Under the pieces are notes generated by a model that ran no database searches, was not told the origin of the DNA, and saw only the letters and a program-made list of their open reading frames with translations. A DNA stretch of 64,000 bases from assembly GCA_002269645.1 (NCBI GenBank), contig NIVC01003893.1, positions 1 to 64,000 of the forward strand, given 5' to 3'. This DNA is from Macrostomum lignano. Its lineage: Eukaryota. Numbering within the stretch: position 1 is the stretch's first letter; each line of letters starts with the position of its first letter. Made by a program: the position numbers and the translations under genes. Shown one piece after another: positions 1 to 64,000 of the stretch.

Positions 1-131
1 GGCGGAGGAGGCGGAGGAGTACAGAACGAGGCCCAGCCAGTCCCAAACCAACCAGTTTTAGCCAAACTCAACCCTCTACACCGACGCCAAAAGCCTGAAC
101 GCGAAAAAAGCCGTACCGTTCTACTCTGTTG

Positions 132-145
132 GTTGCCCTAGCGAC
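132..145 (+). promoter_or_regulatory. RFX X-box-like motif GTTGCCCTAGCGAC upstream of the ciliary FAM166-like gene
   Basis: Near-palindromic GTTGCC-N2-AGCGAC resembles the RFX consensus GTNRCC-N0-3-RGYAAC. It lies ~245 bp upstream of ATG 391 of a ciliary gene family member. Confidence 0.55.
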
Positions 146-390
146 CGGAACCTTCGTCTTGGAAGCGCCTGTGTCCCCCCTTGCCCTCTAGCCGCCGCCT
201 GTTGAGATGAGGGGGGGGTTGTGTGTCGCATTTTAAACTCACCGAAATGCCGGGCTTTGCACCGGTTCAATTTGTTAGGATAAAACACAGAAGACCGTTG
301 AAAGTTAATTAACGGCATAGTTTTTTTCCGAAGAAGCGTTTGTTTTCTTCGTCAATAGCCAGCTGCCAGAGAAGCTTAAGCCAGTCCAGC

Positions 391-2315
391 ATGACCACGG
401 TGCAGTACGGTGCGGTCAACCATCGAGCAGCGCAGGGCCTTCGTCAATCTCCGCCCTGGCTCCCACATCCCAGGCTACGCTGGCTTCAATCCAGTTGAAG
501 TTCAACTCCGGCAAGACTACGGCGAGCAGACCGCCCGAGCTGTCCAAATCGTTTCCTCACAAGCGCATGGTCGACATCGGGGCCGCTCTGGACGCTCGCA
601 AAGGCGGCGCCTCCGCCGCCTGCCAGCAAGCCGGAGTAGCCGAAGCTCAGGGACTTCGGCTGCCCAAGTCGACTGGCGACACAAGTACATCGACGGCATG
701 CTGCCGCTACACTGGCTACGTGCCAACTCTGATCAATCGATTCGGGGCACCTATCGCAATCTGTGCGACGAGTCCGTGGACGAGTTCGTGCGCAACTACG
801 AGCACCGGGAGGACAAAGCGACCGATTTGAAGCGCGCCTCAACCGCTTTTCCTCAGCTGGCGTCGCTGCGAGGCGATCCGGCGGTCAGGACCACTGAACT
901 CTGGGCCGATAGGAAGCCCAGGGCCGATGGAAAACGGCAGAATCTGGAGCCGCCAATTCCAGGATACCAGGTGAAACTGACTACGGACACTGCTGTGATG
1001 CTTTGCGAGTAATGATTCGATTCCTGTTTACTCAGATTTATGTCTGTTGAGACATAATTATCTACGTAGATACACTTATCTCTCTACAGCGATTCGCATC
1101 TCTTCAGTGGAAATCCAAACGTTAAAAGAGGCATCTCGATCAGTATTCTTACAGACACCAATTAAAATCTTTACAGTGACACTCAGTCTTCACCAGAGAC
1201 AATCCCATCTTCACACCAGAGACAACCCAATCCTCACCAGAGACACCCAATCTCACCAGAGACACCTGATATTTACCAGAGACATCCAATCTTCACCAGA
1301 GACAACCCAATCTTCACACCAGAGACAACCCAATCCTACCAGAGACACCCAATCTTCACCAGAGACACCTGCTCTTTACCAGAGACATCCCAATCTTCAC
1401 CAGAGACAACCCAATCTTCACACCAGAGACAACCAATCCTCACCAGAGACACCCAATCTTCACCAGAGACACCTGCTCTTTACCAGAGACATCCCAATCT
1501 TCACCAGAGACAACCCAATCTTCACACAGAGACAACCAATCCTCACCAGAGACAACCCAATCTTCACCAGAGACACCTGATCTTTATCAGAGACATCCCA
1601 TCTTCACCAGACATCCCAATCTTCACCAGAGACACTTGATCTTCACCAGAGACGTCCCAATCTTCACCAGACATCCTAATCTTCACACAGACATCCTAAT
1701 CTTCACCAGAGACACTCAATCTTCACAGAAGCACACACAGTTTTTATAGAGACACCCAACTTTACCAGAGAAACTTCACCAAATCTTCCATAATCTACCC
1801 ACACGCAATCTTCACAGACGCATCAATCTTCATTAAGACACCAATTTCCAAAGGGATAACTAAGTGTTCACCAAAGACACCCCGGCCCTGTGTTTACAGA
1901 GTCGCCCCAATATGAAGGGACTTTTCAAATTTTTAGCACTATAAAAACATCTTATAGTTTTACTGTCGATGCCTAAACCTTACAGGGCTACGTTCCCCGA
2001 GTGTACACAACCCAAGCCGGCCTGGGCTGCCGCTATCACGAGATGACGCGCAACGGCTTGGAGATGTTCAATTCGGAGACCAAATCCGGTAGCGCCAGGG
2101 TTGCAACAGCCAGGCCGGCGTGCGGCCGCGAGCCGGTCGCCCTCGACGGCAACCGGTGTACCAGCAGGAGGGCATGAAGCCGGCCTACACTGGCTACGTG
2201 CCAAGGCGCAGGTTCAACTTCGTCACACCTACGGCGAAACTACGCGCACCTGCCAGTGTGTCAGCACTCCTATCCAACCTACGGAAACTACGTCAGGTCG
2301 TTGACAGCTAATTGA
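391..2315 (+). CDS. FAM166B: FAM166/CIMIP2-like ciliary microtubule inner protein; 2 exons (391-970, 1986-2315); multiply frameshifted as assembled (sequence error or pseudogene)
   Basis: Repeated (P)GY(T/A)G(Y/F)xP...F..G.TYG motifs: HIPGYAGFNP, YTGYVPTLINRFG, PIPGYQ|GYVPRVY, MKPAYTGYVPRRRFNF..HTYGETTR. Phase-0 intron CAG|GT (971) ... TACAG|G (1985) joins PGYQ to GYVP. The protein must be stitched across at least 6 frame switches in exon 1 and more in exon 2. Confidence 0.7.
1185..1730. repeat. Intronic minisatellite, ~20-bp unit (CCAATCTTCACCAGAGACA)
   Basis: Degenerate tandem array inside the FAM166-like intron; explains ORF 1047..1580. Confidence 0.9.
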
Positions 2316-2814
2316 CGCCGCTGCCGGATGACCTCAGTTGACGGGAAGAGAACAAGTTAAAGAACAAGTCTGAAAATGAAATTGGATTGCTTCGCTTTTT
2401 CGCCGTTTTCTCTTTCTAAATTTTGTTTTACTGCTCAACAATCTGATCTTCTCGTTTAATTTGCTTTCGTTCAAACTATTTTTTCCGGAAGCTGTATCGA
2501 TTGACTTTTTCTAGGAATCTTCTGCTTGGAATTTAAAACTGTTGAATTTGGGGTTTTCCAATTTTTTTTTCTTAATTCTGCTGCGAACAATAACTTTGAT
2601 GTGTTGCTTTGCTTCTTAGATTAGATTGTTGCGAAAATTAGAGAAACTTTCCTTACGCTCGCATAACAGACTGCCGGATTTTCTGCCTAGTTCTGGAGTC
2701 TACTGTAAACAAAATGAAAACGTAATAATATACATAATGTAGAGTGTAATTCTTTTGCTACTAAATAGACAAACTAATGTTGGGTTCTAGTTCATAATAT
2801 TGGAAGTCATTAGT

Positions 2815-3722
2815 GAGCAAGTTTTGAGCTCATGAGTGAGTTTACGGGTGAGTTCATGAGTGAGGTTATGTGTGAGTTCAAGGGTAGTTTGTGAGTGAGT
2901 TCATGAGTGAGTTCATGGGTAAGTTCATGGGTGAGTTCATGGGTGAGTTCATGAGTGAGTTCATGAGTGAGTTCATGGGTAAGTTCATGGGTGAGTTCAT
3001 GGTGAGTTCAAGGGTAGTTTGTGAGTGAGTTCATGAGTGAGTTCATGGGTAAGTTCATGGGAGTTCATGGGTGAGTTCATGAGTGAGTTCATGAGTGAGT
3101 TCATGGGTGAGTTCATGGGTAAGTTCATGGGTGAGTTCATGGTGAGTTCATGGGTGAGTTCATGAGTGAGTTCATGGGTGAGTTCATGAGTGAGTTCATG
3201 CGTGAGTTCATGGTGAGGTCAGGGGTAAGTTCATGGGTGAGTTCATGGGTGAGTTCATGAGTGAGTTCATGAGTGAGTTCATGGGTGAGTTCATGGGTAA
3301 GTTCATGGGTGAGTTCATGGGTGAGTTCATGAGTGAGTTCATGGGTGAGTTCATGAGTGAGTTCATGGGTGAGTTCATGAGTGAGTTCATGGGTGAGTTC
3401 ATGAGTGAGTTCATGAGTGAGTTCATGGGTAAGTTCATGGGTGAGTTCATGGGTGAGTTCATGAGTGAGTTCATGGGTGAGTTCATGAGTGAGTGCAGGG
3501 GTGAGTTCATGAGTGAGTTCATGGGTGAGTTCATGAGTGAGTTCATGAGTGAGTTCATGGGTGAGTTCATGGGTGAGTTCATGGGTGAGTTCATGGGTGA
3601 GTTCATGGGTGAGTTCATGAGTGAGTGCAGGGGTGAGTTCATGGGTGAGTTCATGGGTGAGTTCATGGGTGAGTTCATGGGTGAGTTCGAGTTCATGGGT
3701 GAGTTCATGGGTGAGTTCACGC
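2815..3722. repeat. 12-bp minisatellite (GAGTTCATG[G/A]GT)n
   Basis: Direct tandem array; source of the MNSP/MGEF artefact ORFs. Confidence 0.95.
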
Positions 3723-4401
3723 GAGTGCTTTGCTGAACTATTTAAAAGCGGCAGAAGCTATTGACCCGAAAGCTAAAAGTTTCAATGCCTCCACTAAAGC
3801 TTTCACGTAGAATTTACGGAGAATATTTGAATAGCGGATACTTTTAGTTACCGCTTATAAACTCAAAAATATACAGCAAAATCGATTTTTCATACGCTCT
3901 TGAAATTCACGTTCTCCTTGCTTGGCTTTAACTGTTGAATAGACCATTCACTCTACACTCTCTGTGCCTTCGCGGTTGACCTTCAGGTGTCCAAGACACG
4001 CGAAATACATGGTATGCTACCATGAGGAAAAGCATACGTGTCATTTCTTATATTTATTAAGGACATCAGTAGTATGATGCGGACATTTGAAATGAAATTC
4101 TACTGTGCTTATTGAAAATACCAACGAATAGATGCAAAATGTACTTCACTTCGATCTCTTTGTTAATTTGACGTGTTTCAATTCCTGGTAATATTTTGCA
4201 CTTCGTTTTCGTTTAGCACTACGGCATGGCTGTTTGAACTCCTCCTGCCCTTGAATTGTGCTGGGCATTGGAGGTGAATCCCGGAGATGCTTGGCCAGCG
4301 AATCCATTGCTGATCTGATCGACAGCGCGTGAAGCTGCGGCTGAAATCCGTACAAGGGTTGCCGTGTCAAGGATGCGATACATGTGATTTTATAATTTTG
4401 T

Positions 4402-4562
4402 GACGGTGGCGCCCAACTAGTGGTGACGGGTGGCGCCCAACTAGTGGTTACGCGTGGTGCCCAACTATTGCTGACGCGTGGCGCCAAAAAATGGTGACGG
4501 GTGGCGCCCAACAAGTGGCGACGGATGGCGCCCAACTAGTGGCGACGGATGGCACCAAACTG
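4402..4562. repeat. Short array of ~23-bp units (GGTGGCGCCCAACTAGTGGTGACG)
   Basis: About 7 degenerate copies immediately downstream of the cGLR stop codon. Confidence 0.8.
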
Positions 4563-4656
4563 TTACTGGGTTGAAAATCTTCTGCCTGGTGATTACCAAA
4601 TTTTGAGAAGCACAACCTTGACAATTAACCCCTCTCGAGTGTCTCCTATCTGAGAA

Positions 4657-6077
4657 TCAGTTTGAGCTCACCCTGGCTTCAATGAAGTTTACAACAGTTG
4701 AATTCAGCATGGACTCGGTGATCAAGTCTCGATTCCTGTGCACAGCCTGCACCAGCAGTTGATCATCCTGTCCAGGTCGGTAGTAATGCAGCAGCATCAG
4801 CAGCTCCTGAGGATCTGAATCGCCATCCGCAGCGCTGGCAAACAGATCCGCGGCATTCCAGCGGTTTGAATACTCCAGCTGAATAGCCTTCATCAATGCG
4901 TCGAAGTTCATGTAGTAGCAATCGTCGTAGTTAACCAGGCGAGATGGAAACGCTTCCCGGATGTGGTTTGGCAGGAAGTTGAACACCGGATTGACATCGG
5001 TTTGCTTGAAGCTGAAGCTGAACTTCCACGCGGAGTCAGTCCGCTTCATCTGCTTCCAGACGAACTGTTCAGCCTCTTCGACAGATGCCGGAGATACTTC
5101 TTCAGATTCTGCTTTCAAGTGGCCAGCAACTTTTCTGCTGACTGTGCTGGTCAACTGAGAAGCGTCCAAACGGTTGCCAACTTTGAGACTGGCCAGAGCC
5201 TTCAAGCACTCTCTGGTTGTCTTCGCGCTGTCAGGAATTCTATCGATGCTGCTCATTAACTGGGCGAGTTGAGTTCTCTTATCGAACTCAGCAAACAGTT
5301 GAACCAATGCCCTGTAAACTAGATCGTCAATTTGGTAGAACTTTATTTTACCAGCAGCAGGAATTTCCTGCTTTTTGGGCATCTGAACTTCGGGAAGAAA
5401 CAGAAATGGATGAAACTCGATACTGCCAAGCTCAGTTGGGATTAAACCGAGCTCGAACTCCTCTAGCAGACTCGGCAAGTTCTCGATCACTAAGCGGACT
5501 TCCCGAGCTATGGTAGACTTTTCGTCGTGACCTTTGTGCAAATAGATCGCCGCGTCCTGAAGGAAGAAGTGGCGCATGCACTCCATCGAACTTGCCGATG
5601 GTTCGTGGAGCTGTCTGACTAAAATCGATAGCGACTCCTCAACAAGGCTGATGAGGTTCTCCGGCCTCTGCCACTCTTCCTCGGGCGTCTTGTCCAGCAT
5701 GTAGAACAGCAGGTTCTTGGCGTGGTAGCTCTTTAATCCCTTGACGCGTCGTCCAATGACTTTTTTAATCAGATATTTCAAAACGACAAAGACCTGGCCC
5801 TGCAGACTCGTTAGGCTCTGCATCAGCCTGCGTTCCAACAGATTCGTACTGACCCGCATCCGGTCGCCCGTCAACTCGGGAGGAGCTGCCGCGACCACGT
5901 GGCACCAAGCCAACTGTACTTCGTCTCGGAGAGCTTGCAGCACGCTAGGTCGTATTTGCGACACGTGACTGGTCTGGAGCAGCCAGATGGGTGGATAGGA
6001 ACAGCAGGGATAAGCTTTGACGTGATCCACCGCAGGCTTCAGTATGGTTCCAGCCTCTGGCACGCTGGGACTTGACA
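4657..6077 (-). CDS. ANK-cGLR exon 4 (third catalytic Asp, Mab-21 C-lobe, helical tail)
   Basis: KPAVDHVKAYPCCSYPP, LERRLMQSL, KSYHAKNLLFYMLDK, MRHFFLQD. The phase-1 acceptor at 6078 is weak. An alternative at 6099 would need a 1-nt indel in an A-run. Confidence 0.85.
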
Positions 6078-9000
6078 CTGCAATTTGTACAGGTTTTTTC
6101 TGCATAGATTAAATTCGGTTTCTCATGCATATACATGTATATAGATATGGGGGCAGAGCAGATCAGCGGTAAACGCGTCCAACTCTTGCGTCACGACCCC
6201 TGGTTCGATTCCGTGGGCGGTCACATTAGTTTGGGGCTTGTGAACAAATAGTGATTGGCCTGGGAGGTCTTGCGATTCAAACTCGTGAGGGTCAACCACC
6301 AAGGCACAGAGAGTGTACATGACTAAAGATTAGAAATTCAGGGCCGCTGTACACCCTATGTGAGCTTGTGTATGAGTTCGTGCCTGCGTACAGTATTGGC
6401 GAGCTCGTATGTGCTCAGGAGTCATCGGAATGGGCAGAATCGCCTCATCCCTGGTTGATGTCGTTGAAGGCGTTACGCCAAGGTGCTTATAAACTTTCTA
6501 CGAACATTTCATTTATTTTATTTATACGACGCAGATACGAGTAGTAGAATGTAGAATATGCTTCTTGAAATTTTAAAGGTTAAGCGGAGTTTGGCTGCGG
6601 TTAGCTGAATGGGCTGCTTGCGCCTGTCTGAATCCGAGGTGCGATGGAAATACAATGAGGCAGTTTCATACAATTTTAACGAGTCAGGCATATTTTTTCT
6701 TCGATCTTTTCTGCTCTCACATGACTGCATCTTCACGGGGTGAATTAATTTGCCATAAAATATGATAAGATCCAAATGTAGCGACTTCTGCTCTCCTTCA
6801 GTACACCATGTACTCTTCGTTGTGTACTCTCTCGTGCAATTCAGTCTAGCCTTCTCTCTCTCACCCTTTCTTCACTCTGATTGGTCCTCACTTCGTCCCT
6901 CTTTAGCCTCTCGTTCCCACTCCAGCCCCTCCATTTCTTTTATTTGAGTTCTTCACCTTTCTCCTCCGAAGGAGGAGTTCCACTTGTTTCTAATAAAAAT
7001 AAACTGTTGTGGGCTTCGGCCTTCCTCACTGACTCTACACTGACCCCTTCTGTTGCTAAAGTATTCTCTCAGCCTCCATGCTAGCTTTATTAATTATTTT
7101 TTCGACACCAAGTGGAATGTATAACAACCTACCATGCACTTTATAATCGATGTGGCCATCCGAATACTGCACTGGGACACAGTCGGTCTTTGAGCACATT
7201 CCAATCGGTGTGCAGCCAATCAGATGAAACGGCGGCATCGCTTCGATGCACGTGAGGTCAATGTCCGAGCCGACCTCGATTCGTCCGTCCAGCCTTGACA
7301 AGCAGTTGCCCCAACCGTCTGCGTAGCTGCCAACGACAAAGTAGCCGGCCTGGTTCTTGCTTCTGATAATCTTTTGCAGTACCGCAGCGGCGCCGCTTTG
7401 CAGAACGGAGTTCTCCCGACTGAAGCCCGAGAGCAGAAGTGACTGATGCAGCCGGAGGCTGTGTTGGACTGTGCTTTCCAATCTGGAGAATTGTTTGAAA
7501 CTTGATTGCATAAATGTGTCTAAATTTGGCTTTGCTTCCTTTCTATTAAACAGGCCCTTCCTGTTCCGTGTAAATCGTATAAGTATTCGGAGGGCAGCAG
7601 ACACCCTGGCGCAACGCCTACGGTGATATCGTCCTGCAACAAGTGGCGAGGCAATTCTACCCAGTCCGCTGATTCCTGAGCACATACTGTACGCAGGCAC
7701 GCACTCATACACACGCTCACACAGGGTGTACAGCAGCCCTTTGAGTTTCTGATTGTCAGGCATGTACACCCTGACTTTCACATGTCAGGGTGTGAATCGC
7801 AGGACAACTCCATTGGTCAATTTTCGTGCACACAAGCCGTAAATAAATGTGGCCACACACGGGATCAAACCACGTGTCTGTGAGCGAGCGTCGGATCAAG
7901 GACAACTGTATATAGCTATATACAGTGGTCCTTGCGTCGGACGCGTTTACCGACTGCTGTTCCCCTCTTTTCCTGGTTCTGAGATTTCGGTAACTCACCG
8001 ATGAACTGGCGGCAGGATGCTTCTTTTCATTGCTATAAATCTTTTGAACTCTTCAACGAAAACTTCAGAACCAGTTAGGCCTGACAAGTCGTTTAGGTCG
8101 CTTGAGTGCAACAATTGCGACTCAGACAGGGAAGCGAGAACCTCAATCTGGCCCCTGTAGCACGCAAAAGCGAAGCACTTCAACTCGTCGAGGAGCATCC
8201 TGTTCCAATGTTGTCGCGTCCTACGGCGTGGATTTCTGCACGATCGAAGATAGTTCAGAACTCGAATGCACCCGTTTTGAGCAGCAAGCCACAGTGGTGA
8301 CATGCCCACAGGGTCCAGGACATCAACGTTAACTCCGGCATCCAGCAGATTGATTGCGGCTTCTTCCTGACGCATGTCGATAGCTAACACAAGCGAGCTG
8401 GTACCGGATGCGCTGACGCGGTTCAGATCCGATCCGGCTTCAATCAGGGCGCCAATCACGCCAATATTTCCGGACCGCACCGCTATGCCTAGTGGAGTCA
8501 GATGGCCTTCGCCGACTATGTTGAAATTCGCGCCGGCTTTGAGCAGCTGCAACGCCACCGCCAAGTGACCCTCGCGCGAGGCGATCCACAATGGGCTGCA
8601 ACCGAAGCAGTTGCAGTCGTCAGTTCGGGCTCCAGCCTTCAGAAGCAACTCGACTACGCGAGTGTGGCCACCCTCGGAGGCGAAATAGAGTGCCGAGCAG
8701 CCCTCGAACCCAGACTGATTCACATTCGCTCCAAACTTTAGCAGCTCACGAACACACTCAGCGTGACCTTCGAGTGAAGCGGATGTCAGTGGACTGTTGC
8801 CAATCGTGCTGAGCACGTCCACTTTAGCTCTGTACTTCAGCAGCAGACGCGTGACCTTCAGATGTCCATTAGACACTGCAGCGTGTAATGGCGAACTGCC
8901 CATGTTATCGCAGCGATCAACAGTGGCACCAGCCCTGAGTAGACGCAACACGGTGCTGACGTGTCCGTGATCTGCCGCCGTCCATAGAGGGGAAGCATCG

Positions 9001-9947
9001 GTGCAGTCTGCAAGTTCAATGTCCGCCCCAGCTCGAATGAGCTCGTCAACGACCTTGACGTGACCATTCTGGGCGGCGATCCACAGTGATGTGCTGCCGT
9101 CATTCATTGGAAGATTCAGCAGAGCGACGCTGCACATTTCCGTTGAAAGCAGAAGCCGGACAAAGGACGCGTAACCGTTCTGGGCCGCAATATACAGAGG
9201 CGTGTAGCCATCTTCAGCTTGCTGGCTGATGTCAGCGCCAGCATTGATTAGCAGCGTCGCCACCTTCACGTGACCGTACTGCGCGGCAATGTGCATCGGC
9301 GACCAGCCCCTGTTCTCCGGTAGGTCGCAGTCCGCACCAGCGGCCAGCAACGCGGCTACTGTTGCCGTTCGACGGTTCTGAACCGCCACGTAGAGCGGCG
9401 TGGCGCCGAACTCTTGGCGCGGATTCAGCAGAGCTCCGGCGGAGATCAGCCGCTTGACAACGCGGACGTGACCGCGCCAAGCGGCTGCGCACAGCGGCGT
9501 CCAGCCGTTGCGCTGTCGCTTGTTCAGTCGGGCACCAGTTCGAATCAGGCGGTCCACTTCTGATGGCGAGGTAAAATATGCTGCAGTCAATAAAAGCTTT
9601 TCACATTCAGTCTCTGCATTTTGCATCTTTTGCACTAGAGGCTTTAGCACCAGGGGCTTTAGCACCAGGGGCTTTAGCACCAGGGGCTTTAGAACCAGGG
9701 GCTTTAGCACCAGGAGCTTTATCACCAGGGGCTTTAGCACCAGGGGCTTTAGCACCAGGGGCTTTAGCACCAGGGGCTTTAGCACCAGGGGCGCCAGCAA
9801 TGAACCTAACCAAAACTGCCCCACAAGCAAGTGTCTCCAGCAACAAGCCGACTCACCCTGCAGGTCGCCTCTGTCAGCTGCCAGCCACAGAGCTGACCGG
9901 CCATCCGGCAGAACTTTTCGATCCGAGCTTCGATTTGTCTCATGCAT
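4657..9947 (-). CDS. Ankyrin-repeat / cGAS-like (Mab-21 family) nucleotidyltransferase fusion, 4 exons, ~1160 aa
   Basis: Exons 9947-9857, 9559-7999, 7542-7133, 6077-4657 total 3483 nt (1161 codons including stop), with compatible phases 1/2/1. Donors are GTGAGT, GTGAGT and GTAGGT. About 14 ankyrin repeats are followed by NTase motifs GSYADG, SDID and AVDHV, then Mab-21-type SYHAKNLLFYML and MRHFFL. Confidence 0.8.
6150..6490 (+). mobile_element. tRNA-derived SINE, family A (in ANK-cGLR intron 3)
   Basis: tRNA-like head GGGGCAGAGCAGATCAGCGGTAAACGCGTCC...GGTTCGATTCC (A/B boxes). The body GTGTACATG...CTGTACACCC.TGTGAGC recurs at 7570-7900 (-), 17720-17880 (+) and 43190-43345 (-). Confidence 0.7.
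7133..7542 (-). CDS. ANK-cGLR exon 3 (nucleotidyltransferase GS and DxD motifs)
   Basis: Acceptor CTGTTTAATAG|A (phase 2). YFVVGSYADGWGN...DGRIEVGSDIDLT. Donor CAT G|GTAGG. Confidence 0.8.
7570..7900 (-). mobile_element. tRNA-derived SINE, family A (in ANK-cGLR intron 2), inverted relative to the 6150-6490 copy
   Basis: Minus strand reads GGTTTGATCCCGTGTGTGGCCACATT...GTGTACATGCCTGACAATCAG...GCTGTACACCCTGTGTGAGC...GTGCCTGCGTACAGTAT.GTGCTCAGGA, collinear with the 6150-6490 copy. Confidence 0.75.
7999..9559 (-). CDS. ANK-cGLR exon 2 (ankyrin repeat array)
   Basis: Acceptor TTTTACCTCGCCATCAG|AA. Tandem G.(T/S)PL..AA..GH..VV..LL.AGA repeats. Ends CAT CG|GTGAGT. Confidence 0.9.
9637..9793. repeat. 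15-bp minisatellite (AGCACCAGGGGCTTT)n in ANK-cGLR intron 1
   Basis: About 10 copies; gives the spurious LVLKP run in ORF 7995..9983. Confidence 0.95.
9857..9947 (-). CDS. ANK-cGLR exon 1 (first half of ankyrin repeat 1)
   Basis: MHETNRSSDRKVLPDGRSALWLAADRGDLQ G|GTGAGT. Splicing to 9559 restores a gap-free ankyrin repeat, GRSALWLAADRGDLQEVDRLIRTGARLN. Further upstream exons cannot be excluded. Confidence 0.75.
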
Positions 9948-10374
9948 AAATAGCGTGTGGCATGAGCTCACTTTAGCATGCAAAATTACATGATTTGCAG
10001 TGCTTTTTACGAGCGTAAATTAAAAACACTGGCCCTAGCATATCATTACAAGTTAGAGAGCTAAAATTTTTCTTTCTTCAGAGCGTCAGCGTGTACACTT
10101 CAAATATGCACATTTAGAGCAGTGTACACGCCTAATGTTCAGCATGATTGCTTGCGTACTTTTCTTGTCAGTGAATAGTACGCAACTTCATGCCCTAACC
10201 ACCCTACTTATTTTAGTAGAGTAGAGTGGTGAGTTGGTAAGTAAGTGTACTCTTAAGAATCTGTTATTTGCGCTATTAAACAGCTATAGAAATAAAAAAA
10301 CAATTAGAAAACCTATAAGATGCGTGCCCACACGATTATAAGGTAAGGTAATAAATAGAATATGAGATTTGACG

Positions 10375-11320
10375 CGATGAGATTAGACAGACTGTAGATT
10401 AGACAGAATAAAAATAGAAAAGATGAGATTAGACAAGATATGATCAGACAGGATGATTTCAGACAGGATGACACTAGACAGGATGGGAATAGTCAGGATG
10501 AGAATAGACAGAATGAGACTAGACAGAATGAGACTAGACAGAATGAGACTAGACAGAATGAGAATAGACAGGATGAGACTAGACAGAATGAGACTAGACA
10601 GAATGAGAATAGACAGAATGAGAATAGACAGAATGAGAATAGACAGAATGAGATTAGACAGAATGAGAATAGACAGAATGAGACTAGACAGAATGAGACT
10701 AGACAGAATGAGAATAGACAGAATGAAATTAGACAGGATGAGACTAGACAGAATGAGACTAGACAGAATGAAATTAGACAGAATGAGAATAGACAGAATG
10801 AGACTAGACAGAATGAGACTAGACAGAATGAGACTAGACAGAATGAGACTAGACAGAATGAAATTAGACAGGATGAGACTAGACAGAATGAAATTAGACA
10901 GGATGAGACTAGACAGAATGAAATTAGACAGGATGAGACTAGACAGAATGAAATTAGACAGGATGAGACTAGACAGAATGAGAATAGACAGAATGAGACT
11001 AGACAGAATGAGAATAGACAGAATGAAATTAGACAGAATGAGAATAGACAGAATGAGACTAGACAGAATGAAATTAGACAGGATGAGACTAGACAGAATG
11101 AGACTAGACAGAATGAGAATAGACAGAATGAGACTAGACAGAATGAGAATAGACAGAATGAGACTAGACAGAATGAGAATAGACAGAATGAGACTAGACA
11201 GAATGAGACTAGACAGAATGAGACTAGACAGAATGAGACTAGACAGAATGAGAATAGACAGGATGAGACTAGACAGAATGAGAATAGACAGGATGAGACT
11301 AGACAGAATGAGATTAGATG
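10375..11320. repeat. 15-bp minisatellite (AGACTAGACAGAATG)n
   Basis: About 60 tandem copies; source of the ETRQN and MRLDR artefact ORFs. Confidence 0.95.
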
Positions 11321-11729
11321 GCAGTGAGTACTGTTTAGTTATGATGCGCTTAATTTAAAGGAACTGGCACAAAAGTAAAATGATACAAGTTGCAGTACAA
11401 CATAATCTATCTTCTATCGACAGAATCCTGAATTCAATAATGCACACACTTGCAGTGCTTGCCAAAAATATTCAACAGATTCATACCTCGAAGGCCATAG
11501 AAACAAGAACGATATGAAACTGGAATTCACACTTATGGCATACTTTCAACAGAATAGTTCAGTCTAACGAAAAAGTTCAGAGTAAAACTTACTGCCAATG
11601 TCATTTTACATGCATGAAAAATTGGACTGCACTGGATTTAACTGAACTGCAGGCCTCTTGGGGTGGCTTTCATTAAAAATTTAAATTCTTCATCCCCTAG
11701 GCAGGGCATGCAATTGAGCTGAGAAGGCT

Positions 11730-12212
<483 letters not shown>

Positions 12213-14183
12213 GATTCTACTCTATCTAGATATTCACAGAAAGGTGAAACATCCGGTCGTTGAGATGCGCGGGGGCACTCCAAGGACAGCCAGTTGCGAT
12301 CTCCAGCGCCTGGTAAAAAGCTGTAGGATTGGGATGTGTTTTTCTGGGGGTGGCGGACGCCAGGCCCCCGGTGGGATAAGTGATCACGTGAGCTGCATTT
12401 CCGTTGTCACGTGGTCCAGGCGAGCGGTTAGCGCAGGGAAGGGGAAGGGGGCGGGCCGGAGGAGGAGGAAGAGGAGGAGGAGGGGAGGAGGTGAGAATTG
12501 AGAAATCTGGTTTCTGGCCCGCATGGTGGGAGGGAGAGATTAAGAGAGGGAAGGAGGCCTGAAATTTGAAACGCCAGCCCCACCAACGCGATGCAAATAT
12601 GTCCCGATGAGATCAGTGAGCTCGTACATGCACGAGTCGCTCCCCTGGCAGTCAGGGAGGATTTCAAAGGTCTATATTCAGCTTATAGGACTAGCTATAG
12701 CGCAGAAATGCTTACCATCTATGGATAATTCGCACTCGACATTTTGTTAGAGAGAGGAGGCGTTCTGCTCTGGTGCAGTGGATTGTTCGGCATCATTGAA
12801 GATTGTACGAGTACAGAGTCTCTTCAGCATTGATTTACTTTTGTCAGTGCAATAGCAAAGAATCCCCATTCGCTGCAACAGCAGCCACTAGAGAGATGAC
12901 GCACGGCTTTTGAGTGCAGCTACGACCCAGACACGAGTGCACAAAGCGCATGATATTTTTATACTGAACAGCAATTTGTCAATGGAAAACTTCAGGAAAA
13001 TTGTCATTATTTCAGCCTATTTGAATTCGCGCGGCCATTATTTCAGGCTAGCGGGAGGAGTCAGCCTAACTGAAGGAAAAGGGTTGATTTGACCATAGAC
13101 TATAACAAATATTAACCGTTTAAGATTGTTATTGCTCTATCACTGTGCGTAAGATACAATGGAGGGTTGTCTGGAAGTGAGAATTCACGAGTGGCTATCG
13201 CCGCTCGTGTCTATGGCCATTACCATGTTTTCTCACTTCCAGCTAACTTAATTGGTCAATTTGTCCACCAGGATCCGAGTGAGGAGGAATGGGGGTGTGG
13301 GGGCGAAGCCCCCACTTACAACAACAGACTATTTTATTTTACGCTCATAGACTCGTTCTTTATTCTAAAATGATATCCCGGTAAATTGCTTTATTGTCAA
13401 TTTCAAACAATGACCGGTCATTACTTGAATGTCATTGCCTTAACGTAAATTACAATTGACAATTTAGAACTGATATCATTTTAGAAAGTGCTTTAACGTC
13501 TATGGTAAAAACCAAGTGGGTTGGTCACTTGTTGGCTATACCATTCGGCAATACCATAGCACTGTCATCCCGCCAATCTATTGACTCCTGAGAACGCGTC
13601 GAGCTAAGTGGATTTTCGCCATAGACAAAATCGATCAAGAAAAGTCCAATTTCACTAGTTGAGCATACTGCATACAAAAATTAAGCTTAATCTGTCTTGG
13701 TTGTAAACAATTTTAGTCGAATAAAAATCCCAATTGAAAATTGTCAATCACTATGATTGAAAGTGCAATAATTGATATCAGATTATTGTCAGACCATGTC
13801 AACTTCCCTTATATTACGTCCCTGTCATATACAGCAGCTTTACTAAGGGGCTTATTAAGACTCAAGCTCTTCCATATAAGGATACGTGGGCTGGTAAACC
13901 ACCCGCAGTCCCTATAGTAGACTCTCGGTCGGGGATTAACTCCAGCAACTTGACACGAATGTTTTGATTATCGTTAGCAGCAGCTTCTACAGGCGTAGCA
14001 TTCGCATGGGGTCCGCTTACGAACAGTTTGTTGACATTTACGGAGGTAGGAAACAGACGGGACTGTCTTTTTAGCTGGAGATAAAATGCAGCTGCTTGTG
14101 CGCTGCCAGCACTATGGAAATGCGAACTGCAGCCATGCAGAAACAGCACTAGCGCCCCTGCCTCCCACTGACTCCCACAGTGG

Positions 14184-14776
<593 letters not shown>

Positions 14777-14913
14777 GTCGAAGAAATAATAAGAGTAAAC
14801 ACACTACATTTAAATTAGATGTTCAATTGAATAAGATGAGGAGCCAGTAAGTGGGCACACGGCCCAAACCGATATATTTATATGACATTAACTTTAGGGG
14901 TGCAAGATAAGAC

Positions 14914-15653
14914 CAAGGACGACTTAAGTAGAAGGACGGGAAACCTCGTTTCTTAGAAAATTTTAGAAGGCAGGTTTTCCCGAAAAAATATACTACGGAG
15001 ATAGGAAGTTTTCATTTTTTCAGCACAAAAATTGTTATTGCTTTTGATAGGAGGCAGTTCCAGTGTTCATCTTTTGATATGTTGTGCCTTTTTCATTGCT
15101 CTATCGATATTCATAGAGCTTTTCGTTCAGAAAATTAGGATTCTATGTTAATTTCTTATTCTACGTACATTTCCGCATGTCTTGTGCCTAAATACCATTG
15201 TGTCATGCTGTACGCTCATTATTCCACGCTTAGGAATCATTATTTTAGGCTTCTAAAAATACATTCATGAGACAATGTGTTTGTGTATATGGTTTTGGAG
15301 GTAGACAATGATAAATTTTTCACGAGTGGCGAAGCTATAGATAAAACCAATGATTTGGAGCTGTGCAATGCATTATTATTATTTTTGGTTCAGGTAATGT
15401 ACGCAGAATAAAAAATTAACATAAAATCCAAATTTTCTGAACGAAAAGCTTTATTAATATCGATAAAGCAATAAGAAAGGCACAACATATCAAAAGATGA
15501 ACACTGGAACTGCCTCCTATCAAAAGCAATAACAATTTTTGTGCTGAAAAAATGAAAACTTCCTATCTCCGTAGTGTATTTTTTCGGGAAAACCTGCCTT
15601 CTAAAATTTTCCAAGAAACGAGGTTTCCCGTCCTTCTACTTAAGTCGTCCTTG
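14914..15653. mobile_element. Non-autonomous TIR DNA transposon (MITE-like, hAT- or P-type), 740 bp, 8-bp TSD GATAAGAC
   Basis: Ends CAAGGACGACTTAAGTAGAAGGACGGGAAACC ... GGTTTCCCGTCCTTCTACTTAAGTCGTCCTTG; imperfect TIRs extend ~260 bp. GATAAGAC is at 14906-14913 and 15654-15661. Confidence 0.9.
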
Positions 15654-15844
15654 GATAAGACAAGGGGGGTGGAGTGCGCGACTGAGGAAAGAGGCGAGAA
15701 CGGAGAGCCAATCAGAACGCAGCAAGGGAGAGAGAGATAAGAATAACAAGATTGAGCTAGACAGAGAGAGAGAGAGAGAAAACAGAGTAAACAGAGACAA
15801 GTGAAGGTGAACTAAGAAATGACTAGGAAAGTCGCGACACTATA

Positions 15845-15895
15845 CTATCTAATCTATCTTATCTATCTATCTATCTATCTACCTATCTATCTATC

Positions 15896-15946
<51 letters not shown>

Positions 15947-15947
15947 C

Positions 15948-15980
<33 letters not shown>

Positions 15981-15982
15981 GA
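15845..15982. repeat. (TATC)n microsatellite
   Basis: Tetranucleotide run. Confidence 0.95.
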
Positions 15983-16857
15983 TATATACTCCTGCCTATA
16001 ATATCCTACGCCAACTGTAATTACTTCCATAAATAAAAAATCAACTTTCCAGCGAAGCGTTTCCATATCCTCGCTAGAGAAAACAAAGAATAACTAAAAA
16101 AGCCTTTATTGCCACCATGCCACTCTGATCGACACAGGACCAGAAACAGCTAAAAATAGCCCAGCCACGGTGGAATTACGAGCGAGTAACTGAGCGACAA
16201 TAACAACAGCGAGGCAGCTGAGCCCAATTTTAGCGGATTCAAAAGCGCCTACTTCGGCTACCAATATTCAAAGGCATGCATGTGCTGCACTCGTCAAAGT
16301 TAGCTCCTACACAAATAGGCTTCTGGTGTCTATTCTTAGCTACAGGAGTTGCAGCGCACAAGAGACGCAGACAGACTGGCAGCGAAAATTTATTTTCCAC
16401 TTTCTTCTCCTCTACGCCGTTTTGCTCTTTTAGCAAGAGGCGGCGGCCACACCCCCCGGGGATCTCGATGAGAGAGAGGGGAGGAACGGGGGAAAGGAGA
16501 AAAGTGGAATTAAGCAAGGATTGGAAGGCTGGGAAGGAACGGATCCAGTAGAGTGCTGGAGCATAGCTGTAGAGCACACGCTTAAGAAGTTCTGAGTCTT
16601 CCTTTGCTTGATGAGGCTCGGTCGAGATGCGGCTATTTTTAGACACAGCCTCTCTGTGACCCGACTGAAATACGACTAAGCTACTGAGCTGGTTGAATCA
16701 GAAAGCTCAGAAAGGAAAGAACCGTTAGAAAATGCTCCTAATGAACTCGTCTCTGTGTGTACTTTTGTGCAATTTAGAAGCTTTGTAGTCCCCCGCTCTT
16801 GTAAAGTGAATTCTTTAGATTGACCCGTTGTTGAAGTACATGTACTGCAAGTTCAAT

Positions 16858-17414
16858 TTTATCTACGGTGCTGAAGCTAATTGGTCTGCAGTCATTGCAA
16901 TTCCACTCTTCTCTTATCTACGGTGCTGAAGCTAATTGGTCTGCAGCCATTGCAATTCCACTCTTCTCTTATCTACGGTGCTGAAGCTAATTGGTCTGCA
17001 GCCATTGTAATTCCCATCTTCTCTTATCTACGGTGCTGAAGCTAATTGGTCTGCAGCCATTGCAATTCCACTCTTCTCTTATCTACGGTGCTGAAGCTAA
17101 TTGGTCTGCAGCCATTGTAATTCCCATCTTCTCTTATCTACGGTGCTGAAGCTAATTGGTCTGCAGCCATTGCAATTCCACTCTTCTCTTATCTACGGTG
17201 CTGAAGCTAATTGGTCTGCAGCCATTGCAATTCCACTCTTCTCTTATCTACGGTGCTGAAGCTAATTGGTCTGCAGCCATTGCAATTCCACTCTTCTCTT
17301 ATCTACGGTGCTGAAGCTAATTGGTCTGCAGCCATTGTAATTCCCATCTTCTCTTATCTACGGTGCTGAAGCTAATTGGTCTGCAGCCATTGCAATTCCC
17401 ATCTTCTCTTATCT
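16858..17414. repeat. 55-bp minisatellite, 10 copies
   Basis: Unit TCTTATCTACGGTGCTGAAGCTAATTGGTCTGCAGCCATTGCAATTCCACTCTTC; exact 55-bp period, two minor variants, no spacers. Confidence 0.95.
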
Positions 17415-17719
17415 TTAATTATTATCGGCATATAGAAATCAGTAAAAAGCGTTTACGTTCAGATTTTTGAAATTGCTAAGATTTAGTCGCTTACAAAAAG
17501 TAGAATTCATTCAATTTTATTAATTTTATTTGGCATATCTTTATTAATTTTTCAATCGAGGCAAAAATCGCATAATCAAAGAAAACACATTTCAAGCGAG
17601 AAAAAATCAATCAGGCACATTATCGCAAAGAAACCACGATGAAGATAAAAAAATTTAAAAGTATCAATTCTTGAAATAATGCTAGATAAGAAAATTCAAA
17701 CTCTATGGTCGAAACTCAA

Positions 17720-17880
17720 ACAGTGTACATGCCTGATGATTAGAAAGTCAGGAGAACCGATGTACACCCTGTGTGAGCATGTGCAGAATTGCTATCAGCG
17801 TTGCTTGTGGGACGACCCCGCCGAAGGGGCATTGCTTCAGGGTGCCCCGCAGGCCATCAGCGAATATTTATGTTTCAAGA
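17720..17880 (+). mobile_element. Partial, degenerate SINE family A body
   Basis: CAGTGTACATGCCTGATGATTAGAAA...TGTACACCCTGTGTGAGC matches the 6150 and 7570 copies. Confidence 0.6.
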
Positions 17881-17976
17881 GCTCTAATGATCAAACTAAT
17901 TACATACCCAGCACAGGTTTGGACAATAGACTAAAATATGGTTCATGGACTAAGCCTGAAGTTTCCAATCTAGAAT

Positions 17977-18380
17977 CAAGGACAACTCAAGTAGAAGGAC
18001 GGGACACTAGGTTTCTTAAAAAAAGTTAAGGTTTTCGCTGAAAAATACACTACGGATATAGGAACTTTCACTTTTTTCATATTAAAATTGTTATTGCTTT
18101 CGATAGGAGGCAGAACCAGTGTTCATCTTTTGATATGTTGTGCCTTTCTTGTAGCTCTATTGATATTCATAAAGCTTTTCGTTCAGAAAATCAGGATTCT
18201 ATGTCAATTTTTTAGTCTACGTACATTTGCATTTGTCCTGTGCCTAAAATGGTTTTAAAATGGCTCATTGGTTTTATAAATCAATTTTATCATTCTTAGC
18301 TGACTTTGTAACAGTATGTGTAACAGAGATGATAAAATAGATTTAGAAAACCAACGATTCGAGTTGTGCCATGCATTTCT
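17977..18380 (+). mobile_element. Truncated, diverged copy of the 14914-15653 TIR element (left arm plus part of the interior)
   Basis: CAAGGACAACTCAAGTAGAAGGACGGG...TTGTTATTGCTTT.GATAGGAGGCAG...CTACGTACATT, collinear with 14914-15180. Confidence 0.8.
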
Positions 18381-18595
18381 GTGATTTTTAGATACAGCAA
18401 ATCTAACTTCTAAGTTAAACTTCTAAGCTAGGGCTGGCCATAGACTATTGCTGCCCCATGTTTACACACTGCTCACCGTCATTTCAAAGACTTGGCTGTA
18501 CATCATAATGTAGATTGGATAGCTACCAAGGTGCGGTCCAATAAATCAAAAAAACAGTCAACGAATAAATTCAAAATCAGTAGCAAAATTGAAGA

Positions 18596-19164
18596 TCAAA
18601 GCTTAGACGAGCGCACCGAACTCGACGCAGCCACGTGCGGCGCCAGCTCCAGTTTGGCGACTGACCTTAGATGAACTTCGTCCGGTCCATCGGCCAGCCG
18701 CAGCACCCGAGACCAGGTGTACAGCACAGACAGAGGCAGGTCAAGCGACAGTCCGGCTCCGCCGTGAATTTGAATAGCCCTATCAATTATCTCCGTGGCA
18801 ACTCGCGGGGTCATTACTTTAATTAGCGCAATCTCTTTCATGGCCTTTTTATTGCCAACGGTGTCCATCAGGTGGGCAGTTTTCAGCACTAGAAGGCGGG
18901 CAGCCTCCAGCTGGGCCCGGCTCCAAGCGATGCTCTGCTGAACACTGCCTTGAGCAGCTAGCGGCTTGCCGAACGCTACCCGGGACACTGCTCTCTGGCA
19001 AGCCAGCTCGATTGCTCTCTCGCAATGGCCGATCAGCCGCATGCAGTGATGCACCCGGCCGGGACCAAGCCGGCCCTGGGCGATTTCGAATCCGCGACCT
19101 TCGCCTAGAAGAACATTCTCGGCTGGTACAATGACATTGTCGAAACGGACTTCCGCGTGGCCAG
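18596..19164 (-). CDS. ACAD10: ACAD10 exon 9 (ACAD C-domain, ends SKL)
   Basis: [10 protein letters not shown]...[15 protein letters not shown]...[19 protein letters not shown]...SSKL*. Confidence 0.95.
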
Positions 19165-22100
19165 CTGCAATGGGCACAAGAAAATTGGGGTGGAGTGAAG
19201 TATAATTGGGGTGGAGTGAAGAATAATTGGGGTGGAGTGAAGGATAATTGGGGTGGAGTGAAGGATAATTGGGGTGGAGTGAAGGATAATTGGGGTGGAG
19301 TGAAGGATAATTGGGGTGGAGTGAAGGATAATTGGGGTGGAGTGACGGATAATTGGGGTGGAGTGAAGGATAATTGGGGTGGAGTGAAGGATAATTGGGG
19401 TGGAGTGACGGATAATTGGGGTGAAGTGAAGGATAATTGGGGTGGAGTGAAGGATAATTGAAGTGGAGTGACGGGCGATTTGGGGTGGAGTGACGGGAGC
19501 ATGTAATTGATGGATAGAATGCAGGTAGAAGGGCGGATAGAATACAAGTAGAAGGTCGGATAGAATACAGGTAGAAGGGCGGATAGAATACAGGTAGAAG
19601 GGCGGATAGAATACAAGTAGAAGGGTGGATAGAATACAAGTAGAAAGGCGGATAGAATACAAGTAGAAGGGCGGATAGAATACAGGTAGAGGGCGGATAG
19701 AATACAAGTAGAGGGGCGGATAGAATACAGGTAGAGGGGCGAATAGGCTACAGGTAGAGGGGCGGATAGAATACAGGTAGAGGGCGGATAGAATACAAGT
19801 AGAGGGGTGGATAGAATACAGGTAGAAGGGCGGATAAAATACAGGTAGAGGGCGGATAGAATACAGGTAGAAGGGCGGATAGAATGCAGGTAGAGGGTGG
19901 ATAGAATGCAGGTAGAGGGTGGATAGAATGCAGGTAGAGGGTGGATAGAATGCAGGTAGAAGGGCGGATAGAATGCAGGTAGATGGTGGATAGAATGCAG
20001 GTAGAGGGTGGATAGAATGCAGGTAGAGGGTGGATAGAATACAGGTAGAAGGGCGGATAAAATACAGGTAGAGGGCGGATAGAATACAGGTAGAAGGGCG
20101 GATAGAATGCAGGTAGAGGGTGGATAGAATGCAGGTAGAAGGGCGGATGGAATGCAGGTAGATGGTGGATAGAATACATTACATTACTCATAGGACTAGG
20201 TGGAACTGTGCACAGCGGGTACGGCAGCACTCAACACAATTATATTCAGGCTGCGATAAAACATATAAAACCTAGCAGATTGAAGCCGGAAATACAAAGG
20301 TAGGGGTGCAGCCTACCGACGCCACCCTGAACCGCCCTACCGAGATAAGACACCGCGTGACCAGTTATTTGTACAAGCATTACTATTATTAATACACAAG
20401 TACTAACCAGTCTATAACACAGGTCAGTTAAGGGCTAAGCGGAAGTGGCACGCTAGATAACAGAAATTTTATTTGAATAAAACATCTCCCCTCGTGTCCA
20501 GAATTATAGAACTCAAAAAGACTGAAAGACGGGGAGAGGGAGACTGTAAGAGTAGGAGGATTAAGAAAGCTGGTGCCCCCCGTTAGGCCCGACCTTGCGA
20601 GAGAGAAAGAGAGGAAGGAGAAAGACAAGAACGTCATTCCCAAATCCGAGGAGTAGTTTCTGACTGGTCTGGACAAGGTTCCCACCCCCAAGTCGATTCA
20701 AAGGCCGAAAAAGGATAGGATCATTTGCATCTCTTATGCAGGAGTTGGGGTTGACGCTGTTGTGCACTGCCAGGGGGCAAGAGAGGGAGAGAGAGAGAGT
20801 TAACGCTGCGTGTACACTCGCCGTAAACGTACAATAGGCCCGCTACGTCAGTGAAAGATTTTTATTGATCTATCTCTCTCCTTCTCTTTCTTACTGCACT
20901 TCCCTGCACTACTGACAAGCCAGCACTGCCCCGCCGACTGTTCAGATTAGAACCTACACAACCCACCATTTGCTCTCTCCCCCTCTCTCTCTGCCCTCTC
21001 CCCTGTCTGCAGCTCGCTTTTCTATTCGCTTAGCGGCAGCGACAGCAGCAGTCTCTACTGTCGCACTCGTGGGCGCCTGCGTTCTTCTCTCCGTTTCCTT
21101 CTATCCTTTTTTTTCTCTCCTGTCGTCTCTTTTATCGGCTTGATGTACCATTTGCCTCCTTCCCCCCTCCTCTCCTCTCCCCCCTCTCTCTACACTTTTC
21201 TGAAAGCGACGGCCGAACACTGACTATGTAGTATACCAAAGGGCGTGTGCACATGGACGAGTTAATTTGCATATATATATACGCATCTTTTCCACCGATT
21301 CGTCTCACAATCTATCGGTAAAATACTTTCTATAGAAAATCTCTACACACATAGAGATAGAACAGCCTTGAACCAATTAGTTCTAGACGCAAACTGCGTC
21401 CAGCTTCGGTTGCTAAGGGATACATCAGTCAGAACTAGTGCGGTGCAGAATGTCGCAAACAGGCTGCTTAGTTCGATCTAAACGAGCTTCAACTAAGAGC
21501 AATAATTCCACGGCATCGACTGTCAGCAGCGGTACAGGCGCTGCCGGCGGCGCTGCCTGCCTGTTTGGCGCCTGTTTTGGCGCCGGCGCCGGGGCAGGTA
21601 GCGGCGCGGCAGGTCGAGCGAATCCAGTAAACGCCGACGCGATTGAGAAGCTAACAGAGAGACTGGCTTATCACATCCAGCTGGGCAATACTCGGTCGGT
21701 GGAGCGGATACTCCGCAAACTGCGAGCGGTGCCTCCATCCAAGGTGGTTGTCTCGGTCAAGAGGCGACACCTCAGCCCGAATTTCCTAGCCTGGACCAAC
21801 AGAAGCCAGGATCCATTTCTACACTTTCACCAAGAGTGCTCGCCAGTGGTCTGGGCAGTGGACAATCAGCAGTGGCAGATGCTGCCAATTCTAGCCAAAT
21901 ACGGTCACGATCCTAACAGGCCTTTGCAGTGCAAACGGTGGAACTTCTCGCCGGCGTCCAGCAATCGCTCAGCGATGGTGCCCTACAAGAAGTTCTGGAC
22001 AAAGGGCCGCTACACCTACCAGTCAGCTTTGGACTACTACTTCGGATCGATCTACGAATTTCTGGGCGAGGAGATGCAAAGAATGAGCTCGTCGGCTGTA

Positions 22101-25100
22101 GGCTACTCGTCGCCGTCAACGTTTTATTATTTCTTTCAGCAGTTGCCCCAGCTGCTACTGAGAGGCATCGACGTGCACAGAATCGATTCTATCATATTGT
22201 TCAATTCGCTAGGCTATTCGCTAAACTGGTACCTCACCAAGTACACCAACGAGAACAACACGGTGCCGGACATTCCCGAACAGAACGACTCGTGCGCCGA
22301 GATCTTCACAGTCAGAAGTTTAATCAAAGCCGGCTTTTCCGAGTTCGAATGCCTCGAGTTTCTGTCCTCGTCGCACAACTGGTTCGGCATCCTGATCTGT
22401 CTGCTGTGCCACCCCAGACTTGACCAGTACGGGTCGAACATCCAGCTACCGCCAATCATCCAGGAGGCCGCCCTGCTACTTATCAACTTCTTATCGTTGA
22501 GCAGCTCGCATCCAACAAGCGAAGAGATCAGCGAGAGCCTGGAGAACCTCTCCCTCAGGAAGCTGTACGCTAAGCGCTACTCCCAGCGACGCCAAGAGTT
22601 CAAAGACAATCTGGAGACGTTGCAACGGGCCTGCTCGGATTTCAACAAGCGACCAATGTCGCTGAGACTGCAGGCGCGCAACGCCGTTCGACGTAACATC
22701 GGCGGCGTGGATTTTGGAGCAAAGCTGCGCAGACTGGCGCAGACCTTCCCGGCGGAGGTGGTCGCCTTCCTATCCTACGTGGACATGGACTCTCTGCACC
22801 TGCTGCACCCGCCTCGGGTGCTGCTCAAACTGGCCAAACGAGAGAATCCATTCTCAACCGAGGACGCTGCGGAAGCTTCGAGCAGCGATGGCGAGTCTGC
22901 CGGCTCCACCAGTCATGAAGGCGAGGTCAGCGTTGTTTAGAACTATGTAATTTTCAGTACGGAATTCGTAACTCTTATACAAAAAGTTTGAGTCCTTGTG
23001 TCCAAGATTTCATTCTTCGCTTTCTGTGAACCGATGCTTTTTCCCTCCTACTAGCTAAACAACAAATAGTAATCATAATTATAATATTTAACCGATATGA
23101 TTTTTCTATTTGCTGCTGTCCAACTCTATAAACTAACTGTGTCTTCGTGTGTCTGTTTAGTCCTTGTGCACTCTTCAGCTTTCCTTCTGTTTACCTGTAT
23201 GTATAGAAATTCTGTGCAGTTTTACACATCGTTACACAAGTAATTAACCTTCTTAAATATTATTATTGTAAATTTTATACCTGTTGCCAGTTAAATCTCT
23301 GCTAACCTTGCATGGTTACTAATAGATAGAAGTTCCAACACGGTTTTTAACGATAATAATAGTCATAAAAACAGTAACCATGCAGTCAAAAGCCAAATTT
23401 GCTATTTAAAAAACTAACTGTGGCAATTAACTATTAGCTAAATAACTTGTGCAACTGCGAGCCCGATTGTTAAAACACTGTTAACTAATCAGTCCGTTTG
23501 TGTCATTCAAAAAATTCCAATCTTGTTTCAATTGATTACAATTTATAGCGATAATGACTCACTAATAAAAAAGTTCTGTAATTTTTTTGATTCAGTTCAG
23601 AGTCCCCTGTCAAATCTTATATGGTCGCTTGGTGTAAATACGGCAACTAGGAAACATGTGCTTCATTTTTCAAAGCAAACTATGAGCATATATAGTAAGC
23701 AATGCATAGTATTTGTTCAAGTTGATGTATACCAGCCTAGATGCATTCATATGTCTACAATATTTAAACGGAAACTGAAAAATCCGATTGACTTAACATC
23801 ACCGCACTGGCTGTTTTACTTTTAGGCAATTTTTTTTACCTGAAAAATATACTCAAGTCAAAACAGAGGATTCTATATTAAGCAATGATAAACTCCATTT
23901 CAATTCAGTGACTTGTAATAATATTAAAAATAATTGATTACATCTGGCCCGATTGGACCAGATGTTCAACCGACAGCTCAGCCGCAGCTATTGCGCGGCG
24001 CATCTGAAGGCTGCGTACGGCTGTTCAGTCCAAGGACTGGTGGTTCGCCACACACACCCTCAATTACCCCAGCTAATGCTGGCACCCATTTTACAGCTAA
24101 GTGAACTGAAGCAGTGCAGAGTTGTGTCTTGCTCAAGGGCACAAATTGTTCCGAGTGGGATCGGGAATCGAACCCCCGACCTTTAAGTCGTGAGTCTGAC
24201 GCTCTAACCTCTAGGCTACAACCTCCCATTGATTTGTCGAATGGACTCTTTGCTGAGAAGACAAGGTCGTTTAATTTGGCGCCATCTCAAGCATTGATTG
24301 TGGCGCTATCTCAAGCATTGATTGTGGCGCCATCTCAAGCATTGATTGTGGCGCCATCTCAAGCATTGATTGTGGCGCCATCTCAAGCATTGATTGTGGC
24401 GCCATCTCAAGCATTGATTGTGGCGCCATCTCAAGCATTGATTGTGGCGCCATCTCAAGCATTGATTGTGGCGCCATCTCAAGCATTGATTGTGGCGCCA
24501 TCTCAAGCATTGATTGTGGCGCCATCTCAAGCATTGATTGTGGCGCCATCTCAAGCATTGATTGTGGCGCCATCTCAAGCATTGTTTGTGGCGCCTTCTC
24601 AAGCACACAACTTACTTACTTACTTACTACTGACGGGGGGCGCAGGCGCCGCGAATAGGCCGCGAGGCCCCTATCGCAACCCCAAGGTAAAAGAGCACAA
24701 GGATTAGCCTTGGGGGTGCGCCCAGTCCCCGCCAGTAGTCGGCAGGTCCGCAGTGGAGGCATCGGCGACCCTCATCCGGCCGGAGTCCCGGACGAAGGCG
24801 CGGAGGTCTCGGATATTGTCCGCGGTGGTCAGCTCGTCCATCCGCTGGGGGTGGCCGAGGTATTTGTGCCGCGCCTTGTTGAAGTAAGGGCAGAAGGTGA
24901 CGTGATGCTCCGCGGTCTCCTCTCCTATGCCACAGAAGGGACAGGTGGGAGGGCAACCGGTTTGCAACGATATATGTCTCTGGAAGAATCCGTGGCCGGT
25001 TAGGACCATGCACATCTCCCTGAGGTCGGTTCTGTTAAGCGAAATCAGATAATCAGAGACTTTCCTGTTCAGGTTAGGCATGGCAGAGCGGCTCTGCCTG

Positions 25101-28100
25101 TACTCGGTGCAGCTGTTCCAGTGGAGCTGGTGCTGCTGATGGAGCCACCTGTTGATATGGCGGGTGACTTGCGACCTGGGGGTGGGTAGCCTCATCAGAC
25201 GGTGGTTGCCGTCTGGGTTGCTGCCCTCCTTGGCGAGAGAGTCCGCGAGCTCGTTGCCCAGGATGTTGCTGTGACCAGGTGTCCAGATAATTCTAATCCT
25301 GTTAAGGACTGAGAGAGATTGCACACTGCGGTGGCATTGAGATACTGTAGCAGCGGAGATATTCTCAGTGGTTAAGGCCTTAATAGCAGCTTGGCTATCA
25401 GTGTAGAAATTAATGTCAAAATTATTAATGTTCGCCTGAAACAGTTGCTGGGCACACTGCTCAATGGCGCAAATTTCAGCTTGGAAAACTGAGGTGTTCT
25501 CACCGAGGTGCAGACTTTCCTGGAGAAGCATCTTACCCTCGTGGAAAATGGCAATACCCGCTCCAGCGCGGCCGTTGAACAGCGAGCCGTCGGTGAAGCA
25601 GTGAATGCCCTGGCTGCGCCGGTTCACACCGACATCCAGCGGAATGTTGTCTCGGCCAGGGATGGCGGTCTTGAAGCCCCTCCTGATGTTGAGGGCGGGA
25701 GGTCGACTATCCACATTGCCCAGGTCCATGTGGATGTTGTTAAGGTCGCGGCGGACAAAGTCCATATGCGGGATTAATGTTTTCATTGGCATAAAGCCAG
25801 AGGGCGCGTTATTCAACGTTTTATCTCTGATAAGCCGGGAGGCAGACTTCATAGCCTCCGCCCTAATAAATAGGTGAAGCGGAGGCAGGTTAAGGATAGT
25901 GTTCAGCCCCTCGTAAGGGGTGGACGGGTACGCACCTGTGATGGCACGGCAAATGCTGCCCTGAAGCTGGTACAGCCGCTGACGGGCGGCCTTCTGCTCC
26001 AGCACGCTAGTCCAGATGAGACTCGCGTATGTGATACTGGGCCGGATGATGCCGGTATAAATCCAACGGACCGTTCTAGGCGAGAGGCCCCAAGTCGGCC
26101 CGATGGCTCTGCGCAGCTGGGCAAAGCAGCGTTTTGCCCGACCGATGACGTTATCAAGGTGCTTCGTCCAGCGCAGGTCATGCGTTAGCGTCACACCGAG
26201 GTATTTGACCTCCTTCTTGAAGGGGATGTTTCTGCCATAGACAGTGAGGTTTTTCATCTCCCATTTACGGCGCTTGGTGAAAACGACAGCGACAGTCTTA
26301 GTGACGCTGATTTTTAGGCCATGCTGTGTAGCCCAGTCGGCCGCCTTGTCGGCGAATTGCTGCATCAGGTTGCGCAGAGTGGCGGGGTCGGGTCCGCTGA
26401 CGACCGCGGCAACGTCATCGGCGTAGCCCGCCCTGGTGATACTGCTGGGAATGTCAGCGGTTAGAAGTTCGTCCATGACGAGATTCCAGAGAAGTGGAGT
26501 TAGCACGCCACCTTGCGGGCCGCCTTTCATCTCAAGCACACAAATCCAGTTTAATTATCATAAATCAGCCCGAAAACTTTCAAGAAGGATTTGAAAAAAT
26601 GGCAATAATTTAGTCAGGTGCATCAGAACATCAAAATGTCCATTTTTAGACATCCTTGACTATCTACCATGTCTGTCAGTCTTACATTTTTTCGAGGGTA
26701 ATTATTCTCCTCCCACTTTTTATTTTCTCAATTAACTATGCTTCAGCTTTTACTGCTGAAGTTTTCTACCTTGATTTATAGTAAAGCCAAGAGGCGAAGT
26801 AGCTGAAAAGCCTAATTTAGGCTAAAAAATCATCATAAAGTATATTTATAGCAATGATCTGGGTGCGCAATTACGAGTAGTGTAGCTGAGTTGAATTTTC
26901 AGTTCCAATAGTTCCATCAGCTTAAAACTCCATCACCTCAAACTCCATCATCTCAAACTCTATCACCTCAAAACTCCATCAGCTCAAAACTCCATCTGCT
27001 CAAGATTCCATCATCTCAAAACTACATCAGCTCAAAACTACATCAGCTCAAAACTACAATCTGCTCAAGATTCCATCACCTCAAAACTACAGCAGCTCAA
27101 AAGTACAGCAGCTCAAAACTACAATCTGCTCAAGATTCCATCACCTCAAAACTACAGCAGCTCAAAAGTACAGCAGCTCAAAACTACATCAGCTCAAAAC
27201 TACATTAGCTTAAGATTCTAATTAGCTCAAAACTACATCTGCTCAAAACTACATCTGCTCAAAACTACATCAGCTTAAGATTCTAATTAGCTCAAAACTA
27301 CATCTGCTCAAAACTACATCAGCTTAAGATTCCATTAGCTCAAAACTACATCAGCTTAAGATGAATGTAAAGCTCAAAACTTTATCATTTCAGAATTCCA
27401 TCATCTCAAAACTTCACCAACTCAAAACTCGATCAACTGAGAAGTATGAAAACTTGTTTCTAATACGAATGAGCAAAGTAAAAAGTTCAGCCTACAGAAC
27501 AGAATACAATACGCAGAAGACAACTGCCTTCTCTCTCTAGTCAACCAACTATATTGAAAAACTTGTTACATTTCCCGCAAAAATTGTTGTAACTTGTACT
27601 TTTAGAAAGTCCCTGTAACAAAATATATATGCACAAAAGTTCGTCCAATATTTGTCTGTACTTTTAACTTTTCTAGCCGGCTAATTATGAGCAAACTCAC
27701 ATTACACTCACATGATGACTAATTAGCTTGCGGGGGAGGCAGAAAGGGAATGGAGGCGGGTCGGGGTGGTTGTGTAATTACCACTTTATGATGTCTAATT
27801 GTTTCAAGCACAGAGCAAGGTCAAAAACAAATATGAGCGTATTATGGTAAAAAAACCTTAAACTTACAACGAAACCCAATAAAATTCTGCAATTTAATCA
27901 ATTGAAGAAAAAATGACTAAAATATTATTGCATATTTAACTTCATTGTTTACCACAGGGTTTGATCGGTTATTAGAAATTGTTTATTCACTATAGATTTC
28001 GAGAGAGAGAGTCAAATAGTGTCAGTCAAAGTAGTGTCAGTCAAAGTAGTGTCAGTCAAAGTAGTATCAGTCAAATAGTGTCAGTCAAAAAGTGTCAGTC

Positions 28101-31100
28101 AAATAGTGTCAGTCAAAAAGTGTCAGTCAAAGTAGTGTCAGTCAAAAAGTGTCAGTCAAAAAGTGTCAGTCAAAGTAGTGTCAGTCAAAAAGTGTCAGTC
28201 AAATAGTGTCAGTCAAAAAGTGTCAGTCAAATAGTGTCAGTCAAAAAGTGTCAGTCAAAGTAGTGTCAGTCAAAGCAATGTCAGTCAAAGTAGTGTCAGT
28301 CAAAAAGTGTCAGTCAAAAAGTGTCAGTCAAATAGTGTCAGTCAAAGTAGAGTCAGTCAAAAAGTGTCAGTCAAATAGTGTCAGTCAAAAAGTGTCAGTC
28401 AAAAAGTGTCAGTCAAAAAGTGTCAGTCAAAGTAGTTTCAGTCAAAGTAGTGTCAGTCAAAAAGTGTCAGTCAAAAAGTGTCAGTCAAAGTAGTGTCAGT
28501 CAAAAAGTGTCAGTCAAAGTAGTGTTAGTCAAAGTAATGTCAGTCAAAGTAGTGTCAGTCAAAAAGTGTCAGTCAAATAGTGTCAGTCAAATAGTGTCAG
28601 TCAAAATGTTTCAGTCAAAAAGTGTCAGTCAAATAGTGTCAGTCAAATAGTGTCAGTCAAAATGTGTCAGTCAAACGTGGGCCCCGAGCTCACACTGCCA
28701 TGGTATCAACGTGTACAGCTGTGAGCTACTGTAGAGAGCTGACAGCTAGCAAACTGAACATTAATAAAAATTACTTTAAACTGAACTCACCTGGAGCGTC
28801 AACAAAGCCGAACACGTGCAGAGGACGAACCACGGTGACCCCGGGTGAGTCCATCGGCACAAGCAGCATCGTCTGCTGTTTGTGAGCGGCTGCTGAAGTA
28901 TCAGTTTTGCCCATAAATATGGCCACTTTGCAATTGGGATGCAGGGCTCCGGAGATCCACCATTTGTGGCCGTTCACTACGTAGTGAGAGCCGTCTGGCG
29001 AGCGGCAGATCGAAGCTTCGATGTTGGTGGCGTCCGAAGAGGCGACGGCCGGTTCCGTCATTGCGAAGCAGGAGCGAATGCTGCCTGCTAGGAGGGGATC
29101 GAGCCAGCGGCGCTTCTGCTCCTCTGTGCCGTAGCGGACCAGCACCTGGTTGGGGTGTTGGATTGGGGATTTCGGGTAACTGGGGTGTTGGATTGGGGAT
29201 TTCGGGTAACTGGGGTGTTGGATTGGGGATTTCGGGTAACTGGGGTGTTGGATTGGGGATTTCGGGTAACTGGGGTGTTGGATTGGGGATTTCGGGTAAC
29301 TGGGGTGTTGGATTGGGGATTTCGGGTAAACTGACAGGGTGTTGGATTGGGAATTTCGGGTAAACTGACAGGGTGTTGGATTGGGGATTTCGGGTAACTG
29401 GGGTGTTGGATTGGGGATTTCGGGTAAACTGACAGGGTGTTGGATTGGGGATTTCGGGTAAACTGACAGGGTGTTGGATTGGGGATTTCGGGTAAACTGA
29501 CAGGGTGTTGGATTGGGGATTTCGGGTAACTGACAGGGTGTTGGATTGGGGATTTCGGGTAAACTGACAGGGTGTTGGATTGGGGATTTCGGGTAACTGG
29601 GGTGTTGGATTGGGGATTTCGGGTAAACTGACAGGGTGTTGGATTGGGGATTTCGGGTAAACTGACAGGGTGTTGGATTGGGGATTTCGGGTAACTGACA
29701 GGGTGTTGGATTGGGGATTTCGGGTAAACTGACAGGGTGTTGGATTGGGGATTTCGGGTAAACTGACAGGGTGTTGGATTGGGGATTTCGGGTAAACTGA
29801 CAGGGTGTTGGATTGGGGATTTCGGGTAAACTGACAGGGTGTTGGATTGGGGATTTCGGGTAACTGGGGTGTTGGATTGGGGATTTCGGGTAACTGACAG
29901 GGTGTTGGATTGGGGATTTCGGGTAAACTGACAGGGTGTTGGATTGGGGATTTCGGGTAAACTGACAGGGTGTTGGATTGGGGATTTCGGGTAAACTGAC
30001 AGGGTGTTGGATTGGGGATTTCGGGTAACTGGGGTGTTGGATTGGGGATTTCGGGTAAACTGACAGGGTGTTGGATTGGGGATTTCGGGTAAACTGATGG
30101 GATGTTAGATTGGGGATTTCGGGTAAACTGACAGGGTGTTGGATTGGGGATTTCGGGTAACTGGGATGTTAGATTGGGGATTTCGGGTAAACTGATGGGA
30201 TGTTAGATTGGGGATTTCGGGTAAACTGATGGGATGTTAGATTGGGGATTTCGGGTAAACTGGGATGTTAGATTGGGGATTTCGGGTAACTGGGATGTTA
30301 GATTGGGGATTTCGGGTAAACTGACAGGGTGTTGGATTGGGGATTTCGGGTAAACTGACAGGGTGTTGGATTGGGGATTTCGGGTAAACTGACAGGGTGT
30401 TGGATTGGGGATTTCGGGTAAACTGACAGGGTGTTGGATTGGGGATTTCGGGTAAACTGACAGGGTGTTGGATTGGGGATTTCGGGTAACTGGGGTGTTG
30501 GATTGGGGATTTCGGGTAACTGACAGGGTGTTGGATTGGGGATTTCGGGTAAACTGACAGGGTGTTGGATTGGGGATTTCGGGTAAACTGACAGGGTGTT
30601 GGATTGGGGATTTCGGGTAAACTGACAGGGTGTTGGATTGGGGATTTCGGGTAAACTGACAGGGTGTTGGATTGGGGATTTCGGGTAACTGGGGTGTTGG
30701 ATTGGGGATTTCGGGTAAACTGACAGGGTGTTGGATTGGGGATTTCGGGTAAACTGATGGGATGTTAGATTGGGGATTTCGGGTAAACTGGGATGTTAGA
30801 TTGGGGATTTCGGGTAACTGGGATGTTAGATTGGGGATTTCGGGTAACTGGGATGTTAGATTGGGGATTTCGGGTAAACTGATAGGGTGTTATATTGGGG
30901 ATTTCGGGTAAACTGATAGATGTTAGATAGGGGATTTCGGGTAACTGGGATGTTAGATTGGGGATTTCGGGTAAACTGATAGGGTGTTATATTGGGGATT
31001 TCGGGTAAACTGATAGATGTTAGATAGGGGATTTCGGGTAACTGGGATGTTAGCTCGTAAGATTGGGGATTTTGGGTAACTGGATGGGTGTTAGATTGTG

Positions 31101-34100
31101 AATACATACTGCAGCAGGTGTTACAGAAGCGACAAACCTCCATATTCCCAGTGTCCGGAGCGGAACAGTTGAACACCTCAGAGGCATATACGGACCAGCC
31201 CATCTCTTCGCACAGGAAGGCGTACTCCAAGTTAGTGAGGCCGGGCGAGTACAGCCGGTTCGGATCCGACTCTACAGGCAGGAACAGATTCCAGAGGCCC
31301 TGATTTTTAGCCTCAGATTTCAGCCGCTCAATACTGGGGTGCACCGTCCACTTGGACTGGGACTCGTAGTGCGAGTTCAGCTCGGATTCTAGTGGCAAAA
31401 TCCTGTCGCGAACAAATGCCCGAATTTTGGCGTGCAGTTGACGAACTTCGGGTCGGAGATCCGACAGGCTGACAGGCATGCCGGATGTCGCCGAGGCCGA
31501 CGATGAGAAACTGTGACTGGGCTGGCTGGGCAGGCCGGAGCGCTGGGCCACCGTCCAGCCGAGGCGAGCCACATCGCGAGCGAATGAGCCCACAATCTTG
31601 GCCTTCGCCGAGCTGCTCTGGCCGTCGAGGGCGCGCCTGTTGAGGGGGGCATGTGGTTAGGCGAAATTAAGGAGGTCTGCCAATCCCCCTAGCAACTGAG
31701 GATCCGAGAGGGTCTGCCAATTCCCCTAGCAACTGAGGATCCGAGAGGGTCTGCCAATTCCCCTAGCAACTGAGGATCCGAGAGGGTCTGCACAACCCCC
31801 TAGCAACTGAGGATCCGGGAGGGTCTGCAAATCCCCCTAGCAACTGAGGATCCGGGAGGGTCTGCATATCCCTCTAGCAACTGAGGATCCGGGAGGGTCT
31901 GCAAATCCCCCTAGCAACTGAGGATCCGGGAGGGTCTGAAAATCCCCCTAGCAACTGGGGATCCAGGGTTTACCAGTTCCCCTAGCAACTGAGGATCCGA
32001 GAGGGTCTGCCAATTCCCCTAGCAACTGAGGATCCGAGAGGGTCTGCACAACCCCCTAGCAACTGAGGATCCGGGAGGGTCTGCAAATCCCCCTAGCAAC
32101 TGAGGATCCGGGAGGGTCTGCATATCCCTCTAGCAACTGAGGATCCGGGAGGGTCTGCAAATCCCCCTAGCAACTGAGGATCCGGGAGGGTCTGAAAATC
32201 CCCCTAGCAACTGAGGATCCAGGGTTTACCAGTTCCCCTAGCAACTGAGGATCCGGGAGGGTCTGCATATCCCCCTAGCAACTGAGGATCCGGGAGGGTC
32301 TGCATATCCCCCTAGCAACTGAGGATCCGGGAGGGTCTGCATATCCCCTAGCAACTGAGGATCCGGGAGGGTTCTGCATATCCCCTAGCAACTCACTTGT
32401 AAACGCCCTGCAAAATAGCAGCAAAGCGGAACATCACGAAGGCGTGATAGAAGTCAATGTCGGGCACCCCGCCGCTCAGGCCCAAACGCTTGCAGTAGTC
32501 TTCGATGAGCTCCGCCTCAGTGGGCACCCCGTCTGGCAGAGGCTGCAGCGACGGCACCAAGAATTTATCGCTCCATTCCGGGTCGAGACGGTGAGCGAGA
32601 AGGCACGTGGCCAGGTCCGTTCGCGGGTGGCCGAGAGTGGACAACTCCCAGTCTAGGATGCCGATCACCTGGCAGTGGGTAAGTGGGTTGTTTTTTGTTC
32701 CAGATTGCTACTGTTCCAGAGTGCTACTGTTCCAGAGTGCTACTGTTCCAGAGTGCTATTTTTCTAGAGTGCTCCGGTTCCAGAGTGCTACTGTTCCAGA
32801 GTGCTACTGTTCCAGAGTGCTATTTTTCTAGAGTGCTACTGTTCCAGAGTGCTACTGTTCCAGAGTGCTACTGTTCCAGAGTGCTCCTGTTCCAGAGTGC
32901 TATTCTTCTAGAGTGCTCCTGTTCCAGAGTGCTACTGTTCCAGAGTGCTATTTTTCTAGAGTGCTACTGTTCCAGAGTGCTCCGGTTCCAGAGTGCTACT
33001 GTTCCAGATTGCTACTATTCCAGAGTGCTATTTTTCTAAAGTGCTACTGTTCCAGAGTGCTACTGTTCCAGAGTGCTACTCTTCCAGAGTGCTACTCTTC
33101 CAGAGTGCTATTTTTCTAGAGTGCTCCAGTTCCAGAGTGCTACTGTTCCAGAGTGCTATTTTTCTAGAGTGCTACTGTTCCAGAGTGCTCCGGTTCCAGA
33201 GTGCTACTGTTCCAGATTGCTACTGTTCCAGAATGCTATTTTTCTAGAGTGCTCCGGTTCCAGAGTGCTACTGTTCCAGAGTGCTACTGTTCCAGAGTGC
33301 TACTGTTCCAGAGTGCTACTGTTCCAGAGTGCTACTGTTCCAGAGTGCTACTGTTCCAGAGTGCTATAGTTCCAGAGTGCTATTTTTCTAGAGTGCTACT
33401 GTTCCAGAGTGCTCCGGTTCCAGATTGCTATTGTTCCAGAGTGCTATTTTTCTAATGTGCTACTGTTCCAGAGTGCTATTTTTCTAGAGGGCTCCGGTTC
33501 CAGAGTGCTACTGTTCCAGAGTTCTACTGTTCCAGAGTGCTATTTTTCTAGAGTGCTACTGTTCCAGAGTGCTCCGGTTCCAGAGTGCTACTGTTCCAGA
33601 GTGCTACTGTTCCAGAGTGCTACTGTTCCAGAGTGCTACTGTTCCAGAGTGCTACTGTTCCAGAGTGCTACTGTTACAGAGTGCTATTTTTCTAGAGTGC
33701 TACTGTTCCAGAGTGCTATTGTTCCGGAGTGCTATTTTTCTAGAGTGCTACTGTTCCAGAGTGCTCCGGTTCCAGATTGCTATTGTTCCAGAGTGCTATT
33801 TTTCTAATGTGCTACTGTTCCAGAGTGCTACTGTTCCAGAGTGCTATTTTTCTAGAGGGCTCCGGTTCCAGAGTGCTACTGTTCCAGAGTTCTACTGTTC
33901 CAGAGTGCTATTTTTCTAGAGTGCTACTGTTCCAGAGTGCTCCGGTTCCAGAGTGCTACTGTTCCAGAGAGCTATTTTTCTAGAGTGCTACTGTTCCAGA
34001 GTGCTCCGGTTCCAGAGTGCTACTGTTCCAGATTGCTATTGTTCCAGAGTGCTATTTTTCTAGAGTGCTACTGTTCCAGAGTGCTACTGTTCCAGAGTGC

Positions 34101-37100
34101 TACTGTTCCAGAGTGCTACTGTTCCAGAGTGCCTTCTATTTAGGGGGAATGCCGGTTATCTTTGTGAAGGCTTTATTTTGTTGTCCGTTGGTTACTTTTA
34201 GAAAAGAGATTCTTAGCAAACATCTTTTTCCGTGCCAATTTTACACGAATAAGGGATTTGTAAAACTGAAGAAGGAATTGGTTCTTAAGAAAATGTTCTT
34301 TTTTAATGGATTTGCATGAATAATTTTTGCTCCTTGCTTATTGGGTGCCCTGAGGGGAGCACTAGACTGCGAGTCAATTAGCTTAATTGTTATTTTGCTC
34401 AAAAACACCCCATAGTAGGTCACACTAAAAAATGTCTCACAAAAATTTGAGTTTAGTTTATTATCAAAAAACACACACACACGCATTAAATTCAGACAAT
34501 AATGGGAGATTAGGAAAAATCTGCATTACACAGGTGCAACAGCACTCATTGCTCACAAACACAAATGGAATTAGTGGATGATTTAGCATTGCACTCGAAG
34601 CAATGTCGCAAAGCAAGCACCAAAGAATATAAAAGGTTGTTAGTTGCCATTCGACAAATGCAGCTAAAGGTTAAAAAGCAACAACGATTCAGTTGATTAA
34701 TTTTTTCACAAAAAAAGCAATCTAGCTCAGTCGTGAGAATAGGTATGATGGAGAATAGGATGCTGCCTTCAACCTCTGCATACCTATGACAAGGAATGGC
34801 AGCTTATATCTAAATACACCCCTGTACCACATTTCAGCCCTTGTTTATTGAATATTTCTAAACACCAGCAGCCAACTTTGATTTTGCTGATGATAAATAA
34901 AAATCAATGAGAATTTTGAGGGATTAAAATCAATTGGCGTGAGTCGAAAATTAGGGCTTCGATGCAAGAAAAAGGGGGGGGGGCGGAGAGAGAGGGGTGG
35001 AGAGGGAGGGGAGAATTGGGCGGATAGAAGCGGAGAGAGGGGCGGAGAGAGGGAGCGGATGGAGAGGCGTAAAGAAAGGGCAGAGGCAGAGAGAGGGGCA
35101 AAGAGAGGGGTGAAGAGAAAGGGCGGAGAGAAGAGGTAGAGAGGGGCGGAGAGAAAGGGTAGAGAGGGGCGGAGAGAGAGGGACGGAGAGGGAGGGGCGG
35201 AGAGAAAGGGGCGGAGAGAAAGGGACGGAGAGAGAGGGGCGGAGAGAGAGGGACGGAGAGAGAGGGACGGAGAGAGAGGGGCGGAGAGAGAGGGACGGAG
35301 AGAGAGGGGCGGAGAGAGAGGGACGGAGAGAGAGGGGCGGAGAGAGAGGGACGGAGAGAGAGGGGCGGAGAGAGAGGGGCGGAGAGAGAGGGGCGGAGAG
35401 AAAGGGACGGAGAGAAAGGGTAGAAAGGGTAGAGAGGGGCGGAGAGAAAGGGGCGGAGAGAAAGGGTAGAGAGGGGCGGAGAGAAAATGCAGAGAGGGGC
35501 GCAATCCGAACGGAAAGGTCGGCAGAAAACCAAAGCAGAAAAGAGAATTAAACCAAGGCCGTTGTGCCAGATTTAGACATCGAAATAGAATAATTGGGAG
35601 ACTGCTAAGAAAAAACAGGTGTTGGCAAATGGTTGCTTTGCACAAAAAGGTTAAAAATATTTCCACCAAACAGGTGCCTCAAAGCGCGAAATCTGTCCCT
35701 ACAGCACAGTCATCGATCATTCGCTAAATAAGCGAATTTTGTTAGACAAGAAATTTGCGTAGAAGCATATGGCGCATCCAACATTAATGACGATACGCAA
35801 TTCTGCATCACGTGACTTTGATTTGCGAGCGCCGAACGACAGATTGTAGAGGGATTAATGAAAGGCATTTGAAGGTTAGAGAAATGGAAGAATATAAAGC
35901 AAAAGCAAAATAAAATTTGCTTCTAGGAAAATTAGTTTTTAGAAAACAGCCATTCTAGGAAACAGCCATTATTCTAGGAAACTGCATTATTCTAGGAAAC
36001 AGCTTTTATTCTAGGAAACAGCTATTTTTCTAGGAAACAGCATTATTCTAGGAAAAAGCTATTATTCTAGGAAACAGCCATGTTTCTAGGAAACCACCAT
36101 TATTCTAGGAAATAACTTTTATTCTATGAAACAGCCATTATTCTAGGAAAAAGCCATGTTTCTGGGAAACCACCATTATTCTAGGAAAAAGCCATTATTC
36201 TAGGAAACAGCCATTATTTTAGGAAACAGCCATTATTTTAGGAAACAGCCATTATTTGAGAAAACAGCCATTATTCTAGGAAACAGCCATTATTCTAGGA
36301 AACAGCAATTATTCTAGGAAACAGCCATTATGCTAGGAAACAGCGATTATTCTAGGAAACAGCCATTATTCTAGGAAACAGCCATTATTCTAGGAAACAG
36401 GTGAGCGAGCGCGTGACTGCCCTGCCTCCCTGCTGACTGCGGAGTCGACTCAACAAACCAGAAAATAATATTCAAATCACAAAAAGGCCTACCTGCAGCT
36501 TATCCCGATCGAATACCAAATTATCTAATCGGAAATCCCCGTGCACAACTCCGCTGGGCTCGGGGCCTTCGGGCAGATGCGCCATCAGCCATTTGTGCAG
36601 ATCCGTCATCTCCGGTATCGGCTGGGCGTCGCCACCGACGCTGGCCTCGTATTGGCCGCGCCACCGCTCGATATTGCGCGCCAGATAGCGCTCGCGCTTG
36701 CCGTAGTCCGACAGATTAGTCGAATCTGGATCTACGCTGTGGATTAGAGCCAGGACCCGGATCATCTCAGAATACACCTGCGGATGGGTGATTTCTTGGA
36801 ATATAGGGGGCGATTCAAATACAATAGAACGATAGCGATTCTAAGAAAAAAACATCCGTTTTAAAAGGAAAGTCCGACTCCAAGGAAAGTAAGACCGATT
36901 CTAAGAAATTAAGATCGATTCTAAGAAAGTAAGATCGATTCTAAGAAATTAAGATCGATTCTAAGAAAGTAAGATCGATTCTAAGAAAGTAAGATCGATT
37001 CTAAGAAAGTAAGATCGATTCTAAGAAAGTAAGATCGATTCTAAGAAAGTAAGATTCTAAAACAGACTGATTCTAAGAAAAAGCGACCGATTCTAAAATT

Positions 37101-38192
37101 AGCAAATAAGATCGATTCTACGAAAGTAAGATCGATTCTAAAAAAGACTGATTCTAAGAAAAAGCGACCGATTCTAAAATTAGCAAATAAGATCGATTCT
37201 AAGAAAGTAAGATCGATTCTAAGAAAGTAAGATTATTTTAGTTTCTTATTCTAGTTTCTAAGAAAGTAAGATCGATTCTAAAAAAACACTGATTCTAAGA
37301 AAAAGCAACCGATTCTAAAATTAGCATATAAGATCGATTTTAAGAAAAAAGACTGATTTTAAGAAACTAAGACCCATTCTAAAAAATAAGATCGATTTTT
37401 AAGAAATTAAGACCGATTCTGAGAGAATAAAGCCGACTTCAAAGAAATAAAGTCCATTCTTAGAAAACAACACCGATTCTAAGAAATTTAGATATGATCT
37501 CAGAAAATCCACGATCAAGATTACGATTTCTTAAGTGTCGTTCTTTAGAATTCTAAGAATCGCTCAATGACGATTTAAAATAGGCCTTCAAAAGTCGAAC
37601 CTGTCTCCTCTGGTCCGGCTTCAGGTCCGGCAGTCTCACATCGGTGAACACCTGGCCACTCAGGTATTCCATCACGTAGAACGGCGTGCCCAACACGCTG
37701 GAATCTTCGCACAGATCGAACAGCTCGGGCAGCGGGACGCCCCGCTGTCGCAGAGCCGACATCACCCTAAACTCGCGTTCGATTGCGTGAGCCGACGGTA
37801 GCAGCTTGCCCGGCGGCTTCTTGCGCAGCACGAGTTCTCGCTGGCCCAGCCGAATGTAGTAGGTGGGGTTTGACTGGCCGTGGCTGAAGCCTCGGACTGT
37901 CAGCTCGGCAGCGGACTCGCTGGGGAACAGTTTGGCCAGGTAGGATCGGAGTCGGTCTGCATCCAGGCGCAGCCGCTCCGACACCTCAACCGTGCCCGGG
38001 GGGTGCGGAACCTGCGGCGAGGATGCGGCCGTCTGTTGAAGTGAAACGCCGATTACAGATTCCAGATCGCGGATGGCCTGCTGGGAGCTCGTCACCTGCG
38101 GGACAGGAGTAGAGTAGATGTGACAGACAGATAGACAGACAGACAGGCAGACAGACAGACAGACAGACAGACAGAGAGACAGACAGACAGGC

Positions 38193-38233
<41 letters not shown>

Positions 38234-38352
38234 CAGACAGACAGGCAGACAGAGAGACAGACAGGCAGACAGGCAGACAGGCAGACAGACAGACAGACAG
38301 ACAGACACAGACAGACAGACAGAGAGACAGACAGGCAGACAGACAGACAGAC

Positions 38353-38385
<33 letters not shown>

Positions 38386-38418
38386 CAGACAGACAGACAG
38401 AGAGACAGACAGGCAGGC

Positions 38419-38463
<45 letters not shown>

Positions 38464-38478
38464 GGCAGGCAGGCAGGC

Positions 38479-38551
<73 letters not shown>

Positions 38552-38561
38552 GGCAGGCAGG

Positions 38562-38629
<68 letters not shown>

Positions 38630-38646
38630 TAGACAGACAGACAGAC

Positions 38647-38691
<45 letters not shown>

Positions 38692-39262
38692 CAGACTATA
38701 AAGCTTCATAAAAAGCAGTTCAAGCCCTCCAATGTGCAGTTGATAGTCGGAATGGCCAATAAATATTTGGAAAATATAAAGACGAAGGCCGGAATTCTCC
38801 TGAATAAAAATTCAAACTGAATTTATTATTTAAACTTAATGGGCAATAAAAGTGATTGGCTTGAATTTTATACCCACACCACAAAACCCACTCAACAAAT
38901 ACCACATCACAAAACCCATCCCACAAAGCTATAGAATGAAATTCATTCTCACCTTAATAGTTTTAATACCCAGCGCTTTTGCGGCCTTCAAGTTCTGGCC
39001 AATATCGTCCAAGAAGACCACACTGCTGGCTGGCAGGCCAAGCCGCTCTAGCAAGATTTTGTAGATTCTCTCGTCCGGTTTTCGGCAGCCAACTTTGCAG
39101 GATTCAACAATCTGCGAAAAATCGAAGGCAGGATGACTGCTGAAATTACTGATTGGAAATAAAAACTTAGCAATGTCTGTTGATAAGTGAAAATATGAAA
39201 TATTAATATAACTCACTGATAATGACGTTAGAGGAAATTTGTAAGAAAGATAAGAGATACAT

Positions 39263-39295
<33 letters not shown>

Positions 39296-42200
39296 CTGAG
39301 AGAAACATGCGGGAGGAATAAGACACAGGGTGAGAGAATCGTCTGCAAGAGGGAAAAGAGAAACGTGCAAGAAGGAAAAGAGAACGTGTGAGAGGGAAAA
39401 GAGAAACGTGCAAGAATGATGAGAGAAAAGTGCAAAAGGGACTTTGAGACATGGTTGAAATACAGAAGCTCATTCAAAGTTCCAGCCCAAAGCGACGTAC
39501 AAACATACTCGTGAATGAAGTGACAGAGCGATCGAGTGAATGTCAATAGTCCAATTCAAACAAATGCGAATCGGATGCACTATTGGCTGTTTGCCAGGAT
39601 TTTCCAGGCACAAATAGAGTCGGGCTATGATTATACCAGCTATCTACGATAGCTTTCGAGAAAGATAGAATGTTAAAAAATGGTACAGACAGACAGACAG
39701 ACTGGGAGCTGAACGAACGCTGAGTGAGTGGGGGGGATTACTGGGGAACGCAAACTGCACAATTAAAGTCCCGCGCTCATACAAGCCATTAAGCTGGGGC
39801 ACTTGGGAGTTGCTATTCATATATGGGATTAGCTGGTCTTGCTCACTGGGTCAGTAATCGAAGGCTGCTTAAGTTGAATTTTTTTATCACTATCATTTAT
39901 CTATTCGTCCGTACTGTATCTCTGTCAGTGTCTTTGCTTGCTGTGTGAGATCAAGGGCGATCTGTGTGTCTCTTTCTCACTCCGCCTGTCTTCTATCTCA
40001 CTGTTCTATCCCTGATTGTGTCTATCCCTCTCCCCGCCTGTCTTCTATCTCACTGTTCTATCCCTGATTGTGTCTATCCCTCTCCCCCGCCTGTCTTCTA
40101 TCTCACTGTTCTATCCCTGATTGTGTCTATCCCTCTCCCCGCCTGTCTTCTATCTCACTGTTCTATCCCTGATTGTGTCTATCCCTCTCCCCCGCCTGTC
40201 TTCTATCTCACTGTTCTATCCCTGATTGTGTCTATCCCTCTCCCCCGCCTGTCTTCTATCTCACTGTTCTATCCCTGATTGTGTCTATCCCTCTCCCCCG
40301 CCTGTCTTCTATCTCACTGTTCTATCCCTGATTGTGTCTATCCCTCTCCCCGCCTGTCTTCTATCTCACTGTTCTATCCCTGATTGTGTCTATCCCTCTC
40401 CCCGCCTGTCTTCTATCTCACTGTTCTATCCCTGATTGTGTCTATCCCTCTCCCCGCCTGTCTTCTATCTCACTGTTCTATCCCTGATTGTGTCTATCCC
40501 TCTCCCCGCCTGTCTTCTATCTCACTGTTCTATCCCTGATTGTGTCTATCCCTCTCCCCCGCCTGTCTTCTATCTCACTGTTCTATCCCTGATTGTGTCT
40601 GCCCCCCTCTTCACCTGTCTTCTATCTCACTGTTCTATCTCTGATTTTCTTTACCATTCTGTACGTCAACACTCGCGTCCATTTTTCCCAACTAATTGTC
40701 GCCTTTATCTTTACCCACTCTGACACGCAAAAAACTCTTACAATAGACTCGGCCAATCAACTTTATTTATAGCCTGCGCTTGCCAGCCGGCAGTTTAATT
40801 GGCGCAAAAGCCGAGCCAGACTATTTAGTACAATTATATCCGCCTACCAAAATTGTTGCCCAAATTATTTTAATTACCCTCTTAGTCATGCTTTAGGAGA
40901 CGGGGACAGCTGGTGATGACGGCCAGGCGGGTGTTTGTGATAAGAGGGCAAGGCGGGTGCTGGTGATAAGAGGCCAAGGCGGGTGCTGGTGATAAGAGGG
41001 CAAGGCGGGTGCTGGTGATAAGAGGGCAAGGTGGGTGCTAGTGATAAGAGGCCAAGGCGGGTGCTGGTGATAAGAGGGCAAGGTGGGTGCTAGTGATAAG
41101 AGGCCAAGGCAGTGCTTGTGATAAGAGGGCAAGGTGGGTGCTAGTGATAAGAGGCCAAGGCGGGTGCTGGTGATAAGAGGGCAAGGTGGGTGCTAGTGAT
41201 AAGAGGCCAAGGCGGGTGCTGGTGATAAGAGGGCAAGGTGGGTGCTAGTGATAAGAGGCCAAGGCGGGTGCTGGTGACAAGAGGGCAAGGTGGGTGCTAG
41301 TGATAAGAGGGAAAGGTGGGTGCTGGCGACAAGAGGGTAAGGCAGGTGCTTGTGATAGGAATGGAAATATTTATCTACCTGGATTTCTGTGTTACACGCA
41401 ATTCAGTCTGGGCTAAATGAGAAGTGCTAAATAAAACATGCAATTATGCCCTACAGAAGTCAAAGTCGATGCCCAAGGTAAAGATAACAAGGGTCCAACG
41501 CGAGCGGAGATAAGAGAACAAATTGCAGGACGATTTATGGATAATTAATAACTATAACTAATCACGGAGGCCAGAAGCTGGACGTCAGCAAGAAAAAGCA
41601 CTGATTAAAACCACGTGACGCTATAAATGAAGGTCATTGGAATTACGCGCTTTCGACTTCTCTCTCTGTCCTCTGTACCTGCTCTTCATCAGGTCAAGTA
41701 GTACTGCTAAATTTGCAGGTGATTTTAAAGACCCAAATCAGAAAAATATCAAATTACGTAAAGCCCAAATTACAACACACATTCTAAATTACACAAACCG
41801 TAAATTACACAAATCCCAAATTAAACAAACCCCAAATTACACGAACCCTAAATTACATATATTTCAAATTGCACAAACCTTAAATTACACAAATTCCAAA
41901 TTACACAAATCCCAAATTACACAAGCCCTAAATTACATAAATCTCAAATTGCACAAATCCCAAATTACACAAACCTTAAATTACACAAATCCCAAATTAC
42001 ACAAACCTTAAATTACACGAATTCCAAATTACACAAACCTTAAATTACACGAATTCCAAATTACACAAACCTTAAATTACACAAATTCCAAATTGCATAA
42101 ATCCCAAACTACACAAATGCTAAATCACAAAAATCCCAAATTACACAAACCACAAACTACACGAACCCCAAATTACACAAACCTTAAATTTACACAATTT

Positions 42201-45034
42201 TCAAATTACACTAATCATGAAATGATACAAACCTTAATTTACAAAACTATAAATCACGAACTTAAGTTTCACCGTCATTTAATTTTGCAAGTATTTTCAT
42301 AATTACTTTTTAGATCAGTTTCAAACAAAATGCCCTATGAAACTGAAGCAAGATTTGGCAGTGACGTATTCCTTCTCTCCCTGATCTCCCTAACCAGTCC
42401 ATATTTCTTTGCATTTGAAGGATTTCCCATTCAATCAGTAGATTTTATTCAGATTTCATTTCCGTAACAAAGCTTTTTTCAGGGGTGAAATGCTATAATT
42501 AGAAATTATAATTCGGCCATAATTATAAAAAAATTTCCACCTGGCGTTCGTATACTTGAACGCTGCTAGGAAGTCACGCCATACGGAGCTAGCTAGTTCC
42601 ATCGCGTAGGTACAACATGAACTTTGGAGAATAGGAAAAAGGGATTGAAACCTTATTGGCAGGAGTAGCAAAACTCACAGAAAAGTAGCAAAGGATTTCA
42701 TAAAGCTACCTGACTGTGATTCTATTATTATTAGACAACTAACGTCAGTCTTCATCTGACGCATACTAACTTAACCAAATATAATTGAAAACTGTTAATA
42801 CAGCAATTAAATCTACCAATCTTATCTGTAATTAAAATATCACTTAATCAACAAATTCAATTATGTAAACTGATCAACCAATTAACAAAAAATAAAGAAA
42901 TTACTTCAATTAAAAAATCAATTTGCTTACTTGTACATCAAACGAAGGAAATCAATCGATCAATAAATCTAATTAAATAATTAATCAAGCAGTTGATCAG
43001 TCTAACAAATATGCAATTAAACTATTCTATATATCTATTCAGCAAGTAACGCAAAATTAGTCGATCAAATAAATTAATGAAATAGTCAATCAATCAGTTC
43101 ATCAATCAACAATCAACCAATCAATTTCCTAGTTACAGTCAGGGGCTGTGTTTACCCTGGATCACTTTAAGCGGAATTGTCACACAGCCGGCGAGAGGCA
43201 TTATACTGCCCTTTCCACCGACTCCCGTGAGCAGGCACACACTCACAGGAGTGTACAGAGGCCCAAAATTTATTGATCGTTAGGCATGTACACTTCACTG
43301 TGCCTTGGGGCTTAGCCCTTAAGTGCGTTAATTGCACGAGCAGAGCCAAGCCGAGATTCCAATTTAGCCCCAAATTAATGCCCCCCCTCCTCACCACATC
43401 GAACAGCCTGGCATCCAGCGGCATCAACGACGCGCCCTCCCGATTCATCCAATTGTTAGTCAGCAGGGCGGTTCGAAAGCCGCTGCTACGGCAGGCCCGC
43501 ACAGCGTCCAGCATCTCCGGCAGAGGCTCGGCCAGGTCCATGGCCTCCAGCATGCCGGCGGCGTCGATTGGCCGACCGGCGCGGTTGGCGATTTCCCGGG
43601 AGAAAGCGACAGAAAATTCTTCTAGTGGCAATTGGCCGGTTTCCAATCTGTGCCAGGCGCCGCTGTCCCCGCCGCTGAGGATCGTCTGGCGGTCCAGTGC
43701 CGGGTGGGTGGACAGGTTGGTGGACAGGTAGATGGATAGGTAGATAACAGATGGTCAGGTAAGCAACCGGGTGGATGGACTAGCAGATGGACTAGTATAT
43801 ATAATTTAAGGGTTTTCATTGGGTCCTTTGAAACTTCACAATAGCAATCCGGCCCGCTCAAGGTTTGTGTCTCTTCTCTTCCCTTTCCTCCCCTATTCTC
43901 TCCTCTCCCTCATTTTTCCCTCTCCATTTTCTCTCACCTGGCCCGCAGCCATAAGCTGGATTCTTTATCTGGCCCTGTGAGGTAAAAAAGTTTGCCGACC
44001 CCTGCATTAGGTGGACAAGGCATGCGTGGGTGGTTGGACATGATATCACTTGACAAGCATGGACAGGTCAGGCTCATGACACGACAAGTCAGATGAAAAA
44101 TATACAGGTAGATGGGTAATAGATTTTGCAGACATGCAATCAATCAAATAACCAATCAATCAGTCAATTAATAAATCAATTATTCATTCAATAAGTCAAT
44201 AAATCAATCTGGTAGTGCTACACGCTTGGCGATGAGTAGGCTCAATCCAGTCAATCAATCAATTAGTCAGTCAGCTACTCAATCAACCAAATCAACCAAA
44301 GAACCAATCAATCAAGCAAGCAATCAATCAAGCAATCAATCAATCAAGGAAGCAAGCAATCAACCAGTCAATCAACTAGTCAATTAATCAATCAAGCAAT
44401 CAATCAACAATATATCAAGCAATCAACCACCAATAAATCAATCAATCACCAATCAATCAATCAAGGAAGCAAGCAATCAACCAGTCAATCAATCAAGCAA
44501 TCAACCACCAATTTATCAATCACCAATCAATTAATCAGTCAATAAAATACTCAATCAACCAGTCAATCAATCAATCAATCAAGCAATCAACCACCAATTT
44601 ATCAATCACCAATCAATTAATCAGTCAATAAAATACTCAATCAACCAGTCAATCAATCAAGCAATCAACCACCAATCAATCAATCACCAATCAATTAATC
44701 AGTCAATCAATTACTCAATCAACCAAAGAACCAATCAATCAGTCAATAAATCAATCAATCCCTTAGCCCTCACCCGCAGTAGCTCGCCCTCAGCCAATCG
44801 ATTTCGGCTTTCGAATTCGCGGAACACCACGGCCGGTCCCGGGATGAGGACGCCGCCCATGTCGAATACGACGGCTTTGTAGGCGCCGTTACCGCCGGCC
44901 CCGGCGCCGCCGCTGCTGGCCAAGCAGCGCGCCAGATTGGCGCCACTGCCAACACTGCCGTGCATCAGGAGAGGCGCCGCAGCGACTCGCTTCAACAACA
45001 GCGCCGCCGATTTTGGCGACGAATATCGAAGCAT
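18596..45034 (-). CDS. ACAD10: Acyl-CoA dehydrogenase family member 10 (HAD + APH-type kinase + ACAD domains), 9 exons, 1061 aa
   Basis: Exons 45034-44774, 43685-43395, 39111-38953, 38095-37601, 36777-36493, 32668-32397, 31636-31138, 29145-28791, 19164-18596 total 3186 nt; all GT-AG with compatible phases. Motifs: [61 protein letters not shown]-terminal SKL. Confidence 0.95.
19178..20176. repeat. Two abutting minisatellites: 21-bp (GAAGGATAATTGGGGTGGAGT) then ~23-bp (GGATAGAATACAGGTAGAAGGGC)
   Basis: Arrays begin a few bases from the ACAD10 exon 9 acceptor. Confidence 0.95.
21450..22940 (+). CDS. Single-exon SOCS-box protein with an ankyrin-like repeat (ASB-like), 496 aa, nested antisense in ACAD10 intron 8
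   Basis: Uninterrupted ORF from the first ATG at 21450. [27 protein letters not shown] is ankyrin-like. C-terminal [18 protein letters not shown]...[16 protein letters not shown] fits the SOCS-box pattern. Confidence 0.75.
   Translation: MSQTGCLVRSKRASTKSNNSTASTVSSGTGAAGGAACLFGACFGAGAGAGSGAAGRANPVNADAIEKLTERLAYHIQLGNTRSVERILRKLRAVPPSKVVVSVKRRHLSPNFLAWTNRSQDPFLHFHQECSPVVWAVDNQQWQMLPILAKYGHDPNRPLQCKRWNFSPASSNRSAMVPYKKFWTKGRYTYQSALDYYFGSIYEFLGEEMQRMSSSAVGYSSPSTFYYFFQQLPQLLLRGIDVHRIDSIILFNSLGYSLNWYLTKYTNENNTVPDIPEQNDSCAEIFTVRSLIKAGFSEFECLEFLSSSHNWFGILICLLCHPRLDQYGSNIQLPPIIQEAALLLINFLSLSSSHPTSEEISESLENLSLRKLYAKRYSQRRQEFKDNLETLQRACSDFNKRPMSLRLQARNAVRRNIGGVDFGAKLRRLAQTFPAEVVAFLSYVDMDSLHLLHPPRVLLKLAKRENPFSTEDAAEASSSDGESAGSTSHEGEVSVV
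23936..24227 (-). mobile_element. tRNA-derived CORE-like SINE (family B)
   Basis: Head GGGAGGTTGTAGCCTAGAGGTTAGAGCGTCAGACTC...GGTTCGATTCCCG, then TGTGCCCTTGAGCAAGACAC...GCTTCAGTTCACTTAGCTGTAAAATGGGT, which resembles the MIR/CORE domain as recalled from memory. Confidence 0.75.
24276..24605. repeat. 24-bp minisatellite (GCGCCATCTCAAGCATTGATTGTG), ~14 copies
   Basis: Near-perfect array between the SINE and the retrotransposon 3' tail. Confidence 0.95.
24611..26529 (-). mobile_element. 5'-truncated non-LTR retrotransposon (RT + RNase H + CCHC; I/R1/Loa group), 14-bp TSD, (TAAG)n tail
   Basis: ORF starts mid-RT ([18 protein letters not shown]). RNase H motifs FTDGS, QAEI, YTDS and GHS..GNELAD; zinc knuckle CPFC...AEHHVTFC; stop at 24704. 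TCTCAAGCACACAA flanks both ends (24597-24610, 26530-26543). Confidence 0.92.
26915..27435. repeat. ~17-bp degenerate minisatellite (AAAACTACATCAGCTC)
   Basis: Tandem array in ACAD10 intron 8. Confidence 0.85.
28008..28675. repeat. 14-15-bp minisatellite (GTGTCAGTCAAA[AA/GTA/TA])
   Basis: Tandem array near the ACAD10 exon 8 donor. Confidence 0.95.
28791..29145 (-). CDS. ACAD10: ACAD10 exon 8 (ACAD middle domain)
   Basis: [11 protein letters not shown]...[18 protein letters not shown]...[10 protein letters not shown]...DAP G|GTGAGT. Confidence 0.95.
29148..31095. repeat. 30-34-bp G-rich minisatellite filling ACAD10 intron 7
   Basis: Unit GGGGATTTCGGGTAA(A)CT(GACA)GGGTGTTGGATT; occupies nearly the whole 1992-bp intron. 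Confidence 0.97.
31138..31636 (-). CDS. ACAD10: ACAD10 exon 7 (ACAD N-domain)
   Basis: CAG|[13 protein letters not shown]...GLWNLFLP...[15 protein letters not shown]...[12 protein letters not shown]|GT. Confidence 0.95.
31676..32392. repeat. ~37-bp minisatellite filling ACAD10 intron 6
   Basis: Unit CCCCTAGCAACTGAGGATCCGGGAGGGTCTGCATAT; includes a duplicated multi-unit block. Confidence 0.97.
32397..32668 (-). CDS. ACAD10: ACAD10 exon 6 (kinase C-lobe)
   Basis: [15 protein letters not shown]...[13 protein letters not shown]|GTGAGT. Confidence 0.95.
32698..34132. repeat. 16-bp minisatellite (TTCCAGAGTGCTACTG) in ACAD10 intron 5
   Basis: About 90 units; source of many artefact ORFs. Confidence 0.97.
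34137..34373 (+). mobile_element. Dispersed-repeat cap with a Helitron-like 3' end following the 16-bp array
   Basis: 34137-34290 matches 47477-47632. 34315-34374 matches the reverse complement of 53647-53714: GC hairpin, then ACTAGA(C/T)TG, then C(T/G)AG|T. Confidence 0.5.
35008..35490. repeat. GA-rich 14-bp repeat (GGGGCGGAGAGAGA)
   Basis: Tandem purine-rich array. Confidence 0.9.
35921..36400. repeat. 19-bp minisatellite (ATTCTAGGAAACAGCCATT)
   Basis: Tandem array near the ACAD10 exon 5 donor. Confidence 0.92.
36493..36777 (-). CDS. ACAD10: ACAD10 exon 5 (kinase, HGDFRLDN)
   Basis: [16 protein letters not shown]...[13 protein letters not shown]; donor CAG|GTAGG. Confidence 0.95.
36832..37500. 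repeat. 20-bp minisatellite (AAGATCGATTCTAAGAAAGT) filling ACAD10 intron 4
   Basis: Tandem array, degenerate toward its edges. Confidence 0.9.
37601..38095 (-). CDS. ACAD10: ACAD10 exon 4 (kinase N-lobe)
   Basis: [11 protein letters not shown]...[23 protein letters not shown]...GTPFYVMEY. Confidence 0.95.
38122..38695. repeat. (GACA)n microsatellite in ACAD10 intron 3
   Basis: Tetranucleotide run ending ~25 nt from the exon 4 acceptor. Confidence 0.97.
38953..39111 (-). CDS. ACAD10: ACAD10 exon 3 (HAD)
   Basis: [17 protein letters not shown]...[22 protein letters not shown]|GTGAGA. Confidence 0.92.
39982..40640. repeat. 53-54-bp minisatellite
   Basis: Unit CGCCTGTCTTCTATCTCACTGTTCTATCCCTGATTGTGTCTATCCCTCTCCCC, ~12 copies. 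Confidence 0.95.
40915..41355. repeat. 26-bp minisatellite (GTGATAAGAGG[G/C]CAAGG[C/T]GGGTGCT[G/A])
   Basis: Tandem array in ACAD10 intron 2. Confidence 0.92.
41750..42250. repeat. ~16-bp degenerate repeat (AAATTACACAAATCCC)
   Basis: Tandem array in ACAD10 intron 2. Confidence 0.85.
43190..43345 (-). mobile_element. Partial SINE family A body near the ACAD10 exon 2 donor
   Basis: Minus strand CCAAGGCACAGTGAAGTGTACATGCC...GGGCCTCTGTACAC matches 6298-6360. Confidence 0.6.
43395..43685 (-). CDS. ACAD10: ACAD10 exon 2 (HAD)
   Basis: CAG|[17 protein letters not shown]...TALLTNNW...LFDV|GTGAGG. Confidence 0.9.
44135..44760. repeat. Degenerate (TCAA)n array in ACAD10 intron 1
   Basis: Runs up to ~15 nt from the exon 1 donor. 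Confidence 0.9.
44774..45034 (-). CDS. ACAD10: ACAD10 exon 1 (presequence-like N-terminus + HAD motif I)
   Basis: MLRYSSPK...[14 protein letters not shown]; donor CGG|GTGAGG. Confidence 0.9.
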
Positions 45035-45942
45035 TTTCTTGTTTCAATGTTTATCGCTGTTTTACGGTATGTTTCTATGATTTTTTAATTTTTCGCAATG
45101 GTTCACAGCTCCTACCATGCATAAATTTAGTTTCAGATTCAGAATTCAGAAATAGATTTCTTTCAGCATTTTGCTTAAATTATAGTGAAAATCACGTTCA
45201 TTTGTGAAGCGCTTGATGCATAAATCTTCAACTATAGGACTGCTATTGTTGTTCCGAAATCTCAAAACCAGAGGAGGCCTGTGTAGCCTTTAAACATCTA
45301 ACACCAAGGATCTCACATTTGAGAGCGGTTTTCCTAAGGTTTGACGTTCTAAACTAAATCCACAATTCCGTGACAAACAATCAGCTTTGGCGGATCAGGA
45401 TTATCTAATTTTTACAATCGACGTCATGTTGAATTAATCGATTGGATTCTAACGCTAAGAATTCGGATTTATTTATGGTAGACTTTGAAAAACAAATCCA
45501 TTACACCCTACTGCTATCGCCGAAATAAGTAGGCTAGTCAGGACAATTCAATTTCTTAAAATCTCACCCAGTGGGACCATAAAAATTTGGCCGCTGATAA
45601 GATTTACATGATAAAACATTCACTGAAACCTAGTTAATAACTGAGTAATAAGAAGCACTAAAGATAAGGCGCGCCTTTGAACTTATTTTCTATTTATTGT
45701 ATATCCGAAAGTCCATTGACTATTGTAATTCACAAAATTCAGTTACACAGGCTAAACAGTTAAAATGAAAACAACGCTGCTAATAATTCGAACTGAATTG
45801 AATTAGCTCGTAAAATAAAACAAAACAATGACGCTTGCAATTAAAACAAAACGTGAGTATATATGTATTTATCCAGTTCTAACACTATTACAGTTAAATT
45901 CAATACTTTACAAGCAATTTTCATTGGTTGCAAAAATTTTTT

Positions 45943-46223
45943 TTAAAAGTCCTGCTCGCTCCTGGCCTGCACTTCTTTCCAATAGTTGCCTCTATGCCGC
46001 AGAAATTGCGCAATCACAATCACGTGACCAATGCCTACGACTAGGACGAACAGATAGATTCTAAATTTCCTTCGAGCATGCAGCCAAGCCGGCTTGTACA
46101 CCGACTCGTAGTCAATGGAAGCTGGCACCGATTCCGTATTGGGGTATTTCTTAGCCAGAATTAGGATTCGCTTCTGCCATTCCGTAGGTTTCATTGCAAT
46201 GCCTGTGCCGGTGTTGCTTGCAC
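45943..46223 (-). CDS. FAM162A: FAM162-like (DUF1075) small mitochondrial membrane protein; last or only coding exon
   Basis: KPTEWQKRILILAKKY...VPASIDYE...ARRKFRIYLFVLVVGIGHVIVI matches the family pattern PT.WQKKILIW...IPETVS.E...A..K.RV followed by a transmembrane segment. Acceptor CTCAG| at 46224; internal ATG at 46194. Confidence 0.75.
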
Positions 46224-46279
46224 CTGAGCCCGGGGATACAAGTGGAGGGTTTGAGAAGTATAGCTTTTTTTTATAAATG

Positions 46280-46632
46280 AAGAGGGTAGTGGTACCTAGT
46301 GAAAGGAATGGAGAGGGTGTAGCAGGACTCCATCTAAAAAATGGAGAGGGAATAGTAGGACTCCATCAAAGGAATGGGGAGGGTGTAGCAGGACTCCATC
46401 AAAGGAATAGAGAGGGTGTAGTGGGGCTCCATCAAAGGAATGGGGAGGGTGTAGCAGGACTCCATCAAAGGAATAGAGAGGGTGTAGTGGGGCTCCATCA
46501 AAGGAATGGGGAGGGTGTAGTGGGACTCCATCAAAGGAATGGGGAGGGTGTAGTGGGACTCCATCAAAGGAATGGGGTGTAGCAGGACTCAATCAAAGGA
46601 ATAGAGAGGGTGTATCAGGACTCCATCAAAAG
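46280..46632. repeat. 33-bp minisatellite (GGAGGGTGTAGCAGGACTCCATCAAAGGAATGG)
   Basis: About 10 copies. Confidence 0.92.
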
Positions 46633-46929
46633 AGGTCAATTATATAAGTAAATTGGTTTTACTTACTTTTAGATGACTGGCAAAGATGAGCGATGCTCAA
46701 ATTGGACCAAGGTAAAAGTTTGTATCGATGACAATGCACTGAGAAAGACTTGAAAGCAAAACCATTCAATGCTGACATTGTCTGTATAACACTAGAAAGT
46801 CTAGATTTAATTTGGGCATGCATTCAAAATAATAAAATATGCTTATACAACATACTTGCTATATTTATAAAAGATAAAGTAAAAACAAAATATATTAGAC
46901 AATATATAAGCCATAAACTTAACTTGACC

Positions 46930-47250
46930 TATAAACCAAGGATTACTGCACTTGATAAGCCAAGGATTACTGCACTTGATAAGCCAATGATTACTGCACT
47001 TGATAAACCAAGGATTACTGCACTTGATAAACCAAGGATTACTGCACTTGATAAACCAAGGATTACTGCACTTGATAAACCAAGGATTACTGCACTTGAT
47101 AAACCAAGGATTACTGCACTTGATAAACCAAGGATTACTGCACTTGATAAACCAAGGATTACTGCACTTGATAAACCAAGGATTACTGCACTTGATAAAC
47201 CAAGGATTACTGCACTTGATAAACCAAGGATTACTGCACTTGATAAGCTA
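46930..47250. repeat. 24-bp minisatellite (AAACCAAGGATTACTGCACTTGAT), ~13 copies
   Basis: Near-perfect array. Confidence 0.95.
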
Positions 47251-47844
47251 CGGATTATGCTACTAGCCTAGAAATGGACTAATGCACTACTGAGACATCG
47301 ATTTTTCACTTGATGAGTAAAGGAATTTTGCACTAGATGAGGAAATGATTATTGCACTAGGTACTTGCTGTCTGGTAGATTTTTGCTATTTGGGGGATGC
47401 TTGCTATCTGGAAGATGCTTGCTATCTAGGGGATGCTTGCTATCTGAGGGTGCTTGCTGTCTTGGGGATGTTTTCAATTTAGGGGAATGTCTGTTATCTT
47501 TGTGAAAACTATATCTTGTTGTCTTTCTGTTAATTTTAGAAAAAATGAAAGAGATTCATTGCAAACATCTTTGTCTGTGACAATTTTACTCGAATAAGAT
47601 GATTTATAAAACTGAAGAAGGAATTGGTTTTTAACTTAAACAAAAACTTTTTAATAGTTAGTAGGATAGAGGTAAACATAAAATGGAGTACAATCGTGTA
47701 AAATTAGGATTTGAGGCAAGCATTTGATATTGTTGGCTGGGTGCCGCGCAGAATGTCTGTCTGACTCTAAAACATGTATTGGAAAACTCTGGCCTCTGCC
47801 TTTGACTTTCCCTACGTCCCTTGGATCCTTTGAAACTTATATCT

Positions 47845-48215
47845 TCTCTTCTGTTTCCTCTCTTCTCTCTCGTCCCTCGTCTTTCCTCTCTTTTCTCTCT
47901 CCTCTCGTATCTTCCTTCTCCCCTCTATTCTTTTCTCTATCCTCTCTTCTCTCTCGTCTCTCCTTTCTCCTCTTTTATCTCTTCTCATTTCTCTCTGCTC
48001 TCTACTCTCTCTTCTCTCTCCCTCTTCTTATTCCTCACTCTCCCCTCTCTCAACACTTCCCTCTTCTCTCAACTCTCTCCTTTCCACTCTTTACTCTCTC
48101 TCCTCTTATCTCGTCTCTTCTCTCCTCTCTCCCCTCTTCTCTCGTCTCTCTCTTTGCTATCTCATCTCCTTTCTCTTCTTTATCTTTTCTCTCTTGTCTC
48201 TTCTCATTTCTCTCT

Positions 48216-48292
<77 letters not shown>

Positions 48293-48855
48293 TCTCCTCT
48301 CCCATCTTTCTTCTCCCCTCTACTCTCCCCTTCACCTCTCCATTCTCCCCTTTCCTCTCCTCTCTCCTCACTCACTTCTCTCTCCCTGTGTCTCTCCTAT
48401 CTCCTCTCGTCTCTTTAATCTCTTCTCTCTTATCTCTCCTCTCCCATCTCTCGTCTGTTCACTTTCGTCTCTGCTCTCTCATCCCCCTCTTTTATTTGTC
48501 ATCTTTAGTGTCATCTTATTTGTTCTCTCACCTCTCTCCTCTGTACTCTTTTCTTTCCCCTTTTTTGACTCCTCGCATTCCTTTCTCCTTTCTTCTCTTC
48601 TCTTCTCTTCCTTCTTCTATACTACCTCCCTCTCTTGTCTCCTCTCTTCTCTCTCCACTCTCCTCTCTCCTCCTTTATCTCTTATCTCTCATTTCTTATC
48701 TCTCCTTACACCTCTCTTATCTCTACAATCTTATCTCTTCTCTCTTTCCTTTACTCTCTCATCTCTCCTTTCATCTCTTTCCTCTCGCCTGTCTCCTGTC
48801 TCCTCTCATCTGCAGCTTTCTGCTCTCTCATCTCTACTTTCTTCTCTCTCCTCTT
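47845..48855. repeat. CT-rich low-complexity tract with a (CT)n core at ~48215-48290
   Basis: Polypyrimidine strand; source of the Leu/Ser-rich artefact ORFs. Confidence 0.9.
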
Positions 48856-51800
48856 AACTCAATTTTACTTGAGTTACTCTCATCGTTGTTCTCATGCTTT
48901 GATCATGTCATCTTTCTTGCCAATTTGCAGTCCTGAAAGGAATTTGTGTATCCTCAGCTCCACTACAGTCTGCATCAGTCTAACAACCAAGGAAATACGC
49001 ATTTCTTAGGAGGCCATTTAAATTTAAAAGTACCTTTAAGAGAAACTTAAAATTTTCATGGTGTGACTAATTTAGTAGGGTTGAATTGCATTGCATCGCC
49101 TTCTCATAAATCTTTCGCTTTTACAAACCATGCTGGATTACCTGATTTGCCATCCACTGTTAAACTGCTGCAGAGTTTGCCTATACAGAGGACAGTGGTT
49201 AGAATTTCTCACTAAAGTTATGGATGGATAAACGTAGCCTCTCCATGGGGGAGCAGAGAAGGCCATAAACAAAGTGAGTGAGTGGCACAAAACAATAGAA
49301 AAAGCAGACAAACTTCACATGCTTACAGTTTCTGTTCTGATTGAGTTACAGAGTTACAGAGTTCCTCCTGAGTTACAGGAGGATTTTTCATTTTGAGTTT
49401 GAGACTTTATATTTAGAGAGTTAATAAGTTAAAGAAGAATTGTGTCAAGTTTCAAGTCAATGGCAGGCAGGTGGAGGTTGGGTGGCTGTCTTGCTGACAA
49501 AAAGCAGACTAACTTGAAAAAGGGCACAGCACCATTTGGGATTGACTTTGAGCCTCGATTGTGTCAAAATAGTTGAAGATTGGTTGTGTTGAATTTGAAC
49601 AGGATTGGTAGAAGTAGAGTGGCACTATGGAGGATTTAGTGAAAAAATTGTGCATTTTGAGCAGTTTTTTGCACTTTTAGGTAGGAAGACTCAAATTTAG
49701 GAAATGTAAAGGTAGCCTAAGACATTTTCCATAGTGAGTTTAGGATGGGTGCAAAATTTGGTGTAATTTGGTTGAGTGGTTTGGGAGTCAGCGATAAAAA
49801 TTGTACACACACAGATAGACAATTTTGATTTTTATATGTAGAGATATATATATTATCATTTACATATAAAATAGTAAAATGTATATTGTATATTCTTAGT
49901 AATCTGTGCCCCTTGTTAAAAGTTTTTTAGATCTCCATCTAGCACCAATAAGCAAATAAAGACACCAAAATGCTATTACCAAAAAGTAAGCAAAAAATCT
50001 AGCAATCTAACAATATCATATTATATATAAAGATAAACTCTATAGATTTAAAACCAAAAAAATTGTCAAAAACATATTATTGATAAGAATTTGCAGTTGT
50101 ATTTTTATATTCCTAGACAAAATCTTATCTTTCCTTGACTTTATTCTATAAATATAATTTCTTATTTATGCAAACTTTCAGTTTCATATTAGTAAGTTAA
50201 GTTACTTTATCTTTCTTTTTACATAATTGTTTTTGGCAATTAATAGGCCTAAGGAATTAAAATAAGGAAAGAAAATGGTATCAATAACTTCTGAATCTAT
50301 ATAACTAAAATAGGAAGTTAAACCTTTGCTTTTCTTATTTTTCCTAAAAAATCAATTTTGTTTATTGAACTGGCCTAAATTTTAATATTTCTACTGAAAC
50401 TTAAATTTTCTTTATATAAAAAGGAAGATAAAGTAACTTAGGAATATTGTATTATAAAGATATCTCCACTCTCCTCTCTCCTCCTTTATCTCTTATCTCT
50501 CATTTCTTATCTCTCCTTACACCTCTCTTATCTCTACAATCTTATCTCTTCTCTCTTTCCTTTACTCTCTCATCTCTCCTTTCATCTCTTTCCTCTCGCC
50601 TGTCTCCTGTCTCCTCTCATCTGCAGCTTTCTGCTCTCTCATCTCTACTTTCTTCTCTCTCCTCTTAACTCAATTTTACTTGAGTTACTCTCATCGTTGT
50701 TCTCATGCTTTGATCATGTCATCTTTCTTGCCAATTTGCAGTCCTGAAAGGAATTTGTGTATCCTCAGCTCCACTACAGTCTGCATCAGTCTAACAACCA
50801 AGGAAATACGCATTTCTTAGGAGGCCATTTAAATTTAAAAGTACCTTTAAGAGAAACTTAAAATTTTCATGGTGTGACTAATTTAGTAGGGTTGAATTGC
50901 ATTGCATCGCCTTCTCATAAATCTTTCGCTTTTACAAACCATGCTGGATTACCTGATTTGCCATCCACTGTTAAACTGCTGCAGAGTTTGCCTATACAGA
51001 GGACAGTGGTTAGAATTTCTCACTAAAGTTATGGATGGATAAACGTAGCCTCTCCATGGGGGAGCAGAGAAGGCCATAAACAAAGTGAGTGAGTGGCACA
51101 AAACAATAGAAAAAGCAGACAAACTTCACATGCTTACAGTTTTTGTTCTGATTGAGTTACAGAGTTACAGAGTTCCTCCTGAGTTACAGGAGGATTTTTC
51201 ATTTTGAGTTTGAGACTTTATATTTAGAGAGTTAATAAGTTAAAGAAGAATTGTGTCAAGTTTCAAGTCAATGGCAGGCAGGTGGAGGTTGGGTGGCTGT
51301 CTTGCTGACAAAAAGCAGACTAACTTGAAAAAGGGCACAGCACCATTTGGGATTGACTTTGAGCCTCGATTGTGTCAAAATAGTTGAAGATTGGTTGTGT
51401 TGAATTTGAACAGGATTGGTAGAAGTAGAGTGGCACTATGGAGGATTTAGTGAAAAAATTGTGCATTTTGAGCAGTTTTTTGCACTTTTAGGTAGGAAGA
51501 CTCAAATTTAGGAAATGTAAAGGTAGCCTAAGACATTTTCCATAGTGAGTTTAGGATGGGTGCAAAATTTGGTGTAATTTGGTTGAGTGGTTTGGGAGTC
51601 AGCGATAAAAATTGTACACACACAGATAGACAATTTTGATTTTTATATGTAGAGATATATATATTATCATTTACATATAAAATAGTAAAATGTATATTGT
51701 ATATTCTTAGTAATCTGTGCCCCTTGTTAAAAGTTTTTTAGATCTCCATCTAGCACCAATAAGCAAATAAAGACACCAAAATGCTATTACCAAAAAGTAA

Positions 51801-52271
51801 GCAAAAAATCTAGCAATCTAACAATATCATATTATATATAAAGATAAACTCTATAGATTTAAAACCAAAAAAATTGTCAAAAACATATTATTGATAAGAA
51901 TTTGCAGTTGTATTTTTATATTCCTAGACAAAATCTTATCTTTCCTTGACTTTATTCTATAAATATAATTTCTTATTTATGCAAACTTTCAGTTTCATAT
52001 TAGTAAGTTAAGTTACTTTATCTTTCTTTTTACATAATTGTTTTTGGCAATTAATAGGCCTAAGGAATTAAAATAAGGAAAGAAAATGGTATCAATAACT
52101 TCTGAATCTATATAACTAAAATAGGAAGTTAAACCTTTGCTTTTCTTATTTTTCCTAAAAAATCAATTTTGTTTATTGAACTGGCCTAAATTTTAATATT
52201 TCTACTGAAACTTAAATTTTCTTTATATAAAAAGGAAGATAAAGTAACTTAGGAATATTGTATTATAAAGA
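48652..52271. repeat. Near-identical direct tandem duplication, 1811-bp unit (48652-50462 / 50463-52271)
   Basis: The 1811 offset holds at both ends (TCTCCACTC at 48652 and 50463; ATTATAAAGA ending at 50460 and 52271). I spotted only one C/T difference by eye. Confidence 0.95.
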
Positions 52272-53647
52272 AAGCCTACTATGAGTATGAGTGTGAGTAG
52301 ATGAGCCTACCCTAACCTTGATGTGATTTAATATAATATATACCCACATTGGTTTATGAATAGGACTTATAACATTAGAATTTTAGCAGAGGTTACTGTT
52401 ACCCTAAGGCAAGAATTTACATATCTAATGTCATGTTTAGACAGTCTTCTCACTACTAGGCGCTAGGTAAGACTGTACTGTAGTGCAGGCAGGCTAATAA
52501 TATTATACAGTATATTCAGTTGGTTACTGCATAATCGCAAAATACCACTTACTAAATATCGCTATTAAACTGATCAATAGGCCCTAATAAGTAGCCATGA
52601 AGCGTTTAAAAATAACATAAATAAACTTTGTATTAGTTGCCTTGAGAGACGCCAGACGCGCCTGACGCCTTTAGTTGTATTTTTCACTTTCAGTAATTTC
52701 TGTGCTCTTGGGTCTTTCGAAGAAAATATGCATTTTAAAATCCTTTTGATCGATGGGCCTTTTCATATTGCTTGCTCTGGTTCCAGAACCAGAACCAATT
52801 TGTGAAGTATAACTTTTTGTCTCCATAACTAGAGGGAAATACGTGCTATAAAGTTTTTATTATTGAATGACAATCGCCAAGAAGAAAGTGAAAAATTGTG
52901 CTAAGTTAGGTTGTTAAGGCAGTCAAATATTAACAGAGTTTAATAGTTATACTGCTGTTTTTCTTGGAATTCCGAACCGATTCTGGTTCTGGAATTGGTA
53001 ATATGAAAAGGCCCGATATCTACTTAAAGAAAGCATGAAAAAAGTGTTCAACTCTTTTTTTAATAAAAACATGAAGCTCCAAAAGTTTTTTGGCTAGTTT
53101 TCTATGTTTTGATAATATATTAGAAAAATTATGATTTAAAAGCGCTCAAACAAGTGACTGATTTGAACTCTCTCTTAAAACCATCTCGTCGAAACTTACG
53201 ATCTGATCTCTGATCTCTCTCAGTCTTAAGTAGGCCTAGTGACCAGACCAGCTCACCATGTCAGAGAAGCAATCTATTAACTCGATCATCGTCCGGTTTT
53301 GCTGGTAATGAAGGCCCTAACCAATCTTATAAGTGAGTGTAACTATTAGTGTAGTTAGGCCTAAGATTTAATACGATTGATATCAATGAATCACAATCAA
53401 TCAATATCAAGATAGGCCCTAGGCCTACGATAAGTTGCTTCCTTCTATGACAAACACTTCACCTTTGTAAAAATTAAAAGATGTGACTGTGGCCCTATGC
53501 CTACAGCAGTAGGCTGCGGCCACATCACATGTTATGTATCTACTCTACACATAGTCGCCCTCAGCCTCCTTTCACATTTTAGGCTTGGGAGTCGGGACCA
53601 GACAATGGCAGAGTTACAACCTACAAAGATAGGGCCTAGTCGTCAAA

Positions 53648-53714
53648 CTAGCAATCTAGTGCCCCCCTTCGGGGCGGCCAATAAGAAAGGGGCAAAATTT
53701 ATTTATTTAAATCC
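53648..53714 (-). mobile_element. Helitron-like 3' terminus (hairpin + CTAG|T)
   Basis: Minus strand: ...GCCGCCCCGAAGGGGGGC ACTAGATTG CTAG|T; homologous to 34315-34374. Confidence 0.5.
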
Positions 53715-53894
53715 TGGTAGCAAGCAATTAGGCCTAGCCACCTAGTAGGCCTGGTGTCACTGGTAACAATAAGCATGGTGTCTTAAAGTATGAGTAGAGT
53801 AGGCCTAGGCCTACACTTAAAAAACTTTAGAACTATTTATAAAATTGCTAATCCACATTGCAGAATCTGTTTCTAAGAATCTACCAATAATCTC

Positions 53895-55525
53895 CCAATC
53901 AAGTTTGCAATAATCCCCAGTCAGGCTTGCAGTGATCCCAGTCAGGTTTGGAATGGTTCTAGTCAGGTTTGCAATTAATGATCCCAGTCAGGTTTGCAAT
54001 GATATCCCAGTCAAGTTTGAAATGATCCCCAGTCAGGTTTTCAATAATCCCAGTCAGGTTTGCAATGATCTCTTAGTCAAGTTTAAAATGATCCCAGACA
54101 AGTTTGCAATGATCCCCCAGTTAGGTTTGCAATGATTCCCTAGTCCATAGTCAGGAAGGTGGCAGAGTGTGCGCCGGAATAAATTTTAGAGAGACAATCT
54201 GTGCGCTGTCTGTGCGCCATCTGTGTGCCATTTGTGCACCATCTGTGCGCCGTCTGTGCGCCGTTATTAAAAAATTGAATAATTACAACTGCACACCGAA
54301 AAAAAATTAGTGCATGCCCATTCTCAAAAATCCACTGGTGTTGCAACAATAAATGACCTTTTTTACGTTGTGACAATAAAAGACCTTTTTTAAATTGCAT
54401 AGGAGACCCTTATTATTAGATAATTTTGTTGCTTTTAAAGCTTTTTCGGCGATACTATTTACAGTGCAAAGTTTATACATGCAAAGATTTGTTTAAATAC
54501 TCTTTTACAAGCTGGAAAAAACCGGAAAGCTTGAAATTTGTGCCCAAAAATTATCTTTTTTTTCTACTTTACAATAACTCTTACGCGTGATTCTATAAAG
54601 TGCACGCCAGGTGTGCATGCATACTTTTTTCTCAGGAGTGATGCACGCTAACTGTGCATACCTAATTTTGGCGTGCAAGGCCAATGCACGCCCGAATTTT
54701 TGGGCATATACTACATGATCCAGAGTGTGGGTGCGCCAATGTGCACTGAGACCCTTTGTGTGCGCCGCGCTTGTGCGCCAATGTGCACTGAGACCCTTTG
54801 TGTGCGCCACGCTTGTGTGCCAATGTGCGCCAAGACCCTTTGTGTGCGCGGGAATTTTCTTCCTTAGAGGCCACCTTCCTGACTATGGTCCCTAGTCAAG
54901 TTTGCAATGATCTTAGTCAAGTTTGCAATGATCCCTCAGTCAAGTTTGCAATGATCCTAGTCAGGTTTGCAATGATCCCCTAGTTAGGTTTGTAATGATC
55001 CCCCAGTCAGGTTTGTAATGATCCCCAGGTTTGCCTTTGCAATGATCTCCCAGTCAGGTTTGCAATGATCCCTTAGCCAGGTTTGAAATGATCCTAGTCA
55101 AGTTTGCAATGATCTGTAGCCATATTTCCAATGATCCTAGTCAGGTTTGCGATGATCCCAGTCGGATTTGCAATGATCCCCCAGCAAGGTTTAAAATGAT
55201 GCCAGTCATGTTTCTAATGATCCTAGTCAGGTTTGCAATGATCCCTTAGTCAGGTTTAAAATGATCCCAGTCAGGTTTGCAATTATCCCCCCCCCCTGGT
55301 CAGGTTTCCAATTATCCCCTAGTCAAGTTTGCAATAATCCCCAATAAGGTTTGAAATGATCTCCAGTAATGTTTTCAATGATCCTAGTCAGGTTTGCAAT
55401 TATCCCCCAATCAGGTTTGAAATGATCCTAGTCAAGTTTGCAATATGATCCCTAGTCATGTTTCCAATTTTCCCAGTTAGGTTTGCAATGATCCCAGTCG
55501 GGTTTGCAATGATCCCCCATCAAGG
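53895..55525. repeat. ~21-23-bp degenerate minisatellite (CCCAGTCAGGTTTGCAATGAT) split by a TIR element
   Basis: The same unit lies on both sides of 54145-54888. Confidence 0.9.
54145..54888. mobile_element. Non-autonomous TIR element, 744 bp, perfect 19-bp TIRs, 8-bp TSD TCCCTAGT
   Basis: CCATAGTCAGGAAGGTGGC (54145-54163) and GCCACCTTCCTGACTATGG (54870-54888); TCCCTAGT at 54137-54144 and 54889-54896; internal TGTGCGCC subrepeats. Confidence 0.92.
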
Positions 55526-56446
55526 TTGAGTATATATCTTACTCACTTCATAAGTATATAAGTGGCTAGCCACTTCAGTCTTGAGGGATAAAGTGACCAT
55601 CTCTATACCCGCACCCCTCGTAGATCTAATCTGCCACTGAGGTGGTTGGTTGGTCAGAGAATTAGCATGTTGCACTTATAGACACAAATACATTAAATAG
55701 CTTAGCACATTTAGGGGGTGACAACATTCTAGCACTTAGATTATATGGTTTTATGATTTAAGCATCAAGTCCCAGCAGGTGGAGCAAGGAGAAATCCATT
55801 ACATAATGTCACATGGCCACATCTTGGTTGTCTCTACTGGTTATAGAAGTGAAGTGATAATAATGCCCATAGGCCTTAGCAATTTTCTAAGCAAATAAGC
55901 AAAATAAGTAAGCAAAGTATAGTATGCCAACTAAGACTTATATAGGCCCACTATTCCATATAGCATAACAAAAGATATATTAGTATTTGAGTATAAATAT
56001 AGTTATAGGCATATTAATATTACATTATGTAATGTTTATTCAATTATTTAAGTTTATTTTATGTATATACATGTACAAGAATATAATACCAATAAATGTA
56101 AGGCTATTCAATATTATATATTTGATACTAGTTGACCTCCTAGTCCTCATTGCAACATAGTAGTATATTCTTACCAATAATCTATCTACTCCTACTAAAA
56201 TGAGGAATAGAAAATGCCTATCACTGATCTGTCTGTTTGATTTGCTTATCTGTTGCTGCAATTAACAGGCCTACTGTTAGGCTCACATTTTTACAGTAAA
56301 AAGTGTATGGTGGGTCAAGTGTCAACGTTGGTCATTTTTTGAGTTTAGGCTATTAAGATCTATTTATATATTTGTTACTAAGTATACCTGGTACATCAAC
56401 TTAAATTTATATTGGAATAATTTCAGATTGTCAATGTCAGCTTAAT

Positions 56447-58586
56447 ATGTCGCATCTAGTTTCATTTCCTCGCCTACTACTTACTAGCACTTGTAGTAGT
56501 AGTAGTATACCACGATTAAGTAAGCTACCATTAAATTATTGCCGTCGCAATTTATTTGGTCGTAAAAAGGTGCGCGTTGATCAGCACACGCCAATTCTAT
56601 TTGGCGAAGTCAACGAACGCGGCGGCTATGCTGCGCCCTTTAAAGAGAGTCTGTCAATGCGCGATTGGTTGAGAATCTATAAGCGAGCTTGGCTAGAGCT
56701 GCCAGAGTCCTATGCTGAACTTCGCAATTATCACTTGTACGATCGAGTCTCATTCAAGTCTGTAGACGTTCGCCATGGCGATTATTATTATATTGGCTAT
56801 TTGTCGCGCGACGGCGGCCACCACAAATGGATTGTCACGGCCGACTCTCACTATGGCGAAGGCTATTCTACTGGGGAATTTATCCCGTCTAGTTGGCTGA
56901 CTGATGTCAAAAATAAAGCTGGAGACTGTGGCATCGATCAGGATCAACCAATTGTCAGGTGTACCGGACTGTTTCGCGGCGTCCTTGACACCCGTGTGCC
57001 GCAGATTGGCCAGCTAGTCAGAGCCGGTTACGTCAACTTGCGCTCGCCCTACGCTCTCATGATTAAAGGTCGAGCTAGGGGTATCAATCTGCAGCCTTTG
57101 AATTGCATTGTGATCCGGTATCGAGGCGATGGGCGGAGGCGAGTACTTGCATTGTTCTTCTTGTTTTGAATCGATAAATCGCTGATCTTCAAGGAACCGG
57201 TATCTAACTTAGAAAAAACAGGGTGCATTGGATTTCATGGCAAAATTTCTGCTTCTAAGAATCTAAGTCCTCTTTGCAACAGAGTGGCAAATTTTTATAA
57301 ACTGCATTGAACTGCTGCTCCTACTAAAAAGAGGTACATTAATATTGTTCACAATAGTAGCCGGGCATTGATCCGTCTGTTTGTACTGCGGTTTGTTTTG
57401 TATAAACTACCAATGTGCAGCTTACAGGCCTACTGTCTGTCTTACATTTAATAATTATTCTGATAAGCTTGTTACCAGCGAATGCTTAAAAAGCGTCATA
57501 TAGGGCGCCAGCTACAGAGAGGGCGCCAGCTACAGAAGGGCACCTGATACACAGGCGAGAGCAAAATAGGGGCGCTAGTTACAGAGAGTACACAAAATAC
57601 AGAGAGGGCACCAACTGCAGAAGCGGAAGCTAAGAGGGGGCGCCAACTACAAAACAGGCGCCAGCTACAGAGAGGGCGCCAGATACAAGAGGCGGAACAG
57701 GGGGCGCCAGCTCCAGAGAGGGCACCAGCTACAGATGGGGTGCCAGCTACAGAGAGGGCACCAGCTACAGAGGGGGTGCCAGCTACAGAGGGGCGCCAGC
57801 TATAGAGAGGGCGCCAGATACAAGAGGCGAAACAGGGGGCACCAGCTACAGAGAGGGCGCCAGCTACAGAGAGGGCGCCAGATACAGAGAGAGCACCAGC
57901 TACAGAGAGGGCGCCAGATACAGAGAGAGCACCAGCTACAGAGAGGGCGCCAGCTACAGAGAGGGCGCCAGCTACAGAGAGGGCGCCAGATACAAGAGGC
58001 AGAACAGTGGGCGCCAGCTACAGTGTTGCCGCCAGATGCTACGCTACAGAGAGGTTGTTTTGCACGTCTTGAATGGGATTTCTGAAGCGCAGGCTGGGTT
58101 TGCTGCAATGATTGAAGTAATGGTGAAATTATGCAGGCGACACTCCATTTGATTTCCATATTAAATGCTATGGACTGGCTGATCTGAGTTTCAGAAAAAA
58201 CATGGTTACTAATCGTTAACCCTTACCTCACCCACTGCAGGTACCGACTCAATCTCCATCGTAGTCCGCTAGGCAAGTTAGACTACACCCTATTTGACAT
58301 CTACTCGTTCCCTCTGTACACTAGAGGCGGACCATACTGGACAGTTGCCAAGATACCCGTGTCTAAACTGATTCGCACCTACAAAGGCCGGGTTCAAGAT
58401 CGACCAATTCTCGATGACCTAAGCGCCTATTCCCACCTGAGCATCACTTTATGCGATGGAATACCGGGGCCGTTCTCGCTTGAACTGGACTACGTGGCCG
58501 CATTCTATGATGCTACATTAAATGAGAAATTTGCCTACGAAATCTATCCTGTGTCTTCTTTGATGAAGAAAAATATTTCTTGGTAG
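56447..58586 (+). CDS. NDUFAF1: Complex I intermediate-associated protein 30 (NDUFAF1/CIA30), 2 exons (56447-57138, 58241-58586), 345 aa, GC-AG intron
   Basis: KWIVTADSHYGEGYS...LFRGVLDTRVPQ.G...RAGYVN...IRYRGDGRR|YRLNL...LYTRGGPYW...KIPVSK...GPFSLELDYVA...EKFAYE match CIA30 motifs. Phase-2 junction AG|GCGAGT ... CTGCAG|G. Confidence 0.92.
57500..58050. repeat. 18-bp GC-rich repeat (GGGCGCCAGCTACAGAGA) in the NDUFAF1 intron
   Basis: Tandem array, degenerate at its edges. Confidence 0.9.
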
Positions 58587-58679
58587 CTTTGTTCTGTTTT
58601 AGTGCGGCTTGACTGCGTGATCGAATGTTTTAATACTGCACTTGGCTTACCATAATCACGGGTCGTGATCTTAAATCTC

Positions 58680-59035
58680 AGATCCCAGATCGTGATACCT
58701 GGCCTATCCCATATGATGATCCACGATCCCATATAATGATCCATATCCCCAATATCATGATTCACGACCACTTATCTATCACGATCCCTTATCCCATATC
58801 ATGATCCCCGATCCCATATAATGATCCTTATCCCCAATATAATGATCATCTATCCCTTATCATGATCCCCTATCCCAGATCATGATCCCCTATCCCATAT
58901 CATGATCCACGATCCCATATAATGATACCCGATCCCATATAATGATCCTATATCCCATATCTCGATTTACAATCCCATATCATGATTCCCCATCCCATAT
59001 CACGATCCTTCATCCTATATCATAATCCTATACCA
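58680..59035. repeat. ~20-bp degenerate repeat (ATCCCATATCATGATCCCC)
   Basis: Tandem array downstream of NDUFAF1. Confidence 0.85.
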
Positions 59036-59279
59036 TGTTTTAAAACGGTATCCCTAAATTGGCTCAAATGTTGCTTCGTAACAATGTTGCATATTTTATT
59101 GTGTGTAGTTTCTGTTAGTGAGCATTTTCTGCTTCAGAGTATCTGATTATGTTAATAAACTGCTTCAAATGACAATTTACCCGAGTTGTAGATTCTGATT
59201 TTCTATATTTGAATAATTTATTTTTATGAACAGTGTAAAACTACTTAACTCATCGCTTCTTTGAGAGTCTATCTCTAAT

Positions 59280-59805
59280 CTATCCTGACAATCGTCTCTA
59301 AGCTACCCTAAGAATCGTCTCTAATCCACCTTGAGAATCGTCTCTAATCCACCTTGAGAATCGTCTCTAAGCTACCCTGAGAATCGTCTCTAAGCTACCC
59401 TGAGAATCGTCTCTAAGCTACCCTGAGAATCGTTCTAAGCTACCCTGAGAATCTTCTCTAAGCTACCCTGAGAATAGTCTCTAATCCACCTTGAGAATCG
59501 TCTCTAATCCACCCTGAGAATCGTCTCTAAGCTACCCTGAGAATCGTCTCTAATCCACCCTGAGAATCGTCTCTAATCCACCTTGAGAATCGTCTCTAAT
59601 CCACCCTGAGAATCGTCTCTAATCCACCTTGAGAATCGTCTCTAATCCACCCTGAGAATCGTCTCTAAGCTACCCTGAAAATCGTCTCTAATACACCTTG
59701 AGAATCGTCTCTAAGCTACCCTGAGAATCGTCTCTAAGCTACCCTGAAAATCGTCTCTAATCCACCTTGAGAATCGTCTCTAATCCACCTTGAGAATCGT
59801 CTCCA
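59280..59805. repeat. 23-bp minisatellite (GAGAATCGTCTCTAAGCTACCCT / ...TAATCCACCTT)
   Basis: About 22 copies, two variants. Confidence 0.95.
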
Positions 59806-60070
59806 ATTTAACCTATTTTTAGGTTTTAAGGCCTAAAATGTCTAGTGAACAGTTAAGAGTCGCCTCTGATCTATTAAATGTGCTTTAATCCATTTTATTC
59901 TAAGAATTAAGAAATACTAAACTAAGAATTACTTCTTGGTCTTTAGTTTCAAAGTAAATTTTTTTTACTTATTTTGTTGATGGTCATTCAATTAATAACA
60001 AAAAAACCCTTCGGATCGGAGGAAATCAGATATTGCAAACCCATAATAAGCATCCAGTCAATTAATCGTT

Positions 60071-60688
60071 ATGCCAGCCGATCTTGTACAAGAGCAAAGT
60101 CTTCATCATCCTCACAATCAGCAGCAGCGCTACTCGGCCAGCGACAGTACCACGCCTAACAATGAGTTTGTCTACTATCCAATTGGCTCAATAATCGATC
60201 TAGTAACATCTTGCGATCGTCGAATACCCCGAGCGGAAGTGCTGTTTCACGACCCGCTCTATAACATTGTGATAGTGAAATATCCAGCTTCTAGTGGCCG
60301 GGCAGGCCTACACGATATCACCTTTGTCCGACTGAATCACGCTAAACGCGTTGAATTGATATCTTATCCGGAACAATTCTCTGCTAATTCCAGTGCTACT
60401 GTTAGTAGTAGTAATGCTACAATTGAACAGCAATCATCTGGATCGAATAGTTCGCGCAAAACTAATGCCACATTTGCTGCTGTGGCCGCCGCTTCCGCGT
60501 CAGTTTCTGCAACAGCGAATTCTACAGTCGATGTCAATCACCATGACGATTCGAACGAGATTTTCAATGCTGCCTCCTCCGCAGCCGATATTGATCTTGA
60601 CAAAGTTCGCGCCAGACTGAACCGCAGCCTACAACTAATTGATCGCGGAAGCGCTTTAATTGAAACTGAATCTAATTCGAACGAATAG
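60071..60688 (+). CDS. LSM12: LSM12-like protein (N-terminal Lsm domain), 205 aa, no visible anticodon-binding domain
   Basis: YPIGSIIDLVTSCDRRIPRAEVLFHD...IVKYPASSGRAGLHDITFVRLNHAKRVELI parallels the LSM12 Lsm domain; DIDLDKVRARL parallels LNVSKLASKA. Ser/Ala-rich insertion between them. Confidence 0.65.
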   Translation: MPADLVQEQSLHHPHNQQQRYSASDSTTPNNEFVYYPIGSIIDLVTSCDRRIPRAEVLFHDPLYNIVIVKYPASSGRAGLHDITFVRLNHAKRVELISYPEQFSANSSATVSSSNATIEQQSSGSNSSRKTNATFAAVAAASASVSATANSTVDVNHHDDSNEIFNAASSAADIDLDKVRARLNRSLQLIDRGSALIETESNSNE

Positions 60689-63600
60689 ATTTTACATTAA
60701 TTAATTATTTTACCCGCTTGTAATGCTACACAATTTCCAGTAGGAAAACCAAGCCATTTTTTCGCCCATCGAGCTACCAAGTGGGGTGGGGGGAATTGAA
60801 ATCAGAATAAAAAAATTAAAGGTGCCGACGGCGTCGGGGTGATTAATGAATGCTTGAGAGACCAGCTGAAGATTTCCAGCAGTTAAGGCTTGCCCACTCT
60901 TGAGGCTTGATCAGCGAAACTCGACAAATTTGCATCAGAGTGTCCATAGTCACCTGGTGCCGCCTGTTGAAGGTCCAGAAGCTCCGCCTAGGTGAAAGCC
61001 AGTAACCAACCAAGTCAGAGCTGATGCAGACAAATGCGGTCGGCGTGCTGATGAAATTTGGAGTCTTGGCAAGGCTGCACTGAGGCGCAGTGCTGATTGG
61101 CGCACAGGGGTGTACTGAATACACTAGAGCTTATTAAAAAAGTCCGACCTTCTGGCAGAATCGTCGAATATCTTGTTTGAGAAGGTACGCAACAAAAATT
61201 TATCCCGTGTGTCTGCGTTGCTCCGTTCAGGCGCGGCAAAAAATGTCAGGGGGGGTGTCCGTCTATCTTGGTATTTCTACTGTTAATAAGGCATTGGCGT
61301 CTTAAGCCAAATAAAAATTGAGCAAAAATGCAAAAAAATAGCAATAAAAACACAACAAACACGCTCTACTTTACCAACAAACTTAATTTTTAAGACTTCT
61401 TATTTTACGGTATGTACGTGCAAATTGCTTGACTGACGATATGTTGAGTAGTTGTTATAGTGAGAGCAGATGTTTCGTTTCAAAAAGTATATATTGTTTG
61501 CTCATAAATGTTCTGGTATTAATAGTAGTAAAAAACAAATTAAACAGACTTCATTGGAGCGTTGTGTGTGCTAGTAGTGCCTTGCCAATAACCATAGTAT
61601 ACTTCTGTTTGTTGTTCAATATCTGTTTTGCTGTTATTAATAATTTGCTTTGTACTTCAGTTCTGTAATGTTGCCAAAATTGCAGATTAAATTATCATTA
61701 ATGCGAGTACTATCTCTCTTTGTATTTTGCTATGAATGTTCTTCTAATAAATGATCTTTGTTTGTTTGAACTCCATTTTAATTTCAAGTCAATCTCCCCT
61801 CAGAATCCAAGTAAATTTCTCTCGATATTGAATTTCCCTTACAAGTTGATGTTCCTTTTGAGTCCATGTTTTTAATTCTTCAAATCCTTTAAGTCGCATC
61901 AATAATCTTAGGGAAGCTAATTAAAAAACGGTTTCTAATGGTTCGTGCATTTACAACATCGCCTGTTTTCTGGGTTATAATCATTCTTGTTTATGAATTT
62001 AGTGTGAAAGAGTTTAATCTATCGAGTTAATAACGCCCTCATCTCAGAATACTAAAACCTATTTTATCGCAAAATGCACTTTTTATAATTTATCAGTTGT
62101 TTTGTTTTATAATCTGGCACAATATGTGGCTGCAGTAGTGTGTCTTGTTAGGTTGTACGCAAATTCACAGTCAATCATATTTGCACTCTTATGCACTCCA
62201 TCTAAGTGTTTTTTGTTTCCGAGTTTACAGAAACACGCGCTGCTTAAGTACAGGTTTTTTTCATAAAGTTTAGAATATCTATGAGTTCCCTGCAAACTGC
62301 TTGAAGTTTGTGATTCAGTCTTCATCTGTTGAACCATAATTTTATTCAACCTCTTTAGTGATATTGAATGGAGGTAAGTTTTCCATTAATTGTTTTTATG
62401 ATTGTGGGACATCTCATTTTGTTCTGCTTATTTTGTCATTAACTCTCTATCTCCCTTCCTCCCCGAACCAGCTTTCCCTCCTCACTTGCCCTCTTACCCC
62501 TCCACTTACCCACTCTCTGCTCCCCTTCTCTGTTATCCTCTTTTTATCTCGCCGTCGGCATCTTCCCTCATTTTCTCCTCTATTCTTGTCATCTAGAAGG
62601 CGTGTCCCTCCCTGCCCCTACTGAATTCAGCTGGAACTCAATAAATTATTCTCCTACAATTGCGCATGCAGTCACTGTATCAGCTGCTTTGTTTAGACTC
62701 TTTAATTGGAATGTTTTTACTAACACACTGTTGATATCAGTTGATGTCGATGCTTGCGCTTGTTTCATTTCGAAAAGAAAAATATATTACGTAATAATTT
62801 GCGAGTAATCTGTTTTTTGAGTCAGATGTGCTTTACAAGTGTTCACATTTGCCCCCTTGCTTATAGCCTTGTGAGGCAACACCTGCCCAGACAAAGTTTT
62901 TATTCGTAAATTTTGCTTTTCCATTTAACTTATTGATTCGATCCTATGTAATTGTCTATATTCGCCAGCTTCAAAATTCACAAATCAATCAGTCACATGT
63001 TATCCTCCTATATTGGCCGGCTTCCCTAATCGAACGTCAATTTGATCTGTTATTTTGTTTCCATTTGAATTGGCGCGAATAAGAAAGCTTTCAAAGATGC
63101 GTGAATAAATGAATTCTTTTAAGAGGTTTGGTTAGTTTTTTTGAAAGTTTGATTTTCTAAAAACGAAATAAACTAGCAAATACGGAGTTTCTACTTTCAA
63201 GCTCATTGTGAGTCATCTCACAACGTTGACGAAGTATTTTGAAGTCGTGCAGTTCCACTTATATATATATAGTCGTATATACGCCTCGTACTATATAGCA
63301 TATAATAATATTCCATCTATGGATTCTGCCTAGTAATGGCTTAAACATACGGCCGCTCACGCCCACTTTTGCTACAAAATGAATATATGCGATGGGTTAA
63401 CAAAGGCGAGGGTTTTTTCAGTTCATTTTATCTGTGTTTAGTGTGCCTCTGTGCTGGCCTGCCTGTCCTCAAGCTCATTTTGCTCAGTCAGACTCATTTC
63501 AGAACTCTGTCTAGTCTTGCCTGACCCCGCCACAAAAAACCGTAGATTGTTCTCTGGGCCAGGGACTTCTAGATTTAAATTCATCTGGAATAGAAGAACT

Positions 63601-64000
63601 GTCTTTAAAGTCTCGCTTTTTAAATGGAATTTGTTTTTTTGTTAATATTACGCACGCTAACCTAAAAAAAGTATGCAAATTAAGAGGCCTATCTAAATCT
63701 TAGTTTGTAGTAGTTTTTAGTAGTATACATGTAGTGAAATTTAAGTCCATTTTCAGTATAGTGGGCTAGCAATCTGTGCTCCCTGATGTGGAGACTACAA
63801 TAAATGGGGACAATTTTTATTAACTACATGTAGCCTTTGACCTTGTATATAGTAACTATTGTTAGTTTCTTTCTAGCAATCAGCCCCCCCCCCCAGTTGC
63901 GGAGCCAACAAAGAATGGAATACAAAATTTTAAATAAACTACGTCGTACATGTGTAGCTTCTGGCCTCAGCCTTGACACTTCAGCAATTCCCCCTGTAAG

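What the first reader, a model, noticed from the sequence alone, without database searches (positions are those of the whole stretch)
4657..9947. Hidden ankyrin-array / cGAS-like receptor (cGLR) fusion, with catalytic triad intact
Seen: three separate ORF-track entries (ankyrin 7995..9983, NTase 7056..7781, Mab-21 4657..6105) splice into one 1160-aa frame. The ankyrin ORF ends exactly at a GTGAGT donor whose phase matches an acceptor at 7543. A small upstream exon completes a gap-free ankyrin repeat. GS, DxD (SDID) and the third Asp (AVDHV) are all present. Known: cGAS, Mab-21 and cGLR enzymes use this triad to make cyclic-dinucleotide second messengers, and animal cGLRs with appended domains have been reported. 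Inference: this is an active immune or signalling cyclase whose ~14-repeat ankyrin scaffold could sense a protein ligand or autoinhibit the enzyme, rather than binding nucleic acid directly. A C-terminal extension of over 250 aa beyond the Mab-21 core is unexplained.
Basis: partly seen in the sequence, partly recalled or inferred. Interest (0 to 1): 0.85.

Follow-up and report, generated by a model that had tools for sequence, protein, structure and literature searches.

The report
Flatworm ankyrin-fused cGAS-like receptor gene
This is a real five-exon gene of the flatworm Macrostomum lignano that joins 14 ankyrin repeats to a cGAS-like (cGLR) nucleotidyltransferase, but GenBank already annotates it and a 2023 cGLR survey already catalogued its gene family, ankyrin fusions included.

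Summary
The three ORFs do splice into one ankyrin–cGLR protein. The window is the first 64 kb of M. lignano contig NIVC01003893.1. The gene is already annotated there as BOX15_Mlig017752g1 (PAA46131.1/PAA49379.1), and that annotation was built from RNA-seq transcripts.

- The ankyrin-to-NTase acceptor is at 7483/7482, not 7543/7542.
- The stop at 4657 is spliced out. The donor at 4672/4671 joins a fifth exon (4340–4146).

The protein is 1200 aa, not 1160.

GS, D-I-D and the third Asp are present and conserved across paralogues. The third Asp aligns with the third catalytic Asp of cGAS. The predicted fold matches oyster Cv-cGLR1 and cGAS best.

About 80 diverged paralogue clusters exist; all eight named ones I sampled are M. 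lignano. 48 of 81 carry an N-terminal ankyrin array. Li et al. 2023 already list M. lignano ankyrin-fused cGLRs and expressed five paralogues that are 30–42% identical to this one.

Activity, product, ligand and receptor are untested. A conserved C-terminal helical domain of about 260 aa matches no known fold.

Verdict: an ordinary new member of a known kind, low-to-moderate interest.

The parts
9857..9947 (-). Exon 1, coding part from the first in-frame ATG at 9947. It encodes residues 1-30 and the first base of codon 31, i.e. the first half of ankyrin repeat 1. The annotated partial CDS starts at 10001.
   Evidence: An in-frame stop lies just upstream of 10001. The complete models P0153 and P0156 start at this Met.
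9560..9856 (-). Intron 1 (GT..AG). It holds a 15-bp minisatellite at 9597-9829.
7999..9559 (-). Exon 2. It encodes the rest of the 14-repeat ankyrin array (protein residues about 17-482, window 9899-8205 including intron 1) and a linker of about 70 aa ending ..ILPPVHR.
   Evidence: Pfam Ank E 7e-84 with 13 stretches; junctions
7483..7998 (-). Intron 2 (GTGAGT..CAG).
7133..7482 (-). Exon 3, the N-lobe of the nucleotidyltransferase core. It carries G602-S603 (7331-7326) and D624-I-D626 (7265-7257).
   Evidence: (S, D and D are invariant in 10 paralogues)
6078..7132 (-). Intron 3 (GTAGGT..CAG). It contains the other arm (6340-6457) of the inverted repeat.
4672..6077 (-). Exon 4. It carries the third catalytic Asp D685 (6027-6025), the Mab-21_C helical lobe (residues 762-861, window 5796-5497) and most of the C-terminal helical domain (from residue 906, window 5364 downward).
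   Evidence: Pfam PF20266 29.5 bits against a cut-off of 24.1; hhalign to cGAS; Foldseek; C-terminal domain model
4341..4671 (-). Intron 4 (GTGAGC..CAG). It removes the ORF's stop at 4657-4659 and holds a 24-bp minisatellite at 4381-4568.
4146..4340 (-). Exon 5, encoding residues 1137-1200 plus the stop TGA at 4148-4146. It covers the end of the C-terminal helical domain and a basic tail (..CRSAKRKRSAKYYQELKHVKLTKRSK; pI 10.4 for the 64 residues this exon encodes).

Best explanation
**Shown**
- Window 4146-10001 (minus strand) is one five-exon gene of Macrostomum lignano, BOX15_Mlig017752g1.
- It encodes a 1200-aa protein made of four parts: a 14-repeat ankyrin array; a linker; a cGAS-like receptor (cGLR) nucleotidyltransferase core with both NTase and Mab-21_C lobes; and a family-specific helical domain of about 260 aa ending in a basic tail.
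- It belongs to a large, diversified expansion (about 80 clusters at 50% identity). All eight named representatives I sampled are from M. lignano. Most clusters share the ankyrin-plus-cGLR layout.

**Inferred**
- The core is a ligand-gated enzyme. It uses G602-S603, D624, D626 and D685 to bind metal and NTPs and to make a nucleotide second messenger.
- The ankyrin array is the ligand-sensing or autoinhibitory module. It recognises a protein or other non-nucleic-acid cue, which fits the near-neutral pI of the core.
- The diversified paralogues together act as an innate-immune receptor repertoire.
- The product, the ligand and the downstream receptor are unknown.
For: **One gene, one transcript**
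- The five-exon set reproduces PAA46131.1 exactly, and every junction is GT-AG.
- Window 1-16001 is identical to NIVC01003893.1, and the annotated gene span equals 4146-10001.
- The GenBank annotation of this assembly comes from a genome-guided RNA-seq transcriptome (PMC5730564).
- Five database models from two annotation sets use the same junctions.
- In the diverged copy g2 (NIVC01000434.1) all splice sites are kept. Exons show 29 mismatches and no gaps in 3603 nt. Introns show 44 mismatches and 139 gap columns in 2273 columns.

**cGLR identity**
- Pfam Mab-21_C scores above its cut-off.
- A PDB profile search finds cGAS and the coral cGLR 8gjy ('cGAS-like receptor 1') as the only hits below E 0.1.
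- hhalign to a cGAS/cGLR alignment gives probability 96.7%, E 4.5e-10. It places D685 on the Asp of cGAS 'ISVDITLAL', which from my own knowledge is D319, the third catalytic Asp of human cGAS.
- The AlphaFold2 model (pLDDT 74.9) matches Cv-cGLR1 8gjw best, then cGAS, MAB21L1, MB21D2 and Sp-cGLR1. About 355-400 columns align, at TM 0.5-0.57 normalised to the target.
- The cGLR domain is 30-42% identical (E 1e-46 to 1e-79) to the five M. lignano cGLR constructs in Li et al. Table S3.

**Catalytic residues**
- S, D, D and D are invariant in 10 paralogues.
- The relaxed cGLR motif is present in 66 of 81 family representatives.

**Architecture**
- 48 of 81 representatives have an N-terminal ankyrin array and 43 of 81 have the C-terminal domain.
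- Li et al. Table S2 lists M. lignano cGLRs with Ank_2 domains.

**Charge**
- Core pI is 6.4, against 9.0 for the cGAS catalytic domain.
Against: - No activity data exist for this protein.
- The five M. lignano paralogues expressed by Li et al. (cGLR domain only) carry no 'active' note in Table S3. The authors say many cGLRs appear inactive in vitro.
- The strict h[QT]GS motif is not met: this protein has V-G-S, and only 6 of 81 relatives meet it.
- The GS-to-DxD spacer is 20 residues, the upper limit of the published motif. In the model this loop has pLDDT below 50.
- The N-lobe could not be aligned to cGAS by profile methods.
- STING was not searched for in M. lignano. The planarian Schmidtea has neither cGAS nor STING (PMC13563047), and cestodes score 0/0 in Li et al. 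Table S5.
- The role of the ankyrin array rests on architecture alone.
Confidence: 0.6

Rival explanations
1. It is a nucleotidyltransferase with different chemistry. It might make linear 2'-5' or 3'-5' oligonucleotides as OAS does, or it might nucleotidylate a protein or RNA held by the ankyrin array, rather than make a cyclic dinucleotide for STING.
For: - The G-S..S-D-I-D-L pattern and the long spacer resemble OAS and terminal-transferase motifs more than the E-F-D of cGAS. This is my own knowledge of those families; it was not tested here.
- Other flatworms surveyed lack STING.
- Some products in Li et al.'s screen were 'unknown'.
Against: - The best sequence and fold matches are cGLR and cGAS rather than OAS or poly(A) polymerases.
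- The Mab-21_C lobe and the WRLSFS-like MRVSTNLLER motif align to cGAS.
Confidence: 0.15
2. It is a non-catalytic Mab-21-like scaffold (a pseudoenzyme), like MAB21L1. The ankyrin array and the C-terminal domain would then mediate protein interactions without any nucleotide signalling.
For: - MAB21L1 and MB21D2 are among the fold matches.
- The strict h[QT]GS motif is not met.
- The tested M. lignano paralogues are not flagged as active.
Against: - The GS serine and all three acidic residues are invariant across paralogues that are only 23-43% identical. They are kept in most of 81 diverged representatives, which is hard to explain without catalysis.
- Li et al. state that Mab21L1/2/3 lack a predicted functional active site. 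This family has one.
Confidence: 0.15
3. These are two separate genes (an ankyrin gene and a cGLR gene) joined artefactually by transcript assembly or read-through.
For: - M. lignano has polycistronic precursors that are resolved by trans-splicing; about 7% of assembled transcripts are such precursors.
Against: - One continuous reading frame runs across a canonical GTGAGT..CAG intron.
- Five models use the same junction.
- The same N-terminal ankyrin plus cGLR order occurs in 48 of 81 diverged paralogue clusters and in Li et al. Table S2.
- The splice sites are conserved in copy g2.
Confidence: 0.03

Closest known systems
Macrostomum lignano cGLRs catalogued by Li et al. 2023 (bioRxiv 10.1101/2023.02.22.529553 / PMC9980059): PAA86972.1, PAA45980.1, PAA57558.1, PAA93208.1, PAA68676.1 in Table S3; PAA67649.1, PAA58690.1, PAA68676.1, PAA86972.1 with Ank_2 in Table S2
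   Same: - Same species.
- Same GS[FY]x[DE]GW[GA]...SD[IV]D signature.
- 30-42% identity over the cGLR domain.
- Same layout, with the ankyrin array N-terminal to the cGLR domain.
   Different: - This is a different paralogue.
- Its accessions were not found in the stored parts of the supplementary tables, which are truncated.
- Li et al. expressed the cGLR domain without the ankyrin array.
Oyster Cv-cGLR1 (PDB 8gjw), coral Sp-cGLR1 (8gjy), and the ankyrin- or death-domain-fused cGLRs of Stylophora pistillata
   Same: - Best structural matches for the two-lobed caged NTase fold.
- Appended protein-interaction domains have been reported in corals.
   Different: - Only 12-15% sequence identity.
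- Those enzymes sense dsRNA or dsDNA and have basic surfaces, whereas this core has pI 6.4.
- They lack the C-terminal domain of about 260 aa.
Vertebrate cGAS
   Same: - Same fold.
- The third catalytic Asp, the WRLSFS..E motif and the SYHxK helix all align.
   Different: - cGAS has no ankyrin array.
- It has E-F-D rather than S-D-I-D, TGS rather than VGS, and a shorter activation loop.
- It has a DNA-binding basic surface and a zinc thumb, neither of which is evident here.
MAB21L1 / MB21D2 (orphan Mab-21 proteins)
   Same: Same fold family (PDB 5eom and 7lt1 among the hits).
   Different: Li et al. state that Mab21L1/2/3 lack a functional active site. This protein keeps all the catalytic residues.
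OAS–RNase L (analogy only, from my own knowledge)
   Same: An NTase of the same superfamily signals through a nucleotide that is read by an ankyrin-repeat domain, that of RNase L.
   Different: There the ankyrin array sits on the receptor, not on the synthase. No homology between the two ankyrin arrays was tested.

Membership tests
cGLR (criteria of Li et al. 2023) | Relaxed active-site motif: G[S/G] activation loop, then [DE]h[DE]h, X50-90, h[DE] | tested here: met
   - G602-S603, a 20-residue spacer, D624-I-D626-L, 56 residues, then V-D685.
- The residues are invariant in 10 paralogues.
cGLR (criteria of Li et al. 2023) | Strict motif h[QT]GS (Gln or Thr before GS) | tested here: not met
   - The sequence is V-V-G-S.
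- Only 6 of 81 family representatives meet the strict form.
- Li et al. nevertheless include paralogues such as PAA86972.1 (V-M-G-S) in their catalogue.
cGLR (criteria of Li et al. 2023) | [quoted passage not shown] | tested here: met
   - blastp to the catalogued M. lignano cGLR constructs covers both lobes (query 559-968, E down to 3e-79).
- Against cGAS itself only the region from the third Asp onward aligns (hhalign 96.7%). The N-lobe does not align.
cGLR (criteria of Li et al. 2023) | Predicted structural homology to known cGLR or CD-NTase enzymes | tested here: met
   - AlphaFold2 model with pLDDT 74.9 and pTM 0.67.
- Foldseek top hits are 8gjw, cGAS and 8gjy, with probability 1.00, TM 0.5-0.57 per target and 355-400 aligned columns.
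- Caveat: the activation loop has low confidence, and no coordinates were available to measure the triad.
cGLR | Synthesis of a nucleotide second messenger, gated by a ligand | not testable with these tools
   - This needs recombinant enzyme assays.
- The paralogues in Li et al.'s screen are not flagged among the 15 active enzymes.
cGLR–STING pathway | A STING (or other CDN receptor) encoded in the same genome | not tested
   - No tool here searches the M. lignano proteome by profile.
- M. lignano is absent from Li et al. Table S5. Cestodes score 0/0 there, and Schmidtea has none.
Ankyrin-repeat proteins | Tandem 33-residue Ank repeats | tested here: met
   - PF00023 E 7.3e-84 with 13 stretches; PF12796 E 1.2e-82.
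- Reading the sequence gives 14 repeats.
Mab-21 family (Pfam) | Mab-21_C HhH/H2TH-like domain (PF20266) and Mab-21 NTase domain (PF03281) | tested here: inconclusive
   - PF20266 is met (27.4-29.5 bits against a cut-off of 24.1).
- PF03281 gave no hit even at E up to 10.

The most novel reading that the evidence does not exclude
The expansion of about 80 ankyrin–cGLR clusters is a flatworm-specific pattern-recognition repertoire. In this reading:
- the variable ankyrin arrays, not the NTase surface, read pathogen proteins or small molecules;
- the fold-orphan C-terminal domain of about 260 aa couples the enzyme to a signalling route that does not use STING. Other flatworms surveyed have lost cGAS and STING altogether.
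Probability: 0.15. Interest if true: 0.7.

Novelty: new member of a known kind. Interest (0 to 1): 0.3.

Why it matters
For annotation, the result is simple.

Biologically, the single gene adds little. Ankyrin-fused cGLRs, and the M. lignano cGLR clade itself, are already in the literature.

What remains open is the whole family:
- why one free-living flatworm keeps dozens of ankyrin–cGLR fusions when planarians and cestodes have none;
- what activates them;
- what they make and what reads the signal;
- what the conserved C-terminal domain, which has no known fold, does.

M. lignano has established transgenesis (PMC5730564), so these questions could be tested directly.

Tried and rejected
- **Exact look-up of the 482-aa ORF (4657-6105):** nothing on record, because the real product is spliced.
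it missed the identical database protein. The profile search found it.
- **Aligning the N-lobe (GS/DxD) to cGAS with hhalign, global and local:** no meaningful alignment. Those two motifs therefore rest on pattern, conservation and the fold match.
- **Model coordinates:** not available to scripts, so carboxylate distances could not be measured.
- **C-terminal domain (residues 906-1163):**
  - no Pfam hit (best E 0.68);
  - no PDB sequence hit (best E 0.085);
  - no structural match to a confident model (pLDDT 78.6, pTM 0.76) in the PDB (best E 1.1) or in viral structures (best E 0.68).
- **Comparison with the second contig carrying the same protein (NIVC01005038.1):** it is an almost identical assembly copy that differs only in the intron-4 minisatellite, so it says nothing about selection.
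- **Literature:** the locus name gives no hits, and nothing on M. lignano cGAS/STING beyond Li et al..
- **STING search with the last homology search:** considered and not run. A single vertebrate query through a word index would probably miss a flatworm STING, so a negative result would mean nothing.
- **Continuation of the gene beyond exon 5:** rejected, because the annotated CDS ends at the TGA at 4148-4146. The 1613-aa UniProt model that runs on reads into the antisense strand of the neighbouring gene.
Full report
**1. The observation**

The N-terminal 551 aa give 13 Pfam Ank stretches (E 7e-84). The C-terminal 609 aa hit only Mab-21_C (PF20266, 27.4 bits against a cut-off of 24.1). tblastn with homologues shows their residues running contiguously from 7466-7134 into 6087-4672. 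The intron 7132-6078 therefore has independent support.

**2. Where the window comes from, and the true gene model**

A profile search recovered a 1218-aa NCBI protein that is 100% identical to the window gene: 'hypothetical protein BOX15_Mlig017752g1, partial [Macrostomum lignano]'. Its accessions are PAA46131.1 and PAA49379.1.

Window 1-16001 is base-for-base identical to NIVC01003893.1:1-16001 of assembly GCA_002269645.1. The annotated gene spans exactly 4146-10001.

The exon set that reproduces this protein exactly, all with GT-AG junctions, is:

| Exon | Window coordinates (minus strand) |
|---|---|
| 1 | 10001 (ATG at 9947) to 9857 |
| 2 | 9559 to 7999 |
| 3 | 7482 to 7133 |
| 4 | 6077 to 4672 |
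| 5 | 4340 to 4146 |

Two details were wrong:
- The acceptor after the ankyrin exon is 'ttctccag|A' at 7483/7482, not 7543/7542. This removes 20 residues.
- The stop at 4657 lies in an intron. AGG|GTGAGC at 4672/4671 splices to a fifth exon that adds 64 residues.

From the first Met the protein is 1200 aa. This is identical to UniProt A0A1I8FW00 and equal in length to the complete paralogue PAA83064.1. All five database models, from two annotation sets, use the same junctions.

The GenBank annotation of this assembly was made from a genome-guided RNA-seq transcriptome (StringTie/TACO/TBONE/TransDecoder; PMC5730564). The fusion therefore rests on assembled transcripts, not on ab initio prediction. 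I did not see the reads themselves.

A diverged copy (g2, NIVC01000434.1) gives further support:
- every splice site is kept;
- exons show 29 mismatches and no gaps in 3603 nt;
- introns show 44 mismatches and 139 gap columns in 2273 columns;
- 13 codons differ synonymously and 16 non-synonymously.

**3. What the protein is**

*Ankyrin array.* There are 14 repeats, at residues about 17-482.

*Core (residues 552 to about 891).*
- A PDB profile search finds cGAS and the coral cGLR 8gjy ('cGAS-like receptor 1') as the only hits below E 0.1, and the E-values are weak (1e-3 to 1e-2).
- hhalign against a small cGAS/cGLR alignment, built from sequences printed in Li et al. Table S3, gives probability 96.7% and E 4.5e-10.
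  - 'KPAVDHVKA' aligns with cGAS 'KISVDITLAL'. That Asp is, from my own knowledge, D319, the third catalytic Asp of human cGAS.
  - 'MRVSTNLLER' aligns with 'WRLSFSHIEK'.
  - 'KSYHAKNLLFYML' aligns with 'SSYHVKTAFFHV'.
- An AlphaFold2 model of the 649 C-terminal residues has pLDDT 74.9 and pTM 0.67.
- Its best PDB matches are Cv-cGLR1 (8gjw, E 3.4e-7), many cGAS entries, MAB21L1, MB21D2 and Sp-cGLR1. Each aligns over essentially the whole target (355-400 columns, TM 0.5-0.57 per target).
- Caveats:
  - The activation loop (model residues 59-72) has pLDDT below 50.
  - I could not obtain coordinates to measure the triad.
  - The N-lobe does not align to cGAS by profile methods.

*Catalytic residues.* G602-S603, D624-I-D626 and D685 are present. 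S, D, D and D are invariant in ten paralogues that are only 23-43% identical. The relaxed motif used by Li et al. for final selection is met here and in 66 of 81 family representatives. The strict h[QT]GS form is not met (V-G-S here; 6 of 81).

- It is conserved in 43 of 81 representatives.
- It models confidently as a mainly helical domain (pLDDT 78.6, pTM 0.76).
- It has no Pfam match, no PDB sequence match and no structural match in the PDB or in viral structures. It stays unexplained.
- The tail (..KRKRSAKYYQELKHVKLTKRSK; pI 10.4 for the 64 residues of exon 5) looks like a nuclear-localisation or polyanion-binding signal. That is inference only.

**4. The family**

An exhaustive profile search of 1.84 billion representatives found 1608 proteins at E up to 1e-3 and 76 at E up to 1e-30. 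I looked up ten hits by name:
- seven strong hits, down to E 7e-26, are all M. lignano;
- P0007 (E 9e-156) and P0093 (E 9e-20) come from unnamed ENA assemblies;
- one hit near E 1e-21 is from a bivalve, Sinanodonta.

Among the top 81 representatives, 48 have an ankyrin array N-terminal to the core. Clustering at 50% identity means this count is not inflated by the known redundancy of the assembly.

**5. Comparison with what is known**

Li et al. [quoted passage not shown]
- 87% of cGLRs are stand-alone, but some are fused to TPR or ankyrin modules. Coral examples carry ankyrin and death domains.
- Table S3 lists five M. lignano proteins cloned for the 140-enzyme screen. One of them, PAA57558.1, contains the sequence of my hit P0004.
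- Table S2 lists M. lignano accessions with Ank_2 domains.

The cGLR domain of this gene is 30-42% identical to those five constructs (E 1e-46 to 3e-79). The family and its ankyrin fusion are therefore already catalogued. I could not find this gene's own accessions, but the stored supplementary files are truncated.

None of the five M. lignano constructs carries the note that marks the 15 enzymes chosen as active. The authors say many cGLRs appear inactive in vitro, probably for want of the right ligand. The constructs also lacked the ankyrin arrays.

**6. Mechanism**

*Shown:* a single gene, its domain order, retention of the catalytic residues, a cGLR-like fold, and a large diversified paralogue family.

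*Inferred:*
- It is a ligand-gated synthase of a nucleotide second messenger.
- The ankyrin array acts as sensor or autoinhibitor.
- The ligand is probably not nucleic acid. The core pI is 6.4, against about 9 for the cGAS catalytic domain, and Li et al. link high pI to nucleic-acid sensing.

*Unknown:* the product, the ligand and the receptor. STING was not searched for in M. lignano. Schmidtea lacks both cGAS and STING (PMC13563047), and cestodes score 0/0 in Li et al. Table S5.

*Rivals:* other NTase chemistry, a pseudoenzyme scaffold, or two genes joined by artefact. The last is very unlikely.

**7. Verdict**

The gene is an annotated member of an already described class, so its interest is low to moderate. 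The interest lies in the family-level questions rather than in this locus.

Noticed in passing
window 6340-6457 and 7637-7740: Two copies of an interspersed repeat of about 120 nt lie in opposite orientation in introns 3 and 2 (arms of 57 nt at 93% and 51 nt at 82% complementarity). They bracket exon 3, which carries the GS and DxD motifs. Such pairs can promote exon skipping or back-splicing. Skipping this 350-nt exon would shift the frame.
   Followed up: partly
window 9597-9829; 4381-4568; also 2878-3736, 10440-11358, 11768-12283, 14086-14850, 19100-20230, 24200-24650, 33409-33807, 34845-35669, 37986-38709, 46950-47271, 47724-48936: The window is crowded with minisatellites, including a 15-bp unit in intron 1 and a 24-bp unit in intron 4 of the gene. 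They generate many long spurious ORFs on both strands.
   Followed up: partly
window about 18596-43646, minus strand: Exons of an ACAD10/ACAD11-like gene are spread over about 25 kb: HAD hydrolase at 38929-39546, APH phosphotransferase at 37553-38692, and acyl-CoA dehydrogenase C-terminal domain at 18596-19639. ORFs at 43167-43646 and 30856-31593, which look like HAD and ACAD N-terminal parts, gave no Pfam hit.
   Followed up: partly
window 24704-26539, minus strand: A 611-aa ORF with reverse-transcriptase and RNase H domains, i.e. a retrotransposon fragment, lies inside the ACAD10-like gene's span.
   Followed up: partly
window 21438-22940, plus strand: An intact 500-aa ORF with no Pfam match lies on the opposite strand within the ACAD10-like gene's span. 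Its C-terminus reads like a SOCS-box-type motif, but this was not tested.
   Followed up: no
window 410-2311, plus strand (L003 13825-15247): The downstream neighbour is a ciliary CMI2B/SPMIP5-like gene with IPGY[AT]GF motifs. The UniProt model A0A1I8GVG0 (1613 aa) runs past the real stop of the cGLR gene into the antisense strand of this neighbour, so it looks like a chimeric prediction.
   Followed up: partly
window 56447-57169 and 60071-60688, plus strand: ORFs with a CIA30-like domain (complex I assembly; E 1.3e-5, just above the Pfam cut-off) and an LSM12-like LSM domain (E 1.8e-6, 28 bits, just below the cut-off of 29.5). They are probably exons of housekeeping genes.
   Followed up: no
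L002 (NIVC01005038.1) and L004 (NIVC01000434.1): The same gene occurs on a second contig that differs only in the intron-4 minisatellite. A 98-99% identical copy (g2; 16 amino-acid differences) has the same CMI2B-like neighbour. This fits the duplicated, redundant Mlig_3_7 assembly.
   Followed up: yes
L001 (ENA ERZ24986310, ctg32947l): A distant relative (P0007, 886 aa) has GS..SDCD and the third Asp, no ankyrin repeats, and an unrelated N-terminal region of about 290 aa. It sits as an uninterrupted ORF on a 19.6-kb contig of an unidentified ENA assembly. The organism was not determined.
   Followed up: no
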